The notes below the pieces were generated by a model. That model was not told the DNA's origin, searched no databases, and saw only the letters and a list, made by a program, of their open reading frames with translations. This document shows, one piece after another, positions 1 through 42,980 of a DNA stretch of 42,980 bases; the first letter of the stretch is position 1; every line of letters starts with the position of its first letter. Source of the DNA: Pseudomonadota bacterium. GTDB lineage: Bacteria; Desulfobacterota; Desulfobacteria; Desulfobacterales; RPRI01. The stretch covers positions 1-42,980 of the forward strand of contig JBDRRF010000117.1 in assembly GCA_043825875.1 (NCBI GenBank), given 5' to 3'. Made by a program: the position numbers and the translations under genes.

Positions 1-82
1 TCGTCGTGACCTATATCAGCGGCAACCCTTCGCACTTCGAAAGAATCTCGAAAGTATTCTTCCGCATCATACCGAAGATTGT
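1..82. repeat. Terminal direct repeat / circular assembly overlap, left copy
   Basis: Bases 1-82 (TCGTCGTGACC...CCGAAGATTGT) are identical to 42899-42980. Confidence 0.97.
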
Positions 83-98
83 TTTCTTCCTTACTCAT
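1..98 (-). CDS. 5' part of a 104-aa hypothetical protein that spans the circular join (continues 42898 to 42682)
   Basis: ATG at 98 preceded by GGAAGGTGAGG; reads MSKEENNLRYDAEEYFRDSFEVRRVAADIGHDETY, in frame with ORF 42682..42933. Confidence 0.85.
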   Translation of the reverse strand, partial: MSKEENNLRYDAEEYFRDSFEVRRVAADIGHD

Positions 99-103
99 TG
101 GCC

Positions 104-445
104 TCACCTTCCTTTCCTTTCCATCGCATCCAGAGCAATCCAAACCGCTTCGGTGGGTGTTGCGGTTGAACCAGCAGTCATCCTCAATCCTGATGCGTCC
201 CAGCGCCATCCCGTCCACCCACCTATATGGTCTCTTATCGCAAGCTCTATCAGCATCGATTCAAGATCGGCGCGGGTTTTTCGATCCTCTGGCAGATTCA
301 ACAGTTGAGCTACGAAGTTACATAGCCTAACCACATCGACCCCGCCAGGAGGATACGCCATATGGTTGCCATGTTTACGCTTTTTGTATTTCTCCCGATA
401 TCGTATAATTTCGTTCTTAATAGCCTGCCTGATGTCATCCATCAT
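104..445 (-). CDS. Hypothetical phage protein (113 aa)
   Basis: ORF with AGGAGG RBS, co-oriented with neighbours. Confidence 0.7.
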   Translation of the reverse strand: MMDDIRQAIKNEIIRYREKYKKRKHGNHMAYPPGGVDVVRLCNFVAQLLNLPEDRKTRADLESMLIELAIRDHIGGWTGWRWDASGLRMTAGSTATPTEAVWIALDAMERKGR

Positions 446-495
446 TCCTCCTTGTCGTTATGCGGTCCGCATATACGTTTGTTATGCAGCACCGG

Positions 496-870
496 TCACT
501 TCAGTATCTGGCGGAGAGCCCAATACTCCGGGTTCACCAGGGCCGCAATGGCCCCCGACAGCTCCAGGCCCACGATCACCGCCACCAGCGCTGCAAATGC
601 GATTGATCCCGCCCACGCGAAGAATGCGCCGTCGCTGTCCCACTCGGCGCGCGGGTAGCGTTCGTCCTCAGTCTTGGGCGGCACCCGCGTTTTGCTGCGC
701 ACCCAGCGCAGCAGCAGAACCGCCATTGCCACCCAAGCGGCCATCACCGCCAGATTGATAACCCCCGTAATCGGCGCCTGTCGCAGCAGCACGCCCCACA
801 GGTATTCAGCAGTGGTGCCCAGCTTGTTGGCCAGCGCGGTCAAGGCTTGCAGTGTCTTGTCATCCATCAT
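496..870 (-). CDS. Two-TM membrane protein (LANKLGTTAEYLWGVLLRQA motif)
   Basis: GAGGAGG RBS; two hydrophobic segments; visibly more GC-rich than flanks. Confidence 0.8.
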   Translation of the reverse strand: MMDDKTLQALTALANKLGTTAEYLWGVLLRQAPITGVINLAVMAAWVAMAVLLLRWVRSKTRVPPKTEDERYPRAEWDSDGAFFAWAGSIAFAALVAVIVGLELSGAIAALVNPEYWALRQILK

Positions 871-924
871 TCCTCCTCCTCTAAATAGACAAGCAATAAA
901 ACATCCAGCCTGTGAATTTGAATA

Positions 925-1173
925 TTAGCATTCCATCAAAATCCTGCGCTTCGTCTCCTTTTCGTTGCACTTTTCACAACACGGGCCGACTACTCGCTCT
1001 TGATTGTGCCGAACGGAAACAAAATAGCTTTGATAATATCCCGTTATCACTTTACATGAACAATCGATGCATCTCATTGGGGGCGCTGTATAGCTTAAAT
1101 AAATTTCCCGTTCATGAGGTTCTTGTGTCCATGTTGTATATTCATTCTTTTTGTTTTTATCTTTGTCAATCAT
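925..1173 (-). CDS. Small Cys-rich, possibly Zn-binding protein (82 aa)
   Basis: ATG at 1173 (MIDKDK...); CIDC and CEKC motifs; follows the stop of the upstream small ORF. Confidence 0.55.
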   Translation of the reverse strand: MIDKDKNKKNEYTTWTQEPHEREIYLSYTAPPMRCIDCSCKVITGYYQSYFVSVRHNQERVVGPCCEKCNEKETKRRILMEC

Positions 1174-1178
1174 TGGGA

Positions 1179-1304
1179 TCACCAATAATGTATTACAAGA
1201 CAAGTGGACATTGCAAGAACCGCAAGCACAAACAAGCCAATGATTAAATTTTTGGCTAACTGCCATGCACCATTAAGAATTTTTGAAATGTAATCATCAT
1301 CCAT
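1179..1304 (-). CDS. Small single-TM protein (41 aa, MDDDYISKIL...VIHYW)
   Basis: Not in the ORF track; GAGGG RBS, fills the gap between genes, hydrophobic C-terminal half. Confidence 0.55.
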   Translation of the reverse strand: MDDDYISKILNGAWQLAKNLIIGLFVLAVLAMSTCLVIHYW

Positions 1305-1313
1305 CACACACCC

Positions 1314-1535
1314 TCATTCCTTTCCACGCTTTTTGAGCGGGGTAACCTTGCATTGGATAAGTTTACCTCCGCAGTTCTTTTTATGGTATTTCAACCAAGT
1401 ATTCCCATCCATTGGAATAAAGCCAATGGAGTAACCCCGATATAAAGCGAACCCTTGCCACTTGCAATTTTCCCAACGATCGCAATGCCACATATGCTTA
1501 TGATACTCTAATTCTTTTTTATCTTGACCCATCAT
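1314..1535 (-). CDS. Hypothetical protein (73 aa)
   Basis: Co-oriented ORF in the small-gene array; Cys/His-rich. Confidence 0.6.
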   Translation of the reverse strand: MMGQDKKELEYHKHMWHCDRWENCKWQGFALYRGYSIGFIPMDGNTWLKYHKKNCGGKLIQCKVTPLKKRGKE

Positions 1536-1558
1536 TCACACTTTTCATTCTACATACG

Positions 1559-1747
1559 CTAATGATATTTGCTTGTGTTTGTCGCATTGACTATTGCGGC
1601 TTTTAAGTCGTTTGCGTCTACAATTCTTTCTTCTTCCCCAATCTCTATAATAATAAGATTGTCATAGTGAAGATGGCTATAAACACGTATTGCTGTTTTT
1701 TCTGGATAGTCATTCGTCGAGACCTCATTGGTAACATTTATCATCAT
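1559..1747 (-). CDS. Hypothetical phage protein (62 aa, MMINVTNEV...)
   Basis: ATGA overlap with the upstream stop and a GAGGAGG RBS; the ORF-track extension to 1882 is unlikely. Confidence 0.7.
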   Translation of the reverse strand: MMINVTNEVSTNDYPEKTAIRVYSHLHYDNLIIIEIGEEERIVDANDLKAAIVNATNTSKYH

Positions 1748-1962
1748 TCCTCCTCTTTCCATCGGCGCACCTCGAACGGACCGATCATGAACGCCCACCG
1801 GTAAATAAGTTGGTATCCGCTGTTCTCGAACCGCGTAAAGTGGATGAACGGCCACCACGTTGCCGAGCGAAAAATCGGCCACCAGACAAACTGAAAGCCA
1901 ACCAACACGTGAGGGTCGAACATACTAACCAATCGATGCACTCGGCTCGCTATCTCTCGCAT
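1744..1962 (-). CDS. Trp/Phe-rich hypothetical protein (72 aa)
   Basis: GAGGAG RBS; translationally coupled to the downstream gene. Confidence 0.65.
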   Translation of the reverse strand: MREIASRVHRLVSMFDPHVLVGFQFVWWPIFRSATWWPFIHFTRFENSGYQLIYRWAFMIGPFEVRRWKEEE

Positions 1963-1981
1963 GTGATCTCTCCTCTAAAAC

Positions 1982-2051
1982 TCCCGCTGGCAGGATTCGA
2001 ACCTGCCGTGCCCATATGCCGTATATGTCGTGCGCGTCACGACGCAGCGGG
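1982..2051 (-). ncRNA. tRNA-like RNA with intact acceptor stem and T-arm but aberrant D and anticodon arms
   Basis: CCCGCTG/CAGCGGG 7-bp acceptor stem; GCAGG-TTCGAAT-CCTGC T-arm; internal hairpins GTCGTG/CACGAC and CATAT/ATATG; no U8, no D-loop GG, no canonical 7-nt anticodon loop. Confidence 0.7.
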
Positions 2052-2063
2052 GGAAGTTGTCAA

Positions 2064-2450
2064 CTACATATCGATTCGTTCGTGATCAATTCCCATGGTA
2101 TTGCAATGCAGGCACATATACAACCCATCGACAATAACATACGCAGTACCCGGAGTTGTATCTTCCCATCCGAATTGAAGAGATGATCCTGACGGCGAAC
2201 TCCATTCGCAACTTGCTTCACCGATTTTAGAATCTGTATCGTCGTATTCATTTATCGTGAACGATGCAAAATTCTGATGCGGTGGATTAACACCACCAAA
2301 AGACAGGGAAATAGTGAACGACTCACCATTAGAAGATCCGGTTACATTGCACCATGGCGCACAAATACGACCACCCGGTGGCTCAGGATCGATAGCATAT
2401 GCTCCGAAACAAACGGCAAGTCCAACAATAAGAACCAGTAACGTTTTCAT
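2064..2450 (-). CDS. Secreted/periplasmic Cys-containing protein (128 aa)
   Basis: AAAGGA RBS; signal peptide MKTLLVLIVGLAVCFGAYA with an AxA cleavage motif; several Cys. Confidence 0.75.
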   Translation of the reverse strand: MKTLLVLIVGLAVCFGAYAIDPEPPGGRICAPWCNVTGSSNGESFTISLSFGGVNPPHQNFASFTINEYDDTDSKIGEASCEWSSPSGSSLQFGWEDTTPGTAYVIVDGLYMCLHCNTMGIDHERIDM

Positions 2451-2480
2451 GTTTTTTCCTTTCATAGTTTGGAGTTTAAA

Positions 2481-2580
2481 AAGCAGCGCGCCCGGTAAAA
2501 GAAAGATTCGGTTGCTATTGAAACTTGGCTTTTCATCTTAAACTGTGCGATAATTCCAAAGAACTATGGGCGCGCTGCCT
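2481..2580 (-). ncRNA. Stem-closed small RNA element A (paralog of element D)
   Basis: AGGCAGCGCGCCC/GGGCGCGCTGCTT closing stem; loop shares GTTCTTTGGAATTA, AGTTTAAGATGAAAAGC and TAGYAACCGA with 3667-3773. Confidence 0.7.
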
Positions 2581-2591
2581 AATTTTTAAAC

Positions 2592-2750
2592 AGCGGGCAG
2601 AAGAACCATTAGAAACCTAGATCGAAACAACGTCCAATTCGTCTTTTACGTATTTGACAAAGGGTTTATCTGCCCGAACTTATCAGGCTCTGCTTTCGCA
2701 GGTGCTTTGTAAAAGAACTAAAAAAAGAACCGATAAATCTCCTGCCCGCT
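2592..2750 (-). ncRNA. Stem-closed structured RNA element B
   Basis: AGCGGGCAGGAG/CTTCTGCCCGCT closing stem (G-U pair on minus strand); internal CTGC-GAAA-GCAG and GCCTGA/TCGGGC hairpins enclosed by ACAAAG/CTTTGT. Confidence 0.65.
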
Positions 2751-2755
2751 TCTTG

Positions 2756-3253
2756 TTATTTTTTCTTTGATTGCTCAACCATAGGTTCAGCCGGCGAACT
2801 CTCCGGCATGTCAACAGGATTTGCGCTCTCCACGTATCCCGAAAGAAAATCTTCCATGGCCTTAATCATGGACCTGATTCTGTTTTCGTCTTGCGCTTGA
2901 ATGCCCGTACTCTGTCTTGAACTTTGAGACAAAACAACTTCATCCCTGAGAGTTGACATGTAATTGACAACATCAGTAATCATTTCATTTGATACCTGGA
3001 AAACCTCCACCATGGGCGCCAATACATAAGGCTGTGGCGTCGTTTTGGGAAGATCCTGGATCGGTTGGCCAACAACCCAATCAACGTAACTTGTGAGATT
3101 CGTTAAATACTGCTTGCATCTCTCAACGTCATGCGAATTGAAATTGTTGGTGTTTGCCGATTGGGAATACAATTGCTCGGTGATGTACCGATTCAACCTG
3201 TTCACAATCCCGCAAATGTTCATGTTATAACAAACAGTTTCGGATTCAGGCAT
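2756..3253 (-). CDS. Hypothetical helical protein with an internal two-fold repeat (165 aa)
   Basis: AAGGAG RBS; both halves share an N-x2-I-x3-N...E-x3-SQS...D-x2-R...D-x-P-x3-P pattern. Confidence 0.85.
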   Translation of the reverse strand: MPESETVCYNMNICGIVNRLNRYITEQLYSQSANTNNFNSHDVERCKQYLTNLTSYVDWVVGQPIQDLPKTTPQPYVLAPMVEVFQVSNEMITDVVNYMSTLRDEVVLSQSSRQSTGIQAQDENRIRSMIKAMEDFLSGYVESANPVDMPESSPAEPMVEQSKKK

Positions 3254-3264
3254 TTCTTAACTCC

Positions 3265-3531
3265 TTATTTAATTCGTTCCGCTTCGGGTGAAATAACGGG
3301 CAATTCCTCCGCAACAGAAGATTCCCGCTGAGGTCCAAAGGACCGCCAATTTTCTAAATCGATCCGGTTTTCGGCTAAGATATTCCATGCCATTAAAACC
3401 GTAATAAACAAACAGACACCTGTTATTATTCTGGTACTTTTGTGTTCGCCCTTACAAATTGTGTATCGATACATCTCGATACCTACATACAAAACGATTG
3501 CAAGTGACGCATAAACATGACTGTCAAACAA
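3265..3531 (-). CDS. Two-TM small membrane protein (88 aa)
   Basis: AAGGAG RBS with TTG start; two hydrophobic stretches. Confidence 0.7.
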   Translation of the reverse strand: MFDSHVYASLAIVLYVGIEMYRYTICKGEHKSTRIITGVCLFITVLMAWNILAENRIDLENWRSFGPQRESSVAEELPVISPEAERIK

Positions 3532-3550
3532 TTCGATCTCCTTTCAATAG

Positions 3551-3642
3551 GAGGAAGCACGGCGCCAGGAGGAGAACGGAAATGAAGAACCGCCATTCAA
3601 AACCAAATGTCAATTTTGAATGTAAAGACGCCATGCCTCCTC
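3551..3642 (-). ncRNA. Stem-closed small RNA element C with an exposed anti-SD/anti-AUG segment
   Basis: 16-bp stem GAGGAGGCATGGCGTC/GGCGCCGTGCTTCCTC, fully paired only on the minus strand through three G-U pairs; internal CATTCAAAA/TTTTGAATG hairpin. Confidence 0.65.
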
Positions 3643-3666
3643 GTCTCTTTTTTTCAAAAATAAAAA

Positions 3667-3773
3667 GAACGGTGAGCCCCGTTAAAACAGTCGGTTACTA
3701 CCTGTACCTAAGCTTTTCATCTTAAACTTATGCATGTCTTATTTAATTCCAAAGAACGTAGGGCGCACCGTTC
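3667..3773 (-). ncRNA. Stem-closed small RNA element D (paralog of element A)
   Basis: GAACGGTGCGCCC/GGGCTCACCGTTC stem followed by a U-rich tract; same three conserved loop motifs as A. Confidence 0.7.
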
Positions 3774-3784
3774 ATATTTTAAAT

Positions 3785-3849
3785 GGGACGGTTGGCTTAT
3801 GTGAGGTCGTCGGAAAGAAGTAAGAGGGAAAGAATTGACCAACCGCCCC
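3785..3849 (-). ncRNA. Stem-closed small RNA element E with a pyrimidine-rich loop
   Basis: GGGGCGGTTGG/CCAACCGTCCC stem (G-U pair on minus strand); loop TCAATTCTTTCCCTCTTACTTCTTTCCG. Confidence 0.6.
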
Positions 3850-3856
3850 TTGTAGA

Positions 3857-4345
3857 TTAAAAAGGTAAATCAGTAAGACCAGTTGAAGCCGCGGCCCCGT
3901 CAGTAAAACCCAAAGTCTCCAATTGGGCAAAACCATCCTTCACGTTTTTGATGTCAGCCATAAAAGGCATATTGCGCATGTCATCAAGATAGCGCGTCAA
4001 TTCGCTGATCTTGAAATCCTTTATGCCGAGCCCCGTAAAAAAAGCTTTCAAGAATCGCCCCTGCCTGATCATTTCAGGCACTTCCTCCGCCCATTGCTTT
4101 GTGACGACAGGAAAGTAAATTGAAGCTTCACAACCCCTGTTGTTCACATTGTCATCACATCCAAGCAGATTGATGATTAACTGAGGTCTGCCGTAATACT
4201 TGCTGCTCGACTTGTTGTTTTTATTGAGTGTATATCTGTCAACGTAAATAGCCTGACGTCCGGGTTTCAATTCACCATCACCCATATTTTTATACAGATC
4301 ATCTGATCCGCCCAATTCTTCACTGACATTAAAATCATCAATCAT
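3857..4345 (-). CDS. Putative single-stranded DNA-binding protein (DUF669-like)
   Basis: Directly downstream of the Sak4-like ATPase; C-terminal TDLPF tail typical of SSBs. Confidence 0.7.
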   Translation of the reverse strand: MIDDFNVSEELGGSDDLYKNMGDGELKPGRQAIYVDRYTLNKNNKSSSKYYGRPQLIINLLGCDDNVNNRGCEASIYFPVVTKQWAEEVPEMIRQGRFLKAFFTGLGIKDFKISELTRYLDDMRNMPFMADIKNVKDGFAQLETLGFTDGAAASTGLTDLPF

Positions 4346-5105
4346 TTGCTTTCTCCTTAAAGAAGGCCGCTATCTTGGCCCAACATTGTTCCTCTGGCTC
4401 CACAATAATTTCACCAGAGCCCTTGAGATATTTGGTGCAGTCTTTTGCGATATATTGTGTCGAAGGCGTGAATGAAATACAACGCCTTTCAGTAAAAACC
4501 CCATCCACCATGACGCCTTTAATGTACATCCTGCCAATCATGTCGGTCATCCCATTGACGATTTTCCAACAAGTTGGTATCATATCGGGCTTAATCATTT
4601 CCCGCACAACTCCGGCATATTCGGTTTCTTTCACCGCCTCGTGGCAGATCATAACAATGCCAAGACCTGATGAAGCCAAAGCATTAAAGGCATTGACCAT
4701 TTTAGTTTTTGCATAATCATAGCCTTTGCCATGGCCTGAATCATTGATATGTTCCCAACCATTGTCATGGCACACCTCGTTCACGCCAAACTGCCAGAGG
4801 TTTCCAATCCCATCGACGACCACCGTCTTGAAATCATGGTCTTCGCCTAATAGGGCTTGAACCTGCTCTCTAAAATCGGCCCAACTATTTACATCCTTCC
4901 CCCATGTCTTAATCCATTTCTGGCGCTTGTCACAGCGTAAAAAATAAGGGTTATCCATCTGGCTCGCCATTGTCGTTTTGCCGACACCAGGCTGGCCGTA
5001 AATCAAGATCTTCCCTCGCAAGGGATCGGTCTCCACGGGATCGAAATCCTGAGCAAGCTTAGAATCCTTGTTTTCCATCTTCTGTGGTCCTTTCTCGTTT
5101 CTCAT
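4338..5105 (-). CDS. Sak4-like AAA_24 ATPase / single-strand annealing recombinase
   Basis: KILIYGQPGVGKTT Walker A, TVVVDG Walker B, GxGY and ICHE motifs; nuclease-Sak4-SSB gene order. Confidence 0.88.
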   Translation of the reverse strand: MRNEKGPQKMENKDSKLAQDFDPVETDPLRGKILIYGQPGVGKTTMASQMDNPYFLRCDKRQKWIKTWGKDVNSWADFREQVQALLGEDHDFKTVVVDGIGNLWQFGVNEVCHDNGWEHINDSGHGKGYDYAKTKMVNAFNALASSGLGIVMICHEAVKETEYAGVVREMIKPDMIPTCWKIVNGMTDMIGRMYIKGVMVDGVFTERRCISFTPSTQYIAKDCTKYLKGSGEIIVEPEEQCWAKIAAFFKEKAND

Positions 5106-6027
5106 TTTTCTCCTCCAGTTCAGGGTGATAATCAGACCCTACTTGATCATACAATTCTCTCCATCCTGGTTCCGCGAAACATATTGGCAAATATTTACAG
5201 GCATGATTATATGAAATACACGAAGTAGGATTCATGCTCCAAACTTTTGTATGGTAACAATCCGCCAATCTCCACAATATATTAAGAAGAGACGACGTAA
5301 CAGTTTTAGAATGACAATCTAAGGCAATGCAAGACGAATAATACTTCGTCACATTTTCAGATGATGCATATTCCGTTGCCATTCTTGAAAGATAATCGTC
5401 ATGGGATTCGTTTTTTTTCTGACGGATGCCCGGCCTTTTAATATAACGAAACTCAAAGCTACTCACATTTATATTAAATAATTTAGAATAGGCTTTACGA
5501 TAAAGTATCTGCTGTAAGTCTAATGAAAGCACCTTTTCAAACCATGACAATCCTACGTTACTGATACTGTCTTTTGTCTTATAATCAATTAATTGAACAG
5601 AATCGCGGACAGGCACAACCTCATCAATGCGACCACCAAACTCAAAATTATAAGGGATCGCGCGACCGTAGATATCATCCATAACATCCGACATGGGCAT
5701 TCTAATCAACACTTCAAATTCAGAACCCGGCAGGACTGGCCAAGGCGCGTTATAGGCGCCATGAAAAGCAATAGTTTCAATTTCTTTGCATGTAGATTCG
5801 TCAAACATACCGTTACGAAAAAGGTCTAATATCTCATTCTGCACTTTCAGCTTTATCTTGTTTGGCTCTACGCCTTTTCCGAAAAGCTCTTTTGCCAAAT
5901 GTAACATCGTACCAATTATCATAACTTTCGGCTTGTTCTTTTCTTGATAACCTAGAACTTGGCCTAGCTGATATTTTTTCTCGCAAGCCAAGAAATCTAA
6001 GATTGTAGTCTTTGTCAAAATCACCAT
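5059..6027 (-). CDS. PD-(D/E)XK (RecB/Cas4-like) exonuclease
   Basis: GRID...LIDYKT catalytic motif, Q-x3-Y, one N-terminal Cys plus three C-terminal Cys; AGGAGG RBS before ATG 6027. Confidence 0.85.
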   Translation of the reverse strand: MVILTKTTILDFLACEKKYQLGQVLGYQEKNKPKVMIIGTMLHLAKELFGKGVEPNKIKLKVQNEILDLFRNGMFDESTCKEIETIAFHGAYNAPWPVLPGSEFEVLIRMPMSDVMDDIYGRAIPYNFEFGGRIDEVVPVRDSVQLIDYKTKDSISNVGLSWFEKVLSLDLQQILYRKAYSKLFNINVSSFEFRYIKRPGIRQKKNESHDDYLSRMATEYASSENVTKYYSSCIALDCHSKTVTSSLLNILWRLADCYHTKVWSMNPTSCISYNHACKYLPICFAEPGWRELYDQVGSDYHPELEEKNEKRERTTEDGKQGF

Positions 6028-6358
6028 AATCATCCCTCCTTGAAACAAACTCCACGGTCAAAGCGAAAGATCCAAATCTTTTCTTGTTTATTTTATTATA
6101 CGCTTTAGCTATTGGAGAGAGAAGATACCGAATTGCTTCGCTAGTTGTTGACTTGGTGGCATCCGTATAATTCCTCACAAAATCACGCAAATGCGTATCA
6201 AGATCAATCACCATTTTGCCGCTATTATTGGCGCGCCGCTGGGCTTTCGACGTTTTCGCCGCGCGCGCTTTGCGCTTATATTGTTCTTCCGCTAAAATGT
6301 TTTTCGATAAACCGGAAGGGTCAATAGTTGTAAACGGGCTGTTGTCTTTTTTTGGCAT
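5834..6358 (-). CDS. Putative ribbon-helix-helix transcriptional regulator
   Basis: KMVIDLDTHLRDFVRNY...TTSEAIRYLL fits an RHH pattern; first gene after the consensus promoter; C-terminus overlaps the nuclease gene. Confidence 0.55.
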   Translation of the reverse strand: MPKKDNSPFTTIDPSGLSKNILAEEQYKRKARAAKTSKAQRRANNSGKMVIDLDTHLRDFVRNYTDATKSTTSEAIRYLLSPIAKAYNKINKKRFGSFALTVEFVSRRDDYGDFDKDYNLRFLGLREKISARPSSRLSRKEQAESYDNWYDVTFGKRAFRKRRRAKQDKAESAE

Positions 6359-6390
6359 AAACTCTCACTTTCTTAACTCTCAATGATGAG

Positions 6391-6418
6391 ATTATACCGC
6401 AAGACGCAACCTTGTCAA
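6391..6418 (-). promoter_or_regulatory. Sigma70-type promoter of the replication/recombination operon
   Basis: Exact TTGACA-N16-TATAAT on the minus strand in the intergenic gap. Confidence 0.85.
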
Positions 6419-6769
6419 TTAATTTTTTATATTGCGTATTACAGAAATGACAGAATTGAGCGTTCCATGTAGTGATTTTAATTCGGATAAGATATTATCA
6501 AGCACTATAGGTAGTGCTTTCAAATCTTTTTGCAATTCTACTGTTTTTTCAATGCATTCATCATTGAAATATGCAAGAGGCCGCCCCGAACCGTTGGTTT
6601 TATTATGGAAACAGACCAGAGATTCTATGTTCGCATCGATTGATTTCATAGCATTAAACAATTCATGTATTTGCGGATCGTTCCGCCCCTTAAGCCAATC
6701 CCAAACAATTTTGGCAACAATGCCAAATCCTAGTGTTACGATAGCACCGGTGATTATCGCGTCGTTCAA
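6419..6769 (-). CDS. N-terminal TM plus coiled-coil protein (possible holin or lysis accessory)
   Basis: Single N-terminal hydrophobic helix; last gene of the late block. Confidence 0.5.
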   Translation of the reverse strand: MNDAIITGAIVTLGFGIVAKIVWDWLKGRNDPQIHELFNAMKSIDANIESLVCFHNKTNGSGRPLAYFNDECIEKTVELQKDLKALPIVLDNILSELKSLHGTLNSVISVIRNIKN

Positions 6770-6771
6770 GA

Positions 6772-7458
6772 TTATGTCTTTCTATGACCAGGATGTTCAT
6801 CCGTCCAAAATTCAGGAAAGTCAATATATGGAATATCCACAGTCCCGAAGTTCCCAAGTTTATATATTTTAACTATTTGTGATAATTTTTCATGCCAATA
6901 CTCGAACTCTTTGGCAAACTCAAGCAATCGTTTTGTTGTCCGTATTGTCTGTTTTCCGACCGTTATTTTGCAGCCCCTATCCGTTCGCGCCAATAACGCC
7001 TGCTTGTCTAAAAACACGTTGGATCTAAACTCATTGCGTCCAGGTTGAGGGACGAGCATGCAGTCACACCCAACCAAAATTATAGGATTACAACCCATCC
7101 AATGAAGCACCTGTAAAGCACATCCCCCTGATGAATTATGGAGTAAAGCCCCATTGATATTTCGATTGCCAAAACCCCAATAATAAGTGTCGGTCCCGTT
7201 CGCTATTGGCGTCTTATTGCGCCGCATCATTTGGAGTTTTACACAAGGAGCGCGACGGCATTCGTCTGTCACATTCCGATCTTGCCAAATAATGTAATCC
7301 AATGGATGTTTTTGAAAACCCAGATTGCATCCGATCAATACTCCTTCATTCTTTAAGGCAGGAATGTTATAATAATTGACAGTCCATCCATTCCCAATGA
7401 CAAAGCCAGTTTCATCCTTGTGGCGGTCAACGAGTTGGTCTATCCATTTAGCTGGCAC
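6772..7458 (-). CDS. Maf/MptE-like (DUF115), sialyltransferase-like glycosyltransferase
   Basis: RHKDETGFVIGNG, IGCN, DYIIWQD and SSG..ALQ..HWMGCNPIILVGCD motifs. Confidence 0.75.
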   Translation of the reverse strand: MPAKWIDQLVDRHKDETGFVIGNGWTVNYYNIPALKNEGVLIGCNLGFQKHPLDYIIWQDRNVTDECRRAPCVKLQMMRRNKTPIANGTDTYYWGFGNRNINGALLHNSSGGCALQVLHWMGCNPIILVGCDCMLVPQPGRNEFRSNVFLDKQALLARTDRGCKITVGKQTIRTTKRLLEFAKEFEYWHEKLSQIVKIYKLGNFGTVDIPYIDFPEFWTDEHPGHRKT

Positions 7459-10400
7459 TATTTTACTTTTTCAATAGTCTTTTTATGTTCTTCGATAATC
7501 TTCAATGCCCGACCCGGGAAGGTTTTCTGTATATAAGAATGTGAGCGTTTTAGCTCACTCTTGCGCTTACTGATTTCGAACTTCCTGGTTTTTTCTAAAC
7601 GTTCAACATTAAACTGATAAGTTTTGGGGCGCAATCCAGCCGCCTCGATGGTCCTTTCAAACAAAACTTTTTCGCCATCGGGCGATTTTCCAGATATCAG
7701 CTTATTAAGCTCATTGGCCGCTCGAATGTTTCTAAGTCCATGAACGGCCATTTTGCTTATGTCCATGCCAAGATAAGAAGGTCCGTACGGTTCTCCGGGA
7801 TAACGCTGGATGTCCTCCTCGGTATAAAAGCTATGGTTGGTGGCCATCTCAATCGGCAATTTAATGAATGGGCTAAGAAGTCCAGCCGCCAGTTTATGCG
7901 GTTCCATCCCTATCCAATCTCGCAGATCAGTCCAGCCCATCCATTGATTCCAGAGCCTGACTTCAATCTGGCCAGTTTCTTTATTTACTTGCGTTGGCAC
8001 GCCTAAGTTTTTATTAACCCATCTAGGCAAGAGTTTTACGTCTATGTCCCGGGCTTCGTCGCTTTGAAAAGCATGGACAATGCGGTTAGCCAAAGAAAAC
8101 GCTCCAGGTTTCGTTATCAACATTTCGAAAGTCCGGGGCGTATTTTTGCGAGTCCAATTCCAGAACGGCATAAACGGCATCATGTTCTTGTCAAAAGCAC
8201 TCACCTCATTAAAATTATAAAAAAACTTTTTGACACTCTGTGCCGCCTGATAGGGGTCATCCCCCTTTTTAAGACGATTAATAAAATGGGCGGTCCTATG
8301 GATACTTTCCGCCTCATTGCCGCGTTCAAATAGCCAATTTGTTGCCGCGTTAATAGTTTTGTTCAGCTTCTTTGATGTGCTCTTGGTCAAAGTCACAAGC
8401 TCACCATCAGTTATATGCATCTGGTCTGCTGTATGAATGCCTTTCCCCAGGATATTCTCTTCCAACATATGGCGATAAGCATCACCTAAACTGATTGGCT
8501 TTCCATGCCATCCCGATTTAACAACTTCCTGTGTCAACGAATCGCCTTGAACTCTCGCGGCTTTATTCATCCAATTGTATAGCCCTTTTTTCTCTGAGCC
8601 GAGGAGGGCCTTCATGGCGTGGTGATAATCAGTAGGAACCAGAGAATCGGCAAGTCCCGCCTGCCAAAATCCATTGGTAAAATTTCTCGAATAATACGCA
8701 GGAAAAAAAGCCAAAGTCGTCGCTTTCCAGAAGTTGGTTATTGTCATGACCGACCGCATGGCACCACTCTTGAACGTGGGGTTTTGAGAGAAATCGACAA
8801 ACCGCTCAAGCCCTTCCATTATCTCCGTGGGCATGGCATGTACCGGCAAACCCACGGCCGCGGCTTTGGCCGCATTTAGTTCCTCCTGGTCAATGGTATG
8901 AATCAGCCGGCTTAACCCTCCAGGAGACTTGAGCCTTGATCGATCAACCTGCGATTTCCACATGTTGTAAGCAGGTTCACCAATGATGGTCTTCCAGTTA
9001 TCCCCATAACGAGCCCGCATGCCCTCTTCGCTGAAAAGAACAAGCCGTTCGCCAAGAAGGGGATTCCACTCTTCCTCAGAAACTTCTCTGGCAAAGATCT
9101 TAACTCCCATGTTGATTTTGTCTTGGAGCTTAATGGCATGATTTGAATCCACCATATATTTTTGGATCGTGGCCGTTGGATTTTCCATGAAAAGGGATAA
9201 CTGGCTAGAATCCATGCCCCCAAGCACGTTATCCCATAATCCCCGATCTTTGCCCTTCAGGTTATTGCGGGCATGATAAAAGACTTTTTCAAGGAAATCA
9301 TAAGGTAGCTTGCCCTCCCGCGCCATGCGGTTCAGCGTAGGAACGTCATATTCCTGAAGCACACGGTTTAACCCGGCTTGATTAAACACATCCAGCACAT
9401 CCTTGCCGCGATACTGCAATTTCCCAGCCTTCAGCAGTTCACGAAAAGACTTGAGCCCCAATGCGCCCTTGGCGGTTTCCGTCATAAATCGCGGGACATA
9501 AGCCAACTCAGGATCAGGGATTAAAGTGTTAAGCCGATATTGGCGCATGGCAAATTCGGCCCGCAGTACGTCTGTTTCAATATTCGTCAGTTCTCTTTTG
9601 TGGAGATCCCCTACATCATCCGTTACATCCCAACCTTTCTTTTCGGCTAGGCGGTTGAATTTTTTGTCAACCCTATTTTTAATCTTGCGCCAAGAGGGCA
9701 TATCGTTCATGTCCACACCCTGGCTCTTGGCCATGTTCATAAAATAGTCATAAGCCCTGCGATTAGAAAGTTGATCCCTTCCGAAGTATTTGACTTTCTG
9801 CCCTGGCGTAAGCTCGAACCGCCCGAACTGGTCATCAAACCAGCCTCTAATTTTCTCAATGGTTTCCTTGAGATGCTCCGGAGCCTCCCTGGGCCTCAAA
9901 AAACCCTCGTGGTTGGCCGCGAACTCATGAGGGTGCCTCAGCATGTCCATGACCTTATCCGCGTCACCTTGGCTTAAATTCCGGAAGATCTGAGCCGCTT
10001 CATCGGATATCTGCTGCACCCGCTCATCTGATAGGTAGTGCCTTCGTGCCGAAGTGGCCATGGATAGGGCCGCGTTACCGGCCTCTGACCCTGTGCCCCA
10101 CTTCAACATTTTCGTGGTCCACCCGGTGAGACTGCGCCCGGCCGCCGTATTGAACCTAAGATGACTGGTCATCTTTTCAAACCCGGTAATAACCGAACCT
10201 GACCATTCATCAAAAAGTTTTGGTATAAGAGAGTATTGGCCATCAGGGATGCCAAGCCGGCGCATCAGCCATGGAATTCTGACCGCGGCAAGAGTGGCCG
10301 CCCCCTCTTTCAGGCGCTGTCCCAACCCTGGGGGCAACAAAGTTCTTGGGTCTTCCGCGTTTTTCAAATACGGCGCCACATAATCCATTAATTCCGTTCG

Positions 10401-11156
10401 TCCACTAAGACTTTTAATCTCATGGGCAAATGCGTAAGGATCTTTGATAATCTCGTTGTGCAGCCGGTAAAGTTCGGTCATGTGCAAATGGCTTCGAATC
10501 ATACCAGCAGAGGCATCATCGGCAACCCCGACCGAAGCTGTAGCCTTGGCAATGGTATCATTGAATTCCTTGGACAATGTTTTGCCCTGGCCTACAATGC
10601 TATACATTCTTGCCGCATCATCACCACCGAACGTTTTTGCCAGAGAACCCGCCATTTGGCGCCCATGAAATCCTTGCAAAGCCTTGCCGGTTGCCTTACC
10701 CACATTCCCAATAGTGGTGAAAGTATTAATTGCCATTAATGGATCAGTGAGAACGTCCGCAATAAATCCAGCACCTTCCTTGAGGACGTCGAATTCAGAT
10801 CCGCCCATCCAATCAGGGAGGCGCACGTTCCCCCATTTGCCCGGAGCAACTTCGTCAAGAAAATCCTTCATCCTGTGGCGCTCTTCCCCAAGCAGGGCCT
10901 GGCCCACTCTGTCAAAGGGGGAGAAATCGCCGCCATCCACTAAATCGGTGAGGATTCCGGCCATAGCGGATTGGGGTCTGCCGAGATAATCCAGCAAGGT
11001 AAAAAGCGCATTCTCTGAGTCTTTTTCCTCATCGATCTGCTGTTCGGCCACCTTCTCGAAAAGCTGATCTTCCGGGGCCTGCTGGGGAAAGCTGTGGCCC
11101 AATAAACTGCTGATTGTAGGTATGTTTATTTTAGGGACGAACTGTTCAATGCCCAT
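7458..11156 (-). CDS. Large internal virion / DNA ejection protein (1232 aa)
   Basis: Third of three genes after the tail nozzle; C-terminal R..HF...AAQSVKKFFYNF...MPFWNWTRKN motif typical of large ejection/polyvalent proteins. Confidence 0.7.
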   Translation of the reverse strand: MGIEQFVPKINIPTISSLLGHSFPQQAPEDQLFEKVAEQQIDEEKDSENALFTLLDYLGRPQSAMAGILTDLVDGGDFSPFDRVGQALLGEERHRMKDFLDEVAPGKWGNVRLPDWMGGSEFDVLKEGAGFIADVLTDPLMAINTFTTIGNVGKATGKALQGFHGRQMAGSLAKTFGGDDAARMYSIVGQGKTLSKEFNDTIAKATASVGVADDASAGMIRSHLHMTELYRLHNEIIKDPYAFAHEIKSLSGRTELMDYVAPYLKNAEDPRTLLPPGLGQRLKEGAATLAAVRIPWLMRRLGIPDGQYSLIPKLFDEWSGSVITGFEKMTSHLRFNTAAGRSLTGWTTKMLKWGTGSEAGNAALSMATSARRHYLSDERVQQISDEAAQIFRNLSQGDADKVMDMLRHPHEFAANHEGFLRPREAPEHLKETIEKIRGWFDDQFGRFELTPGQKVKYFGRDQLSNRRAYDYFMNMAKSQGVDMNDMPSWRKIKNRVDKKFNRLAEKKGWDVTDDVGDLHKRELTNIETDVLRAEFAMRQYRLNTLIPDPELAYVPRFMTETAKGALGLKSFRELLKAGKLQYRGKDVLDVFNQAGLNRVLQEYDVPTLNRMAREGKLPYDFLEKVFYHARNNLKGKDRGLWDNVLGGMDSSQLSLFMENPTATIQKYMVDSNHAIKLQDKINMGVKIFAREVSEEEWNPLLGERLVLFSEEGMRARYGDNWKTIIGEPAYNMWKSQVDRSRLKSPGGLSRLIHTIDQEELNAAKAAAVGLPVHAMPTEIMEGLERFVDFSQNPTFKSGAMRSVMTITNFWKATTLAFFPAYYSRNFTNGFWQAGLADSLVPTDYHHAMKALLGSEKKGLYNWMNKAARVQGDSLTQEVVKSGWHGKPISLGDAYRHMLEENILGKGIHTADQMHITDGELVTLTKSTSKKLNKTINAATNWLFERGNEAESIHRTAHFINRLKKGDDPYQAAQSVKKFFYNFNEVSAFDKNMMPFMPFWNWTRKNTPRTFEMLITKPGAFSLANRIVHAFQSDEARDIDVKLLPRWVNKNLGVPTQVNKETGQIEVRLWNQWMGWTDLRDWIGMEPHKLAAGLLSPFIKLPIEMATNHSFYTEEDIQRYPGEPYGPSYLGMDISKMAVHGLRNIRAANELNKLISGKSPDGEKVLFERTIEAAGLRPKTYQFNVERLEKTRKFEISKRKSELKRSHSYIQKTFPGRALKIIEEHKKTIEKVK

Positions 11157-11160
11157 AGCG

Positions 11161-12633
11161 TCACTCTATTGATTCGAATTTAGGAGGCCCCAACATTTCA
11201 GTTGTCAACATGCTTAGATATTTTTGGAATTCGCTGTCGTATCCCGTTCCTTTTGTGATAACCCCATTCAAGATTTCCCTCCATTCCACACCAGAATTTA
11301 TCTCATTGGGCAACAATTTAACGAGCTTCCTGTCTTTTTGCGCAAAAGAATTAAAGCCCGCAGGCGCATAAGGATTTAATGGCGTTCTTACTTCGTACTC
11401 TTTTTCCCCAACAGGAACATAAAGAAACTTCTTGCCCGTAGAAGGATCTTTTTTTACGACCGCCACATCAGGCAAATTGTCCATTATATTCTTAACAACA
11501 TCGCCATAGCGCCTTGCGCCTGGTGCGGTTGAACTTAAAATCGGGTTTTCTTTAATCGTGCGGGGCGTCAATTGTACCGCTTTATCAAGCGCCTTTTCTG
11601 GCGCCAATTTGGCCATCGGCGAATTTTCAATAAAAAAAGAATTGGCCGGAGTGTATTTTTTAGAATGGACATCTAACCCTATTTCAGCCGAATGCTCACT
11701 CATCATAGCCCCGCCAGTGCCATGAATTTGTTTTGCCTCTTCAGCAAGTGCATCGTCGTCTAGTATGGCAAGTGCTTGATAATTAGGATCTTGAGTCTTC
11801 AGCTTTTTGCCTCTCCATTCTTTAATATCCGCTATCTGCGTTTCGAGTGGCGCATTCATTAAAGTCTCTCTAAGTCCTGTCTCATTCAAATGAGCTGAAT
11901 ATTCCTTTTGAATAATGGAACTTGCAACTTCGCTATATACTTCTTGCCCGGCTTGCTTTTGTTTTATCTCCCATTTTTCTGCCAAAGCCCGCGGAGAAGG
12001 TTCCCCTGTCAGCATGGAATTAATATTTTCAGGCGTGACATCTTCCTGGATTTGGGCAAGCCTGCGCGTTGCATCCGCTTCATCCTTGGCAGGCCCGAAC
12101 CGATCGATATTTTCCTGGATGCGCTCGGATGCCTGTCTTCTAAGGGCTATAGTGCTGGCGTTTTCTTTGCCCTTTTGCATGGCGTCAGCAATGCGCATAT
12201 TCCAATCAGTATTCCAATTGTCCAGCTCCTTCTCGGCCAATCCAGAAATGGCAGATCCCGCAATGAACAAACCGGCATTTTGATTATGTGCGCCCACCAT
12301 CTTCAAAGCCGTGCCCGAGAGAATGGCAAGTAGCTTGCCTTTGTTTTCCGGCAAAAACGATCCTTGCTTCAATTGGATGAGACCTTCTATTTGTGTTTGT
12401 TTTTTTTTCGCGCCTGTAGCGTCCCTGTGAGGCAGCATACCGCCTTCTTTGTCGGTAAGCATATTGTCCAATGCGCTGGAAGTGCTTTGTTCTACAGCCG
12501 CTGGATTCTGAAAATGCTCCATCACAGATCCGCTTTCAGGATCAAATCGCGCCCCCTCGCCTGTATTGGGGTCAGCACCAAGTAAAGAAGCAAGTGACAT
12601 TGAAAAGGTAGAAACTTCATTCATATTTATCAC
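11161..12633 (-). CDS. Putative internal virion protein (490 aa)
   Basis: Position between two ejection-like genes; helical composition. Confidence 0.55.
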   Translation of the reverse strand: MINMNEVSTFSMSLASLLGADPNTGEGARFDPESGSVMEHFQNPAAVEQSTSSALDNMLTDKEGGMLPHRDATGAKKKQTQIEGLIQLKQGSFLPENKGKLLAILSGTALKMVGAHNQNAGLFIAGSAISGLAEKELDNWNTDWNMRIADAMQKGKENASTIALRRQASERIQENIDRFGPAKDEADATRRLAQIQEDVTPENINSMLTGEPSPRALAEKWEIKQKQAGQEVYSEVASSIIQKEYSAHLNETGLRETLMNAPLETQIADIKEWRGKKLKTQDPNYQALAILDDDALAEEAKQIHGTGGAMMSEHSAEIGLDVHSKKYTPANSFFIENSPMAKLAPEKALDKAVQLTPRTIKENPILSSTAPGARRYGDVVKNIMDNLPDVAVVKKDPSTGKKFLYVPVGEKEYEVRTPLNPYAPAGFNSFAQKDRKLVKLLPNEINSGVEWREILNGVITKGTGYDSEFQKYLSMLTTEMLGPPKFESIE

Positions 12634-13301
12634 CCCACATTCACATTCGGAATCGCTCCGGCGAATTTTTGTGCTTTGGCCATTTCCCTCTGCCCCTTAT
12701 ACCCTAGCATGGTCTGCTCTTGCCCAAGATGCCCGCCCATGATCTGGTTCAACAAATTATACTTGAACGTCAGAGCGTCAAGCAACTGACTGCGCTCTGC
12801 CTCTTGAACGGTAAACTCGGAAGTATACCGATCTATGTCAGATGTATATTGCTGCAAGTCCAGCGCCCCACCCTGGGCCATCCCCTGCGTTGCGGCCTGG
12901 GATCTGGCTTGCGCGCCAAGCGTCAAAGAAGAGCCTATGCCGCCGCCTCGACCAGCCATAGATTGAGATATATCTCTTGCCTGTATATCGGCCTGTTGCT
13001 GTCCAGCCGCAAGAAGACGCTCTGTGAACCCGGTGCCGAGCTCGGGGCGCTCAAGGTCATAGGGCTTGGATGTGCCGCTCATCAAGTCCTGAAGCATCTT
13101 ATCTTCGCCCATAAGGCGGTTAAGCCATTCCGGAGTCCCAACAGTATGCTCTGGCCCCAACTGCTCAGAAGAAGCCTCGTCATCTCTATATTTATTGAAT
13201 TTTCTATCCAGGAGATGTCCAGCCAATCCCCCTACAGGCCCCCCTACAATAGCCCCGGCAACCGTTCCCACATTCTTTTTCACCCATTTACTGAAACCCA
13301 T
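12630..13301 (-). CDS. Putative DNA ejection / pilot protein (Gly/Ala/Gln-rich, 223 aa)
   Basis: GGAGGTGA RBS before ATG 13301; glycine zipper GAIVGGPVGGLAG; MAGRGGGIGSS motif. Confidence 0.7.
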   Translation of the reverse strand: MGFSKWVKKNVGTVAGAIVGGPVGGLAGHLLDRKFNKYRDDEASSEQLGPEHTVGTPEWLNRLMGEDKMLQDLMSGTSKPYDLERPELGTGFTERLLAAGQQQADIQARDISQSMAGRGGGIGSSLTLGAQARSQAATQGMAQGGALDLQQYTSDIDRYTSEFTVQEAERSQLLDALTFKYNLLNQIMGGHLGQEQTMLGYKGQREMAKAQKFAGAIPNVNVG

Positions 13302-13305
13302 GCAA

Positions 13306-13791
13306 TCACCTCCAAAGCAAAAGCCGGATATATCCGCTATCATATGCAGAATCATGCATAATTATAACATTGGCGGAAGTCGATATCAATGTACTATTTC
13401 CGTTCACTTCGAACTCGGCCTTTAATCCTGACTTGACCATCCCGCTGACATTCCCTGTGTCCGTAAAAACAATGAGGGGAATAGGCGTAACAACGTCAGT
13501 TGCCGCAGGTTCCGCTTTTGTGCTGAAATAACAAATAACCCTATTGGGCACACCACCTAAATTGGGATGTTCCAATCTGTATTTTTTTGAACCACCTTCA
13601 ATATAGAAATAACCCGAATCAAAATTCGGCACATTATTGCGCAACGCATTCAATTCTTTCAGCACCATGTTCTTGAACTCTTGCGCGGATCGGTCATCCG
13701 GATTCCATTCCGTGGTTAAAGTCCTTAACACACCTACATTATGCGCCCCCTTCGTGGTGGCATCAAGCTGTATTGTTTTGATATTACCCAT
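13306..13791 (-). CDS. Putative tail accessory protein (161 aa)
   Basis: Start MGNIKT overlaps the nozzle stop; FDSGY...HPNLGGVP resembles H-x-LG-x2-P tail motifs. Confidence 0.6.
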   Translation of the reverse strand: MGNIKTIQLDATTKGAHNVGVLRTLTTEWNPDDRSAQEFKNMVLKELNALRNNVPNFDSGYFYIEGGSKKYRLEHPNLGGVPNRVICYFSTKAEPAATDVVTPIPLIVFTDTGNVSGMVKSGLKAEFEVNGNSTLISTSANVIIMHDSAYDSGYIRLLLWR

Positions 13792-16700
13792 GCAACTTAC
13801 CCTTTGTATGCTCAATGTTATATGTAACATTCCGCATTGAAAAGGCCGAGCTGGCAAAAAATACAGATTCCATCGAAAACCCTTTATGCATCCCCTGAAG
13901 CACAGGGTATCGGTATTCTTGGCCAGATGGAGAATGTGAAGCTGTAGGGTCCGTCACACCGTTATCATAATCATGTTTAGTCATCATGCCCGATATTGAA
14001 GAAAAGCCGGTAGAAAGCCATTCCACCTCTTTGAGATTCTTATTGTACATGGTGCTTTCACCCAGGTTCCCTTGGAAGTTAAATATGGGTGTTTTTTCAT
14101 ATACAAGGATATGACCAATATAGTACGTGATGGTCCCCGATGGAGTTTCACCCGTGGCATTGAATATCGCCTTCCAGGAATCCACGGAGAACGACGAGGT
14201 TGAAATCTCTGACGTTATTGTGCCTGACCAGACCCTGTGGTTCGTTGTGTCCGCAATGTACACCACAGCACCAATATTCGAGCCGTCAACGGGCAAGGAA
14301 AGGCCACCTGTCACCGTGGCGCCTGAAACCGACCCGGTTCCTGTCAAAGCAGAATCGGCCACATCAACGTAAGTGTCCGGGTCATACTTCAAAATCTTGC
14401 CGTAAGGCGTTCCAACATAAATAGTCTCTCCATCAACATATCCACATGTAACATATGGCACAGCATCTATGGATATAACGCCAGTTCTTAAATCAATAAC
14501 TACGCATCTATCACAGTAGGATGAAGAGGAGGAAGGAACAAACGCCAAGACAAGGTCATCTTTTTTGCTATGGAGCATGAAAGCCTTGCTCGAAAGGGTA
14601 GTCTGATTTACATTATTTGCAAAAAAATCGGCAAGACCTGTCGTGACAAGCTGAGGCTCCCCCTGGGTATAACTGTAAATCCCATTCGTATCCATGAAAA
14701 GCATTGCGTCGCCAGCCACAAGGACACATCGTTGATTTAAGGCCCCCACGCCCTTATAGATCAATTGACTCGAAAACGTGCCTCCCGACTCGGGATTGAT
14801 TCTAAAAATACTATTATCCTTAAAGGCGTACAAAATGCCATTGAACCTCTGGAGCGCCTTTCCGGATGTTGTGCCACCTTCTTCTATGATTAGAGCATTC
14901 AATTCAGGAAATTGATCAGGAATCGCAAGCCCAAGAGAATCAACATCCGACCATGTTAAAGCAGAAGCCAATTCATCAACATTGAACATGAATAATCTAC
15001 CATATGCCACCTCCATTGCAGCGCCTGGTCTTGGCACAAGATCTTGACCATAATGAGACAAAGGCAACAAGGATTGATCCGTCATCTGTGTATAAAGCAT
15101 TCGGTCATATACCCGAACAGCTTCAAACCCATCCGGCATAATTTGATCAGAAGCTTTATATAAAAGGCTTTCTACTCCGATCCCTTCCAGATCTTTAGTT
15201 TTATAAAGCAAAAGATTTCTCGCGTCAGGATCGGCGGTCCCGTAAGTCTGCAATTCCACTTCGGGAGCACCTATTTGCGGCGATAGCTGCGTGTCCAGAT
15301 AAACCATAAAATTAGAATCTTTAAATATGGGCATGGTCCCAGAAAAAGCACCATTTCCCATGTCGCTATACTGAAGAGTATAAGCAATCCTATTTTCATG
15401 ATTGATGACAGCGTCGCTATCTGAAAAACCTGCAATTTCCGAAACAAGCACTTCAGGAATATCCGTGAAGCTAATCTGTGTAGGCCGCTCTACGCCAAGA
15501 AATGCGAATTTATCCTTTGGAGTTATTTTAATAGCATCGTCTAAACTAAGAAACACACCCCTATTATTAACAATTGAAAAATTAACAGCATTTGTCAACC
15601 CTGATTTTATCCACCCTTTCTCTCTCTGAGTACAAACGCCAGTAGATGTGTTTACTTCCCATATTTGAGAATTGGCAACAACAAACAAGTGATTTACATC
15701 CTCTTTTTCAGTCTTGTATCTTACAATAGCTTGGATATAAGGGAAATTAGCAGCAAACGACAAAGGCCCGCTACACCATCTAGGCGATAGGCTTCTGAGC
15801 TTGTAAACAGAATGTCCACTTTTAGTTGTTGAACCGCCACCGTTCAATTCAAAGTATCTTGTCTTGTAACTTATGCCGCCAATATCCTCAGATCCTTGGA
15901 CTGGCGAATCATCAATAAATGTTCCTACTAAACGCTGATCTCTATAACGAAAATCATAATCTCCACCCGTCGCAGACGAACCGTTGCCATCAGTAAAAAT
16001 AATCCGTTCTTGAAAATTATATTTGAAAGTATCCGAATTCAGATCATTAACTAAATTAGATAAAAGAAAACCAGACCGCCATAAATATCCAATATACTTT
16101 TTTGAAAACCCAACATAACTCTGAGGAAACAACAGAACGCGCTTTTCAGATGCGGCATAAGCTCCATATCCATAATCCCACTGAATGCCTCTTTTAACTA
16201 TATATTTATTGCCGAGAAGCAACGCTGAAGTTCCAGCAGTAAACGAACCTTCTTCTGAATCCGGGAAACTTAAAGATGGGCAAACAACAAACACTCTTTT
16301 TTTATACGCACTAAAATCATATCCGCTCAAGTCAGATATCCAGCATGATTTTAAAGCCGCCGCTCCTCCCATGGGATCTTGATCATCGGTATTAGCCCTA
16401 TCAAGAAAAAGGCGTTCCCTATCTGGGAGTTTATTTACATTGTATGTAGCGTCAACCAAGTTCTGATTATCGGCGTCTGAATCTGCGCCAGATTCAGCAT
16501 AAGGGTGATCATCCCACCATTGCCTGAAAAACAACAAATCGAATGCCACACCCATATTTGGATTAGACGGCATGCCACCTATCGCGCCAGTAACACCAAT
16601 GAAGGCATCAGTCCAATTCTCCACAAAAGCGGGGTAAGTGTCGCCTAGTGTGGTCATGGGATAGCCAGTTGTATCCGTGTCATTCCAATATCCAACTGCC

Positions 16701-18229
16701 GCATTTGACACGGTTGCTTCCGAGTCATCTACAAATATCTTAACACGATTTGCTAAAGCTTTTGTTCCATCATAGATAACCGTTATGGTCTTTTCATTAC
16801 CACTGCCTATCCAGCTTGCATTTACATATCCAACAGAATCAGAGGTATAATACAATCTTGCCGTTTTGCTTGTAGTTGCATTATGCGTCATATCAGCAAA
16901 ATAAAGCACAAAATTACTTAAAGTATGGTCCCATTTAACGCCAAGCCTGCCAGCTATGACACCCTCTCCAAGCTGATTAAGCCTAATTCGCAATTGGGCT
17001 GTGCCCTTATAGGTTCCCATCCCCTCAGCCCTATAGGCGTCTTCACCAGAGGCAATTTTTGTATAATCTGGATCGGTTCCAGCGTCAACGCTATAAAGAG
17101 CCCTATCCCAAAGTATGCCGCCATGTACGGAACCGTCCTCGTTTAATTCATAGCCATTATTACATCGAGCGGTTGTTGAGCTGAGTGGTGTAGTAAATCC
17201 GCCCACTGTTGATGGTATGGCGATTGAATCCCATCCATTAAACACCAATTCATAATCATCATTTACATAGGGTTCCATCGGTGAAAAATACCCATATACA
17301 CCGCTAACCCTTTCTTGTGGCCTTTTCCCCTCAGCCTCATCAAGAGGAAGGTAAAATTTAAGGTCATTGCCCGTACTGGATAAAACAACATCTTTATTAT
17401 TCAATATTTCAGAAATAGAGCGATAATCCCCCCACATGCGCCATTCAGCCAGAGCCCCATTATCTAAACCCAATTGATAACATGCACCAAACAAAGGATA
17501 TGAATTAACGTTGCCATTACCACCGAATGCCGTTCCTATATTTGCCACATGAGCGGACTTTATCAAACTTTCATTGTCAGAAGCAGGGCCTGTATTTTTT
17601 GTCATGGCCGAATAGGAAGTATCATCATCAATAGATAACCACATGCCGCCATCTGTATCCCTAGCAATGGCAATATGATGCCATTCACCATCAGTAGGAA
17701 TCGTTTCATAATAATAGACATTGGCCGTTACTGTAGCTGCCGATCCTCCGGCTGTACCATCATGGGTTAAAAACTCAACCTGCACCCCTGTTATTCTGAG
17801 AGTAGACCCGCTCTCAACAACAGGATAAAACGCAACTCGCATATGCTTATACGCACCAGTAGAATTACGCATATATGGATTAGATGCTATCTCATATTCC
17901 TGCCCTCTGAAATTGCATTTATACCAAAACTCTATAGTAAAATCAACCTTGTCGAGCGCCATCATGCCGCATGTATTATAAGCCGTGCCAAGTGCCACAT
18001 AAGGAATAGTAACCTCTGAATTTTTCGGAAAATAAAGACCGCTGCGATTAAAGGATGTACCCGTGACAACTTCCCTATATCCACCGCGCACCGTGCGGAT
18101 GCCGCCTTTGCGGGCTCTGTAGTTATAGGACAAAGACACAGCTTCAGGATTCTTTCTTCCCAAGATAAAAGGATCTGAAGTGGCGTCTACTCCTGCAAAA
18201 TTAGAAATACTGTACGGTATTAAAGTCAT
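13784..18229 (-). CDS. Tail nozzle / head-closure protein (P22 gp10-like) with a LamG/concanavalin-A-like domain (1481 aa)
   Basis: N-terminal NFAGVD; LamG motifs FTIEFWYK, DGEWHHIAIARD, GALAEWRMW; C-terminal propeller motifs YGRLF, LYAFKDNSIFRI, GVGAL, FMDTNGIY; follows the adaptor gene. Confidence 0.75.
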   Translation of the reverse strand: MTLIPYSISNFAGVDATSDPFILGRKNPEAVSLSYNYRARKGGIRTVRGGYREVVTGTSFNRSGLYFPKNSEVTIPYVALGTAYNTCGMMALDKVDFTIEFWYKCNFRGQEYEIASNPYMRNSTGAYKHMRVAFYPVVESGSTLRITGVQVEFLTHDGTAGGSAATVTANVYYYETIPTDGEWHHIAIARDTDGGMWLSIDDDTSYSAMTKNTGPASDNESLIKSAHVANIGTAFGGNGNVNSYPLFGACYQLGLDNGALAEWRMWGDYRSISEILNNKDVVLSSTGNDLKFYLPLDEAEGKRPQERVSGVYGYFSPMEPYVNDDYELVFNGWDSIAIPSTVGGFTTPLSSTTARCNNGYELNEDGSVHGGILWDRALYSVDAGTDPDYTKIASGEDAYRAEGMGTYKGTAQLRIRLNQLGEGVIAGRLGVKWDHTLSNFVLYFADMTHNATTSKTARLYYTSDSVGYVNASWIGSGNEKTITVIYDGTKALANRVKIFVDDSEATVSNAAVGYWNDTDTTGYPMTTLGDTYPAFVENWTDAFIGVTGAIGGMPSNPNMGVAFDLLFFRQWWDDHPYAESGADSDADNQNLVDATYNVNKLPDRERLFLDRANTDDQDPMGGAAALKSCWISDLSGYDFSAYKKRVFVVCPSLSFPDSEEGSFTAGTSALLLGNKYIVKRGIQWDYGYGAYAASEKRVLLFPQSYVGFSKKYIGYLWRSGFLLSNLVNDLNSDTFKYNFQERIIFTDGNGSSATGGDYDFRYRDQRLVGTFIDDSPVQGSEDIGGISYKTRYFELNGGGSTTKSGHSVYKLRSLSPRWCSGPLSFAANFPYIQAIVRYKTEKEDVNHLFVVANSQIWEVNTSTGVCTQREKGWIKSGLTNAVNFSIVNNRGVFLSLDDAIKITPKDKFAFLGVERPTQISFTDIPEVLVSEIAGFSDSDAVINHENRIAYTLQYSDMGNGAFSGTMPIFKDSNFMVYLDTQLSPQIGAPEVELQTYGTADPDARNLLLYKTKDLEGIGVESLLYKASDQIMPDGFEAVRVYDRMLYTQMTDQSLLPLSHYGQDLVPRPGAAMEVAYGRLFMFNVDELASALTWSDVDSLGLAIPDQFPELNALIIEEGGTTSGKALQRFNGILYAFKDNSIFRINPESGGTFSSQLIYKGVGALNQRCVLVAGDAMLFMDTNGIYSYTQGEPQLVTTGLADFFANNVNQTTLSSKAFMLHSKKDDLVLAFVPSSSSSYCDRCVVIDLRTGVISIDAVPYVTCGYVDGETIYVGTPYGKILKYDPDTYVDVADSALTGTGSVSGATVTGGLSLPVDGSNIGAVVYIADTTNHRVWSGTITSEISTSSFSVDSWKAIFNATGETPSGTITYYIGHILVYEKTPIFNFQGNLGESTMYNKNLKEVEWLSTGFSSISGMMTKHDYDNGVTDPTASHSPSGQEYRYPVLQGMHKGFSMESVFFASSAFSMRNVTYNIEHTKGKLHG

Positions 18230-18927
18230 CTTCTGAACCTTCTATTTTTTCTCACAATGGTTTGCGGCATGGTGCGGATACTGTCATATTGAGATGAACC
18301 CTGGTCCTCTTGCTGCGCTGCCAATACCAGAGCCTCCATAAACCCGGCTTTTTCTTCATTAACTTTGCGAGCGTCCGATTCAATCTGCTTCAGCATTTCA
18401 TACGTGGCCTTGCGCAACACAAGTTCCCATATAAACGGAGGCAACAAAGGAACAGTTGAAAGATCGGCCGTAATCCATTCATTGAATATCTTTGTATACC
18501 ATAATTGATATGTGGTGTTTATAGCGGGCGCCGTGTAAATCTCGATGTTCATATGAGGCGCTTCAACGCTGGTGTCCTGAGAAGGTTCAACATAACAAAA
18601 AAAGGTCGGGTCCGTCAGCGACGTATCTTCCTTAGCCTGGCAAAACGGAAGCGGATCAAGCCGAGTTATAAGCACATTTTCACCAGTTTTATATATGGAC
18701 AGAATGCGCGATAGGTCATCGGGCATCGCTATAACGCCGGTTGCATCGGAAGTTGTAACGGTTGTCTTTTTACGGGCAAACGACCAATCACGATAATTGG
18801 TGATATAGTTCAATGCCTGATTCATTTTACGAAGCGCAACAGCTTGGAAATCGGATGAGTTTGGAGCCCCTACTCTATCGAGAACGTCCGTCCGTCCTTC
18901 GCTTATTGTTTGTGCTAAAATAGCCAT
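18226..18927 (-). CDS. Head-tail adaptor (tail tubular protein A-like)
   Basis: MNQAL...RDWSF, MPDD and PLLPP motifs; directly upstream of the nozzle. Confidence 0.75.
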   Translation of the reverse strand: MAILAQTISEGRTDVLDRVGAPNSSDFQAVALRKMNQALNYITNYRDWSFARKKTTVTTSDATGVIAMPDDLSRILSIYKTGENVLITRLDPLPFCQAKEDTSLTDPTFFCYVEPSQDTSVEAPHMNIEIYTAPAINTTYQLWYTKIFNEWITADLSTVPLLPPFIWELVLRKATYEMLKQIESDARKVNEEKAGFMEALVLAAQQEDQGSSQYDSIRTMPQTIVRKNRRFRR

Positions 18928-18929
18928 AT

Positions 18930-20363
18930 TTAAAATCCTTGTTGAGCATACCAATAAGAGCCTGCCACACTCTCTTCAACGGCAGGGAAAATAGACGGCA
19001 GGTATATACCGGTTAATGCGCTTTTATTTGCCACAGTCACGGGCGGGCCTGTAGTTTCACTTGATTCTCTTATTCTCCCAAGAGTCACAACCTCGCTGGC
19101 CGCCATATCAGGCATCAGTATCCCATGAGAACATCCGCAATTGGTTATGTTTTGAGTGGCACTTACATAGCCTCTAAAATATGTTCCAGAATTGCCATAA
19201 TATTGGGCTGTGCCATCTATGCTAAATCTGACATATGTATTGTACCTGTATTCGACAGTCTGACTTGTATTTTGGGCATACATGCCGAATAAAAACAAAT
19301 AATCGCCATCAGTCTGAACCGTTATCTCGTCGGTACTTGATGCCGTGCTATGAGCAAAATCTGAATCGTCTTCTAACTCGCTCGCCCAATTAAAATCGGT
19401 CAAACTCGCCTGGCTCAGATCTTGCGATCCTGCACTATCATACACCCATACTTTATTTATAGGAGTAGATGTATCAGCGCCTTCAAGTTTAACAACTTGA
19501 ATATATGTCTGTTCATCATTAATAACTGCCGATCCGAACCTATTTGACGTTGTTGTATTCAAACTTAAAAATGGATTTGATGAGTCAGCTTCAAACAGGC
19601 AAATCCCGCTGAGAATTTGCGTACCACATCCATTTGTCTGTCTTGCATATTTGAATGACCTGCTCCCAATTATTTCTGCCCCATCAAGTTCAAGCCATGC
19701 CACAGCACCAACACGAGTCGGAGGGGAAGCCGTTGAAGTGAAAGTAATGCTATAGCATGCAATGTACCACCCTTGCTCGCATTCTATATCCTCCTCATTT
19801 ACCTGAAGAGCAAAAGAGCCAGAATCTTCTTCCTCTACCGTTTTCCATACAACTGTATCACCTATATTCTGAACAAGTGAAGCATCAGCTCCAGAGGCCC
19901 TGAAATAATCCCAATCATCATTAAGTTTTAATATTTGAAGACCACTGGAGCTTGCCCTGCGCGCTGCGTTATTGGTTGTTGGATCAGTGGAAGCCTTGGC
20001 AATTTCTAATACAAGATCCTGGTTGGCTGTGTCTATTTGAATTATGCCAGCCCCATACACATAAGCCTGCGTGCAGCCCTGCGTGTTTCTGGCGTATCCC
20101 GAACCTCTGACCTCAACATCAGTGCCATTATATTTAAGATTGGCCTGAGCAGAATAGCGCAATCCTGCATCAATATCGATAGTCTCATTGAACATGCATA
20201 GATATTTGCCGGTTGACCCAAGATTGACATTCTTGGAACTCGACAACGTGAAAGTCGAATCTTCGCGCACGGTGGTGTCGAACTCGACATCGGCGTAAGA
20301 TGCGCTGTCCCTATCTTCCCCGCCTGTCGATTCTCTATAGATTGCCATGTGGCCCGCGGTCAT
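18930..20363 (-). CDS. Virion protein with three tandem C1q/BclA-like jelly-roll repeats (477 aa)
   Basis: Three repeats of about 150 aa, each with a F/W...ED motif followed by G-x-Y-hydrophobic strand. Confidence 0.6.
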   Translation of the reverse strand: MTAGHMAIYRESTGGEDRDSASYADVEFDTTVREDSTFTLSSSKNVNLGSTGKYLCMFNETIDIDAGLRYSAQANLKYNGTDVEVRGSGYARNTQGCTQAYVYGAGIIQIDTANQDLVLEIAKASTDPTTNNAARRASSSGLQILKLNDDWDYFRASGADASLVQNIGDTVVWKTVEEEDSGSFALQVNEEDIECEQGWYIACYSITFTSTASPPTRVGAVAWLELDGAEIIGSRSFKYARQTNGCGTQILSGICLFEADSSNPFLSLNTTTSNRFGSAVINDEQTYIQVVKLEGADTSTPINKVWVYDSAGSQDLSQASLTDFNWASELEDDSDFAHSTASSTDEITVQTDGDYLFLFGMYAQNTSQTVEYRYNTYVRFSIDGTAQYYGNSGTYFRGYVSATQNITNCGCSHGILMPDMAASEVVTLGRIRESSETTGPPVTVANKSALTGIYLPSIFPAVEESVAGSYWYAQQGF

Positions 20364-21682
20364 GACGAAGGATATCCCCTATTTACAGCCACTATGTCCA
20401 TTTCAGATGCAACTTCATTGTACTTGCATAACACATACGTTATTGCATAAGCTGTTTCATCCACGCTCGTATCTGTAATTTCACCTGCATTATAATCAGC
20501 ATGCCATGTGACCGTATGCCCTCCTGCCGAATCTTGCCGAAAACGGAATTCTATTAACATACCTTCTGATAAATTCGATGGAACATTTACTGTTGTATCG
20601 CCTGATAACTCAACATCAAACTTGAAACCGTTATTCGCATTCGTCACAAGAGGGTTGGCAAAAGCCTGGTCATAATATTTTTCGACGAGAGACCTGCGCA
20701 ACTCGGCAATTGTTATATAATAATTGGCAGGTTGAGAACCTGCCGAAATATCATTTATACAAAGCTTATCTCCGTCAGCGGGAACATATGTGCCGCTACC
20801 CCCTCCAAGACCATTGATATTAAAACCAATAAAATACGTGCCAGGCGACTGTGTATCGTTATAGGTCATTGGCAACACTGGATAAATCACCCATTCGTTC
20901 GAAAGATCCGAATCCGCTACTTTAACGATGTATTGCGAATCAGAAGGAGCAAAATCATGGGTATGTTGCAAATCGGCATTATCCACATCACCGTCACTTG
21001 TCAGCGCGTCATGCTGCGCGGATGTCAGATGATAATATTCGGATGTCGTGCCGCCCTGTTTGCTGGTCGTATCGTTATGCGCATGCGTGTGCCCGACCTC
21101 TGATTTATCGGCATGGTCATGGAGCAATTGAGCGTCAGAGGAAGCGCCTCCGGTCAGCGTGTTTAACTCGGCACCCGTTGCGGAAGTGTCCGCGTGGTCC
21201 GCTATATTGTGCAACCCAGCAACTTGAGCTCCTGTCAGTTCCTCAACATCCCCAGCGCCGGCCGTCACCCTGCCGAGAACCCGACTCGTGGCAGACACAT
21301 TTTGCATCTTGGCATAAGTTACGGCATCATTGGCAATGGTCTGCGCACCTTCGCCATCTGAAGTGACTTCACCAGAATGGTTAGGATGCACGTAGATGGT
21401 ATCATTGTCAGGAGGTGTATCCCAAGACCCATCAGCCTTCATATACTTGCCAGAGGCTATTTCGGCAGCCGTTGGGCCTGGGGCAAAGCCATCGGTATCT
21501 TCACTAAAAACGGCATGGCCATGAGAAGCGGCAGCTTTTTCTGTATCAAGTTCCGCAATAGCAGCTTGAACATCAGTTGCTTCGATATTCCCAACAGGAG
21601 TAAACGGCACTTCTGAAGCAACCTGGTCATCAGTACCACCGCCACCTGTTCCCGGAGCTGGTTTAAATATAATTTCGGCCAT
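20360..21682 (-). CDS. Tail or head fibre protein (440 aa)
   Basis: ATDVQAAIAELDTEK, YVHPNHSG and AVTYAKMQNV fibre repeats; HxH motifs; C-terminal QDSAGGHTVTW domain. Confidence 0.75.
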   Translation of the reverse strand: MAEIIFKPAPGTGGGGTDDQVASEVPFTPVGNIEATDVQAAIAELDTEKAAASHGHAVFSEDTDGFAPGPTAAEIASGKYMKADGSWDTPPDNDTIYVHPNHSGEVTSDGEGAQTIANDAVTYAKMQNVSATSRVLGRVTAGAGDVEELTGAQVAGLHNIADHADTSATGAELNTLTGGASSDAQLLHDHADKSEVGHTHAHNDTTSKQGGTTSEYYHLTSAQHDALTSDGDVDNADLQHTHDFAPSDSQYIVKVADSDLSNEWVIYPVLPMTYNDTQSPGTYFIGFNINGLGGGSGTYVPADGDKLCINDISAGSQPANYYITIAELRRSLVEKYYDQAFANPLVTNANNGFKFDVELSGDTTVNVPSNLSEGMLIEFRFRQDSAGGHTVTWHADYNAGEITDTSVDETAYAITYVLCKYNEVASEMDIVAVNRGYPSS

Positions 21683-21685
21683 GTC

Positions 21686-22048
21686 TCACAACTCCCAAAA
21701 TACCACATCACCAGTTCCAGATGCAACGCGCCCATAGACACTCAGATTCGTTGGGAAAAATACACCTTCATTGTCTTCAAGGTAAGCGTGGTCCGTTGTA
21801 GCAGGATCAACATTGATAGATAAATGCACAACGGCATCTGTTCGAGCCACAACTTGAATTCCAACCGATCGACTACCGGCCTTTGTCCCGATCTCGACAG
21901 ATGTAGTTGTCAAAGTCTGAATATCGCTATTTGCACCGTCCGGAGCATTTGTTATATCAGCAACGAGCGTGACCCTTTTGGCGTCTTTTGAATAGTCATG
22001 CTCATTTCTTGATATATCAGATTCAGTTTGCGGAGTAGTTATTGACAT
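21686..22048 (-). CDS. Small beta-rich virion protein (120 aa)
   Basis: In the structural operon, translationally coupled. Confidence 0.6.
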   Translation of the reverse strand: MSITTPQTESDISRNEHDYSKDAKRVTLVADITNAPDGANSDIQTLTTTSVEIGTKAGSRSVGIQVVARTDAVVHLSINVDPATTDHAYLEDNEGVFFPTNLSVYGRVASGTGDVVFWEL

Positions 22049-22416
22049 CAGATTAGATAATATCCAACCGTCACATAGAACTTGTTGGTATTCGCGCCAT
22101 AAACCTTAATGCTCAAGTTCTCATTTTCGCCAATGGCCGTTATGAACTCACCGTCAAATCTATGAAATATCGGCCAAGTGAGAGCTGATTGCAAAGCGCC
22201 ATTCACCAATGTGGATGAACCGCTTTTCATGTCATATTTGAGATTTACCGTGCCCATGACGCTATTCGTTACACAAACCCACATCGGAACAATTTTTTTA
22301 CCAGCTACAGCCGTCACCATCACTTTTTCTTTATTGCCGGTAAGTCCCACAGAAAACTCGATTCCCCCTGTGTTTCTTGACCTACAACCACTTTGATTAT
22401 ATAGAAATAGATCCAT
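22048..22416 (-). CDS. Small beta-rich virion protein (122 aa)
   Basis: AVAGKKIV..VCVT motif resembles the upstream gene. Confidence 0.6.
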   Translation of the reverse strand: MDLFLYNQSGCRSRNTGGIEFSVGLTGNKEKVMVTAVAGKKIVPMWVCVTNSVMGTVNLKYDMKSGSSTLVNGALQSALTWPIFHRFDGEFITAIGENENLSIKVYGANTNKFYVTVGYYLI

Positions 22417-22417
22417 G

Positions 22418-22798
22418 TCAATCCATCACAAAAGAGGTAACAGTTATATTTACAGTCTTACCGGCAGCCGTAGTACTGGCCGCCAAATACTGCCCAAGAT
22501 TGAGCATAATAGGGCACGATGAAAAATCAAAAATGACAGGACAAGCCGCGGACCACATCAGATCAATAAACAACTCATAATCAAGAGTGTCATCAGAATT
22601 GAACACACTGATTGTGACCTTTGCTGTTGCGCCCACATCAGTTGGGGATATTAAAAGTTTACTAATCACCAACCGTTTTCCAGATGGGGGCGTTGCAATG
22701 GCCTCGTCAGCAGAAGCTAACCCTCCATCGCCCACATCTACCTGAATGTGAGTGCCGGAAAGATCATATAGACGTTTCGCTAAACTGCTCGCTACCAT
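22418..22798 (-). CDS. Small beta-rich virion protein (126 aa)
   Basis: GGAGGTG RBS before ATG 22798; PPSGKRLVISKLLIS motif. Confidence 0.6.
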   Translation of the reverse strand: MVASSLAKRLYDLSGTHIQVDVGDGGLASADEAIATPPSGKRLVISKLLISPTDVGATAKVTISVFNSDDTLDYELFIDLMWSAACPVIFDFSSCPIMLNLGQYLAASTTAAGKTVNITVTSFVMD

Positions 22799-23237
22799 CG
22801 ACCGCACCTCCCACATCTAATGGGCCATTGATATGGACCGTAGGTTCCTTGGACCGTTGCCGCTGCTTCTTGATGAAATTGTGGAAACTACTCATCTCAT
22901 TTTTCTGTTCAGGGGACATGGACTTATCGAGATATTCAGCCCCTTTCTTGCGGGCCACTTCAGCAGCTTCAGCCATCTTCTTGGCCACAGCCTGAGACGG
23001 AAGACGCCAAAACTTCCGGCGCCACCGCATGCCATCAGGACTTGTAAGCATATCATCGAGTATCTTCGATATTTCCGGGTCCGTTGCGGAATAGAGACCT
23101 TTAGTAAAGCGGACAGAAGCGCCTGGAACCATAATTATTTCGCCATTATGGACTTCTTTTCTGGCATGCCTCAAGTGGAGGCACAAGCTTTCTTTTGTTG
23201 AACGATAAGTAACAGAATCATGTTTTTGAATTGCCAT
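22764..23237 (-). CDS. Hypothetical protein downstream of the capsid gene (157 aa)
   Basis: AGGA RBS; VRFTKGLYSATDPE motif. Confidence 0.65.
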   Translation of the reverse strand: MAIQKHDSVTYRSTKESLCLHLRHARKEVHNGEIIMVPGASVRFTKGLYSATDPEISKILDDMLTSPDGMRWRRKFWRLPSQAVAKKMAEAAEVARKKGAEYLDKSMSPEQKNEMSSFHNFIKKQRQRSKEPTVHINGPLDVGGAVDGSEQFSETSI

Positions 23238-23248
23238 GTGGATTTCCT

Positions 23249-23280
23249 AAAAAGCTTGGGCGGAACGTGCCCGCCCAAGC
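23249..23280 (-). terminator. Rho-independent terminator after the major capsid gene
   Basis: GCTTGGGCGG/CCGCCCAAGC hairpin followed by TTTTT on the minus strand. Confidence 0.85.
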
Positions 23281-23300
23281 GACACGTTGAATTATGCGGT

Positions 23301-24524
23301 CTATGCGATATCGAAACCGTAAATAGCCATGCAGGTTTCCTGGTTCACGACCTGGAGTCCGCATTCGGTCATATACTGGTCTTCGATGGAATCCCGGTCA
23401 TTCTCCTGAATGCCCATTTCAAGCTGCGTATCACGCAAGGTGCGCATGTACACGTTCTTGAGATCCAGGATAACGGCCATCTTCGAAAGATCAAAAGACC
23501 CAACCGCCGGCCAAGTCCCACCTGTGCCAGCCGTCGAGTAATCGTAAAGCATCTTTTCGTTGACGATGTTCAGCTCCCCATGCGGAGAAATATACCGAGT
23601 GATAGCAATGCCCCAGGTATCAGCACGAGGAACGTCACGAATGGACGAACGCCCCCAAGACGACACCGTTGACAAAGCCATCGGAGAAGCGAACATGAAC
23701 TTAGTGTCAGAGCCATATCTGAAAGCCGTCTGAAGGTCAGTATCAAACGTAGTCTCAGAATATGCCCCTGTACTGTTGGAAACTGATTCATTGGTAGTGA
23801 TAAAACCATGATCTCCGGTTGCATCACCTACGAGGCCCTTGGACGTGTATGTGACGCCCGTTGTGCCAACCGTCTTTGACCGCACACCAAACCACAAAGA
23901 TCGTTCCTTGTCACGCTGATGAATCTGTGCATGTTTGTATCTCAAATACTTCAGATCAGGACCACCATACAACTTGGTTGCGTTCAGCGTCCCAGTAACT
24001 TCAAAACTCTCTTTGAAGAGCTGGCAATAGTTGTAAGGCTGCGTGATTTGAGTGGTAAGTTTGGCGCGGGCCTGAGACCCTGTCTCACTGGCATTGGCGA
24101 TATAGAACCAGTTATCAGCCGTTGCGATATCTTGCGCGTCAGTATCACCTACTCCGCGCACCACTGTGAGAGAACCTGACGAATTGGCAGTAACGAGAAT
24201 AACTTCGCCTGAATCGCCATTGAACCAGAGATCACCAGCGCGCCAAAGAGCCGCGGTTGTGGCCGTAACAGATGCGTCGGTAGAAGACGTTGCAGTAATT
24301 GTGTCGGTAACAGCTGGGAACACATCTTCCTGCCATTCAATCTTAGGATCGGTACATGGATATTTCCGAAGCTGCGAAAGCAATGCCGTCATAGGCGCCT
24401 GGTCCGCGCCGAGCAAGGCAATCTTAGGCTCGACGTCGCGTATTCGGCGACCTCCGAGAATACTGGTTCCAGCGGTGGAACCTTCACCATCCAGAAAATG
24501 TTGAACTGTCAAATGAGTCGTCAT
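23301..24524 (-). CDS. Major capsid protein (SU10/DUF5309-like, HK97 fold)
   Basis: RDV..KIALL..DQAP, KIEWQED, NYCQLF, RDKERSLWFG, YISPHGELNIV and TECGLQV motifs; follows the scaffold gene, strong terminator downstream. Confidence 0.9.
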   Translation of the reverse strand: MTTHLTVQHFLDGEGSTAGTSILGGRRIRDVEPKIALLGADQAPMTALLSQLRKYPCTDPKIEWQEDVFPAVTDTITATSSTDASVTATTAALWRAGDLWFNGDSGEVILVTANSSGSLTVVRGVGDTDAQDIATADNWFYIANASETGSQARAKLTTQITQPYNYCQLFKESFEVTGTLNATKLYGGPDLKYLRYKHAQIHQRDKERSLWFGVRSKTVGTTGVTYTSKGLVGDATGDHGFITTNESVSNSTGAYSETTFDTDLQTAFRYGSDTKFMFASPMALSTVSSWGRSSIRDVPRADTWGIAITRYISPHGELNIVNEKMLYDYSTAGTGGTWPAVGSFDLSKMAVILDLKNVYMRTLRDTQLEMGIQENDRDSIEDQYMTECGLQVVNQETCMAIYGFDIA

Positions 24525-24565
24525 TTGCTATTTAAACTCCATTATATTCTACAGCGCAAACGACT

Positions 24566-25417
24566 TTAAGACGGCGGAGGAGGCAAAGCTCCTCCAAGGC
24601 CCAAAGCGGTCAGCGCCGCTGTTTTATCTGAATTAGAACCTGAACCATCAGGACCAGACATGCCTAGCAACTCATCGACAGAAGCTTCAGGGTTATATGA
24701 CTGCACCATTTTTGCATGAGGATGCATTGAATGCTGCATGACCTTTTCAAGTTGCGCAATATTGGCCTGATGTTGACTGACATCCATCAGTTTCCCTTCT
24801 TCCCCTTTTGAAGCATAATAAGCCGACTTCAGCCTATCCATATTGGTCAACGGATAATTATGCCGTTGAGCCCAATCGAGGATTTTGGTTTTGCGCTCAT
24901 TGAAATCTGAAAACTCCGACGCCATCTTTGAAATCATGCTTTCGGCACGATCTTTCTCAAATGGCGCAAGTTTTTCTGCCATCTTTTTTTCAAGTCTTTC
25001 CTCAAGCATCCTGTTGATGCGCTCATCAAGAGCTTTTTGTTCGGTCATGTCATCCATATCAAAATCTCCTGGAATCGTTGTTTCATTGGGGTTGCCATTG
25101 CCTGTTTTATGTTCGGATGCCCATTCGTCAAGCCATCCTTGGGATTGGGCTGTCATTTTCAAGGCATCCTTATCGAGGACAACGTTGTCACCTTCATGCT
25201 TAAACAGGAACTTAACCCTTGAAGCAAAATCGTGAACAATCGCATAATTTTTTTGTAGCTGGTCATATTCACGAGACCTCGCTTCCAGATCCTTTATAAT
25301 TTCCTCCCTACTCTTGCCATGATAGAAATCGGAAGACTGCGCTTGGCCTCGCGCTGCTCCGACATTAGACTGTGCGCTTTCTGGTTGGCCTACCGGTGCG
25401 CTTACTCCTTCAGGCAT
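24566..25417 (-). CDS. Capsid scaffolding protein
   Basis: Between portal and capsid genes; YHGKSREE motif; coiled-coil. Confidence 0.75.
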   Translation of the reverse strand: MPEGVSAPVGQPESAQSNVGAARGQAQSSDFYHGKSREEIIKDLEARSREYDQLQKNYAIVHDFASRVKFLFKHEGDNVVLDKDALKMTAQSQGWLDEWASEHKTGNGNPNETTIPGDFDMDDMTEQKALDERINRMLEERLEKKMAEKLAPFEKDRAESMISKMASEFSDFNERKTKILDWAQRHNYPLTNMDRLKSAYYASKGEEGKLMDVSQHQANIAQLEKVMQHSMHPHAKMVQSYNPEASVDELLGMSGPDGSGSNSDKTAALTALGLGGALPPPPS

Positions 25418-25429
25418 AATTGCCCCTTT

Positions 25430-25669
25430 CTATGTTTTTCCTAAACTGGCAATCCATTGGGCAAGTGGATCATTGCCTTCGTTCCCAAAACCGCCGAGAA
25501 CCGTTTGCGACCCATCACCTTGTTTGCCTTTTAACCAAGTTGCCAGACATCCAAGCAGACTGGCAAGAAATTCAATATCATCAGTTCTGTTATTTGTTCC
25601 GCCTTCGCTTCCGCTCATTATTGGCATTTGCGACATTTGCGGCATTATGTTGCCTGGCAGATAACTCAT
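25430..25669 (-). CDS. Hypothetical protein (79 aa)
   Basis: ATG 25669 with AAGGA upstream; fills the gap before the scaffold gene but overlaps the upstream gene. Confidence 0.4.
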   Translation of the reverse strand: MSYLPGNIMPQMSQMPIMSGSEGGTNNRTDDIEFLASLLGCLATWLKGKQGDGSQTVLGGFGNEGNDPLAQWIASLGKT

Positions 25670-25934
25670 GTTCCACATCCTTAAAGAACGCCTGCACACC
25701 ATCTATCATGGCATTCTCGCCTTGAAAATACTCATATGTTTTACCTTTCGCTATGGCATTCCTCATTCGCTCAGGACTCAACATTAGAATGGCTATTTCA
25801 TTGCGTTTTTGTTCAAGCCATAATTTAAAATACAAAAATGGAGCTGTTGAAAAAATGGATTTCCATTGCCGGAGATCTTCAATTTTAACTTTGTCAAGAG
25901 AGGGCATCTCTTTAGGCATTTCCGGCTGCGGCAT
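25590..25934 (-). CDS. Small portal-adjacent protein (114 aa)
   Basis: Position after the portal and a YFQG motif typical of such small genes. Confidence 0.65.
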   Translation of the reverse strand: MPQPEMPKEMPSLDKVKIEDLRQWKSIFSTAPFLYFKLWLEQKRNEIAILMLSPERMRNAIAKGKTYEYFQGENAMIDGVQAFFKDVEHELSARQHNAANVANANNERKRRRNK

Positions 25935-28059
25935 TGGCCGATCCCCTTACCATAGATTCCCTGCCACCAGCTTGATTAGGGCTTGAATTCGTGCCGCCGT
26001 TTATGTAATTGAGATTGCGTATTCCCTGCCCCATGGTTTCAACGGCCATTGCGTTACCAATGAGATTTTTTGTGGTCTTTGCCATCTCGGCATGAATCCG
26101 ATAATGCTGCTCAATAAGAGCTCGCGCCGGAGTGTTTTCAGGAAGATTGTCATACATGGCCGCGTGAACATGCATATGATGAGGATGATGATCACGCAGG
26201 TTAGGAACGACAGCTTGATTTTGCTCAACCATCAAGCGGTTTTCCTCATCAGGCGGCATTCTCTCTTCTACATTTTCATCGCTCATGCCTCCGCCTAAAC
26301 CAGACATTTGCAACGTCTTGTCTAATTGATCAAATCCAAACAACTCATTCGAATTGGGTATATCGAGCTCATCGATTATGCGCTTCATGAGCCTATCAAG
26401 ATCAATTGTAACAGCGGGGTCTTTTGTCTTGGCATCAGACGCAAGCTGGTAAAGCTGAATCATCTGATTTTGACGCATAGGTTTTGAACCTAGCGCCGGC
26501 GCATTGACCACATTAAAATCATACTGATTTTGTAAAGCCTCTCGGGAGATATCCAGAAAACGATACCGGGTGGCAGATTCATTGTCCAGTACGCGTATAG
26601 ACTGGTCATATGGCTGAAATTGAGCTATGAGCGTAAATACCATCTGGGCGGTACTACGAATCGCACGTTGGATCACTTGGCCCTTGTGTCCAAGGCGCTT
26701 CATAGCCGCTTCCTGTATCAGGCTAATGCCCGTAGCTGTATCATTAAAACCAGTCGATGATCGATGTTGCCCCATGACAAAATCGTTAATCCCGGTTACT
26801 TGTTCTATATCTCTTCGAAGATCTTCTTGAGTCCTAAAAACGGCAGGGTCAAAACTGCCAGGATCTAAAACACGAATGTCATCTTGTTCATTAACATCAA
26901 TTACGCCTGCAGGCCGCCATGTCAATTGAGCCGGATCAATCCCAGCGCCCCTTCTTCTGACGAACATGCGGTTTGTCGTTTGGGAAATATTTTCCAGCAA
27001 TGAATTTCTTATATCGCGCTGCTCTTCAAGAAGTGACTCGCAAAATTCAATATCACCTGAACCATAGAATTCACCGAGCGGAGCGTTTAAACGCGCGTCG
27101 ATATACGGAAATCGGTTATGGAAGAAAGGCGTTTCCTCTGAAAAAAGAATAACAGGCATTCCGCCACTAACGTTATGTTCTCCGCCGGTGAATCCTGCAA
27201 TGACATGATAAAGAACCGTCTTGGCATTTTTGCCGAGCGTTCCTCTGTTCCATCCTTTTGTGAGATAGCCCCAATAATCAACGATCGGGACTTTTCCGCG
27301 CTGCTCAGAATTCGCATTCTGATGCCCGGACAAATCAATTTCTCCCAACCTTTGGTTAAGACCGAAATTTACCGTCGGCATATTGCCCTGAATGACATTG
27401 TCGACATTGCGCCAGCCATTTCCAGATGATTCTTTTTCGCGCAAAGTAGAAGGATCAATCCACATCTCCTCAGCCACAAAACGGCAATCTTCAATACAAG
27501 CCGCATTCGGGTCATGGAGAAAATGATAAATGTCAACAACCCTTGCGCTCGGAGCGTTCTTTAAAATCTCCACTGCCAATTTAGGCTTATATGCTATCTC
27601 GCCATCTTCATTTACATATGGCCTCATTCGTCTCATCCAGCCAGGTCTAAAGTCCCAATCAACCCGCAAGACAGAAGTGCCATATATTAACAATTGCCGG
27701 ATATAATCTTCCAAAAGCTCATAGGTAGAAATGGAATGCTGGAAATGATAATCAATCAAATCTCGTATTGCTTTGGCACTGGCTTGCCCTTGAGGAGTCC
27801 GGCCCAGAACCTCCACAAAATGCCCGCCCTCCATGATCATGTCGATCAGAAACGCGGTTTGCACTTCAACAAGAGAAAACGCTGTGGGTATTGCAACGTT
27901 AGCGGCCGTATCCACATCTTTGGCGTTCACATAATTCTTGTAAAGCCGATAATATGCGTTCCAGTCTTCAATGCGTGGTTGACGGAAATTACTGGCCCAA
28001 GTTACATCACTCTTGATCTGAGCCGCAATCTCGTCATCAGTAAGAAGCATCTTTGACAA
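25912..28059 (-). CDS. Portal protein (P22/SU10-like)
   Basis: 715 aa after the terminase; DPNA..IED.RFV, GEFYG.G, IEQVTGIND..MG and TATGISL motifs. Confidence 0.9.
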   Translation of the reverse strand: MSKMLLTDDEIAAQIKSDVTWASNFRQPRIEDWNAYYRLYKNYVNAKDVDTAANVAIPTAFSLVEVQTAFLIDMIMEGGHFVEVLGRTPQGQASAKAIRDLIDYHFQHSISTYELLEDYIRQLLIYGTSVLRVDWDFRPGWMRRMRPYVNEDGEIAYKPKLAVEILKNAPSARVVDIYHFLHDPNAACIEDCRFVAEEMWIDPSTLREKESSGNGWRNVDNVIQGNMPTVNFGLNQRLGEIDLSGHQNANSEQRGKVPIVDYWGYLTKGWNRGTLGKNAKTVLYHVIAGFTGGEHNVSGGMPVILFSEETPFFHNRFPYIDARLNAPLGEFYGSGDIEFCESLLEEQRDIRNSLLENISQTTNRMFVRRRGAGIDPAQLTWRPAGVIDVNEQDDIRVLDPGSFDPAVFRTQEDLRRDIEQVTGINDFVMGQHRSSTGFNDTATGISLIQEAAMKRLGHKGQVIQRAIRSTAQMVFTLIAQFQPYDQSIRVLDNESATRYRFLDISREALQNQYDFNVVNAPALGSKPMRQNQMIQLYQLASDAKTKDPAVTIDLDRLMKRIIDELDIPNSNELFGFDQLDKTLQMSGLGGGMSDENVEERMPPDEENRLMVEQNQAVVPNLRDHHPHHMHVHAAMYDNLPENTPARALIEQHYRIHAEMAKTTKNLIGNAMAVETMGQGIRNLNYINGGTNSSPNQAGGRESMVRGSANAAAGNA

Positions 28060-28100
28060 AAGACATTCCCCGAAATATAGAGATATATTGTTACGTCAGA

Positions 28101-28130
28101 AGTATAGAACATGGGTTAATCATTTGTAAA
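28101..28130 (-). promoter_or_regulatory. Possible promoter for the portal/capsid operon
   Basis: TTTACA-N18-TATACT in an AT-rich gap upstream of the portal. Confidence 0.45.
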
Positions 28131-28158
28131 TAGTTAATTGCAATTATTTCTAATCGTT

Positions 28159-29724
28159 TTATATGGTTCGGGTTGAAATGCCGGTTTGAAATTTATTACG
28201 GCGATAACGAGTACAATTAGGACGCCTATAAACCTGTAAAGTATTCCGATTCTCAAAAGCAGGTCCAAGCAGCTCTATTGCATCCGTCAATGTGTCTAAA
28301 TAATCATCATATCTACCTTTAGGGTATTCCCGATGCTCCTTTGTTATTATCGCCATATTGGCTTCCTGCTCATGGTAGAATATTTTGCCATTCCGATGAA
28401 ATGGAATAATGCGCCGCTGGCGGTCTTCTTTGGAATTATGGGAATTGCGTTTGATTGGTGTCACTTTGAAATGAAGGCGCCGATCCCGTTTCTCCCGATC
28501 GACGTAATGACAAAGCCAAAGAGAAAAAGCCACCGCCTCGATGCCAACCTCGTTAATCTGAAAAATCTGGGCCATATCCACAATATTCTTAACCAATTCT
28601 TCAGGGAGCCACCATCCCCGCAAAACCTTTCTGACATAAATGTTGGATTTTGAATCCATCGAAAAAACGGAAATAACCGACGGATCTTTAGATTTGTCAT
28701 TCGAAGGAGCTGGGTCAACGGTCATGATTGTGTTTATGGCCATGCCCCTTATTGCGTTATCGTTATAGAACTTAAAGAAAGAAGGAGAAAGAACAGCGTC
28801 ATCATCCGGAATAGGGTCGTTAAGGTATAAACAATTGAAAAGCATATTTCCTTGCGATGAACGGATATGCTCAAGATAGTCAGCATCAAACCTCTCCGGA
28901 AACAGATAGCGAATCTCCGTCCCTCCGGAAGCGGTTGGAACCTTTCGATAGGCCGACGTTATAAGCGGCTTGAAAACTTCTTTTTCTCGTTGCAACGCCA
29001 AGAGGCGCGAATAGGTATCGTCCATGTGCCAGCGGGTGCCGACAAGGTGCACCCATGGATTCCCGTTTAGGTCTCTCCCATCCACCAGCGACAGAGATGT
29101 ATTGTACGCTTGCCAATTCTTGATTCTCAATTCGGGTGTAGTTGTATTTTTATCATCAACAATATCATCATAATGGATGTGGTCAAAATGCCGAGACACA
29201 AGAGCCCGGTCAATGCCGGCCGTCTCAATCGTGGCCTGCCGAATCCAGAGCTTCGTTCTGGCGGGAGTCGTGAACTTTGAATTCGTGCCCTCCTGGGAGC
29301 GCCTTTGAGGGACATGCTCCGGATACAAAGTGCGGAACTTATCATTCGTGATGAAATGCATCCGCATCGAAGTCAAGATGGTTTCGGCGTTCTCCACCGT
29401 ATTGGCCAGGAGCAAAATAGTGATATCGGGCTGCCGGAGTATCAATTGCGCCTTCCCGCCAATGGTAAGCATTGTCGTCTTAAAATGGCCGCGGGGATGT
29501 AAATGAAATTGCGCGTAGTGCCTATTATTGTCATAGAACTTTCCGAGCTGCTTATGGAAAGTACTCATATCCTCGTATTGAAGAATATACCGGCATAGAT
29601 AATAAAGATTATTGCGCCCCATCTCGGCCTCAAGTTCTCTGGCAAGAACAATCTTTTCTCCGGCCTCCATGGCATCCACCACCGAACCATGGTGATGAAT
29701 GATATCCTTCATCGTCAGATCCAC
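28159..29724 (-). CDS. terL: Terminase large subunit
   Basis: PRGHFKTT Walker A, HIHYDD Walker B, GTRWH.DD, nuclease motifs TVDPA and YDDYLD. Confidence 0.93.
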   Translation of the reverse strand: MDLTMKDIIHHHGSVVDAMEAGEKIVLARELEAEMGRNNLYYLCRYILQYEDMSTFHKQLGKFYDNNRHYAQFHLHPRGHFKTTMLTIGGKAQLILRQPDITILLLANTVENAETILTSMRMHFITNDKFRTLYPEHVPQRRSQEGTNSKFTTPARTKLWIRQATIETAGIDRALVSRHFDHIHYDDIVDDKNTTTPELRIKNWQAYNTSLSLVDGRDLNGNPWVHLVGTRWHMDDTYSRLLALQREKEVFKPLITSAYRKVPTASGGTEIRYLFPERFDADYLEHIRSSQGNMLFNCLYLNDPIPDDDAVLSPSFFKFYNDNAIRGMAINTIMTVDPAPSNDKSKDPSVISVFSMDSKSNIYVRKVLRGWWLPEELVKNIVDMAQIFQINEVGIEAVAFSLWLCHYVDREKRDRRLHFKVTPIKRNSHNSKEDRQRRIIPFHRNGKIFYHEQEANMAIITKEHREYPKGRYDDYLDTLTDAIELLGPAFENRNTLQVYRRPNCTRYRRNKFQTGISTRTI

Positions 29725-29957
29725 TACTCGCTCCAGTCTATGAGCTCATAGCGTTCCTGATATTGAATACTGCCAGGCAGAAGGTGAATACTGGTCAATG
29801 CCTTTCCGAGCCTATCCCTTCGGTCCCATTGCGCCATGGGAACGGTAAGCTCGCTCTCGGGCAAGGGCGGCATATTATCCCTATCCTTTTTCATTTTATA
29901 CAGCTTCTTCCCATGCTCCGCTATCTTCCGGACCATCGGGTGATTCGAGTGCATCAT
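29724..29957 (-). CDS. Hypothetical protein (77 aa)
   Basis: GGAGG RBS; stop overlaps the terL start. Confidence 0.55.
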   Translation of the reverse strand: MMHSNHPMVRKIAEHGKKLYKMKKDRDNMPPLPESELTVPMAQWDRRDRLGKALTSIHLLPGSIQYQERYELIDWSE

Positions 29958-30690
29958 CTAAACCGCCTCCAGCACGGTCAACAATCCCTTTTGTAAATTC
30001 GGCCAACTCATCATAATCGGCATCTTTATTCGCCTCTTTGTTAAAATTTGCCAATTGCTCAAAATAAGCTTCGGCCTTAATCGCGGCTGTGGCCTTTGTC
30101 TTTTTCGTCATGGTTTGGAATTCCCTTTTGAGCTTGCCGCGCATGTAAAGAGGATCAATATCCATGAGACTTTTGATACTGGAAAGTGTATCTCTAATTT
30201 CCAAAGTATCGGCCATAATTTCCGATTCGGCCATACATGAAATAACGCGCTCCAGCGCAATGGCCGCACTATTGGCCATCCTCTGGTATACCATTGAATT
30301 CGGTTCAGCGGAAAGCTCATGCAGAATTTCCCAGGTAGCTTCTTTCTGTTTCTCAAGAAACTCTTTGCGACGAGCCTCTATTTTTCCCTTATGTTTATGC
30401 AGATGATAATTAATAACAGGCACAGGCAACATCTCGCCCGTTTCACCAAAAACGCTAAGCTGAAGCCGTCGCATCGTCCGACACATGCCGACAATCATCA
30501 TGGTTTCGACAGTCTGGAGCGCCGTTTCCGAAGCACAGTTGTAAAGCTGCAACGTCGCGTCATCAATATCATAGTCGGCATACATGACAATATTCGACAA
30601 AGTAGGCGCAAGGATGGAAAATCTGTCGTCGTCAATCCTCTCTTCCGGCAACGGCTCAAGCATCATTGACTGTTTCTTTTTTCTGCCCAT
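29896..30690 (-). CDS. Candidate terminase small subunit (264 aa)
   Basis: Position upstream of terL, helical composition, acidic tail; no diagnostic motif. Confidence 0.45.
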   Translation of the reverse strand: MGRKKKQSMMLEPLPEERIDDDRFSILAPTLSNIVMYADYDIDDATLQLYNCASETALQTVETMMIVGMCRTMRRLQLSVFGETGEMLPVPVINYHLHKHKGKIEARRKEFLEKQKEATWEILHELSAEPNSMVYQRMANSAAIALERVISCMAESEIMADTLEIRDTLSSIKSLMDIDPLYMRGKLKREFQTMTKKTKATAAIKAEAYFEQLANFNKEANKDADYDELAEFTKGIVDRAGGGLDDALESPDGPEDSGAWEEAV

Positions 30691-31005
30691 TTATTTCACA
30701 CCGTTCTCATCCAACGGCGATCCCAGAATCCTGCCCTTCTCAGAATTCTTCAGCATGTTCCGGCCGCCGCGCACCGTCTTTGTCCCCAACCACGCAGCCA
30801 TGATAACCGCCAGCACCTCATCCACCATGCCCGCCCCCGGGATCGGGATCAAACCCCCAATCACATCAATGACCCCCAAAGACGCCCCCGCCACCTCCTG
30901 CCCCTCCGGCGTCAGCATAAAATCGCGCAACGACCCACATCCCGCCAAAACCGTCGCAAAGAAAAGAATTGCCGCCCCCATCAACCCATCTCTATAAATC
31001 TTCAA
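30691..31005 (-). CDS. Predicted lipoprotein (104 aa)
   Basis: TTG start gives MKIYRDGLMGAAILFFATVLAGC with an LAGC lipobox; later hydrophobic segment. Confidence 0.65.
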   Translation of the reverse strand: MKIYRDGLMGAAILFFATVLAGCGSLRDFMLTPEGQEVAGASLGVIDVIGGLIPIPGAGMVDEVLAVIMAAWLGTKTVRGGRNMLKNSEKGRILGSPLDENGVK

Positions 31006-31189
31006 TCGCTTTTGCCCCCATAAAACGCCATCCCATCTGTGTCTTGCCCCATTCCTTCTGCATAATACGATTCGCCTTAGTTGCGGCATCCAACGCACCA
31101 CGCGCCTCCACCTCAACCCCCACCGACACCTGACTCGGCCCCAGCTCGTATTCCACCCGCCATTTTTTCTTGACTCCTGTGCCTTTCAT
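30992..31189 (-). CDS. Hypothetical protein (65 aa)
   Basis: KKWRVEY...VEVEARGALDA..KA pattern common in small phage proteins. Confidence 0.6.
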   Translation of the reverse strand: MKGTGVKKKWRVEYELGPSQVSVGVEVEARGALDAATKANRIMQKEWGKTQMGWRFMGAKAIEDL

Positions 31190-31256
31190 AATACAATCAC
31201 CATACCGTAAAATAAAAATAAATCAATACCCCACAACTCACGTTAAGGACAAAAAC

Positions 31257-31508
31257 ATGCCAGGTAATCACGCCACCGGCCAAGAACTCATTAAATTCCT
31301 GCAAGAAAAAGGACTCCAAGACGCCGAAGTCTACATCGCGGCCCATTTCTCCACCAAACAAAATACAGTCTATGTCCCCCTCGATCTCCAAGACCACGGC
31401 AACCCCCACTACAAAATCACACCACCCAACCCGGCCCAGGCCGAACCCGCCACCCTGTCCCTCGGCATGTGGGCCTGCAAAAAAAACAACACCGGACCGC
31501 ATCAGTAA
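31257..31508 (+). CDS. Hypothetical protein (83 aa)
   Basis: AAGGA RBS and ATG at 31257; T..ELI..LQ...DAEVYI pattern. Confidence 0.6.
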   Translation: MPGNHATGQELIKFLQEKGLQDAEVYIAAHFSTKQNTVYVPLDLQDHGNPHYKITPPNPAQAEPATLSLGMWACKKNNTGPHQ

Positions 31509-31551
31509 TCCAAAAATTTTTTGGAAAAGGAAATCGGCATAGAAGAATGAG

Positions 31552-31629
31552 AATGAGAATGATAGGGGAATATGAGAATAGAGGAAGGGATATGAGAATA
31601 GAGGGGGGGAATATGAGAATAGAGGGGGG
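31552..31629. repeat. Tandem purine-rich repeats with about 20-bp period (ATATGAGAATAGAGG core)
   Basis: Exact cores at 31570, 31590 and 31611; degenerate copy at 31552. Confidence 0.9.
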
Positions 31630-31941
31630 TGGCCCTCAACACTCCCCGGGTGCGCGCGAAAAAAAGACGCCTGGCCCCCTGGTCTTAATTTCCTTTCATA
31701 TGAAGTTTCTCAGATATATGTGGACCTCGATATCAAGACATTGGAATATGTGCAGGATGCAATATGAAAAAGCAAACATATGCGTCAACTCTCATGGTTA
31801 ACTGATTCACCTCCAGCCTCAAAATCGCATTAGAATAAACCTACTCATCATATGAACTATTATCGGACGTTATTTTTGACCAACTATCACCTTCCCATAA
31901 ATAACCAACCAATGGCTTTGTCATATATGAATAGAAACTTA

Positions 31942-32160
31942 TGTATCAGCAAATGACGTAAATGCCATAATGTATCCCACTTAGTTATACCATATTCAAA
32001 TAGAAATCAGCAGGAATTGCGCAAATCCTTATTTTGCAGTAGTTTAGGATTTGTGTATCAGCAAATGACGTAAATGCCATAATGTATCCCACTTAGTTAT
32101 ACCATATCTACATAAAAATCAGCAAAAATTGTGCAAGCCCTTGCCCTACAATAGCTTGAC
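31942..32160. repeat. Tandem duplication with 112-bp period and an exact 54-bp core
   Basis: 31942-31995 is identical to 32054-32107; the remainder is degenerate. Confidence 0.92.
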
Positions 32161-32177
32161 TATACCATATCAAACCC

Positions 32178-32307
32178 ATAATAAAAAAAAAGAGACTATC
32201 TATGTGGGGGAAAATTACACATACACACACACACGCACACACATTACCCATTACATGTGCATTTCCTTTTTTTTCCCCACATATGATACTATGTATTTTT
32301 TTATTAT
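32178..32307. repeat. Imperfect inverted repeat enclosing a CA-rich tract
   Basis: ATAATAAAAAA...TATGTGGGGGAAAA pairs with TTTTCCCCACATA...TTTTTTATTAT. Confidence 0.75.
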
Positions 32308-32588
32308 ATATTAGATATAATATAGTAGTATTGTTGATAAATAAGGACTTATGATTATATCAATACAAATACATATAAAAAGGGTCATATATCAATATAA
32401 ATACATATGTATCAACTTAGATATGAGACACTTTTGAGACACTCTTTTAACATAAATACATATGTTCCATTTTAAATATGAGACAAATGAGACACTATTT
32501 CGATTTAATCACATATGTCCATTACCCACATTTCCGCAATTCCCTGATGCAGATCTTCCACTTTTTTTTATTTTTTGCTATTTTTGCC

Positions 32589-32616
32589 TTGACCTTGCAC
32601 CGATATAGTGTATAGT
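32589..32616 (+). promoter_or_regulatory. Sigma70-type early promoter
   Basis: TTGACC-N16-TATAGT with upstream T-tracts, just before the plus-strand gene block. Confidence 0.65.
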
Positions 32617-32670
32617 TGGGGCATGTGAGATGCGAAACGATCCTGAAACTTAAAAAAAAGGAACAGAATT

Positions 32671-32838
32671 ATGAAAGTAGAAAGAATAGAAGTGTACTGG
32701 CACAACTTAAAATCCATCAAAGCCGGAGAAAGAAAGCAGGAACGGCTTGTAAATGATGGATGGAATTTCTGGAAATCTTTGCCCGGATTTTTCCGAACCA
32801 TAGATTTGTACAAAATGGGAGATGAGAAGTCTAAGTAG
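32671..32838 (+). CDS. Small early protein (55 aa, MKVERIEVYWHNLKSIKAGERK...)
   Basis: Not in the ORF track; AAGGA RBS; stop abuts the first repeat motif. Confidence 0.7.
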   Translation: MKVERIEVYWHNLKSIKAGERKQERLVNDGWNFWKSLPGFFRTIDLYKMGDEKSK

Positions 32839-32863
32839 GCCGACGAATTTAACCCTTTGTGAG
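32839..32863 (+). repeat. Intergenic motif copy 1 (GCCGACGAATTTAACCCTTTGTGAG)
   Basis: Near-identical copies at 33537 and 33949. Confidence 0.9.
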
Positions 32864-32885
32864 AGAGTTTTGAAAGGAAAAGAAA

Positions 32886-33536
32886 ATGGATATAAATAAA
32901 GTAGCGACAATAGCCGCAAACACTAACACTACAAGGGAACGCGCCATGGATGTGATAAAGGAACTGGCAGAGCGGATCGATGACAGCAATCTTGACCTGC
33001 TGGCGAGTCTGTACAGTTATTTTTTACCGAAAAGTCCCAAGGTGTCGAAAAAAAACATGTGTGATGATTTTGCATGGGTATGTATGGCAAGTGAGCAGCA
33101 TGACTCGCAATTTAGGTATATCTTATGCAAAGACGGATGGATGTATGCCACGGACGGCAAAAGAGCCCACAAGGCGTCGACGGAAAAAGAAAACGGACTC
33201 TATACTGTGGCTGGAGACAAGGTAAGTGATAATGTAGATCTATCTTGCTTTGTGCGGATTTTTGATGCGCAAAGCTGGGCGGAAAATGCCGTTGCATCAA
33301 GGTTGCATGTAGCAATGATGGAAAAAGATATATTCACATACGTTGATAAGAAGACAAAAAAGGAATGCCAGATTCCGACATATAAATACAACGGCATAGC
33401 TTACAACCGGAAATATGTCAACCAGGCAATGGGAGATTTTACGGTCTCTGCCATTGCCGAAAAAGATAAGCCCTTGTACCTGCAATACGGTAACAGTCGG
33501 TTTGCGCTGGTTATGCCGATTAAGGTTTTCAATTGA
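32886..33536 (+). CDS. Beta-clamp (DnaN)-like phage protein (216 aa)
   Basis: MYATDGKRAH, YNRKYVNQAM and C-terminal KPL...ALVMPIKV resemble DnaN motifs ATDGHRL, FNxxYL and YLIMPIR. Confidence 0.6.
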   Translation: MDINKVATIAANTNTTRERAMDVIKELAERIDDSNLDLLASLYSYFLPKSPKVSKKNMCDDFAWVCMASEQHDSQFRYILCKDGWMYATDGKRAHKASTEKENGLYTVAGDKVSDNVDLSCFVRIFDAQSWAENAVASRLHVAMMEKDIFTYVDKKTKKECQIPTYKYNGIAYNRKYVNQAMGDFTVSAIAEKDKPLYLQYGNSRFALVMPIKVFN

Positions 33537-33563
33537 GCCGACGAATTTTAACCCATTTGTGAG
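33537..33563 (+). repeat. Intergenic motif copy 2
   Basis: GCCGACGAATTTTAACCCATTTGTGAG directly after a TGA stop. Confidence 0.9.
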
Positions 33564-33583
33564 AGTATAAGGAAAAAGTAGAA

Positions 33584-33913
33584 ATGATTGAAAAATTATC
33601 AAAAACGAATAATGAAGACATGCCGTGGATAGATGAAGACGGCTGTTATTGGAAATCAAAATCATCATATCTTCAAACGGAAATACTCGGTTTTTGTGGA
33701 TGTGGAAATCCGGGAGAAATTATGGAATATGTTAAAGAAATGCTGGAAATTCTTGATTCGCAAAACTGGGGTAGTTACGAAAACAAACCGTATATGTTTT
33801 TTGTGTATTGGGCGAATAACAAAGGGTTTGCAGACCATGGAACAACGGCCAGGTGTTCGTGGCTTACCGAAAAAGGGAAAGAAATATTACGGGATATAAA
33901 ATTGTGCATGTAA
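33584..33913 (+). CDS. Hypothetical phage protein (109 aa)
   Basis: AAGGA RBS; LGFCGCGNP and HG...SWLTEKG motifs. Confidence 0.8.
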   Translation: MIEKLSKTNNEDMPWIDEDGCYWKSKSSYLQTEILGFCGCGNPGEIMEYVKEMLEILDSQNWGSYENKPYMFFVYWANNKGFADHGTTARCSWLTEKGKEILRDIKLCM

Positions 33914-33948
33914 AAGAATACGGTCGATTTATAAAAATCCGCGATTAG

Positions 33949-33974
33949 GCCGACGAATTTTACCCTTTTGTGAG
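33949..33974 (+). repeat. Intergenic motif copy 3
   Basis: GCCGACGAATTTTACCCTTTTGTGAG running into a GAGGAG RBS. Confidence 0.9.
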
Positions 33975-33986
33975 GAGAAAACAAAA

Positions 33987-34112
33987 ATGGCAAAGAAACA
34001 AGAAACGCATGACATCGTAACGCTAACCCTGATCGGCACCCTAATCGCCGTGGTACTTGGGATCATCATGTGTATCGTGGTGGCGTCAACGGTAGCGCCT
34101 GATATTTGGTAG
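33987..34112 (+). CDS. Small single-TM protein (41 aa)
   Basis: Not in the ORF track; GAGGAG RBS; MAKKQETHD followed by a long hydrophobic helix. Confidence 0.7.
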   Translation: MAKKQETHDIVTLTLIGTLIAVVLGIIMCIVVASTVAPDIW

Positions 34113-34139
34113 TTATCTACAAAATAAGGAGGAAATGAA

Positions 34140-34535
34140 ATGAATTATCAAGAATTTAAAATAGAACAAAGAAAAGATGTTGACAGTTTTCCTATTGTTT
34201 TTGCTTTCAGTCAAAAACAGCTCGATGAAGGTCTTGCCAAACTGGGCGTAACTCTAAACGAAGTCTTTCGGCTCCCAAGTGGAGGTTTTATCCGGAAGAC
34301 CGACAGTAAAGCATTCCACGAATTGCTCGATCGGCTTGATCGTAAACTATCTGAGGCACTGCTCGACGATGACTTTCTTCTGGAGGCTCTCGAATATGAA
34401 CTGGGGAACCATGAATACTGCATTACTTATGACCCAGTGCCAACGCTTAACGCTCTTGACCTGTCCCTTGACGATGAGCGAGTAGCAAGGCTGTTTTCGG
34501 TGGCGTGTAAAAAATATTTATCATATGCAGGATAG
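34140..34535 (+). CDS. Hypothetical phage protein (131 aa)
   Basis: AAGGAGG RBS; FAFSQKQLDEG and YELGNHEYCITYD motifs that I recognise from phage hypotheticals. Confidence 0.85.
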   Translation: MNYQEFKIEQRKDVDSFPIVFAFSQKQLDEGLAKLGVTLNEVFRLPSGGFIRKTDSKAFHELLDRLDRKLSEALLDDDFLLEALEYELGNHEYCITYDPVPTLNALDLSLDDERVARLFSVACKKYLSYAG

Positions 34536-34546
34536 GAGGAACAAAA

Positions 34547-34732
34547 ATGAAAATCAAAATAGATGCATTAGAATTAATGGATAGGTTAGATAAACTCCGA
34601 CAGGAATATGACGGGAAAAAGCCCAATAGTACCTCTTTACATCAGTTTTTCGAGGGCAGGGCTCGTGCTGTTGAACTTATTACGGATATTGTGAATGAAA
34701 TGATCGATAAGGAGAAAAAAACATGGAGATGA
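34547..34732 (+). CDS. Hypothetical protein (61 aa)
   Basis: AGGAGG RBS. Confidence 0.75.
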   Translation: MKIKIDALELMDRLDKLRQEYDGKKPNSTSLHQFFEGRARAVELITDIVNEMIDKEKKTWR

Positions 34733-34932
34733 GCGCCGAAGAGCTCCAGATGTGGGATGCATGCGGTGAACCTGATACCCATTGCCGGGAATGCTGGGAA
34801 CCCCGATACATGCTCAACGAAGCGGATCTATGTGAACACTGCGCCGACCTGGACACTCAGGAGCCCGACGGAGACGAGGAAAAGGCGCACAGGATCGTAA
34901 AAGAAAGGCAAACCGATGAAAGATACCCCTAA
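34723..34932 (+). CDS. Small Zn-finger-like protein (69 aa)
   Basis: AAGGAG RBS; CREC and CEHC motifs. Confidence 0.7.
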   Translation: MEMSAEELQMWDACGEPDTHCRECWEPRYMLNEADLCEHCADLDTQEPDGDEEKAHRIVKERQTDERYP

Positions 34933-35173
34933 GAATAAAAAGAGCGTAGAGGCTGAATTTGAGGCCCTGGTGATTCGGTTCGGATGGTGGAACACCCTTA
35001 ACACGCTGGCCGGCATGGCGTATGCCGCATCGAGGTTTGAAATGCCAACATATAGCCAATCCTGGGGAAGGATGTGTCTGGATCTGGATGACCTCGCCCG
35101 CTATTACACAAAATATCTGGACAGGGAGAAAAAAAAGGATGCAAAACCGCCAATTCCGAGAAATATTATTTGA
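34916..35173 (+). CDS. Hypothetical protein (85 aa)
   Basis: Overlapping co-oriented ORF with AAAGG upstream. Confidence 0.6.
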   Translation: MKDTPKNKKSVEAEFEALVIRFGWWNTLNTLAGMAYAASRFEMPTYSQSWGRMCLDLDDLARYYTKYLDREKKKDAKPPIPRNII

Positions 35174-35256
35174 CGTTTTTGTTATAGCAGGTACAATATT
35201 ATTATTAATAGTACTTATGAAAGTATGAGTATACAAAAAAGAAAGGCACATGAACC

Positions 35257-35514
35257 ATGGCGCGAACAATACGACAAAAATACGAGGCAGCCGTAGCCCG
35301 TATTAACAAAATAGATGAGCGCGTGAACCAGCTTATGGCAAAAATGAAAGAAAAACGCGACGACGTGATGAGAAAGTTGATTGCAGCTCAAAACGATCTG
35401 AACGAAGAAATTTCACGCAAAAAGCAGGAACTAGAAGACATACAGAAAGTTACCATCGAAAAGACCACGCAATGCCTCGAACCCGCCTCACTCAACACGA
35501 CTCATGACGATTAG
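35257..35514 (+). CDS. Coiled-coil hypothetical protein (85 aa)
   Basis: Heptad-like, charged sequence; followed by a terminator. Confidence 0.7.
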   Translation: MARTIRQKYEAAVARINKIDERVNQLMAKMKEKRDDVMRKLIAAQNDLNEEISRKKQELEDIQKVTIEKTTQCLEPASLNTTHDD

Positions 35515-35548
35515 CGGAACCACGCCTTTCCTTTTCCTCTCACCGCTT

Positions 35549-35578
35549 AGGGCCCTGGTTAAAATCAGGGCCCTTTTT
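35549..35578 (+). terminator. Rho-independent terminator
   Basis: AGGGCCCTG/CAGGGCCCT hairpin followed by a T-run. Confidence 0.85.
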
Positions 35579-35582
35579 ATTC

Positions 35583-36329
35583 TTGGAGGTTGACATTTTA
35601 ATCTATACGGCTCTTTTTGGCAATATCGATAAGCGTCTCCGGAATCCAATCCACCATAACATAAAAGAAAATGAATGTTTATGCTTCACGGATCGGCAGG
35701 ATCTTAAATCTGATGTTTGGGAAATTATCTACCTTCCTCCGGATATTTTCTTTCCGTCATGGGAACCCAGGATGAAAGCCAGGTTTATGAAAATCATGCT
35801 GCCCGACATGTTGTCGGTTTTTTATGCTTTGGGTTTGGCGAAAAGATTTCCCCAGGACGGAGACGTATTTTTATGGGCTGATTCTTCCATATTGATCCTT
35901 TGCGACCCTCGCCAAGTTGTAATGGAGTATTGGAATTGCACAATTGAATCACCTGATATTTTAGCGTTTCTCCATCCGGATCGTGTAGACCTAGAGAAGG
36001 AAGCTATGGCGGCTCACGAGCTCCGAGGCACAAATATAGATAAAGCGCAAGAACAAGTGGCATATTATCGATCGAAAGGATTCACAAAGAATATCCAAAA
36101 GTCCATCACTGTTACTAATTTTTTATTCAGGATGCAATCTCCTCGATTAAAACAATTAGCCAAAGAATGGTGGAGCCAGATCGTTTGCTTTACGGAACGC
36201 GATCAGTTATCTATAGACTTTTGTATATGGAAACACAATCTTATAGTCAAATATCTGCCGGGAAGTCATAAAAATAGTCCGCTAATGCGCTTTTACCCTC
36301 ATTCCAGAGAAATATCCAAAAAACAATGA
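35583..36329 (+). CDS. DUF616/TOD1-MUCI70-like glycosyltransferase
   Basis: IYTALFGNID, CFTD, AR..K..P, LWAD, HPDR....E, WW and RDQLS motifs; start codon uncertain. Confidence 0.85.
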   Translation: MEVDILIYTALFGNIDKRLRNPIHHNIKENECLCFTDRQDLKSDVWEIIYLPPDIFFPSWEPRMKARFMKIMLPDMLSVFYALGLAKRFPQDGDVFLWADSSILILCDPRQVVMEYWNCTIESPDILAFLHPDRVDLEKEAMAAHELRGTNIDKAQEQVAYYRSKGFTKNIQKSITVTNFLFRMQSPRLKQLAKEWWSQIVCFTERDQLSIDFCIWKHNLIVKYLPGSHKNSPLMRFYPHSREISKKQ

Positions 36330-37099
36330 AATACATAATCGCCTGCATTACAGAAAACTATTGGCAAAAATCTAGACAATGGTTAGACAGCGTTATTAAA
36401 TTCGCAAAACCACAGGGTTTTGAAATCATATGCTTCACGGTAGGTTTTGACGGTGGAAATCATTGCAGGAAAATCAATAGGGCAGATATCACAAACCACG
36501 AAAAACCGGGCTGGTGCAGAAATAGAAAAGATTATATTAGCCTGGAGGGCGGCGAATTCTTGAACCTGTTCGATTTCAAAGACGATGACCTTGTTATTAA
36601 CTCTGATGTTGATATGGTCATGATGAGACCCATGACCTCTAATGAACTATCTTGGCTAAATAGACTTGATAATCAAAGTATCGCCCTGGCTCTGGATGAA
36701 AATGCCAAAATAGATTTATACGATTCCCAATATATCAGCTCTCCTGAACTCAGGAAGGCTTTCCCTCCACAAAAAGAAGAAACATATTGGACCCATTATT
36801 GTGGGGTTATGGCCGGGTACGTCCCGGCATGGAAAAAACTACATGATAATTTTAAATTCTATTACAAAGAGATCCGCAATATTGTTCCGCATCACGCCAT
36901 CGGACAATGGACAATCAACTATGTTCTTCATACTTTTGGCGGCATAGAACAATTGCCGCGGGGGCTCCACGAAGCGCCTTGGTGGAACGGAAATAAAAGC
37001 TTAATGTTGGATAAAAAAGGGAAATGGTACTGGAAAAACGTGGAAGTCTGTTTTCTTCATCACAAGTTTCACAGGAGATTTGGTTACATTGAAAAGTAA
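36326..37099 (+). CDS. GT-A-like nucleotide-sugar transferase
   Basis: VINSDVD DxD motif, CGVMAG, QW.INY and FLHH; ATGA-coupled to the upstream gene. Confidence 0.7.
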   Translation: MKYIIACITENYWQKSRQWLDSVIKFAKPQGFEIICFTVGFDGGNHCRKINRADITNHEKPGWCRNRKDYISLEGGEFLNLFDFKDDDLVINSDVDMVMMRPMTSNELSWLNRLDNQSIALALDENAKIDLYDSQYISSPELRKAFPPQKEETYWTHYCGVMAGYVPAWKKLHDNFKFYYKEIRNIVPHHAIGQWTINYVLHTFGGIEQLPRGLHEAPWWNGNKSLMLDKKGKWYWKNVEVCFLHHKFHRRFGYIEK

Positions 37100-37712
37100 A
37101 TCCGACCTTATCAACTTTATTATTCAACAGCATGGCTTTAAATCTTATCTGGAAATTGGAGTCCTGAACGGGCATAATTTTAAACAGATTCAAGTGGAAC
37201 ATAAGGAAAGCATTGACCCTAATTCCAAATGGCCCGCCACCTACAAAATGACGTCGGAGCGTTTTTTCGATTCTTGCGTAGGTCAATATAAAAACAAAAC
37301 ATATGATGTTGTCTTCATAGATGGATCGCATCTATCGGAAGATGCCGGAAGTGATGCCTTAAATGCCCGTCGATACCTGAATCCTACCTATATAATCATG
37401 CACGATTGCAACCCCAAAAAATATGAACACCAAATACGGCAGAGGCCGCGTAACGGCAAAAGTTGGTATGGTGATGTATGGTTGGCATGGGTTGCTCTGC
37501 GCCAAACACTTCCATTCCTTCCCATGTTCGTTGTAGATACAGATTGCGGGTGCGGCATCATCTATAACAGGATTGAATCAAGATCCGCGTTCACTATAAC
37601 GGAAGATCTTACATGGGAATCACTTCAGGAGAACCGAAAGGAATGGCTCAATCTCCAAAATATTGAATACTTTAAGAAATTCGTAGAAGAAAGATCGAAT
37701 GGAATGTCTTAA
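37080..37712 (+). CDS. Class I SAM-dependent methyltransferase (Methyltransf_24-like)
   Basis: SYLEIGV, IDP, MTSERFF, DVVFIDGSH, IMHDCNP, WYGDVW and DTDCGCG motifs. Confidence 0.88.
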   Translation: MVTLKSKSDLINFIIQQHGFKSYLEIGVLNGHNFKQIQVEHKESIDPNSKWPATYKMTSERFFDSCVGQYKNKTYDVVFIDGSHLSEDAGSDALNARRYLNPTYIIMHDCNPKKYEHQIRQRPRNGKSWYGDVWLAWVALRQTLPFLPMFVVDTDCGCGIIYNRIESRSAFTITEDLTWESLQENRKEWLNLQNIEYFKKFVEERSNGMS

Positions 37713-37730
37713 AAAAGAAAGAAATGTCGC

Positions 37731-38516
37731 ATGATTACTTTCATTACCCCCACCGGAGACCGCCCTATAGCACTTAAACTTTGCGCCGAGTTTGTGACTT
37801 CTCAAATTACCGATGAAAAGATTCAATGGATCATTGCTGACGACTCCATAAAAAAAAACAGTGAATCTTACTCTCAACAATTAGATATCATTAAAACCTG
37901 CCAAGAAGGCAATGTGGATCTTTTGCACATAACCAGACAGCCTAAACCGGAAGAAATGAAACCGGGAAATGGCGCCATGAGTTTGGCGCAAAATCTCATA
38001 GAAGCGATACCTCATGTTGAGGGAGACAGAGTCTTAATTTTTGAAGATGATGATTGGTATAGCCCACATCGAACAGCTATCCATTTAAAATGGCTTGAAA
38101 CATGTGATATTGTTGGGCCTATATGGCAGCCGTATTATAACATAGAGCAAATGTCCGCGAAAGTATTTAAAAGCAGAGGTTCAAGCCTTTGCTCAACAAG
38201 TTTCAGACCGCATTTATTGCCTTTACTCAAGGACACTTGTGAATCATGCTATCGGCGCAACCTCAAAGGGATAGACGCCGGATTTTGGTCTCTTGCTCAA
38301 AGATCTGGAAAATACCGATCATTCATTTCAGAAAGTGACATTTATTATTGCGTTGGTATAAAGCGGCTTCCTGGTCGAACGGGTATAGGCGTTGGGCATA
38401 AAGGCCACAATTTTGAGCCTGATCTAAATGCTAAACGACTCCGCCAATGGGTAGGAGAAACTTGGGCTAATCGTTATTTAGAGATACGGAATGCCGTATT
38501 TGGAAATAAATCCTAA
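37731..38516 (+). CDS. GT2-like glycosyltransferase
   Basis: ITPTGDRP, WIIADD, FEDDDWY and GIKRLPGR.GIG.GH motifs. Confidence 0.85.
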   Translation: MITFITPTGDRPIALKLCAEFVTSQITDEKIQWIIADDSIKKNSESYSQQLDIIKTCQEGNVDLLHITRQPKPEEMKPGNGAMSLAQNLIEAIPHVEGDRVLIFEDDDWYSPHRTAIHLKWLETCDIVGPIWQPYYNIEQMSAKVFKSRGSSLCSTSFRPHLLPLLKDTCESCYRRNLKGIDAGFWSLAQRSGKYRSFISESDIYYCVGIKRLPGRTGIGVGHKGHNFEPDLNAKRLRQWVGETWANRYLEIRNAVFGNKS

Positions 38517-38539
38517 TTATACCGTGATTATGTCGTAGG

Positions 38540-41473
38540 TCATCTTTCGATCTGTGCCCTCAGCCATTGAATAAACTCCTCCTGCTTGACATAGTATTGA
38601 TACTTACGCTTTAGAGCATTTGCCCGTTTAAGGGCAGTTAAAAAATCGCTGGCATTTTGTTGATCTATAAATCCAGAACCAAATAACAATTTTATGTCTT
38701 TTTCTACTATCTGGTTATCTGTCATTATTTTTTCACATAAAACTTTCATGTTTATGCGCATCTGTTCAGCCGCCAAAATGAAAGCCATTTCCAATCTTTT
38801 AACATCAACCTTGGTCGAGCTTCGTTCAACATTTGAAAAATGGCTATAGCCCATCGTGGACGAATTATAGATTTCGCGCAAAAATTTGACCGCGGCCTGG
38901 GCGCATCGCTCATCTACCACCAATGTTTCATAATCATCTGGCGACGTACTCCATATCCTGCCTGCAATGGCGCAAGATATTTTAGCCAGCTTCATTCTGG
39001 CGTTTTCCGCAAGGATAAGCGGAACAGATGTGCTGTACTCTGAGCCCAATCTTTGGGCCATATTCAAAATATACCGAACGCAATCTTCAGTAAAACGGAT
39101 CTGAGAAGGTTTTCTGCTTTTGATCCAACAAATCAGACTGTTACATTGTTGACTAGTATGCTTACACAAAGCTTTTTCTAAATTAATATACGCATTCACG
39201 TCTCGGGAGGGCACCTCTCCAATGGCCACAGCATGCGCATAATCAAACCGTGCGACATCTTCAGGCCGAGGTTGCAATGAATATAATGCCTCCAAGCCAT
39301 AGTTGTACGTGCGCAATAAACGGCCCTCTCGCGGATTGGTAAGCCACAAAAGACCGGCGTTGGCGTTGGCTGTTTGATGATGGCCAAACTTATCTATATT
39401 GGCAATACCTTCAGATCGGATCCTAGACAGCTTGCTTATGTCATCCTCATGGATACCCGACATTTCATCGATAACGATGGTATCTCTATGCCGCAAAACC
39501 ATGCGCCCCCATGCCACCCCGGAGAATTCGCTTTCCCTCTTAATGCCGCCCAATAAATTCATAATGCTGCATGATTCACCTGAAATGACTTCACCCACTT
39601 TATAATATCGCTGCAAAGATTCTGCTATATTGCTTTTGCCGCATCGAGTGTCGCCAAAAATAACAACGTCCAAACTCCCTTTTCTGATAAATTGGTTCTG
39701 GAAATAAAAAGATACCGGTGAGAAAAACACCAGATCAATGGCCATGTGAGTTATAGGACGCCCCCATATTTGAGTTATAGAACGTGCCACATGGTCATAA
39801 TACTGCATAAGCCCTTCCCAAAGATCTTCCTTGCCAATGATTTTGAAAGGCTTGAGAACTCCAACGACATCCTCGGTCACTTCGAACTGATCTAGTTCCG
39901 AACTCACCGGCAGAGCTTCATATAAAAGAGGGAATTGCGTGGCATTTTTGGGATTCGTGACAGTAAAACCCTTAAAACAATAAGTCATATTGGTATTAAC
40001 ATCAATAGTACATAACGCAACACCTTGATCAACATTGTTTTTAGATGATGTATCCGATTCATAGGTAAGAGGTTCCGACAAATAAAGCCAATGTGCCGCG
40101 TAAGACGTCAGCACATGAATAGAGATCGGACATCTAGGGGATAGCCCCATGCACACTTTTATCTCGGCAGTCATTCCGCCTCGCCCTTGCCCCACAAAAT
40201 TAGCAATGGACAAATGCCGCAAATCCAAATCCCAATCCAGAGTTTTATTATCTGTTTCCCATAGAACGCAACCTTCGCACTTCTTGGACCCTTTAGAACA
40301 TGTAACCCGGACCTTTTTTGGCAATGTTATCGGAATAACCTCTTTGCCAATTACCAAAGCGTTCACTTTGTATTCTTTGCCATAGCCTTCAGTTTTAGCT
40401 TGCTTAAGCGACAAAACCTCTACAGATTCCCCGTTAACCATCATCCCGTTTTTTACTACCGGGAGTTTTAAAACAGATATCTTAAACGGTTCTGTTTTCT
40501 TGACTATTTTTATTAGTTCCTCCGCGCTGCCGCCTCTGGTTAAAACCCAATCCGAGAAATCGAATTTGTCCGATAAATCACCAGACGGTAATTCTATTAT
40601 GCGCACATCTTTGCCAACTTTATTAATGTTCAGATGTTCCGCCAAGTGCTGGGCCCCCTGTTTGCCTGCCTTGTCATGATCAAAAACTATGTTAATATTG
40701 CATCGCGTCAAAAGAGGGAAATCCTCGCCCTTCATCCGCAACCCGGCACCGCCCATTGTCACCGCATTCAAACCCAACGACAGCGCCAGCATGCAATCAT
40801 AGTAACCTTCAAAAATAAATAGATCAGCATGAGGATTCGCCAAGACCTGGCCGCATGGCCACACTCTGCCAGTGTCAAAACGATGCTCTACACCATCTTT
40901 TTCAATTTTAAGATACCAACTCGGGAGCCCCACGCTTTGCGTTTTAAACACATTCAAATAAATCATATTGGCCCAAACGCCATATTGATTCTGGTATGGG
41001 ACGTTTAATATCTTGCCACTTTGATCTATGCCGCAACGAAAACGCTTTAAAACGTTATAATGTATACCGCGCCTATCATATATTTTACTTTGTATATCGG
41101 AGCTAGCGGCAAGATTTTCCTGCGCCTGGCGAATGCGTTCTTGGCTCACTATTGGCCCTATGTATCTTTCATACATCTCCATGAGTGCGTAATCGAACGA
41201 TTTATTGCCATGCCCCATGCAGTATTTTAGTTCATGGTATTTTACGACACCACCGCCCGAGACCTCGCACCCAAAGCATTTGAAGTTACCAGCTTCGTAT
41301 ATATGAAAACTAGGGGTTTTGTCATCATGGAAAGGACAAGGGATGTTCTTTCCGAAAGTAAATTCAGTTCCGAATTCTTTTGTATAATATTCTAAAGGAT
41401 TAATATGAGAGGTGACGTATGTTAATAATTCTGGTTTTTTGAGTAAAATATAGTCTATGTCGCTGTATCCCAT
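38540..41473 (-). CDS. Primase-helicase fusion: CHC2 Zn finger + TOPRIM + MCM-family AAA+ helicase (977 aa)
   Basis: CPFHDDKTPSF..FKCFGC; FEGYYD and FDHDKAG; GDTRCGKS, GRMVL...VIDEM, LLWLTNP and ARFD parallel MCM GDPGTGKS, GALVL...CIDEF, AANP and SRFD. Confidence 0.88.
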   Translation of the reverse strand: MGYSDIDYILLKKPELLTYVTSHINPLEYYTKEFGTEFTFGKNIPCPFHDDKTPSFHIYEAGNFKCFGCEVSGGGVVKYHELKYCMGHGNKSFDYALMEMYERYIGPIVSQERIRQAQENLAASSDIQSKIYDRRGIHYNVLKRFRCGIDQSGKILNVPYQNQYGVWANMIYLNVFKTQSVGLPSWYLKIEKDGVEHRFDTGRVWPCGQVLANPHADLFIFEGYYDCMLALSLGLNAVTMGGAGLRMKGEDFPLLTRCNINIVFDHDKAGKQGAQHLAEHLNINKVGKDVRIIELPSGDLSDKFDFSDWVLTRGGSAEELIKIVKKTEPFKISVLKLPVVKNGMMVNGESVEVLSLKQAKTEGYGKEYKVNALVIGKEVIPITLPKKVRVTCSKGSKKCEGCVLWETDNKTLDWDLDLRHLSIANFVGQGRGGMTAEIKVCMGLSPRCPISIHVLTSYAAHWLYLSEPLTYESDTSSKNNVDQGVALCTIDVNTNMTYCFKGFTVTNPKNATQFPLLYEALPVSSELDQFEVTEDVVGVLKPFKIIGKEDLWEGLMQYYDHVARSITQIWGRPITHMAIDLVFFSPVSFYFQNQFIRKGSLDVVIFGDTRCGKSNIAESLQRYYKVGEVISGESCSIMNLLGGIKRESEFSGVAWGRMVLRHRDTIVIDEMSGIHEDDISKLSRIRSEGIANIDKFGHHQTANANAGLLWLTNPREGRLLRTYNYGLEALYSLQPRPEDVARFDYAHAVAIGEVPSRDVNAYINLEKALCKHTSQQCNSLICWIKSRKPSQIRFTEDCVRYILNMAQRLGSEYSTSVPLILAENARMKLAKISCAIAGRIWSTSPDDYETLVVDERCAQAAVKFLREIYNSSTMGYSHFSNVERSSTKVDVKRLEMAFILAAEQMRINMKVLCEKIMTDNQIVEKDIKLLFGSGFIDQQNASDFLTALKRANALKRKYQYYVKQEEFIQWLRAQIER

Positions 41474-41527
41474 TCCTCGCCCCTGTAAATGATAAAACGC
41501 TATGGTCGTTTAATATGCCCGCCCTTC

Positions 41528-42034
41528 TTACCCATAAATCGTCAATTCCTCGCCGTGTTCTAATCTCCTTTTGCCCCAATGCGCAAGCGCCAAACCTTCC
41601 ACTTCGTCAAAGCTGGACCAATTGTGCCCGTTGTGCAGCTCATTTATTCTTGCCAAAATCATATCAGGTTTTATGCCTCTTTTCCATTCGTTCGCTGTAA
41701 TAAAAGCCCATCTGATTCCGCATGCTTCACAGGCGCATATACAAGCTATGGACGAACCAAAGAGTTTTAAGAGTCCACTGGTTTTATACTGAATTTTTGC
41801 ACATGCCGCGCCTCTATCACTCTGTTCATATACAGGCTTTTCTATAAAAGCAACCGCTTGTCCTTCGACGAAAGAACGAAATTCGTTCAAAAGCCCCCTG
41901 TATATTAAGGCATAACGTCCATCTCGCAAATCTGACTTGAAGCGAAAGGATCCAGATGAAAGTCGGTTGCCGTTGAAATCGATGATGCCCCAACCGGTAT
42001 GCTCGATGGAGGGGTCAATCCCTATATAGATCAT
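41528..42034 (-). CDS. RuvC-like Holliday junction resolvase
   Basis: IGIDPS...TGWG, FIEKP, EWK and DEVEGLALA motifs. Confidence 0.85.
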   Translation of the reverse strand: MIYIGIDPSIEHTGWGIIDFNGNRLSSGSFRFKSDLRDGRYALIYRGLLNEFRSFVEGQAVAFIEKPVYEQSDRGAACAKIQYKTSGLLKLFGSSIACICACEACGIRWAFITANEWKRGIKPDMILARINELHNGHNWSSFDEVEGLALAHWGKRRLEHGEELTIYG

Positions 42035-42234
42035 GGTGTTTTGATTTCCTCTTTCAAGATCATGATAAGATCCTCTATCACCTTCACGAGGTTCGTGTAG
42101 ATCCAGTCATGCCGGTCATATTGCTGCGGCACGCTTTTCCCATGGATTGCGTCTCGGATGATTCCGCATGTTAACTCAGCCCTGCAAATCGCCCATTCCT
42201 TGTTGGTCTTGGGTTTTTTAGGTGGCGTCATCAT
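42031..42234 (-). CDS. Hypothetical protein (67 aa)
   Basis: ATGA-coupled to the resolvase gene. Confidence 0.65.
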   Translation of the reverse strand: MMTPPKKPKTNKEWAICRAELTCGIIRDAIHGKSVPQQYDRHDWIYTNLVKVIEDLIMILKEEIKTP

Positions 42235-42241
42235 GATTTAT

Positions 42242-42481
42242 TCATTCGGGTAAATACAGGATCATTCCGCAATCTGGATACATAACGTCTTCGGCCAAGA
42301 GTTCAATTGTCTTTAGTGACCTATCCGACCTGAAGCCGATGTCTTGCGCTCTAAGGCGCTGTTCAACCGCATTGTACGCGTCGTCAGGATTTTTAGCCAC
42401 AACATAGGATACACCATAAGCCGTATTTGTTACGGAAGTTGTCATTCCCCGCAACGTTACCCTGTATAATTTCATGTTCAT
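42242..42481 (-). CDS. Hypothetical phage protein (79 aa)
   Basis: MKLYRV...YVVA..P..AY...IELLAE pattern. Confidence 0.75.
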   Translation of the reverse strand: MNMKLYRVTLRGMTTSVTNTAYGVSYVVAKNPDDAYNAVEQRLRAQDIGFRSDRSLKTIELLAEDVMYPDCGMILYLPE

Positions 42482-42485
42482 TTAC

Positions 42486-42695
42486 TCATCTCCCGTGTTG
42501 CTTTGCTTTATTGGCGTAGTTAATAGCCACCTCGTCTATCATCCCGACAATACGAGTTGCAACCGCAAGGAATTCATCCATGTCATCGGCGACCTTTAAT
42601 CGAGTTTCCCCGAAGTGCAGAAAAATTCCTGTGGCGCAAACATCGCCATCCTCGTCGTAATCATTCACTGAAAACCTAATATCAATCAGTTTCAT
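42486..42695 (-). CDS. Hypothetical phage protein (MKLIDIRFSVNDYDEDGD...)
   Basis: GGAGGG RBS upstream of ATG 42695; overlaps the upstream stop. Confidence 0.7.
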   Translation of the reverse strand: MKLIDIRFSVNDYDEDGDVCATGIFLHFGETRLKVADDMDEFLAVATRIVGMIDEVAINYANKAKQHGR

Positions 42696-42980
42696 TTGAT
42701 CTATCACCCTCCAACGCATCCAGCGCAGCCTTTACAAGCCGCCTGTCGCCATGCAGAGAGCACATGAACCCGTAGTCCTCATCGCACCCGCATTCCAGGG
42801 AATCGAGAATTTCCTTGCAGCGGATCAGCGCCTCTTCGACAATTGCCAATCGCTTGCGATCCTGGATAATAGCAAATTCGATTGTAGCGATATAAGTTTC
42901 GTCGTGACCTATATCAGCGGCAACCCTTCGCACTTCGAAAGAATCTCGAAAGTATTCTTCCGCATCATACCGAAGATTGT
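42682..42980 (-). CDS. 3' part of the join-spanning hypothetical protein (start at 98)
   Basis: Open frame continues through the terminal repeat; CGC...C..H motif. Confidence 0.8.
   Translation of the reverse strand, partial: NLRYDAEEYFRDSFEVRRVAADIGHDETYIATIEFAIIQDRKRLAIVEEALIRCKEILDSLECGCDEDYGFMCSLHGDRRLVKAALDALEGDRSNETD
42899..42980. repeat. Terminal direct repeat / circular assembly overlap, right copy
   Basis: Identical to 1-82. Confidence 0.97.

Follow-up and report, generated by a model that had tools for sequence, protein, structure and literature searches.

The window analyzed in this work (42,980 nt) is the complete 43-kb genome of an uncultured groundwater phage, in which two operon gaps, 3532-3856 and 2466-2755 (615 nt in all), are filled by five elements of 65-159 nt, each closed by a GC-rich stem of 12-16 bp. 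The closing stems are far above chance, and comparison of the sequences of related phages indicates that they are under RNA-level selection and kept in place while the cargo genes change. At present, the element family is known from three phages and one sister strain.

The stem-closed elements

All five elements are encoded on the minus strand. E (3785-3849) consists of a 12-bp closing stem around a 41-nt open, pyrimidine-rich loop; D (3667-3773) has a closing stem of 14 columns with one C-U mismatch, a structured, purine-containing interior and a U-run behind it; C (3551-3642) combines a 16-bp closing stem with a 13-bp inner hairpin and an unpaired 3' part whose complement is an SD-spacer-AUG sequence. 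In the second gap, B (2592-2750) exhibits a 13-bp closing stem, a U-rich 5' interior and inner hairpins, and A (2481-2580) a closing stem of 13 bp and, after it, a U-run. TTTAAAA linkers are present between E and D and between B and A. Five of the ten minus-strand stems of this kind found genome-wide fall in the two gaps, which make up 1.4% of the genome, and among 300 mononucleotide shuffles of the gaps 298 gave no stem and two gave one, compared to the five observed. This bears out the first-pass annotation, which had described two gaps of about 300 bp filled by elements with GC-rich closing stems; the transcription order, the linkers and the tRNA mimic are likewise as described there.

The minus strand yields pronounced folding z-scores for all elements (E: -3.5; D: -3.1; C: -5.7; B: -3.8; A: -3.7), while the plus strand scores weakly for E (-1.3) and C (-1.5) and similarly to the minus strand for D (-3.3) and A (-3.2); folding of both strands had been the check proposed earlier. 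Nearly all stem imperfections had been said to resolve to G-U pairs on the minus strand, and the five closing stems indeed contain 8 G-U pairs, no A-C pair and a single C-U exception. Across ten stems from the three phages we counted 21 G-U pairs, no A-C pair and one other mismatch, which, together with the compensatory changes described below, indicates that selection acts on the minus-strand RNA, with the qualification that the tally is partly ascertained because the stems were defined on that strand.

The loops, initially characterized as mostly U/C-rich, are so in E and C, with pyrimidines accounting for 73% and 88% of the unpaired bases and the loops being open, but not in B (56%), A (54%) and D (36%), whose interiors are structured. 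D and A are paralogues, a relationship overlooked at first and the sole two-copy paralogy among the elements: their interiors share cores of 17 nt and 14 nt while their stems covary, with both partners changed in 4 of 13 pairs, one partner in a single pair, and one pair broken.

The search of Rfam 15 revealed no match in the window at the gathering score (best hit: MIR390, 21.8 of 77 bits, E-value 0.26) and none in the related phage loci L064 and L069 described below, in agreement with the initial statement that the elements match no known RNA family. We found no description of the element family in the literature, where the supplements of large motif screens (PMC5737381, PMC8040213) could hold one. 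The locus is not a CRISPR array, as also stated before: there is only one two-copy paralogy and no Rfam CRISPR match, and the repeat of the arrays in the bin is unrelated. CRISPR repeats, attC-like cassette sites and C/D-box guides were considered and dropped, promoter repeats were rejected on the grounds of the different spacing of the D and A cores (6 vs 15 nt), and type III antitoxin repeats were dropped, the resemblance being confined to a short UUUAAG. Two metatranscriptome runs of one study contained a 36-nt partial piece in one and nothing in the other, which is no evidence either way.

The operon and its proteins

The operon comprises, in this order, a regulator-like gene, an exonuclease, Sak4, an SSB-like gene, E, D, C, the 2-TM gene, the 165-aa gene, B, A, a gene for a secreted protein, the tRNA-like element T and small genes, all of the features named here being on the minus strand. 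From the sequence, we infer that it starts at a perfect sigma-70 promoter, TTGACA-16-TATAAT (6391..6418), the sole 12/12 site within 1700-7000; inside 1900-3900 the minus-strand search returned only a weak 9/12 site at 3805-3776. The operon is probably early. Its first gene (5834..6358; 174 aa, without family), with a small gene in the corresponding place of L064 and L069 (18-20% identity), may at a guess encode a regulator. It is followed by a PD-(D/E)XK exonuclease (5059..6048; PF12705, E-value 2.5e-8; phrog_1218), a Sak4-like ssDNA annealing ATPase (4338..5105; phrog_124, E-value 8e-40) and a 162-aa gene without family match (3857..4345), 7 nt past whose stop codon element E begins, and which is probably SSB-like, judging from its position after Sak4 and its acidic C-terminus. 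Downstream of A, the 127-aa product of 2064..2447 has a signal-peptide-like N-terminus (judged by eye from the sequence), no family and Atlas scores of at most 0.78, which are leads only; in L064 an unrelated gene bearing a signal peptide occupies this position. The search for an integrase in the phage found none.

The constant protein partner of the elements is the 88-aa protein with two hydrophobic segments (2-TM; 3265..3531), a member of a family of 5 clusters. The 165-aa four-helix protein (2756..3253), in contrast to its earlier designation as an orphan, belongs to a widespread phage family of 558 clusters at E<=1e-3 and is exchangeable at this site. The internal duplication ascribed to it is real but weak (halves 22% identical, E-value 7e-4). 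No Pfam, PHROG, PDB-sequence or Atlas assignment was obtained, Foldseek reported no match at E<=0.001, and VIA-align gave a best Z of 6.9, with no match above the helical-bundle background, at which the DGR accessory protein Avd also lies (Z 6.0, rmsd 2.8, 87 aligned, rank 19). The nearest homologue (73%, L063) is located directly before the head-tail adaptor gene of a head-neck module and has no element, while the L064 homologue (57% identical) sits between elements. Any long stem within 620 nt was found in 16 of the 53 distinct loci with a gene of this family; 14 of these 16 have flanks with GC>=0.54 and scattered stems, and only L064 combines low or moderate GC with stems on either side of the gene. 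Among the named neighbors of the family, head, connector or lysis genes are the commonest, and no member was found in 100 relatives of the bin.

Related phages and covariation

Stem-closed elements occur at the same positions as in the window in the syntenic phages L064 and L069 and in one sister phage. L064 contains three (x1-x3; sense-strand z-scores -5.7, -4.7 and -3.1) and L069 two (y1 and y2), with x1 (L064:4891-4980) and y1 (L069:12214-12279) as positional counterparts of E. Between the stems of E and y1, both partners differ in 4 of 11 pairs and one partner in 2, and no pair is broken. In slid controls only 31-64% of cells pair; the column-shuffle control of the covariation counts, with two rows per alignment, is of limited weight (30/500 and 38/500). 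In element A of the sister phage (runs X3 and X5 of one study), positions 2490 and 2571 have changed together from G-C to A-U (2571 being covered in X3 only) and a change at 2580 produces a G-U pair. These compensatory changes in D/A, E/y1 and the sister phage uphold the earlier proposal of selection on RNA structure.

Cargo genes between the elements are exchanged. The sister phage lacks the 165-aa gene, yet retains B and A; its 2-TM gene shares 81% identity with that of the window, and no difference is listed for its element B. The segment that it lacks (2749 to 3265) has a gene stop, not a second element, at its end. In L069 a different, 284-aa gene replaces the 165-aa gene and two elements are retained. 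Loop sequences are poorly conserved between the phages, and covariance models built from D/A and E/y1 did not recover y2 and x1-x3, so most of the cross-phage correspondence is positional and not demonstrated homology.

Searches for further homologues, recommended in the first-pass annotation, were unproductive: the covariance models R1 and R3 run against 619 kb from 66 sources retrieved only the training sequences, R1 matched nothing else in the bin, and the exact D/A pattern had no match in viral contigs within a gap range that excluded the A-type spacing. Single-protein and subclade scans of viral contigs and genome contigs found nothing, while the exonuclease scan returned L069 again and 8 non-syntenic loci. 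Among GenBank phages there was no match for the 165-aa or MptE-like protein, and the terminase matches are ~25% identical.

The tRNA-like element

Element T (1983-2051) is the only ARAGORN match at the 90% threshold, and was missed by ARAGORN and Rfam at default thresholds. Examined as a tRNA, it has a 7-bp acceptor-like stem and a T arm with a TTCGA loop, this arm lying in 20 nt that are shared exactly with tRNA-Arg of the bin, and a 5-nt D-type loop, but neither a canonical cloverleaf with an anticodon loop nor an encoded CCA. T was not seen in L064 and L069, the latter sequence ending 250 nt beyond y2.

Pairing with start regions

The loops of E, C, y1 and x2 pair with 13 start regions of the early operon at mean energies of -11 to -12 kcal/mol. 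The corresponding values are -7 to -8 kcal/mol for 17 late genes and about -7 across 250 bin genes, and the cores shared by D and A reach -3.5 to -5. However, shuffled loops bind start regions of the bin equally (E: -6.8 observed vs -7.4 shuffled; C: -7.5 vs -7.4), and loops of other phages bind the early starts of the window phage equally well. The anti-RBS pairing of the E and C loops is compositional.

With a helix of 21 bp, x1 covers the SD of the gene that opens its own operon (target in the leader at L064:2362-2382; equalled by 2 of 150 shuffles), and the pairing of y1 with its own leader is borderline (equalled by 6 of 150). For E, pairing with the cognate leader is nothing special (equalled by 54 of 150 shuffles; rank 48 of 67 when accessibility is included), hence cognate-leader feedback was rejected for E and feedback of the x1 type is not general. 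The idea of feedback arose after the x1 pairing was seen.

Genome-wide, the best helices of the window elements did not exceed those of shuffles (19-56 of 60 as good), and a 14-nt stretch of the D/A core that matches the terminase gene was rejected as no better than shuffles. A scan of 3740 crudely called starts of the bin, run without shuffle control, gave no convincing target, the longest matches in start regions being 11-12 nt. The suggested role in host takeover or anti-defence thus gains no direct support, there being no target beyond chance in the bin genome. The bin may not be the phage host at all, considering the GC content (39% vs 44.5%), the longest shared stretch of 20 nt and the lack of a spacer match.

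Possible functions

The reading we favor, albeit tentatively and with less than even confidence, is that the elements are putative processed, stem-protected sRNAs, of which E and C would act broadly on RBSs, while D, A, B and the tRNA mimic would be protein-binding or processing elements. As far as function can be deduced from sequence, the transcript would begin at the sigma-70 promoter at 6418, there being no strong internal promoter; the AU-rich linkers could be cleaved by host nucleases, transcription could stop at the U-runs behind D and A, or both; the paired ends would shield the released RNAs from exonucleases, and RNase P would likely cleave at T. Through their open U/C loops, E and C might pair with the strong AG-rich SD regions of the phage's own early genes and of host genes, and the accumulating RNAs would lower translation, serving as a timer or feedback and possibly damping the host. 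D, A and B, which do not pair with start regions, would more likely bind proteins, and the 165-aa and secreted proteins would be exchangeable cargo.

The elements could instead work only in cis, as punctuation of the mRNA by processing, stabilizing or partial-termination signals that set the levels of upstream and downstream genes, the free RNA being functionless. E and B begin 5-7 nt past stop codons, C and y1 end near the next SD, U-runs follow D, A and x1, the 3' arm of D (3668-3683) can form an alternative terminator hairpin, and the loops are poorly conserved, all of which would fit such a role; we nevertheless consider it somewhat unlikely, as three tandem elements with interiors of 30-130 nt exceed the needs of punctuation by far, the D/A cores are kept despite the covarying stems, and B is without difference in a phage whose neighboring gene has diverged by 19%. 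Rho, S1, Hfq and PNPase are host factors that bind unstructured U/C-rich RNA, and the pyrimidine loops might titrate such factors, with D, A, B and the tRNA mimic absorbing defence nucleases or toxins. Conservation of loop composition rather than sequence, the multiple copies, the canonical T arm of an element without anticodon loop and CCA, and the lack of a specific antisense target would be expected of such decoys. No binding partner was identified, though, x1 has a long specific helix to an mRNA leader and T was not seen in the related loci, hence we regard this explanation as unlikely.

The dedicated ribonucleoprotein system of the RNAs and the 165-aa protein, proposed in the first-pass annotation, appears very unlikely. 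That protein does lie between elements in both the window and L064, four-helix bundles can bind RNA and Avd is among the weak structural neighbors, but the protein is acidic (13 K/R vs 21 D/E), its 73% homologue has no elements, most of the 53 loci with the gene lack long stems nearby, its named neighbors are mostly head, connector and lysis genes, the Avd score equals background, and the sister phage and L069 retain elements without the gene. Hairpins acting at the DNA level (recombination or cassette-exchange sites, single-strand origins), or mere chance, are hardly tenable and largely refuted already: the location after an exonuclease-Sak4-SSB recombination module, the exchange of cargo genes between elements and the equal folding of D and A on both strands could be so explained, unlike the excess of G-U over A-C pairs on the transcribed strand, the boundaries of the segment missing from the sister phage, the failure to find an integrase, and the exonuclease-Sak4 phage loci L074, L075 and L078, which have no gap past the third gene. 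Returning to processed sRNAs, we speculate, as a long shot, about a polycistronic small-RNA cassette resembling a viral microRNA cluster, in which putative end-clamped RNAs diced from the early transcript, duplicating and contracting from 1 to 3 per gap, would throttle translation at strong SD sites (E and C broadly, x1 locked on its own first gene) while D, A, B and the tRNA mimic neutralize host RNA-binding or defence proteins, i.e. an RNA-only early-to-late switch and host-takeover kit.

Comparison with known systems

Bacterial Y RNAs (YrlA/Yrn), which act with Ro60, combine an end-paired stem, a pyrimidine-rich loop and tRNA mimicry. In the window, unlike in Y RNAs, the tRNA mimic stands apart from the other elements; Rfam gives no match, and the Pfam scan of 16 ORFs of the operon region (104-11156) found no TROVE/Ro60 domain.

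With the c4 antisense RNA of P1/P7 and CI of the satellite phage P4 the elements share the character of short phage RNAs with paired ends, processed in those systems (PMC12197685, PMC5499578) and only putatively so here. Loop sequences of c4 block a ribosome-binding site (PMC12197685), and both C4 and P4 CI have been suggested to be hairpin-like substrates of RNase P (PMC5499578). Each of the two is an immunity RNA that occurs singly in a temperate phage and has one defined cognate target, whereas the window has five unrelated or paralogous elements and a tRNA mimic, no detected integrase and no cognate target found; the Rfam models of c4/CI-type RNAs had no sequence-structure match in the window, L064 and L069.

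In Vibrio cholerae, the sRNAs OppZ and CarZ arise by processing at operon 3' ends and act as repressors of the very transcripts that they come from (PMC7398697), which resembles the way in which x1 of L064 would pair back to the start region of its own operon. They belong to host metabolic operons, with RNase E processing shown and specific seed pairing, while our elements have paired ends and an operon-internal position, and cognate pairing fails for E. The Cuckoo/CcsR sRNAs of Alphaproteobacteria are similar in their multi-copy, pyrimidine-rich, anti-SD-like single strands, but are described (PMC4615179) as 2-4 adjacent short hairpins with CCUCCUCCC in every loop, a motif absent from the elements, in which one long closing stem surrounds an interior of 30-130 nt. 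The skipping-rope, drum and DUF3800 motifs (PMC5737381) are structured RNAs followed by terminators with a protein gene nearby, features that the elements here would share; the latter, however, have no Rfam match, no DUF3800 domain (none in Pfam scans of the element neighbors and of 44 members of the 165-aa family) and no conserved tie to the 165-aa protein.

The characterized phage sRNAs that we found in the literature, as covered by a review (PMC12197685), are mostly single RNAs. If the elements are processed, a tandem cluster of covarying, end-paired RNAs within the recombination operon of a phage that has no detected integrase would represent a new, protein-free means of timing or damping translation. 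The cluster contributes no fewer than two or three RNA classes not catalogued before (E-type, D/A-type and B), with x1 and its 21-bp target as one directly testable pair.

Phage and operon setting

The window is the entire contig C117 of a 4.77-Mb metagenome bin; its ends overlap by 82 nt, and the assembly represents a complete, circular phage with genes for a terminase, portal, major head protein, primase and RuvC-like protein; a search for an integrase among the phage genes gave no match. The phage sequence occurs in groundwater metagenomes from two studies. The bin is at best a candidate host, as its GC content and that of the phage differ (39% vs 44.5% for phage and bin) and none of its CRISPR spacers matches the phage. 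The element-bearing operon on the minus strand starts with a perfect sigma-70 promoter (6418-6391) and encodes, ahead of the first gap, a 174-aa protein, a PD-(D/E)XK exonuclease, Sak4 and a protein that appears to be SSB-like; promoter type and gene content suggest that the operon is early. Two other large gaps without confident genes (31503-32885, 1.4 kb, and 34536-35582, 1.0 kb) contained no long closing stems in the stem scan.

The five elements

All five stem-closed elements proposed in the first-pass annotation exist: E (3785-3849), D (3667-3773) and C (3551-3642) lie in one gap (3532-3856), B (2592-2750) and A (2481-2580) in the other (2466-2755), with closing stems of 12-16 bp and minus-strand folding z-scores of -3.1 to -5.7. 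Searching the whole genome for stems with 11 bp or more around 30-160 nt yielded 10 minus-strand and 5 plus-strand cases, two of the latter being D and A in reverse reading. The two gaps make up 1.4% of the genome, yet contain 5 of the 10 minus-strand stems, and shuffling them (300 trials) produced only 0 or 1 stems per trial. The loops had been described as pyrimidine-rich, which holds for E and C (mainly pyrimidine, open); the interiors of D, A and B form structures of their own. Cores of 14 nt and 17 nt are common to D and A, a paralogous pair. The Rfam search of the window returned no match, in agreement with the claimed absence of a known RNA family.

The 3' arm of D (3668-3683, minus strand) has an alternative fold as a short terminator-like hairpin ahead of a U-run, and D could alternate between this hairpin and its closing stem. 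Inspection by eye revealed a start-like AUG-AAA-AGC without SD in the D/A core (3720 and 2536, minus strand), opening frames of 12 and 24 codons, and a similar AUG-AAA in element y2 of the syntenic phage contig L069; this could possibly be a start-site mimic. Antisense to C and D (3567-3725, plus strand) a perfect AGGAGG stands 9 nt ahead of an ORF of 47 codons, which is probably a mere mirror of the anti-SD strand of C, although a genuine antisense peptide is conceivable.

The tRNA-like element T (1983-2051, minus strand), the sole ARAGORN hit at the 90% threshold, has an acceptor-like stem of 7 bp, a T arm inside a perfect 20-nt match to the bin's tRNA-Arg and a D-type loop of 5 nt, and lacks a canonical anticodon loop and CCA. 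Sequencing run X3 contains a variant of T (2000-2051) and a contig that may connect T to A with the secreted-protein gene missing (joint 2051-2454, with a short side of 30 nt).

Conservation in related phages

Two syntenic phages were found. L064 (JGI) has the gene order of the window, with one element 3' of the SSB-like stop and two 3' of a 164-aa gene, all three folding better on the sense strand. In L069 (IMG/VR) an element of nearly E's length directly follows the SSB-like stop and precedes a TTTAAAA linker and the gene for the 2-TM protein, downstream of which come an unrelated gene of 284 aa and an element of 170 nt. Between E and its L069 counterpart y1, 11 of 11 pairs are kept (both sides changed in 4, one side in 2), and between D and A 12 of 13 (both sides changed in 4). 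A column-shuffle control, weak for two-row alignments, gave 38/500 and 30/500, while in slid controls 31-64% of cells were paired. Ten stems from the three phages comprise 115 Watson-Crick, 21 G-U, 0 A-C and 1 C-U pairs, a tally partly ascertained because the stems were defined on the same strand.

A sister phage, seen in runs X3 and X5 of one study, differs from the window at 28 positions in 150 nt of the 2-TM gene and not at all in B. Its A stem carries a paired change (2490/2571, the latter covered in X3 only) and, at 2580, a G-U in place of A-U (also X3 only). A low-depth X5 contig (depth 3.3, possible error) has three changes, all in the 5-nt loop that caps the inner hairpin of B. The covariation bears out the earlier claim of selection on RNA structure, and the elements are a genuine phage RNA cluster, uncatalogued and restricted to this clade. 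Models built on D/A and E/y1 did not recover the other elements; hence, much of the cross-phage correspondence is positional.

Neighboring proteins

The 165-aa protein (2756..3253) had been taken for an orphan, which is contradicted by 558 clusters of relatives in the full HMM search (44 relatives in a word search; 61 viral loci). It is acidic, and its AlphaFold model is a confident four-helix structure (pLDDT 87) for which the fold search found no match above background; the family conserves Ser-Gln-Ser and Asp-Leu-Pro-Glu motifs in the two halves of its proteins and is assigned to no Pfam, PHROG or fold. Its genes often adjoin portal or connector genes: among 60 neighbors (a selection from the 85 that were extracted, with one more from L063), 16 matched a PHROG (8 head/portal/terminase/connector, 2 lysis, 3 SSB/exonuclease, 3 unknown function). 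The proposed ribonucleoprotein of this protein and the RNAs is improbable: the closest homologue (73%) resides in a head-neck module without elements, a long stem occurs within 620 nt in only 16 of 53 distinct loci (14 of the 16 in DNA with GC of at least 0.54), and in the sister phage the 2-TM gene is joined straight to B, with the 165-aa gene absent. L064 is the sole low- or moderate-GC locus among the 53 with stems on both sides of the gene. The locus survey and the element-free homologue mark the protein as mobile cargo. The 2-TM protein (88 aa, 3265..3531), found in each of the four related phages and from a family of only 5 clusters, is by its distribution a clade marker. Another viral contig with a 165-aa family gene also codes for a tRNA and for a tmRNA of the permuted, alphaproteobacterial type (L056:912-1220), and in L024 a long structured gap with a terminator lies directly 3' of the family gene (L024:1253-1510, no match in Rfam).

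Predicted targets and proposed mode of action

The 3' strand of C is exactly complementary to a sequence of the form SD-spacer-AUG. For 13 start regions of the early operon, the predicted pairing with the loops of E, C, y1 and x2 (the latter from L064) averages -11 to -12 kcal/mol, vs about -7 kcal/mol for late genes and bin genes (a 250-gene sample of 3740); the D/A cores show no comparable pairing with start regions. Shuffled loops bind the bin's starts equally well, so the pairing reflects composition. Further downstream, an almost identical block of SD and start recurs about every 430 nt in four small genes (435-453, 860-878, 1297-1315 and 1737-1755), a pattern suggesting that start regions were duplicated in the manner of cassettes; three of these genes rank among E's best predicted partners.

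The best single candidate pair is predicted for x1 (L064:4891-4980), with 21 contiguous pairs including G-U to L064:2362-2382, over the SD of its own operon's first gene, 2.5 kb upstream (matched by 5/200 shuffles contig-wide and 2/150 on that leader). On its own leader y1 is borderline (6/150 shuffles as good) and E not specific (54/150), and six non-cognate element-leader pairs were all unremarkable (19-117/150). No window element had a best genomic helix beyond shuffles, and the bin genome provided no convincing host targets.

We tentatively prefer the reading that small RNAs would be released from the transcript and stabilized by their paired ends, and that those of the E/C class would have a broad effect on ribosome-binding sites rich in purines; these targets and the timing of action are our inference. 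Apart from the cited cases, what the arguments on mechanism assume about Rho, S1, Hfq, RNase E and RNase P is general background. Punctuation acting only in cis is a less probable but serious competitor, and decoys for proteins rank slightly lower. Far behind come the ribonucleoprotein with the 165-aa protein, which we doubt strongly, and, least credible of all, DNA-level hairpins or chance.

Relation to known systems

The literature searched gave no description of the cluster. It matches no c4/CI family model, lacks the adjacent loop-motif hairpins of cuckoo RNAs and the DUF3800-related neighbor gene of the skipping-rope/DUF3800 motifs, and shows specific pairing within its own operon, as in c4/CI and OppZ/CarZ RNAs, for x1 only. 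Cuckoo RNAs resemble it in their anti-SD-like strands (PMC4615179) and skipping-rope/DUF3800 motifs in context (PMC5737381). In its proposed mode of action, the cluster would be closest to the c4/CI phage antisense RNAs (PMC12197685, PMC5499578) and OppZ/CarZ (PMC7398697).

Follow-up and report, generated by a model that had tools for sequence, protein, structure and literature searches.

Small-RNA decoys and clusters from phages and viruses include the Racr anti-CRISPR RNAs, pseudo-ToxI repeats, T4 RNA C/D and adenovirus VA RNA. Phage use of the boxA element is, to our knowledge, textbook matter only for lambda-like nut sites that act with an N protein. Lambdoid nut sites (lambda nutL and nutR, and those of coliphage mEp021) contain repeated sub-consensus boxA 5' of a spacer and a purine- or adenine-rich loop, and precede recombination and replication genes read by host polymerase (PMC2800207, PMC11893012); mEp021 has three nut sites (PMC11893012). 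Phage nut boxA is weaker than rrn boxA (Kd ~80-90 versus 5-8 nM), and mutation of boxA G1, C4 or U5 lowers NusB:NusE binding (PMC2800207). In rRNA operons the leader or spacer element has the order boxB-boxA-boxC, is associated with NusB, S10, NusA, NusG, SuhB and S4, and goes with leader-trailer helices (PMC8632103, PMC10250234, PMC13753749); the rrn-type complex is described as blocking Rho and aiding duplex formation (PMC8632103). Anti-termination by boxA has also been described in CRISPR leaders (10.64898/2026.07.09.737519, citing Stringer 2020). Our literature search, which covered titles and abstract openings outside subscription journals, returned no phage boxA-bearing small RNA and no NusB decoy. 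We describe here two paralogous phage modules, A and D, predicted to fold as stem-closed RNAs; since each opens with a close copy of boxA, host anti-termination proteins are likely borrowed, or possibly sequestered, by the phage.

The window, by which we mean the whole 42,980-nt stretch analysed, is a complete circular phage genome, that of a 43-kb podophage with a terminal overlap of 82 nt, binned as contig C117 within a 4.77-Mb groundwater bacterial assembly. The phage encodes an SU10-type capsid, portal and adaptor, together with a terminase, a Sak4-like annealing protein, an exonuclease, a RuvC-like resolvase and a primase-helicase. None of the 51 phage ORFs scanned matched the integrase, repressor, N or RNA polymerase families, nor the Nop-domain, recombinase or Cas families. 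The bin, probably of a sulfate-reducing lineage, encodes NusB and Rho and is the putative host: none of its 44 CRISPR spacers matches the phage within 7 mismatches, no shared genes link the two, GC content is 44.5% in the phage and about 38.5% in the bin, and the tetranucleotide correlation is 0.70, CTAG avoidance being the only shared feature. No TROVE protein of the Y RNA/Ro60 system was found in this putative host.

The RNA cluster belongs to an operon headed by the sole strong promoter found in positions 1-8000 (Table 1). From that promoter the operon runs through a 174-aa basic gene, the exonuclease, Sak4, a 162-aa gene and untranslated block 1 (elements E, D and C); then an 88-aa membrane ORF, a 165-aa gene, untranslated block 2 (B and A) and a 133-aa gene; and finally a tRNA-like fold and small genes, followed beyond the circle junction by the resolvase and primase-helicase. 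Both untranslated blocks sit in the middle of this recombination and replication operon, A/U-rich linkers separate the five stem-closed units, and the boxA-like sites lie 2.6-3.8 kb downstream of the promoter. The tRNA-like fold is without a normal anticodon loop and CCA, and was called by neither ARAGORN nor Rfam; it has a 20-nt identity with the T-arm end of a tRNA-Arg of the bin. Rfam covariance models, including those for Y RNA, 6S, SRP, tracrRNA, type III antitoxins, riboswitches and ribozymes, gave no match in the whole window, and when relaxed to E 10 over positions 1700-4000 gave six, all far under threshold and none centred on A or D. A single RNA run gave one 36-nt partial match, which is uninformative as to expression.

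Table 1. Positions of the promoter, genes, RNA elements and boxes of the cluster in the window
Feature	Position	Strand	Description
Sigma-70 promoter	6391..6418	minus	12/12 consensus, 16-nt spacer; heads operon containing the RNA cluster
First gene after promoter	5834..6358	minus	174 aa, two Arg/Lys-rich segments
Element E	3785..3849	minus	12-pair closing stem, 41-nt unstructured C/U-rich loop (15 C, 2 G), z -3.68
Element D	3667..3773	minus	Boxes 1-3 enclosed by closing stem 3773-3761/3679-3667 (one mismatch); then U5-A-U5
Box 1 (14 nt) of D	3744-3757	minus	Exact in A and D
BoxA-like 11-mer of D	3747..3757	minus	100 nt past stop codon of gene 3857-4345
Box 2 (17 nt) of D	3712-3728	minus	Exact in A and D
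Box 3 of D	3691-3700	minus	
Element C	3551..3642	minus	16-pair closing stem, inner hairpins, folding z -4.38
Small hydrophobic ORF	3265..3531	minus	88 aa, TTG start
165-aa gene	2756..3253	minus	Between the two untranslated blocks; confident helical bundle, family of 404 clusters
Element B	2592..2750	minus	13-pair closing stem; third boxA-like 11-mer 2718-2708
Element A	2481..2580	minus	13-pair closing stem 2580-2568 with 2493-2481 around boxes 1-3; then U5 run 2482-2478
Box 1 (14 nt) of A	2551-2564	minus	Exact in A and D
BoxA-like 11-mer of A	2554..2564	minus	5' part of box 1; position-9 mismatch versus the order's rRNA boxA class
Box 2 (17 nt) of A	2528-2544	minus	Exact in A and D
Box 3 of A	2508-2517	minus	Predicted single-stranded
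tRNA-like fold	1982..2051	minus	7-pair acceptor stem, canonical T arm, folding z -1.68

A preliminary description of this DNA had proposed that A and D share three boxes in the same order (box 3 reading TAG(C/T)AACCGA), separated by inserts of 6 versus 15 and 10 versus 11 nt and enclosed by outer stems that differ in sequence yet pair. Each of these points was borne out. The boxes lie on the minus strand, the inserts have the lengths given, and the closing stems align over 13 pairs with 25 of 26 cells paired; four pairs are changed on both sides, one is changed on one side and one is broken in D. Slid stem registers left 31-58% paired with 0-1 double changes, and in a shuffle control that had these two rows only, 35 of 500 shuffles equalled the observed value. 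Folding of the minus strand gave z-scores of -3.55 for A and -3.25 for D; the corresponding plus-strand values were -3.31 and -2.43. The evidence supports A and D as real, selected RNA modules, that is, as paralogous structured elements with selected closing stems. Elsewhere in the phage box 1 has a single further site at one mismatch (28425, plus strand, within the terminase gene), and box 2 has none at up to three mismatches.

All three boxes had also been taken for loops, which fits the prediction for box 3 of A but not those for the other two. Box 1 is predicted as a weak hairpin, C(UUUG)G, in both modules, and box 2 as a hairpin or, alternatively, as paired with a 3' pyrimidine tract. In D the box 2 hairpin would have seven pairs and an 8-nt purine-rich loop; in A, where at most four pairs are possible, it would be a short stem with a purine-rich loop. 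In this predicted form, we infer, box 2 would resemble boxB. Comparison of box 2 with host RNA turned up only short words (10/12 with a 23S segment and with 5S), and this likeness was not used. Nor did we use a likeness of box 3 to what we take to be the boxB loop of phi21.

In 33 rRNA loci of the order to which the bin belongs, boxA sites were picked out as the best match to a boxA-like word, giving 26 leader and 26 16S-23S spacer sites. The class G[ACT]TCTTTGA[AC]A describes 47 of the 52 exactly and the other five with one mismatch, and it agrees with the gammaproteobacterial consensus GYTCTTTAANA (PMC5725501), a Bacillus subtilis word shown to bind NusB (PMC13753749) and the Myxococcus xanthus rRNA/CRISPR word (10.64898/2026.07.09.737519). 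A, D and B each match the class at 10 of 11 positions, none of them in full. The core G-Y/W-T-C-T-T-T is complete (7/7) in all three and also in a natural variant of A, on the sense strand below the promoter, and G1, C4 and U5 are intact in each of the four. The phage has ten one-mismatch sites on both strands, five of them on the minus strand, and three of those five fall within the 616 untranslated bases of the cluster; shuffles gave a mean of 0.075 sites, with 12 of 3000 reaching two and none reaching three, figures to be read with the caveats that A and D are not mutually independent and that the class was chosen after the likeness was noticed. By a weight matrix of the spacer sites, B, A and D rank 3rd, 5th and 6th among 85,934 positions (4, 8 and 9 when leader sites are added). 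The phage site scores, 14.2, 11.1 and 10.5, are all under that of the weakest spacer training site (15.2, n=26), and two coding-region sites of the phage score as high as those of the cluster. In A and D the mismatch at position 9 falls where all 52 host sites have an A, and it also closes the predicted C(UUUG)G hairpin. The predicted cost of opening boxA is 3.3 kcal/mol in A, 2.3 in D and 5.3 in nascent A, with an overall range of 1.6-5.3. Judged by sequence, host NusB-S10 is a plausible candidate ligand of box 1.

The natural variant came from aligning the contigs of four runs to region 1850-4350; it comes from another sample and is one contig of one run at depth 6.9, and its 3' part occurs also in a second run. 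Its neighbouring ORF differs at 28 of 150 positions, and its copy of A carries 12 substitutions and 12 inserted or deleted bases. Both substitutions within the 11 core pairs of the stem hit the partners of one pair, 2571 and 2490, with pairing kept, and the compensatory pairs across the three copies (A, D and variant A) come to five. The boxes, which the preliminary description treated as constant, are largely so for boxes 2 and 3 but not for the 3' half of box 1. Box 2 is retained with one inserted base and box 3 at 9 of 10 positions; changes affect 1 of 27 positions of boxes 2 and 3 against 11 of 71 elsewhere (Fisher p = 0.10), which is only suggestive of conservation. Insert 1 is ~16 nt long and partly like that of D, and insert 2 differs at 4 of 10 positions. 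Box 1 is changed at 3 of 11 positions and is still one mismatch from the boxA class, with the same deviation as in B, and its position 2 toggles from T to C, as the consensus GYTCTTTAANA allows; the chance that three random changes would leave it one mismatch off the class is 0.02-0.03, for a single contig. The variant has lost the 3' strand of the predicted box-1 hairpin yet keeps the boxA core, so the core rather than the hairpin appears to be the thing conserved. Element B hardly differs in the variant contig; selection, recombination or assembly collapse may account for this.

Among the companion elements, B has its boxA-like word 38 nt past the stop of gene 2756-3253 and is without boxes 2-3 and without a good U tail. 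A 4-pair GAAA-tetraloop hairpin (2701-2690) is predicted 6 nt 3' of that word, and in the predicted folds this layout is the most nut-like of the cluster. Strain changes in B, at 2678, 2679 and 2681, all fall in the loop of the hairpin that follows. Element C has no boxA at one mismatch or fewer; it has a pyrimidine-rich single strand complementary to Shine-Dalgarno-type words.

A, D and B resemble lambdoid nut sites in the arrangement of repeated sub-consensus boxA, spacer and predicted purine-rich loop, in the probable use of host polymerase and in standing before recombination and replication genes. In contrast to nut sites they lie far from the promoter, are held in 13-pair closing stems with U tails, and in A and D have a third box; the phage, moreover, shows no match to an N, integrase or repressor family among the 51 ORFs. 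With the rrn element the modules share the lineage's boxA word in untranslated RNA and long-range 5'/3' pairing. An A-rich word follows boxA by 24-26 nt in 7 of 26 rrn spacer sites, as box 2 does by 27 nt in A and 36 nt in D; this likeness counts for little, because in the single operon examined the host word is paired to the 23S trailer. Unlike rrn boxA, which at the pre-23S stem is single-stranded and 5' of the stem, the phage word is one mismatch off the class and inside the stem, and the enclosed RNA is ~75-80 nt. The decoys and clusters of phages and viruses resemble the phage locus as stem-closed small RNAs grouped with a tRNA-like unit, but the locus has no Rfam sequence match and would be aimed at a transcription factor rather than at a Cas protein or toxin. 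CRISPR leaders and suhB-type 5' UTRs are likewise uses of boxA outside rRNA operons but are single host chromosomal sites without an enclosing stem or paralogous boxes (10.64898/2026.07.09.737519, PMC5725501). The modules would work like a nut or rrn boxA site; we do not class them as an Rfam family, nor file them as nut sites, because no N family was matched and they are not promoter-proximal.

We tentatively favour a role in cis, at a probability of about 0.45: A and D would be the sites at which the host NusB-S10 (Nus) complex loads onto the nascent phage transcript, boxes 2-3 binding a second factor. Host RNA polymerase would start at 6418-6391 and later leave the translated region, where NusB-S10 would bind boxA as it emerges from the polymerase. 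The modified complex would resist Rho and pass the U-tailed stems, allowing transcription to continue over the RNA cluster and into the resolvase and primase-helicase genes beyond it. As at rRNA operons, it would in addition assist pairing of the 5' arm with the 3' arm ~80 nt later, and the closed units might be cut out as small RNAs. The second factor could come from the host (the NusA/SuhB side of the complex) or be an N-like phage protein, in the manner of boxB in lambdoid nut sites. The basis for this reading is that the sites lie on the sense strand of an operon with a host-type promoter, those of D and B 100 and 38 nt into untranslated RNA. Further points in its favour are a sub-consensus strength like that of lambda nut, the intact G1, C4 and U5, the presence of several sites, as in mEp021, and the ability of an rrn-type complex both to block Rho and to aid duplex formation. 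The position-9 mismatch in A and D and the predicted occlusion of boxA (2.3-5.3 kcal/mol) argue against it. In our assessment a cis role fits position and known biology better than a decoy does.

Closing stems and U tails are features that a cis site does not need, and they keep alive an action in trans, in which A and D (with B) would be released as stable, stem-protected small RNAs that act as decoys for NusB-S10 and a second factor, host rRNA operons and boxA-dependent CRISPR arrays losing anti-termination during infection. We consider this unlikely. Compensated stems with U tails are how free small RNAs are built, A/U-rich linkers set the five units apart, three boxA-like copies would increase the dose and a strong promoter drives the cluster. 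The type I-E CRISPR leader of the bin has an exact boxA 30 nt ahead of the first repeat, and one other genome of the order has boxA 29-30 nt before its first repeat. The narrow leader pattern, however, found just 1 of 401 genomes (a variant repeat kept it from recognising the array of the bin itself), and a decoy should equal or beat the host site, whereas every phage site is sub-consensus and, in the folded RNA, partly occluded. Of the protein-binding decoys suggested in the preliminary description, protein binding is plausible, box 1 being a NusB-S10 candidate, and a decoy role is possible without being the most likely one. In an extended form, which we find rather improbable, the untranslated blocks would be a decoy array against the host elongation machinery: A, D and B would titrate NusB-S10 (boxes 2-3 adding NusA/SuhB or S4 contacts), and the C/U-rich single strands of E and C would be available to Rho or to ribosome-binding sites. 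Together they would halt rRNA synthesis and the boxA-dependent transcription of CRISPR arrays, as an RNA anti-CRISPR upstream of crRNA production. A and D might instead bind some other protein, with boxes 2-3 as the functional core, box 1 a C(UUUG)G tetraloop hairpin or linker and its boxA likeness due to ancestry or chance. Boxes 2 and 3 are indeed the best kept across the three copies and match no host RNA beyond short words, and the box-1 hairpin is predicted in both modules; still, the variant drops the 3' strand of that hairpin and keeps the boxA core, B has boxA without boxes 2-3, and boxA is enriched in the untranslated bases. We regard such a ligand as improbable.

Loops of ~75-80 nt make poor intrinsic terminators, and this, with the lack of a good U tail in B, counts against reading each module as a Nus-sensitive attenuator. 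There boxA within the loop would let Nus hold the 5' arm and promote the long-loop stem with its U tail, so that loading increases termination and host state controls access to the replication genes downstream. A and D do both end in a stem and U run, the 3' arm of D also scores as a local terminator, and boxA is able to repress, as at suhB (PMC5725501); the published account of the rrn complex cuts both ways, since the complex supports duplex formation but moves NusA, so that hairpins are not stabilised (PMC8632103). We think an attenuator quite improbable, and we give no more credence to a role of the boxes as operators in double-stranded DNA (the ribbon-helix-helix-like gene 5834-6358 being one possible source of a regulator) or to a recent neutral duplication homogenised by gene conversion. 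Conversion would fit the identity of box 1 in A and D where the ortholog of A differs, a weak promoter-like site (9/12) ends just before D, and the near-identity of B could come from recombination or assembly collapse. Against these readings stand the five compensatory pairs, including both variant stem substitutions on one pair, the variable spacing of the boxes (6, 15 and ~16 nt), and the G-U pairs and GAAA tetraloop, which favour a minus-strand RNA; the boxes, moreover, are present at no promoter, contrary to the operator proposal. Boxes as sigma-70 promoter halves were rejected, their spacing differing between A and D. Least credible, indeed very improbable, is a constant scaffold whose inserts serve as programmable guides (TIGR-, bridge-RNA- or Racr-like), since the inserts vary by indels (insert 1 of 6, 15 and ~16 nt) and by scattered substitutions, and an effector gene is lacking, no Nop-domain, recombinase or Cas family being found among the 51 ORFs. 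The constant-variable-constant layout had suggested guides in the preliminary description, but the three 10-15-nt inserts have no second exact site in the phage. Set against 25 shuffles, one-mismatch matches of A insert 2 in the bin are in excess (841 versus a shuffled maximum of 665) and those of the other inserts are not, and to the bin's type I-E repeat there is only a 7/8 word at the start of D.

For the cis reading, the 174-aa gene 5834..6358 is the sole candidate seen for an N-like partner; a homolog search found none, and there is a weak ribbon-helix-helix lead (an Arc-containing cluster at 0.90, 24% of members). The 165-aa protein gave no clear match in PDB (best Z 6.8). Its gene was rejected as RNA partner: being absent from the variant contig it is not co-inherited with the RNAs, and in 0 of 37 phage loci did a same-strand word of the boxA class lie within 900 nt. 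In ORF 3265..3531, 15 of 20 listed changes are at third codon positions; because divergence is codon-periodic it is a gene and not an RNA element, and region 3265-3414 was rejected as a further RNA on that ground.

Searches for homologs covered several collections. Box patterns matched 2, 3 and 29 loci in viral contigs, 13 in metagenome contigs and 13 in genome contigs, all judged chance on inspection, with no closing stem together with box 3; the metagenome and genome patterns may have missed true homologs because they demanded the 3' half of box 1, which is absent from the variant. A covariance model of A and D retrieved no sequence from the bin other than these two, had no match better than E 0.48 among 94 loci, and gave two weak matches in 100 relatives, rejected as an A/T-rich stretch and a plain terminator. 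Neighbour-protein searches returned no viral loci, GenBank phages nothing relevant, and protein or DNA queries of genomes (401 of the phylum, 401 of the order and 17 of the genus) matched the window alone. Across these searches the natural variant was the only homolog recovered. A 65%-identical relative of gene 3857-4345 was found on a 45.7-kb contig.

If the cis reading is true, a non-integrating podophage of an anaerobic groundwater lineage packs boxA in duplicated, stem-closed 100-nt modules, which would be a new architecture of Nus exploitation, possibly without a phage protein. Should the modules be released so as to titrate NusB-S10, this would constitute a new RNA-based block of both ribosome synthesis and CRISPR immunity.

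In the candidate-host bin (G000, the groundwater assembly that contains the phage contig) and in L162, another genome of its order, type I-E CRISPR arrays have an exact boxA, the anti-termination signal, 29-30 nt upstream of the first repeat (in the bin at C88:23810, plus strand). The tRNA-like element of the phage is predicted to fold with a 7-pair acceptor stem and a canonical T arm, while a 5-nt loop replaces the anticodon loop and CCA is absent. It shares a 20-nt identity with the T-arm end of a tRNA-Arg gene in the bin, and neither ARAGORN nor Rfam calls it.

Features of the phage genome
Feature	Position	Strand	Remark
19-nt ribosome-binding/start repeat, 4 copies	435-453, 860-878, 1297-1315, 1737-1755	-	
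tRNA-like cloverleaf	1982-2051	-	predicted fold
165-aa protein gene	2756-3253	-	phage family, helical-bundle model
Element C	3551-3642	-	16-pair stem
Element E	3785-3849	-	12-pair stem, 41-nt loop
174-aa basic first gene / exonuclease gene	5834-6358 / 5059-6048	-	overlapping
Divergent region	about 31450-32650		non-coding; strong skew change, repeats
~30-nt repeated word	about 32830 and 33950	+	before two early genes
Glycosyltransferase-like and methyltransferase genes	35583-38516	+	gene cluster
977-aa primase-helicase fusion	38540-41473	-	CHC2 zinc finger, Toprim primase, MCM-type P-loop helicase

Clustered at 50% identity, the unnamed phage family of the 165-aa protein comprises 404 clusters. 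The protein has an internal two-fold repeat and is confidently modeled as a helical bundle (pLDDT 95.6); searches of Pfam and PHROG found nothing, and the PDB gave no clear match. The basic first gene overlaps the exonuclease gene start by ~200 nt in a different frame. Purine repeats, short and in tandem, occur in the long divergent region together with a CA tract and a direct repeat of ~70 nt; the region appears origin- or packaging-like. The word preceding the two early genes is a possible regulatory or processing site, and the glycosyltransferase-like/methyltransferase cluster possibly serves DNA or surface modification.

Among the stem-closed elements, E has a loop (15 C versus 2 G) that is predicted to be unstructured and resembles a Rho loading site or antisense seed. 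A CU-rich single-stranded segment of C has ~10 nt of complementarity to the ribosome-binding repeat common to the genes at 453, 878 and 1755. The four start repeats are spaced at 425-440 nt, and their arrangement suggests gene cassettes swapped by recombination; the gene downstream of element A differs between this genome and the variant contig, a relative from another sample.
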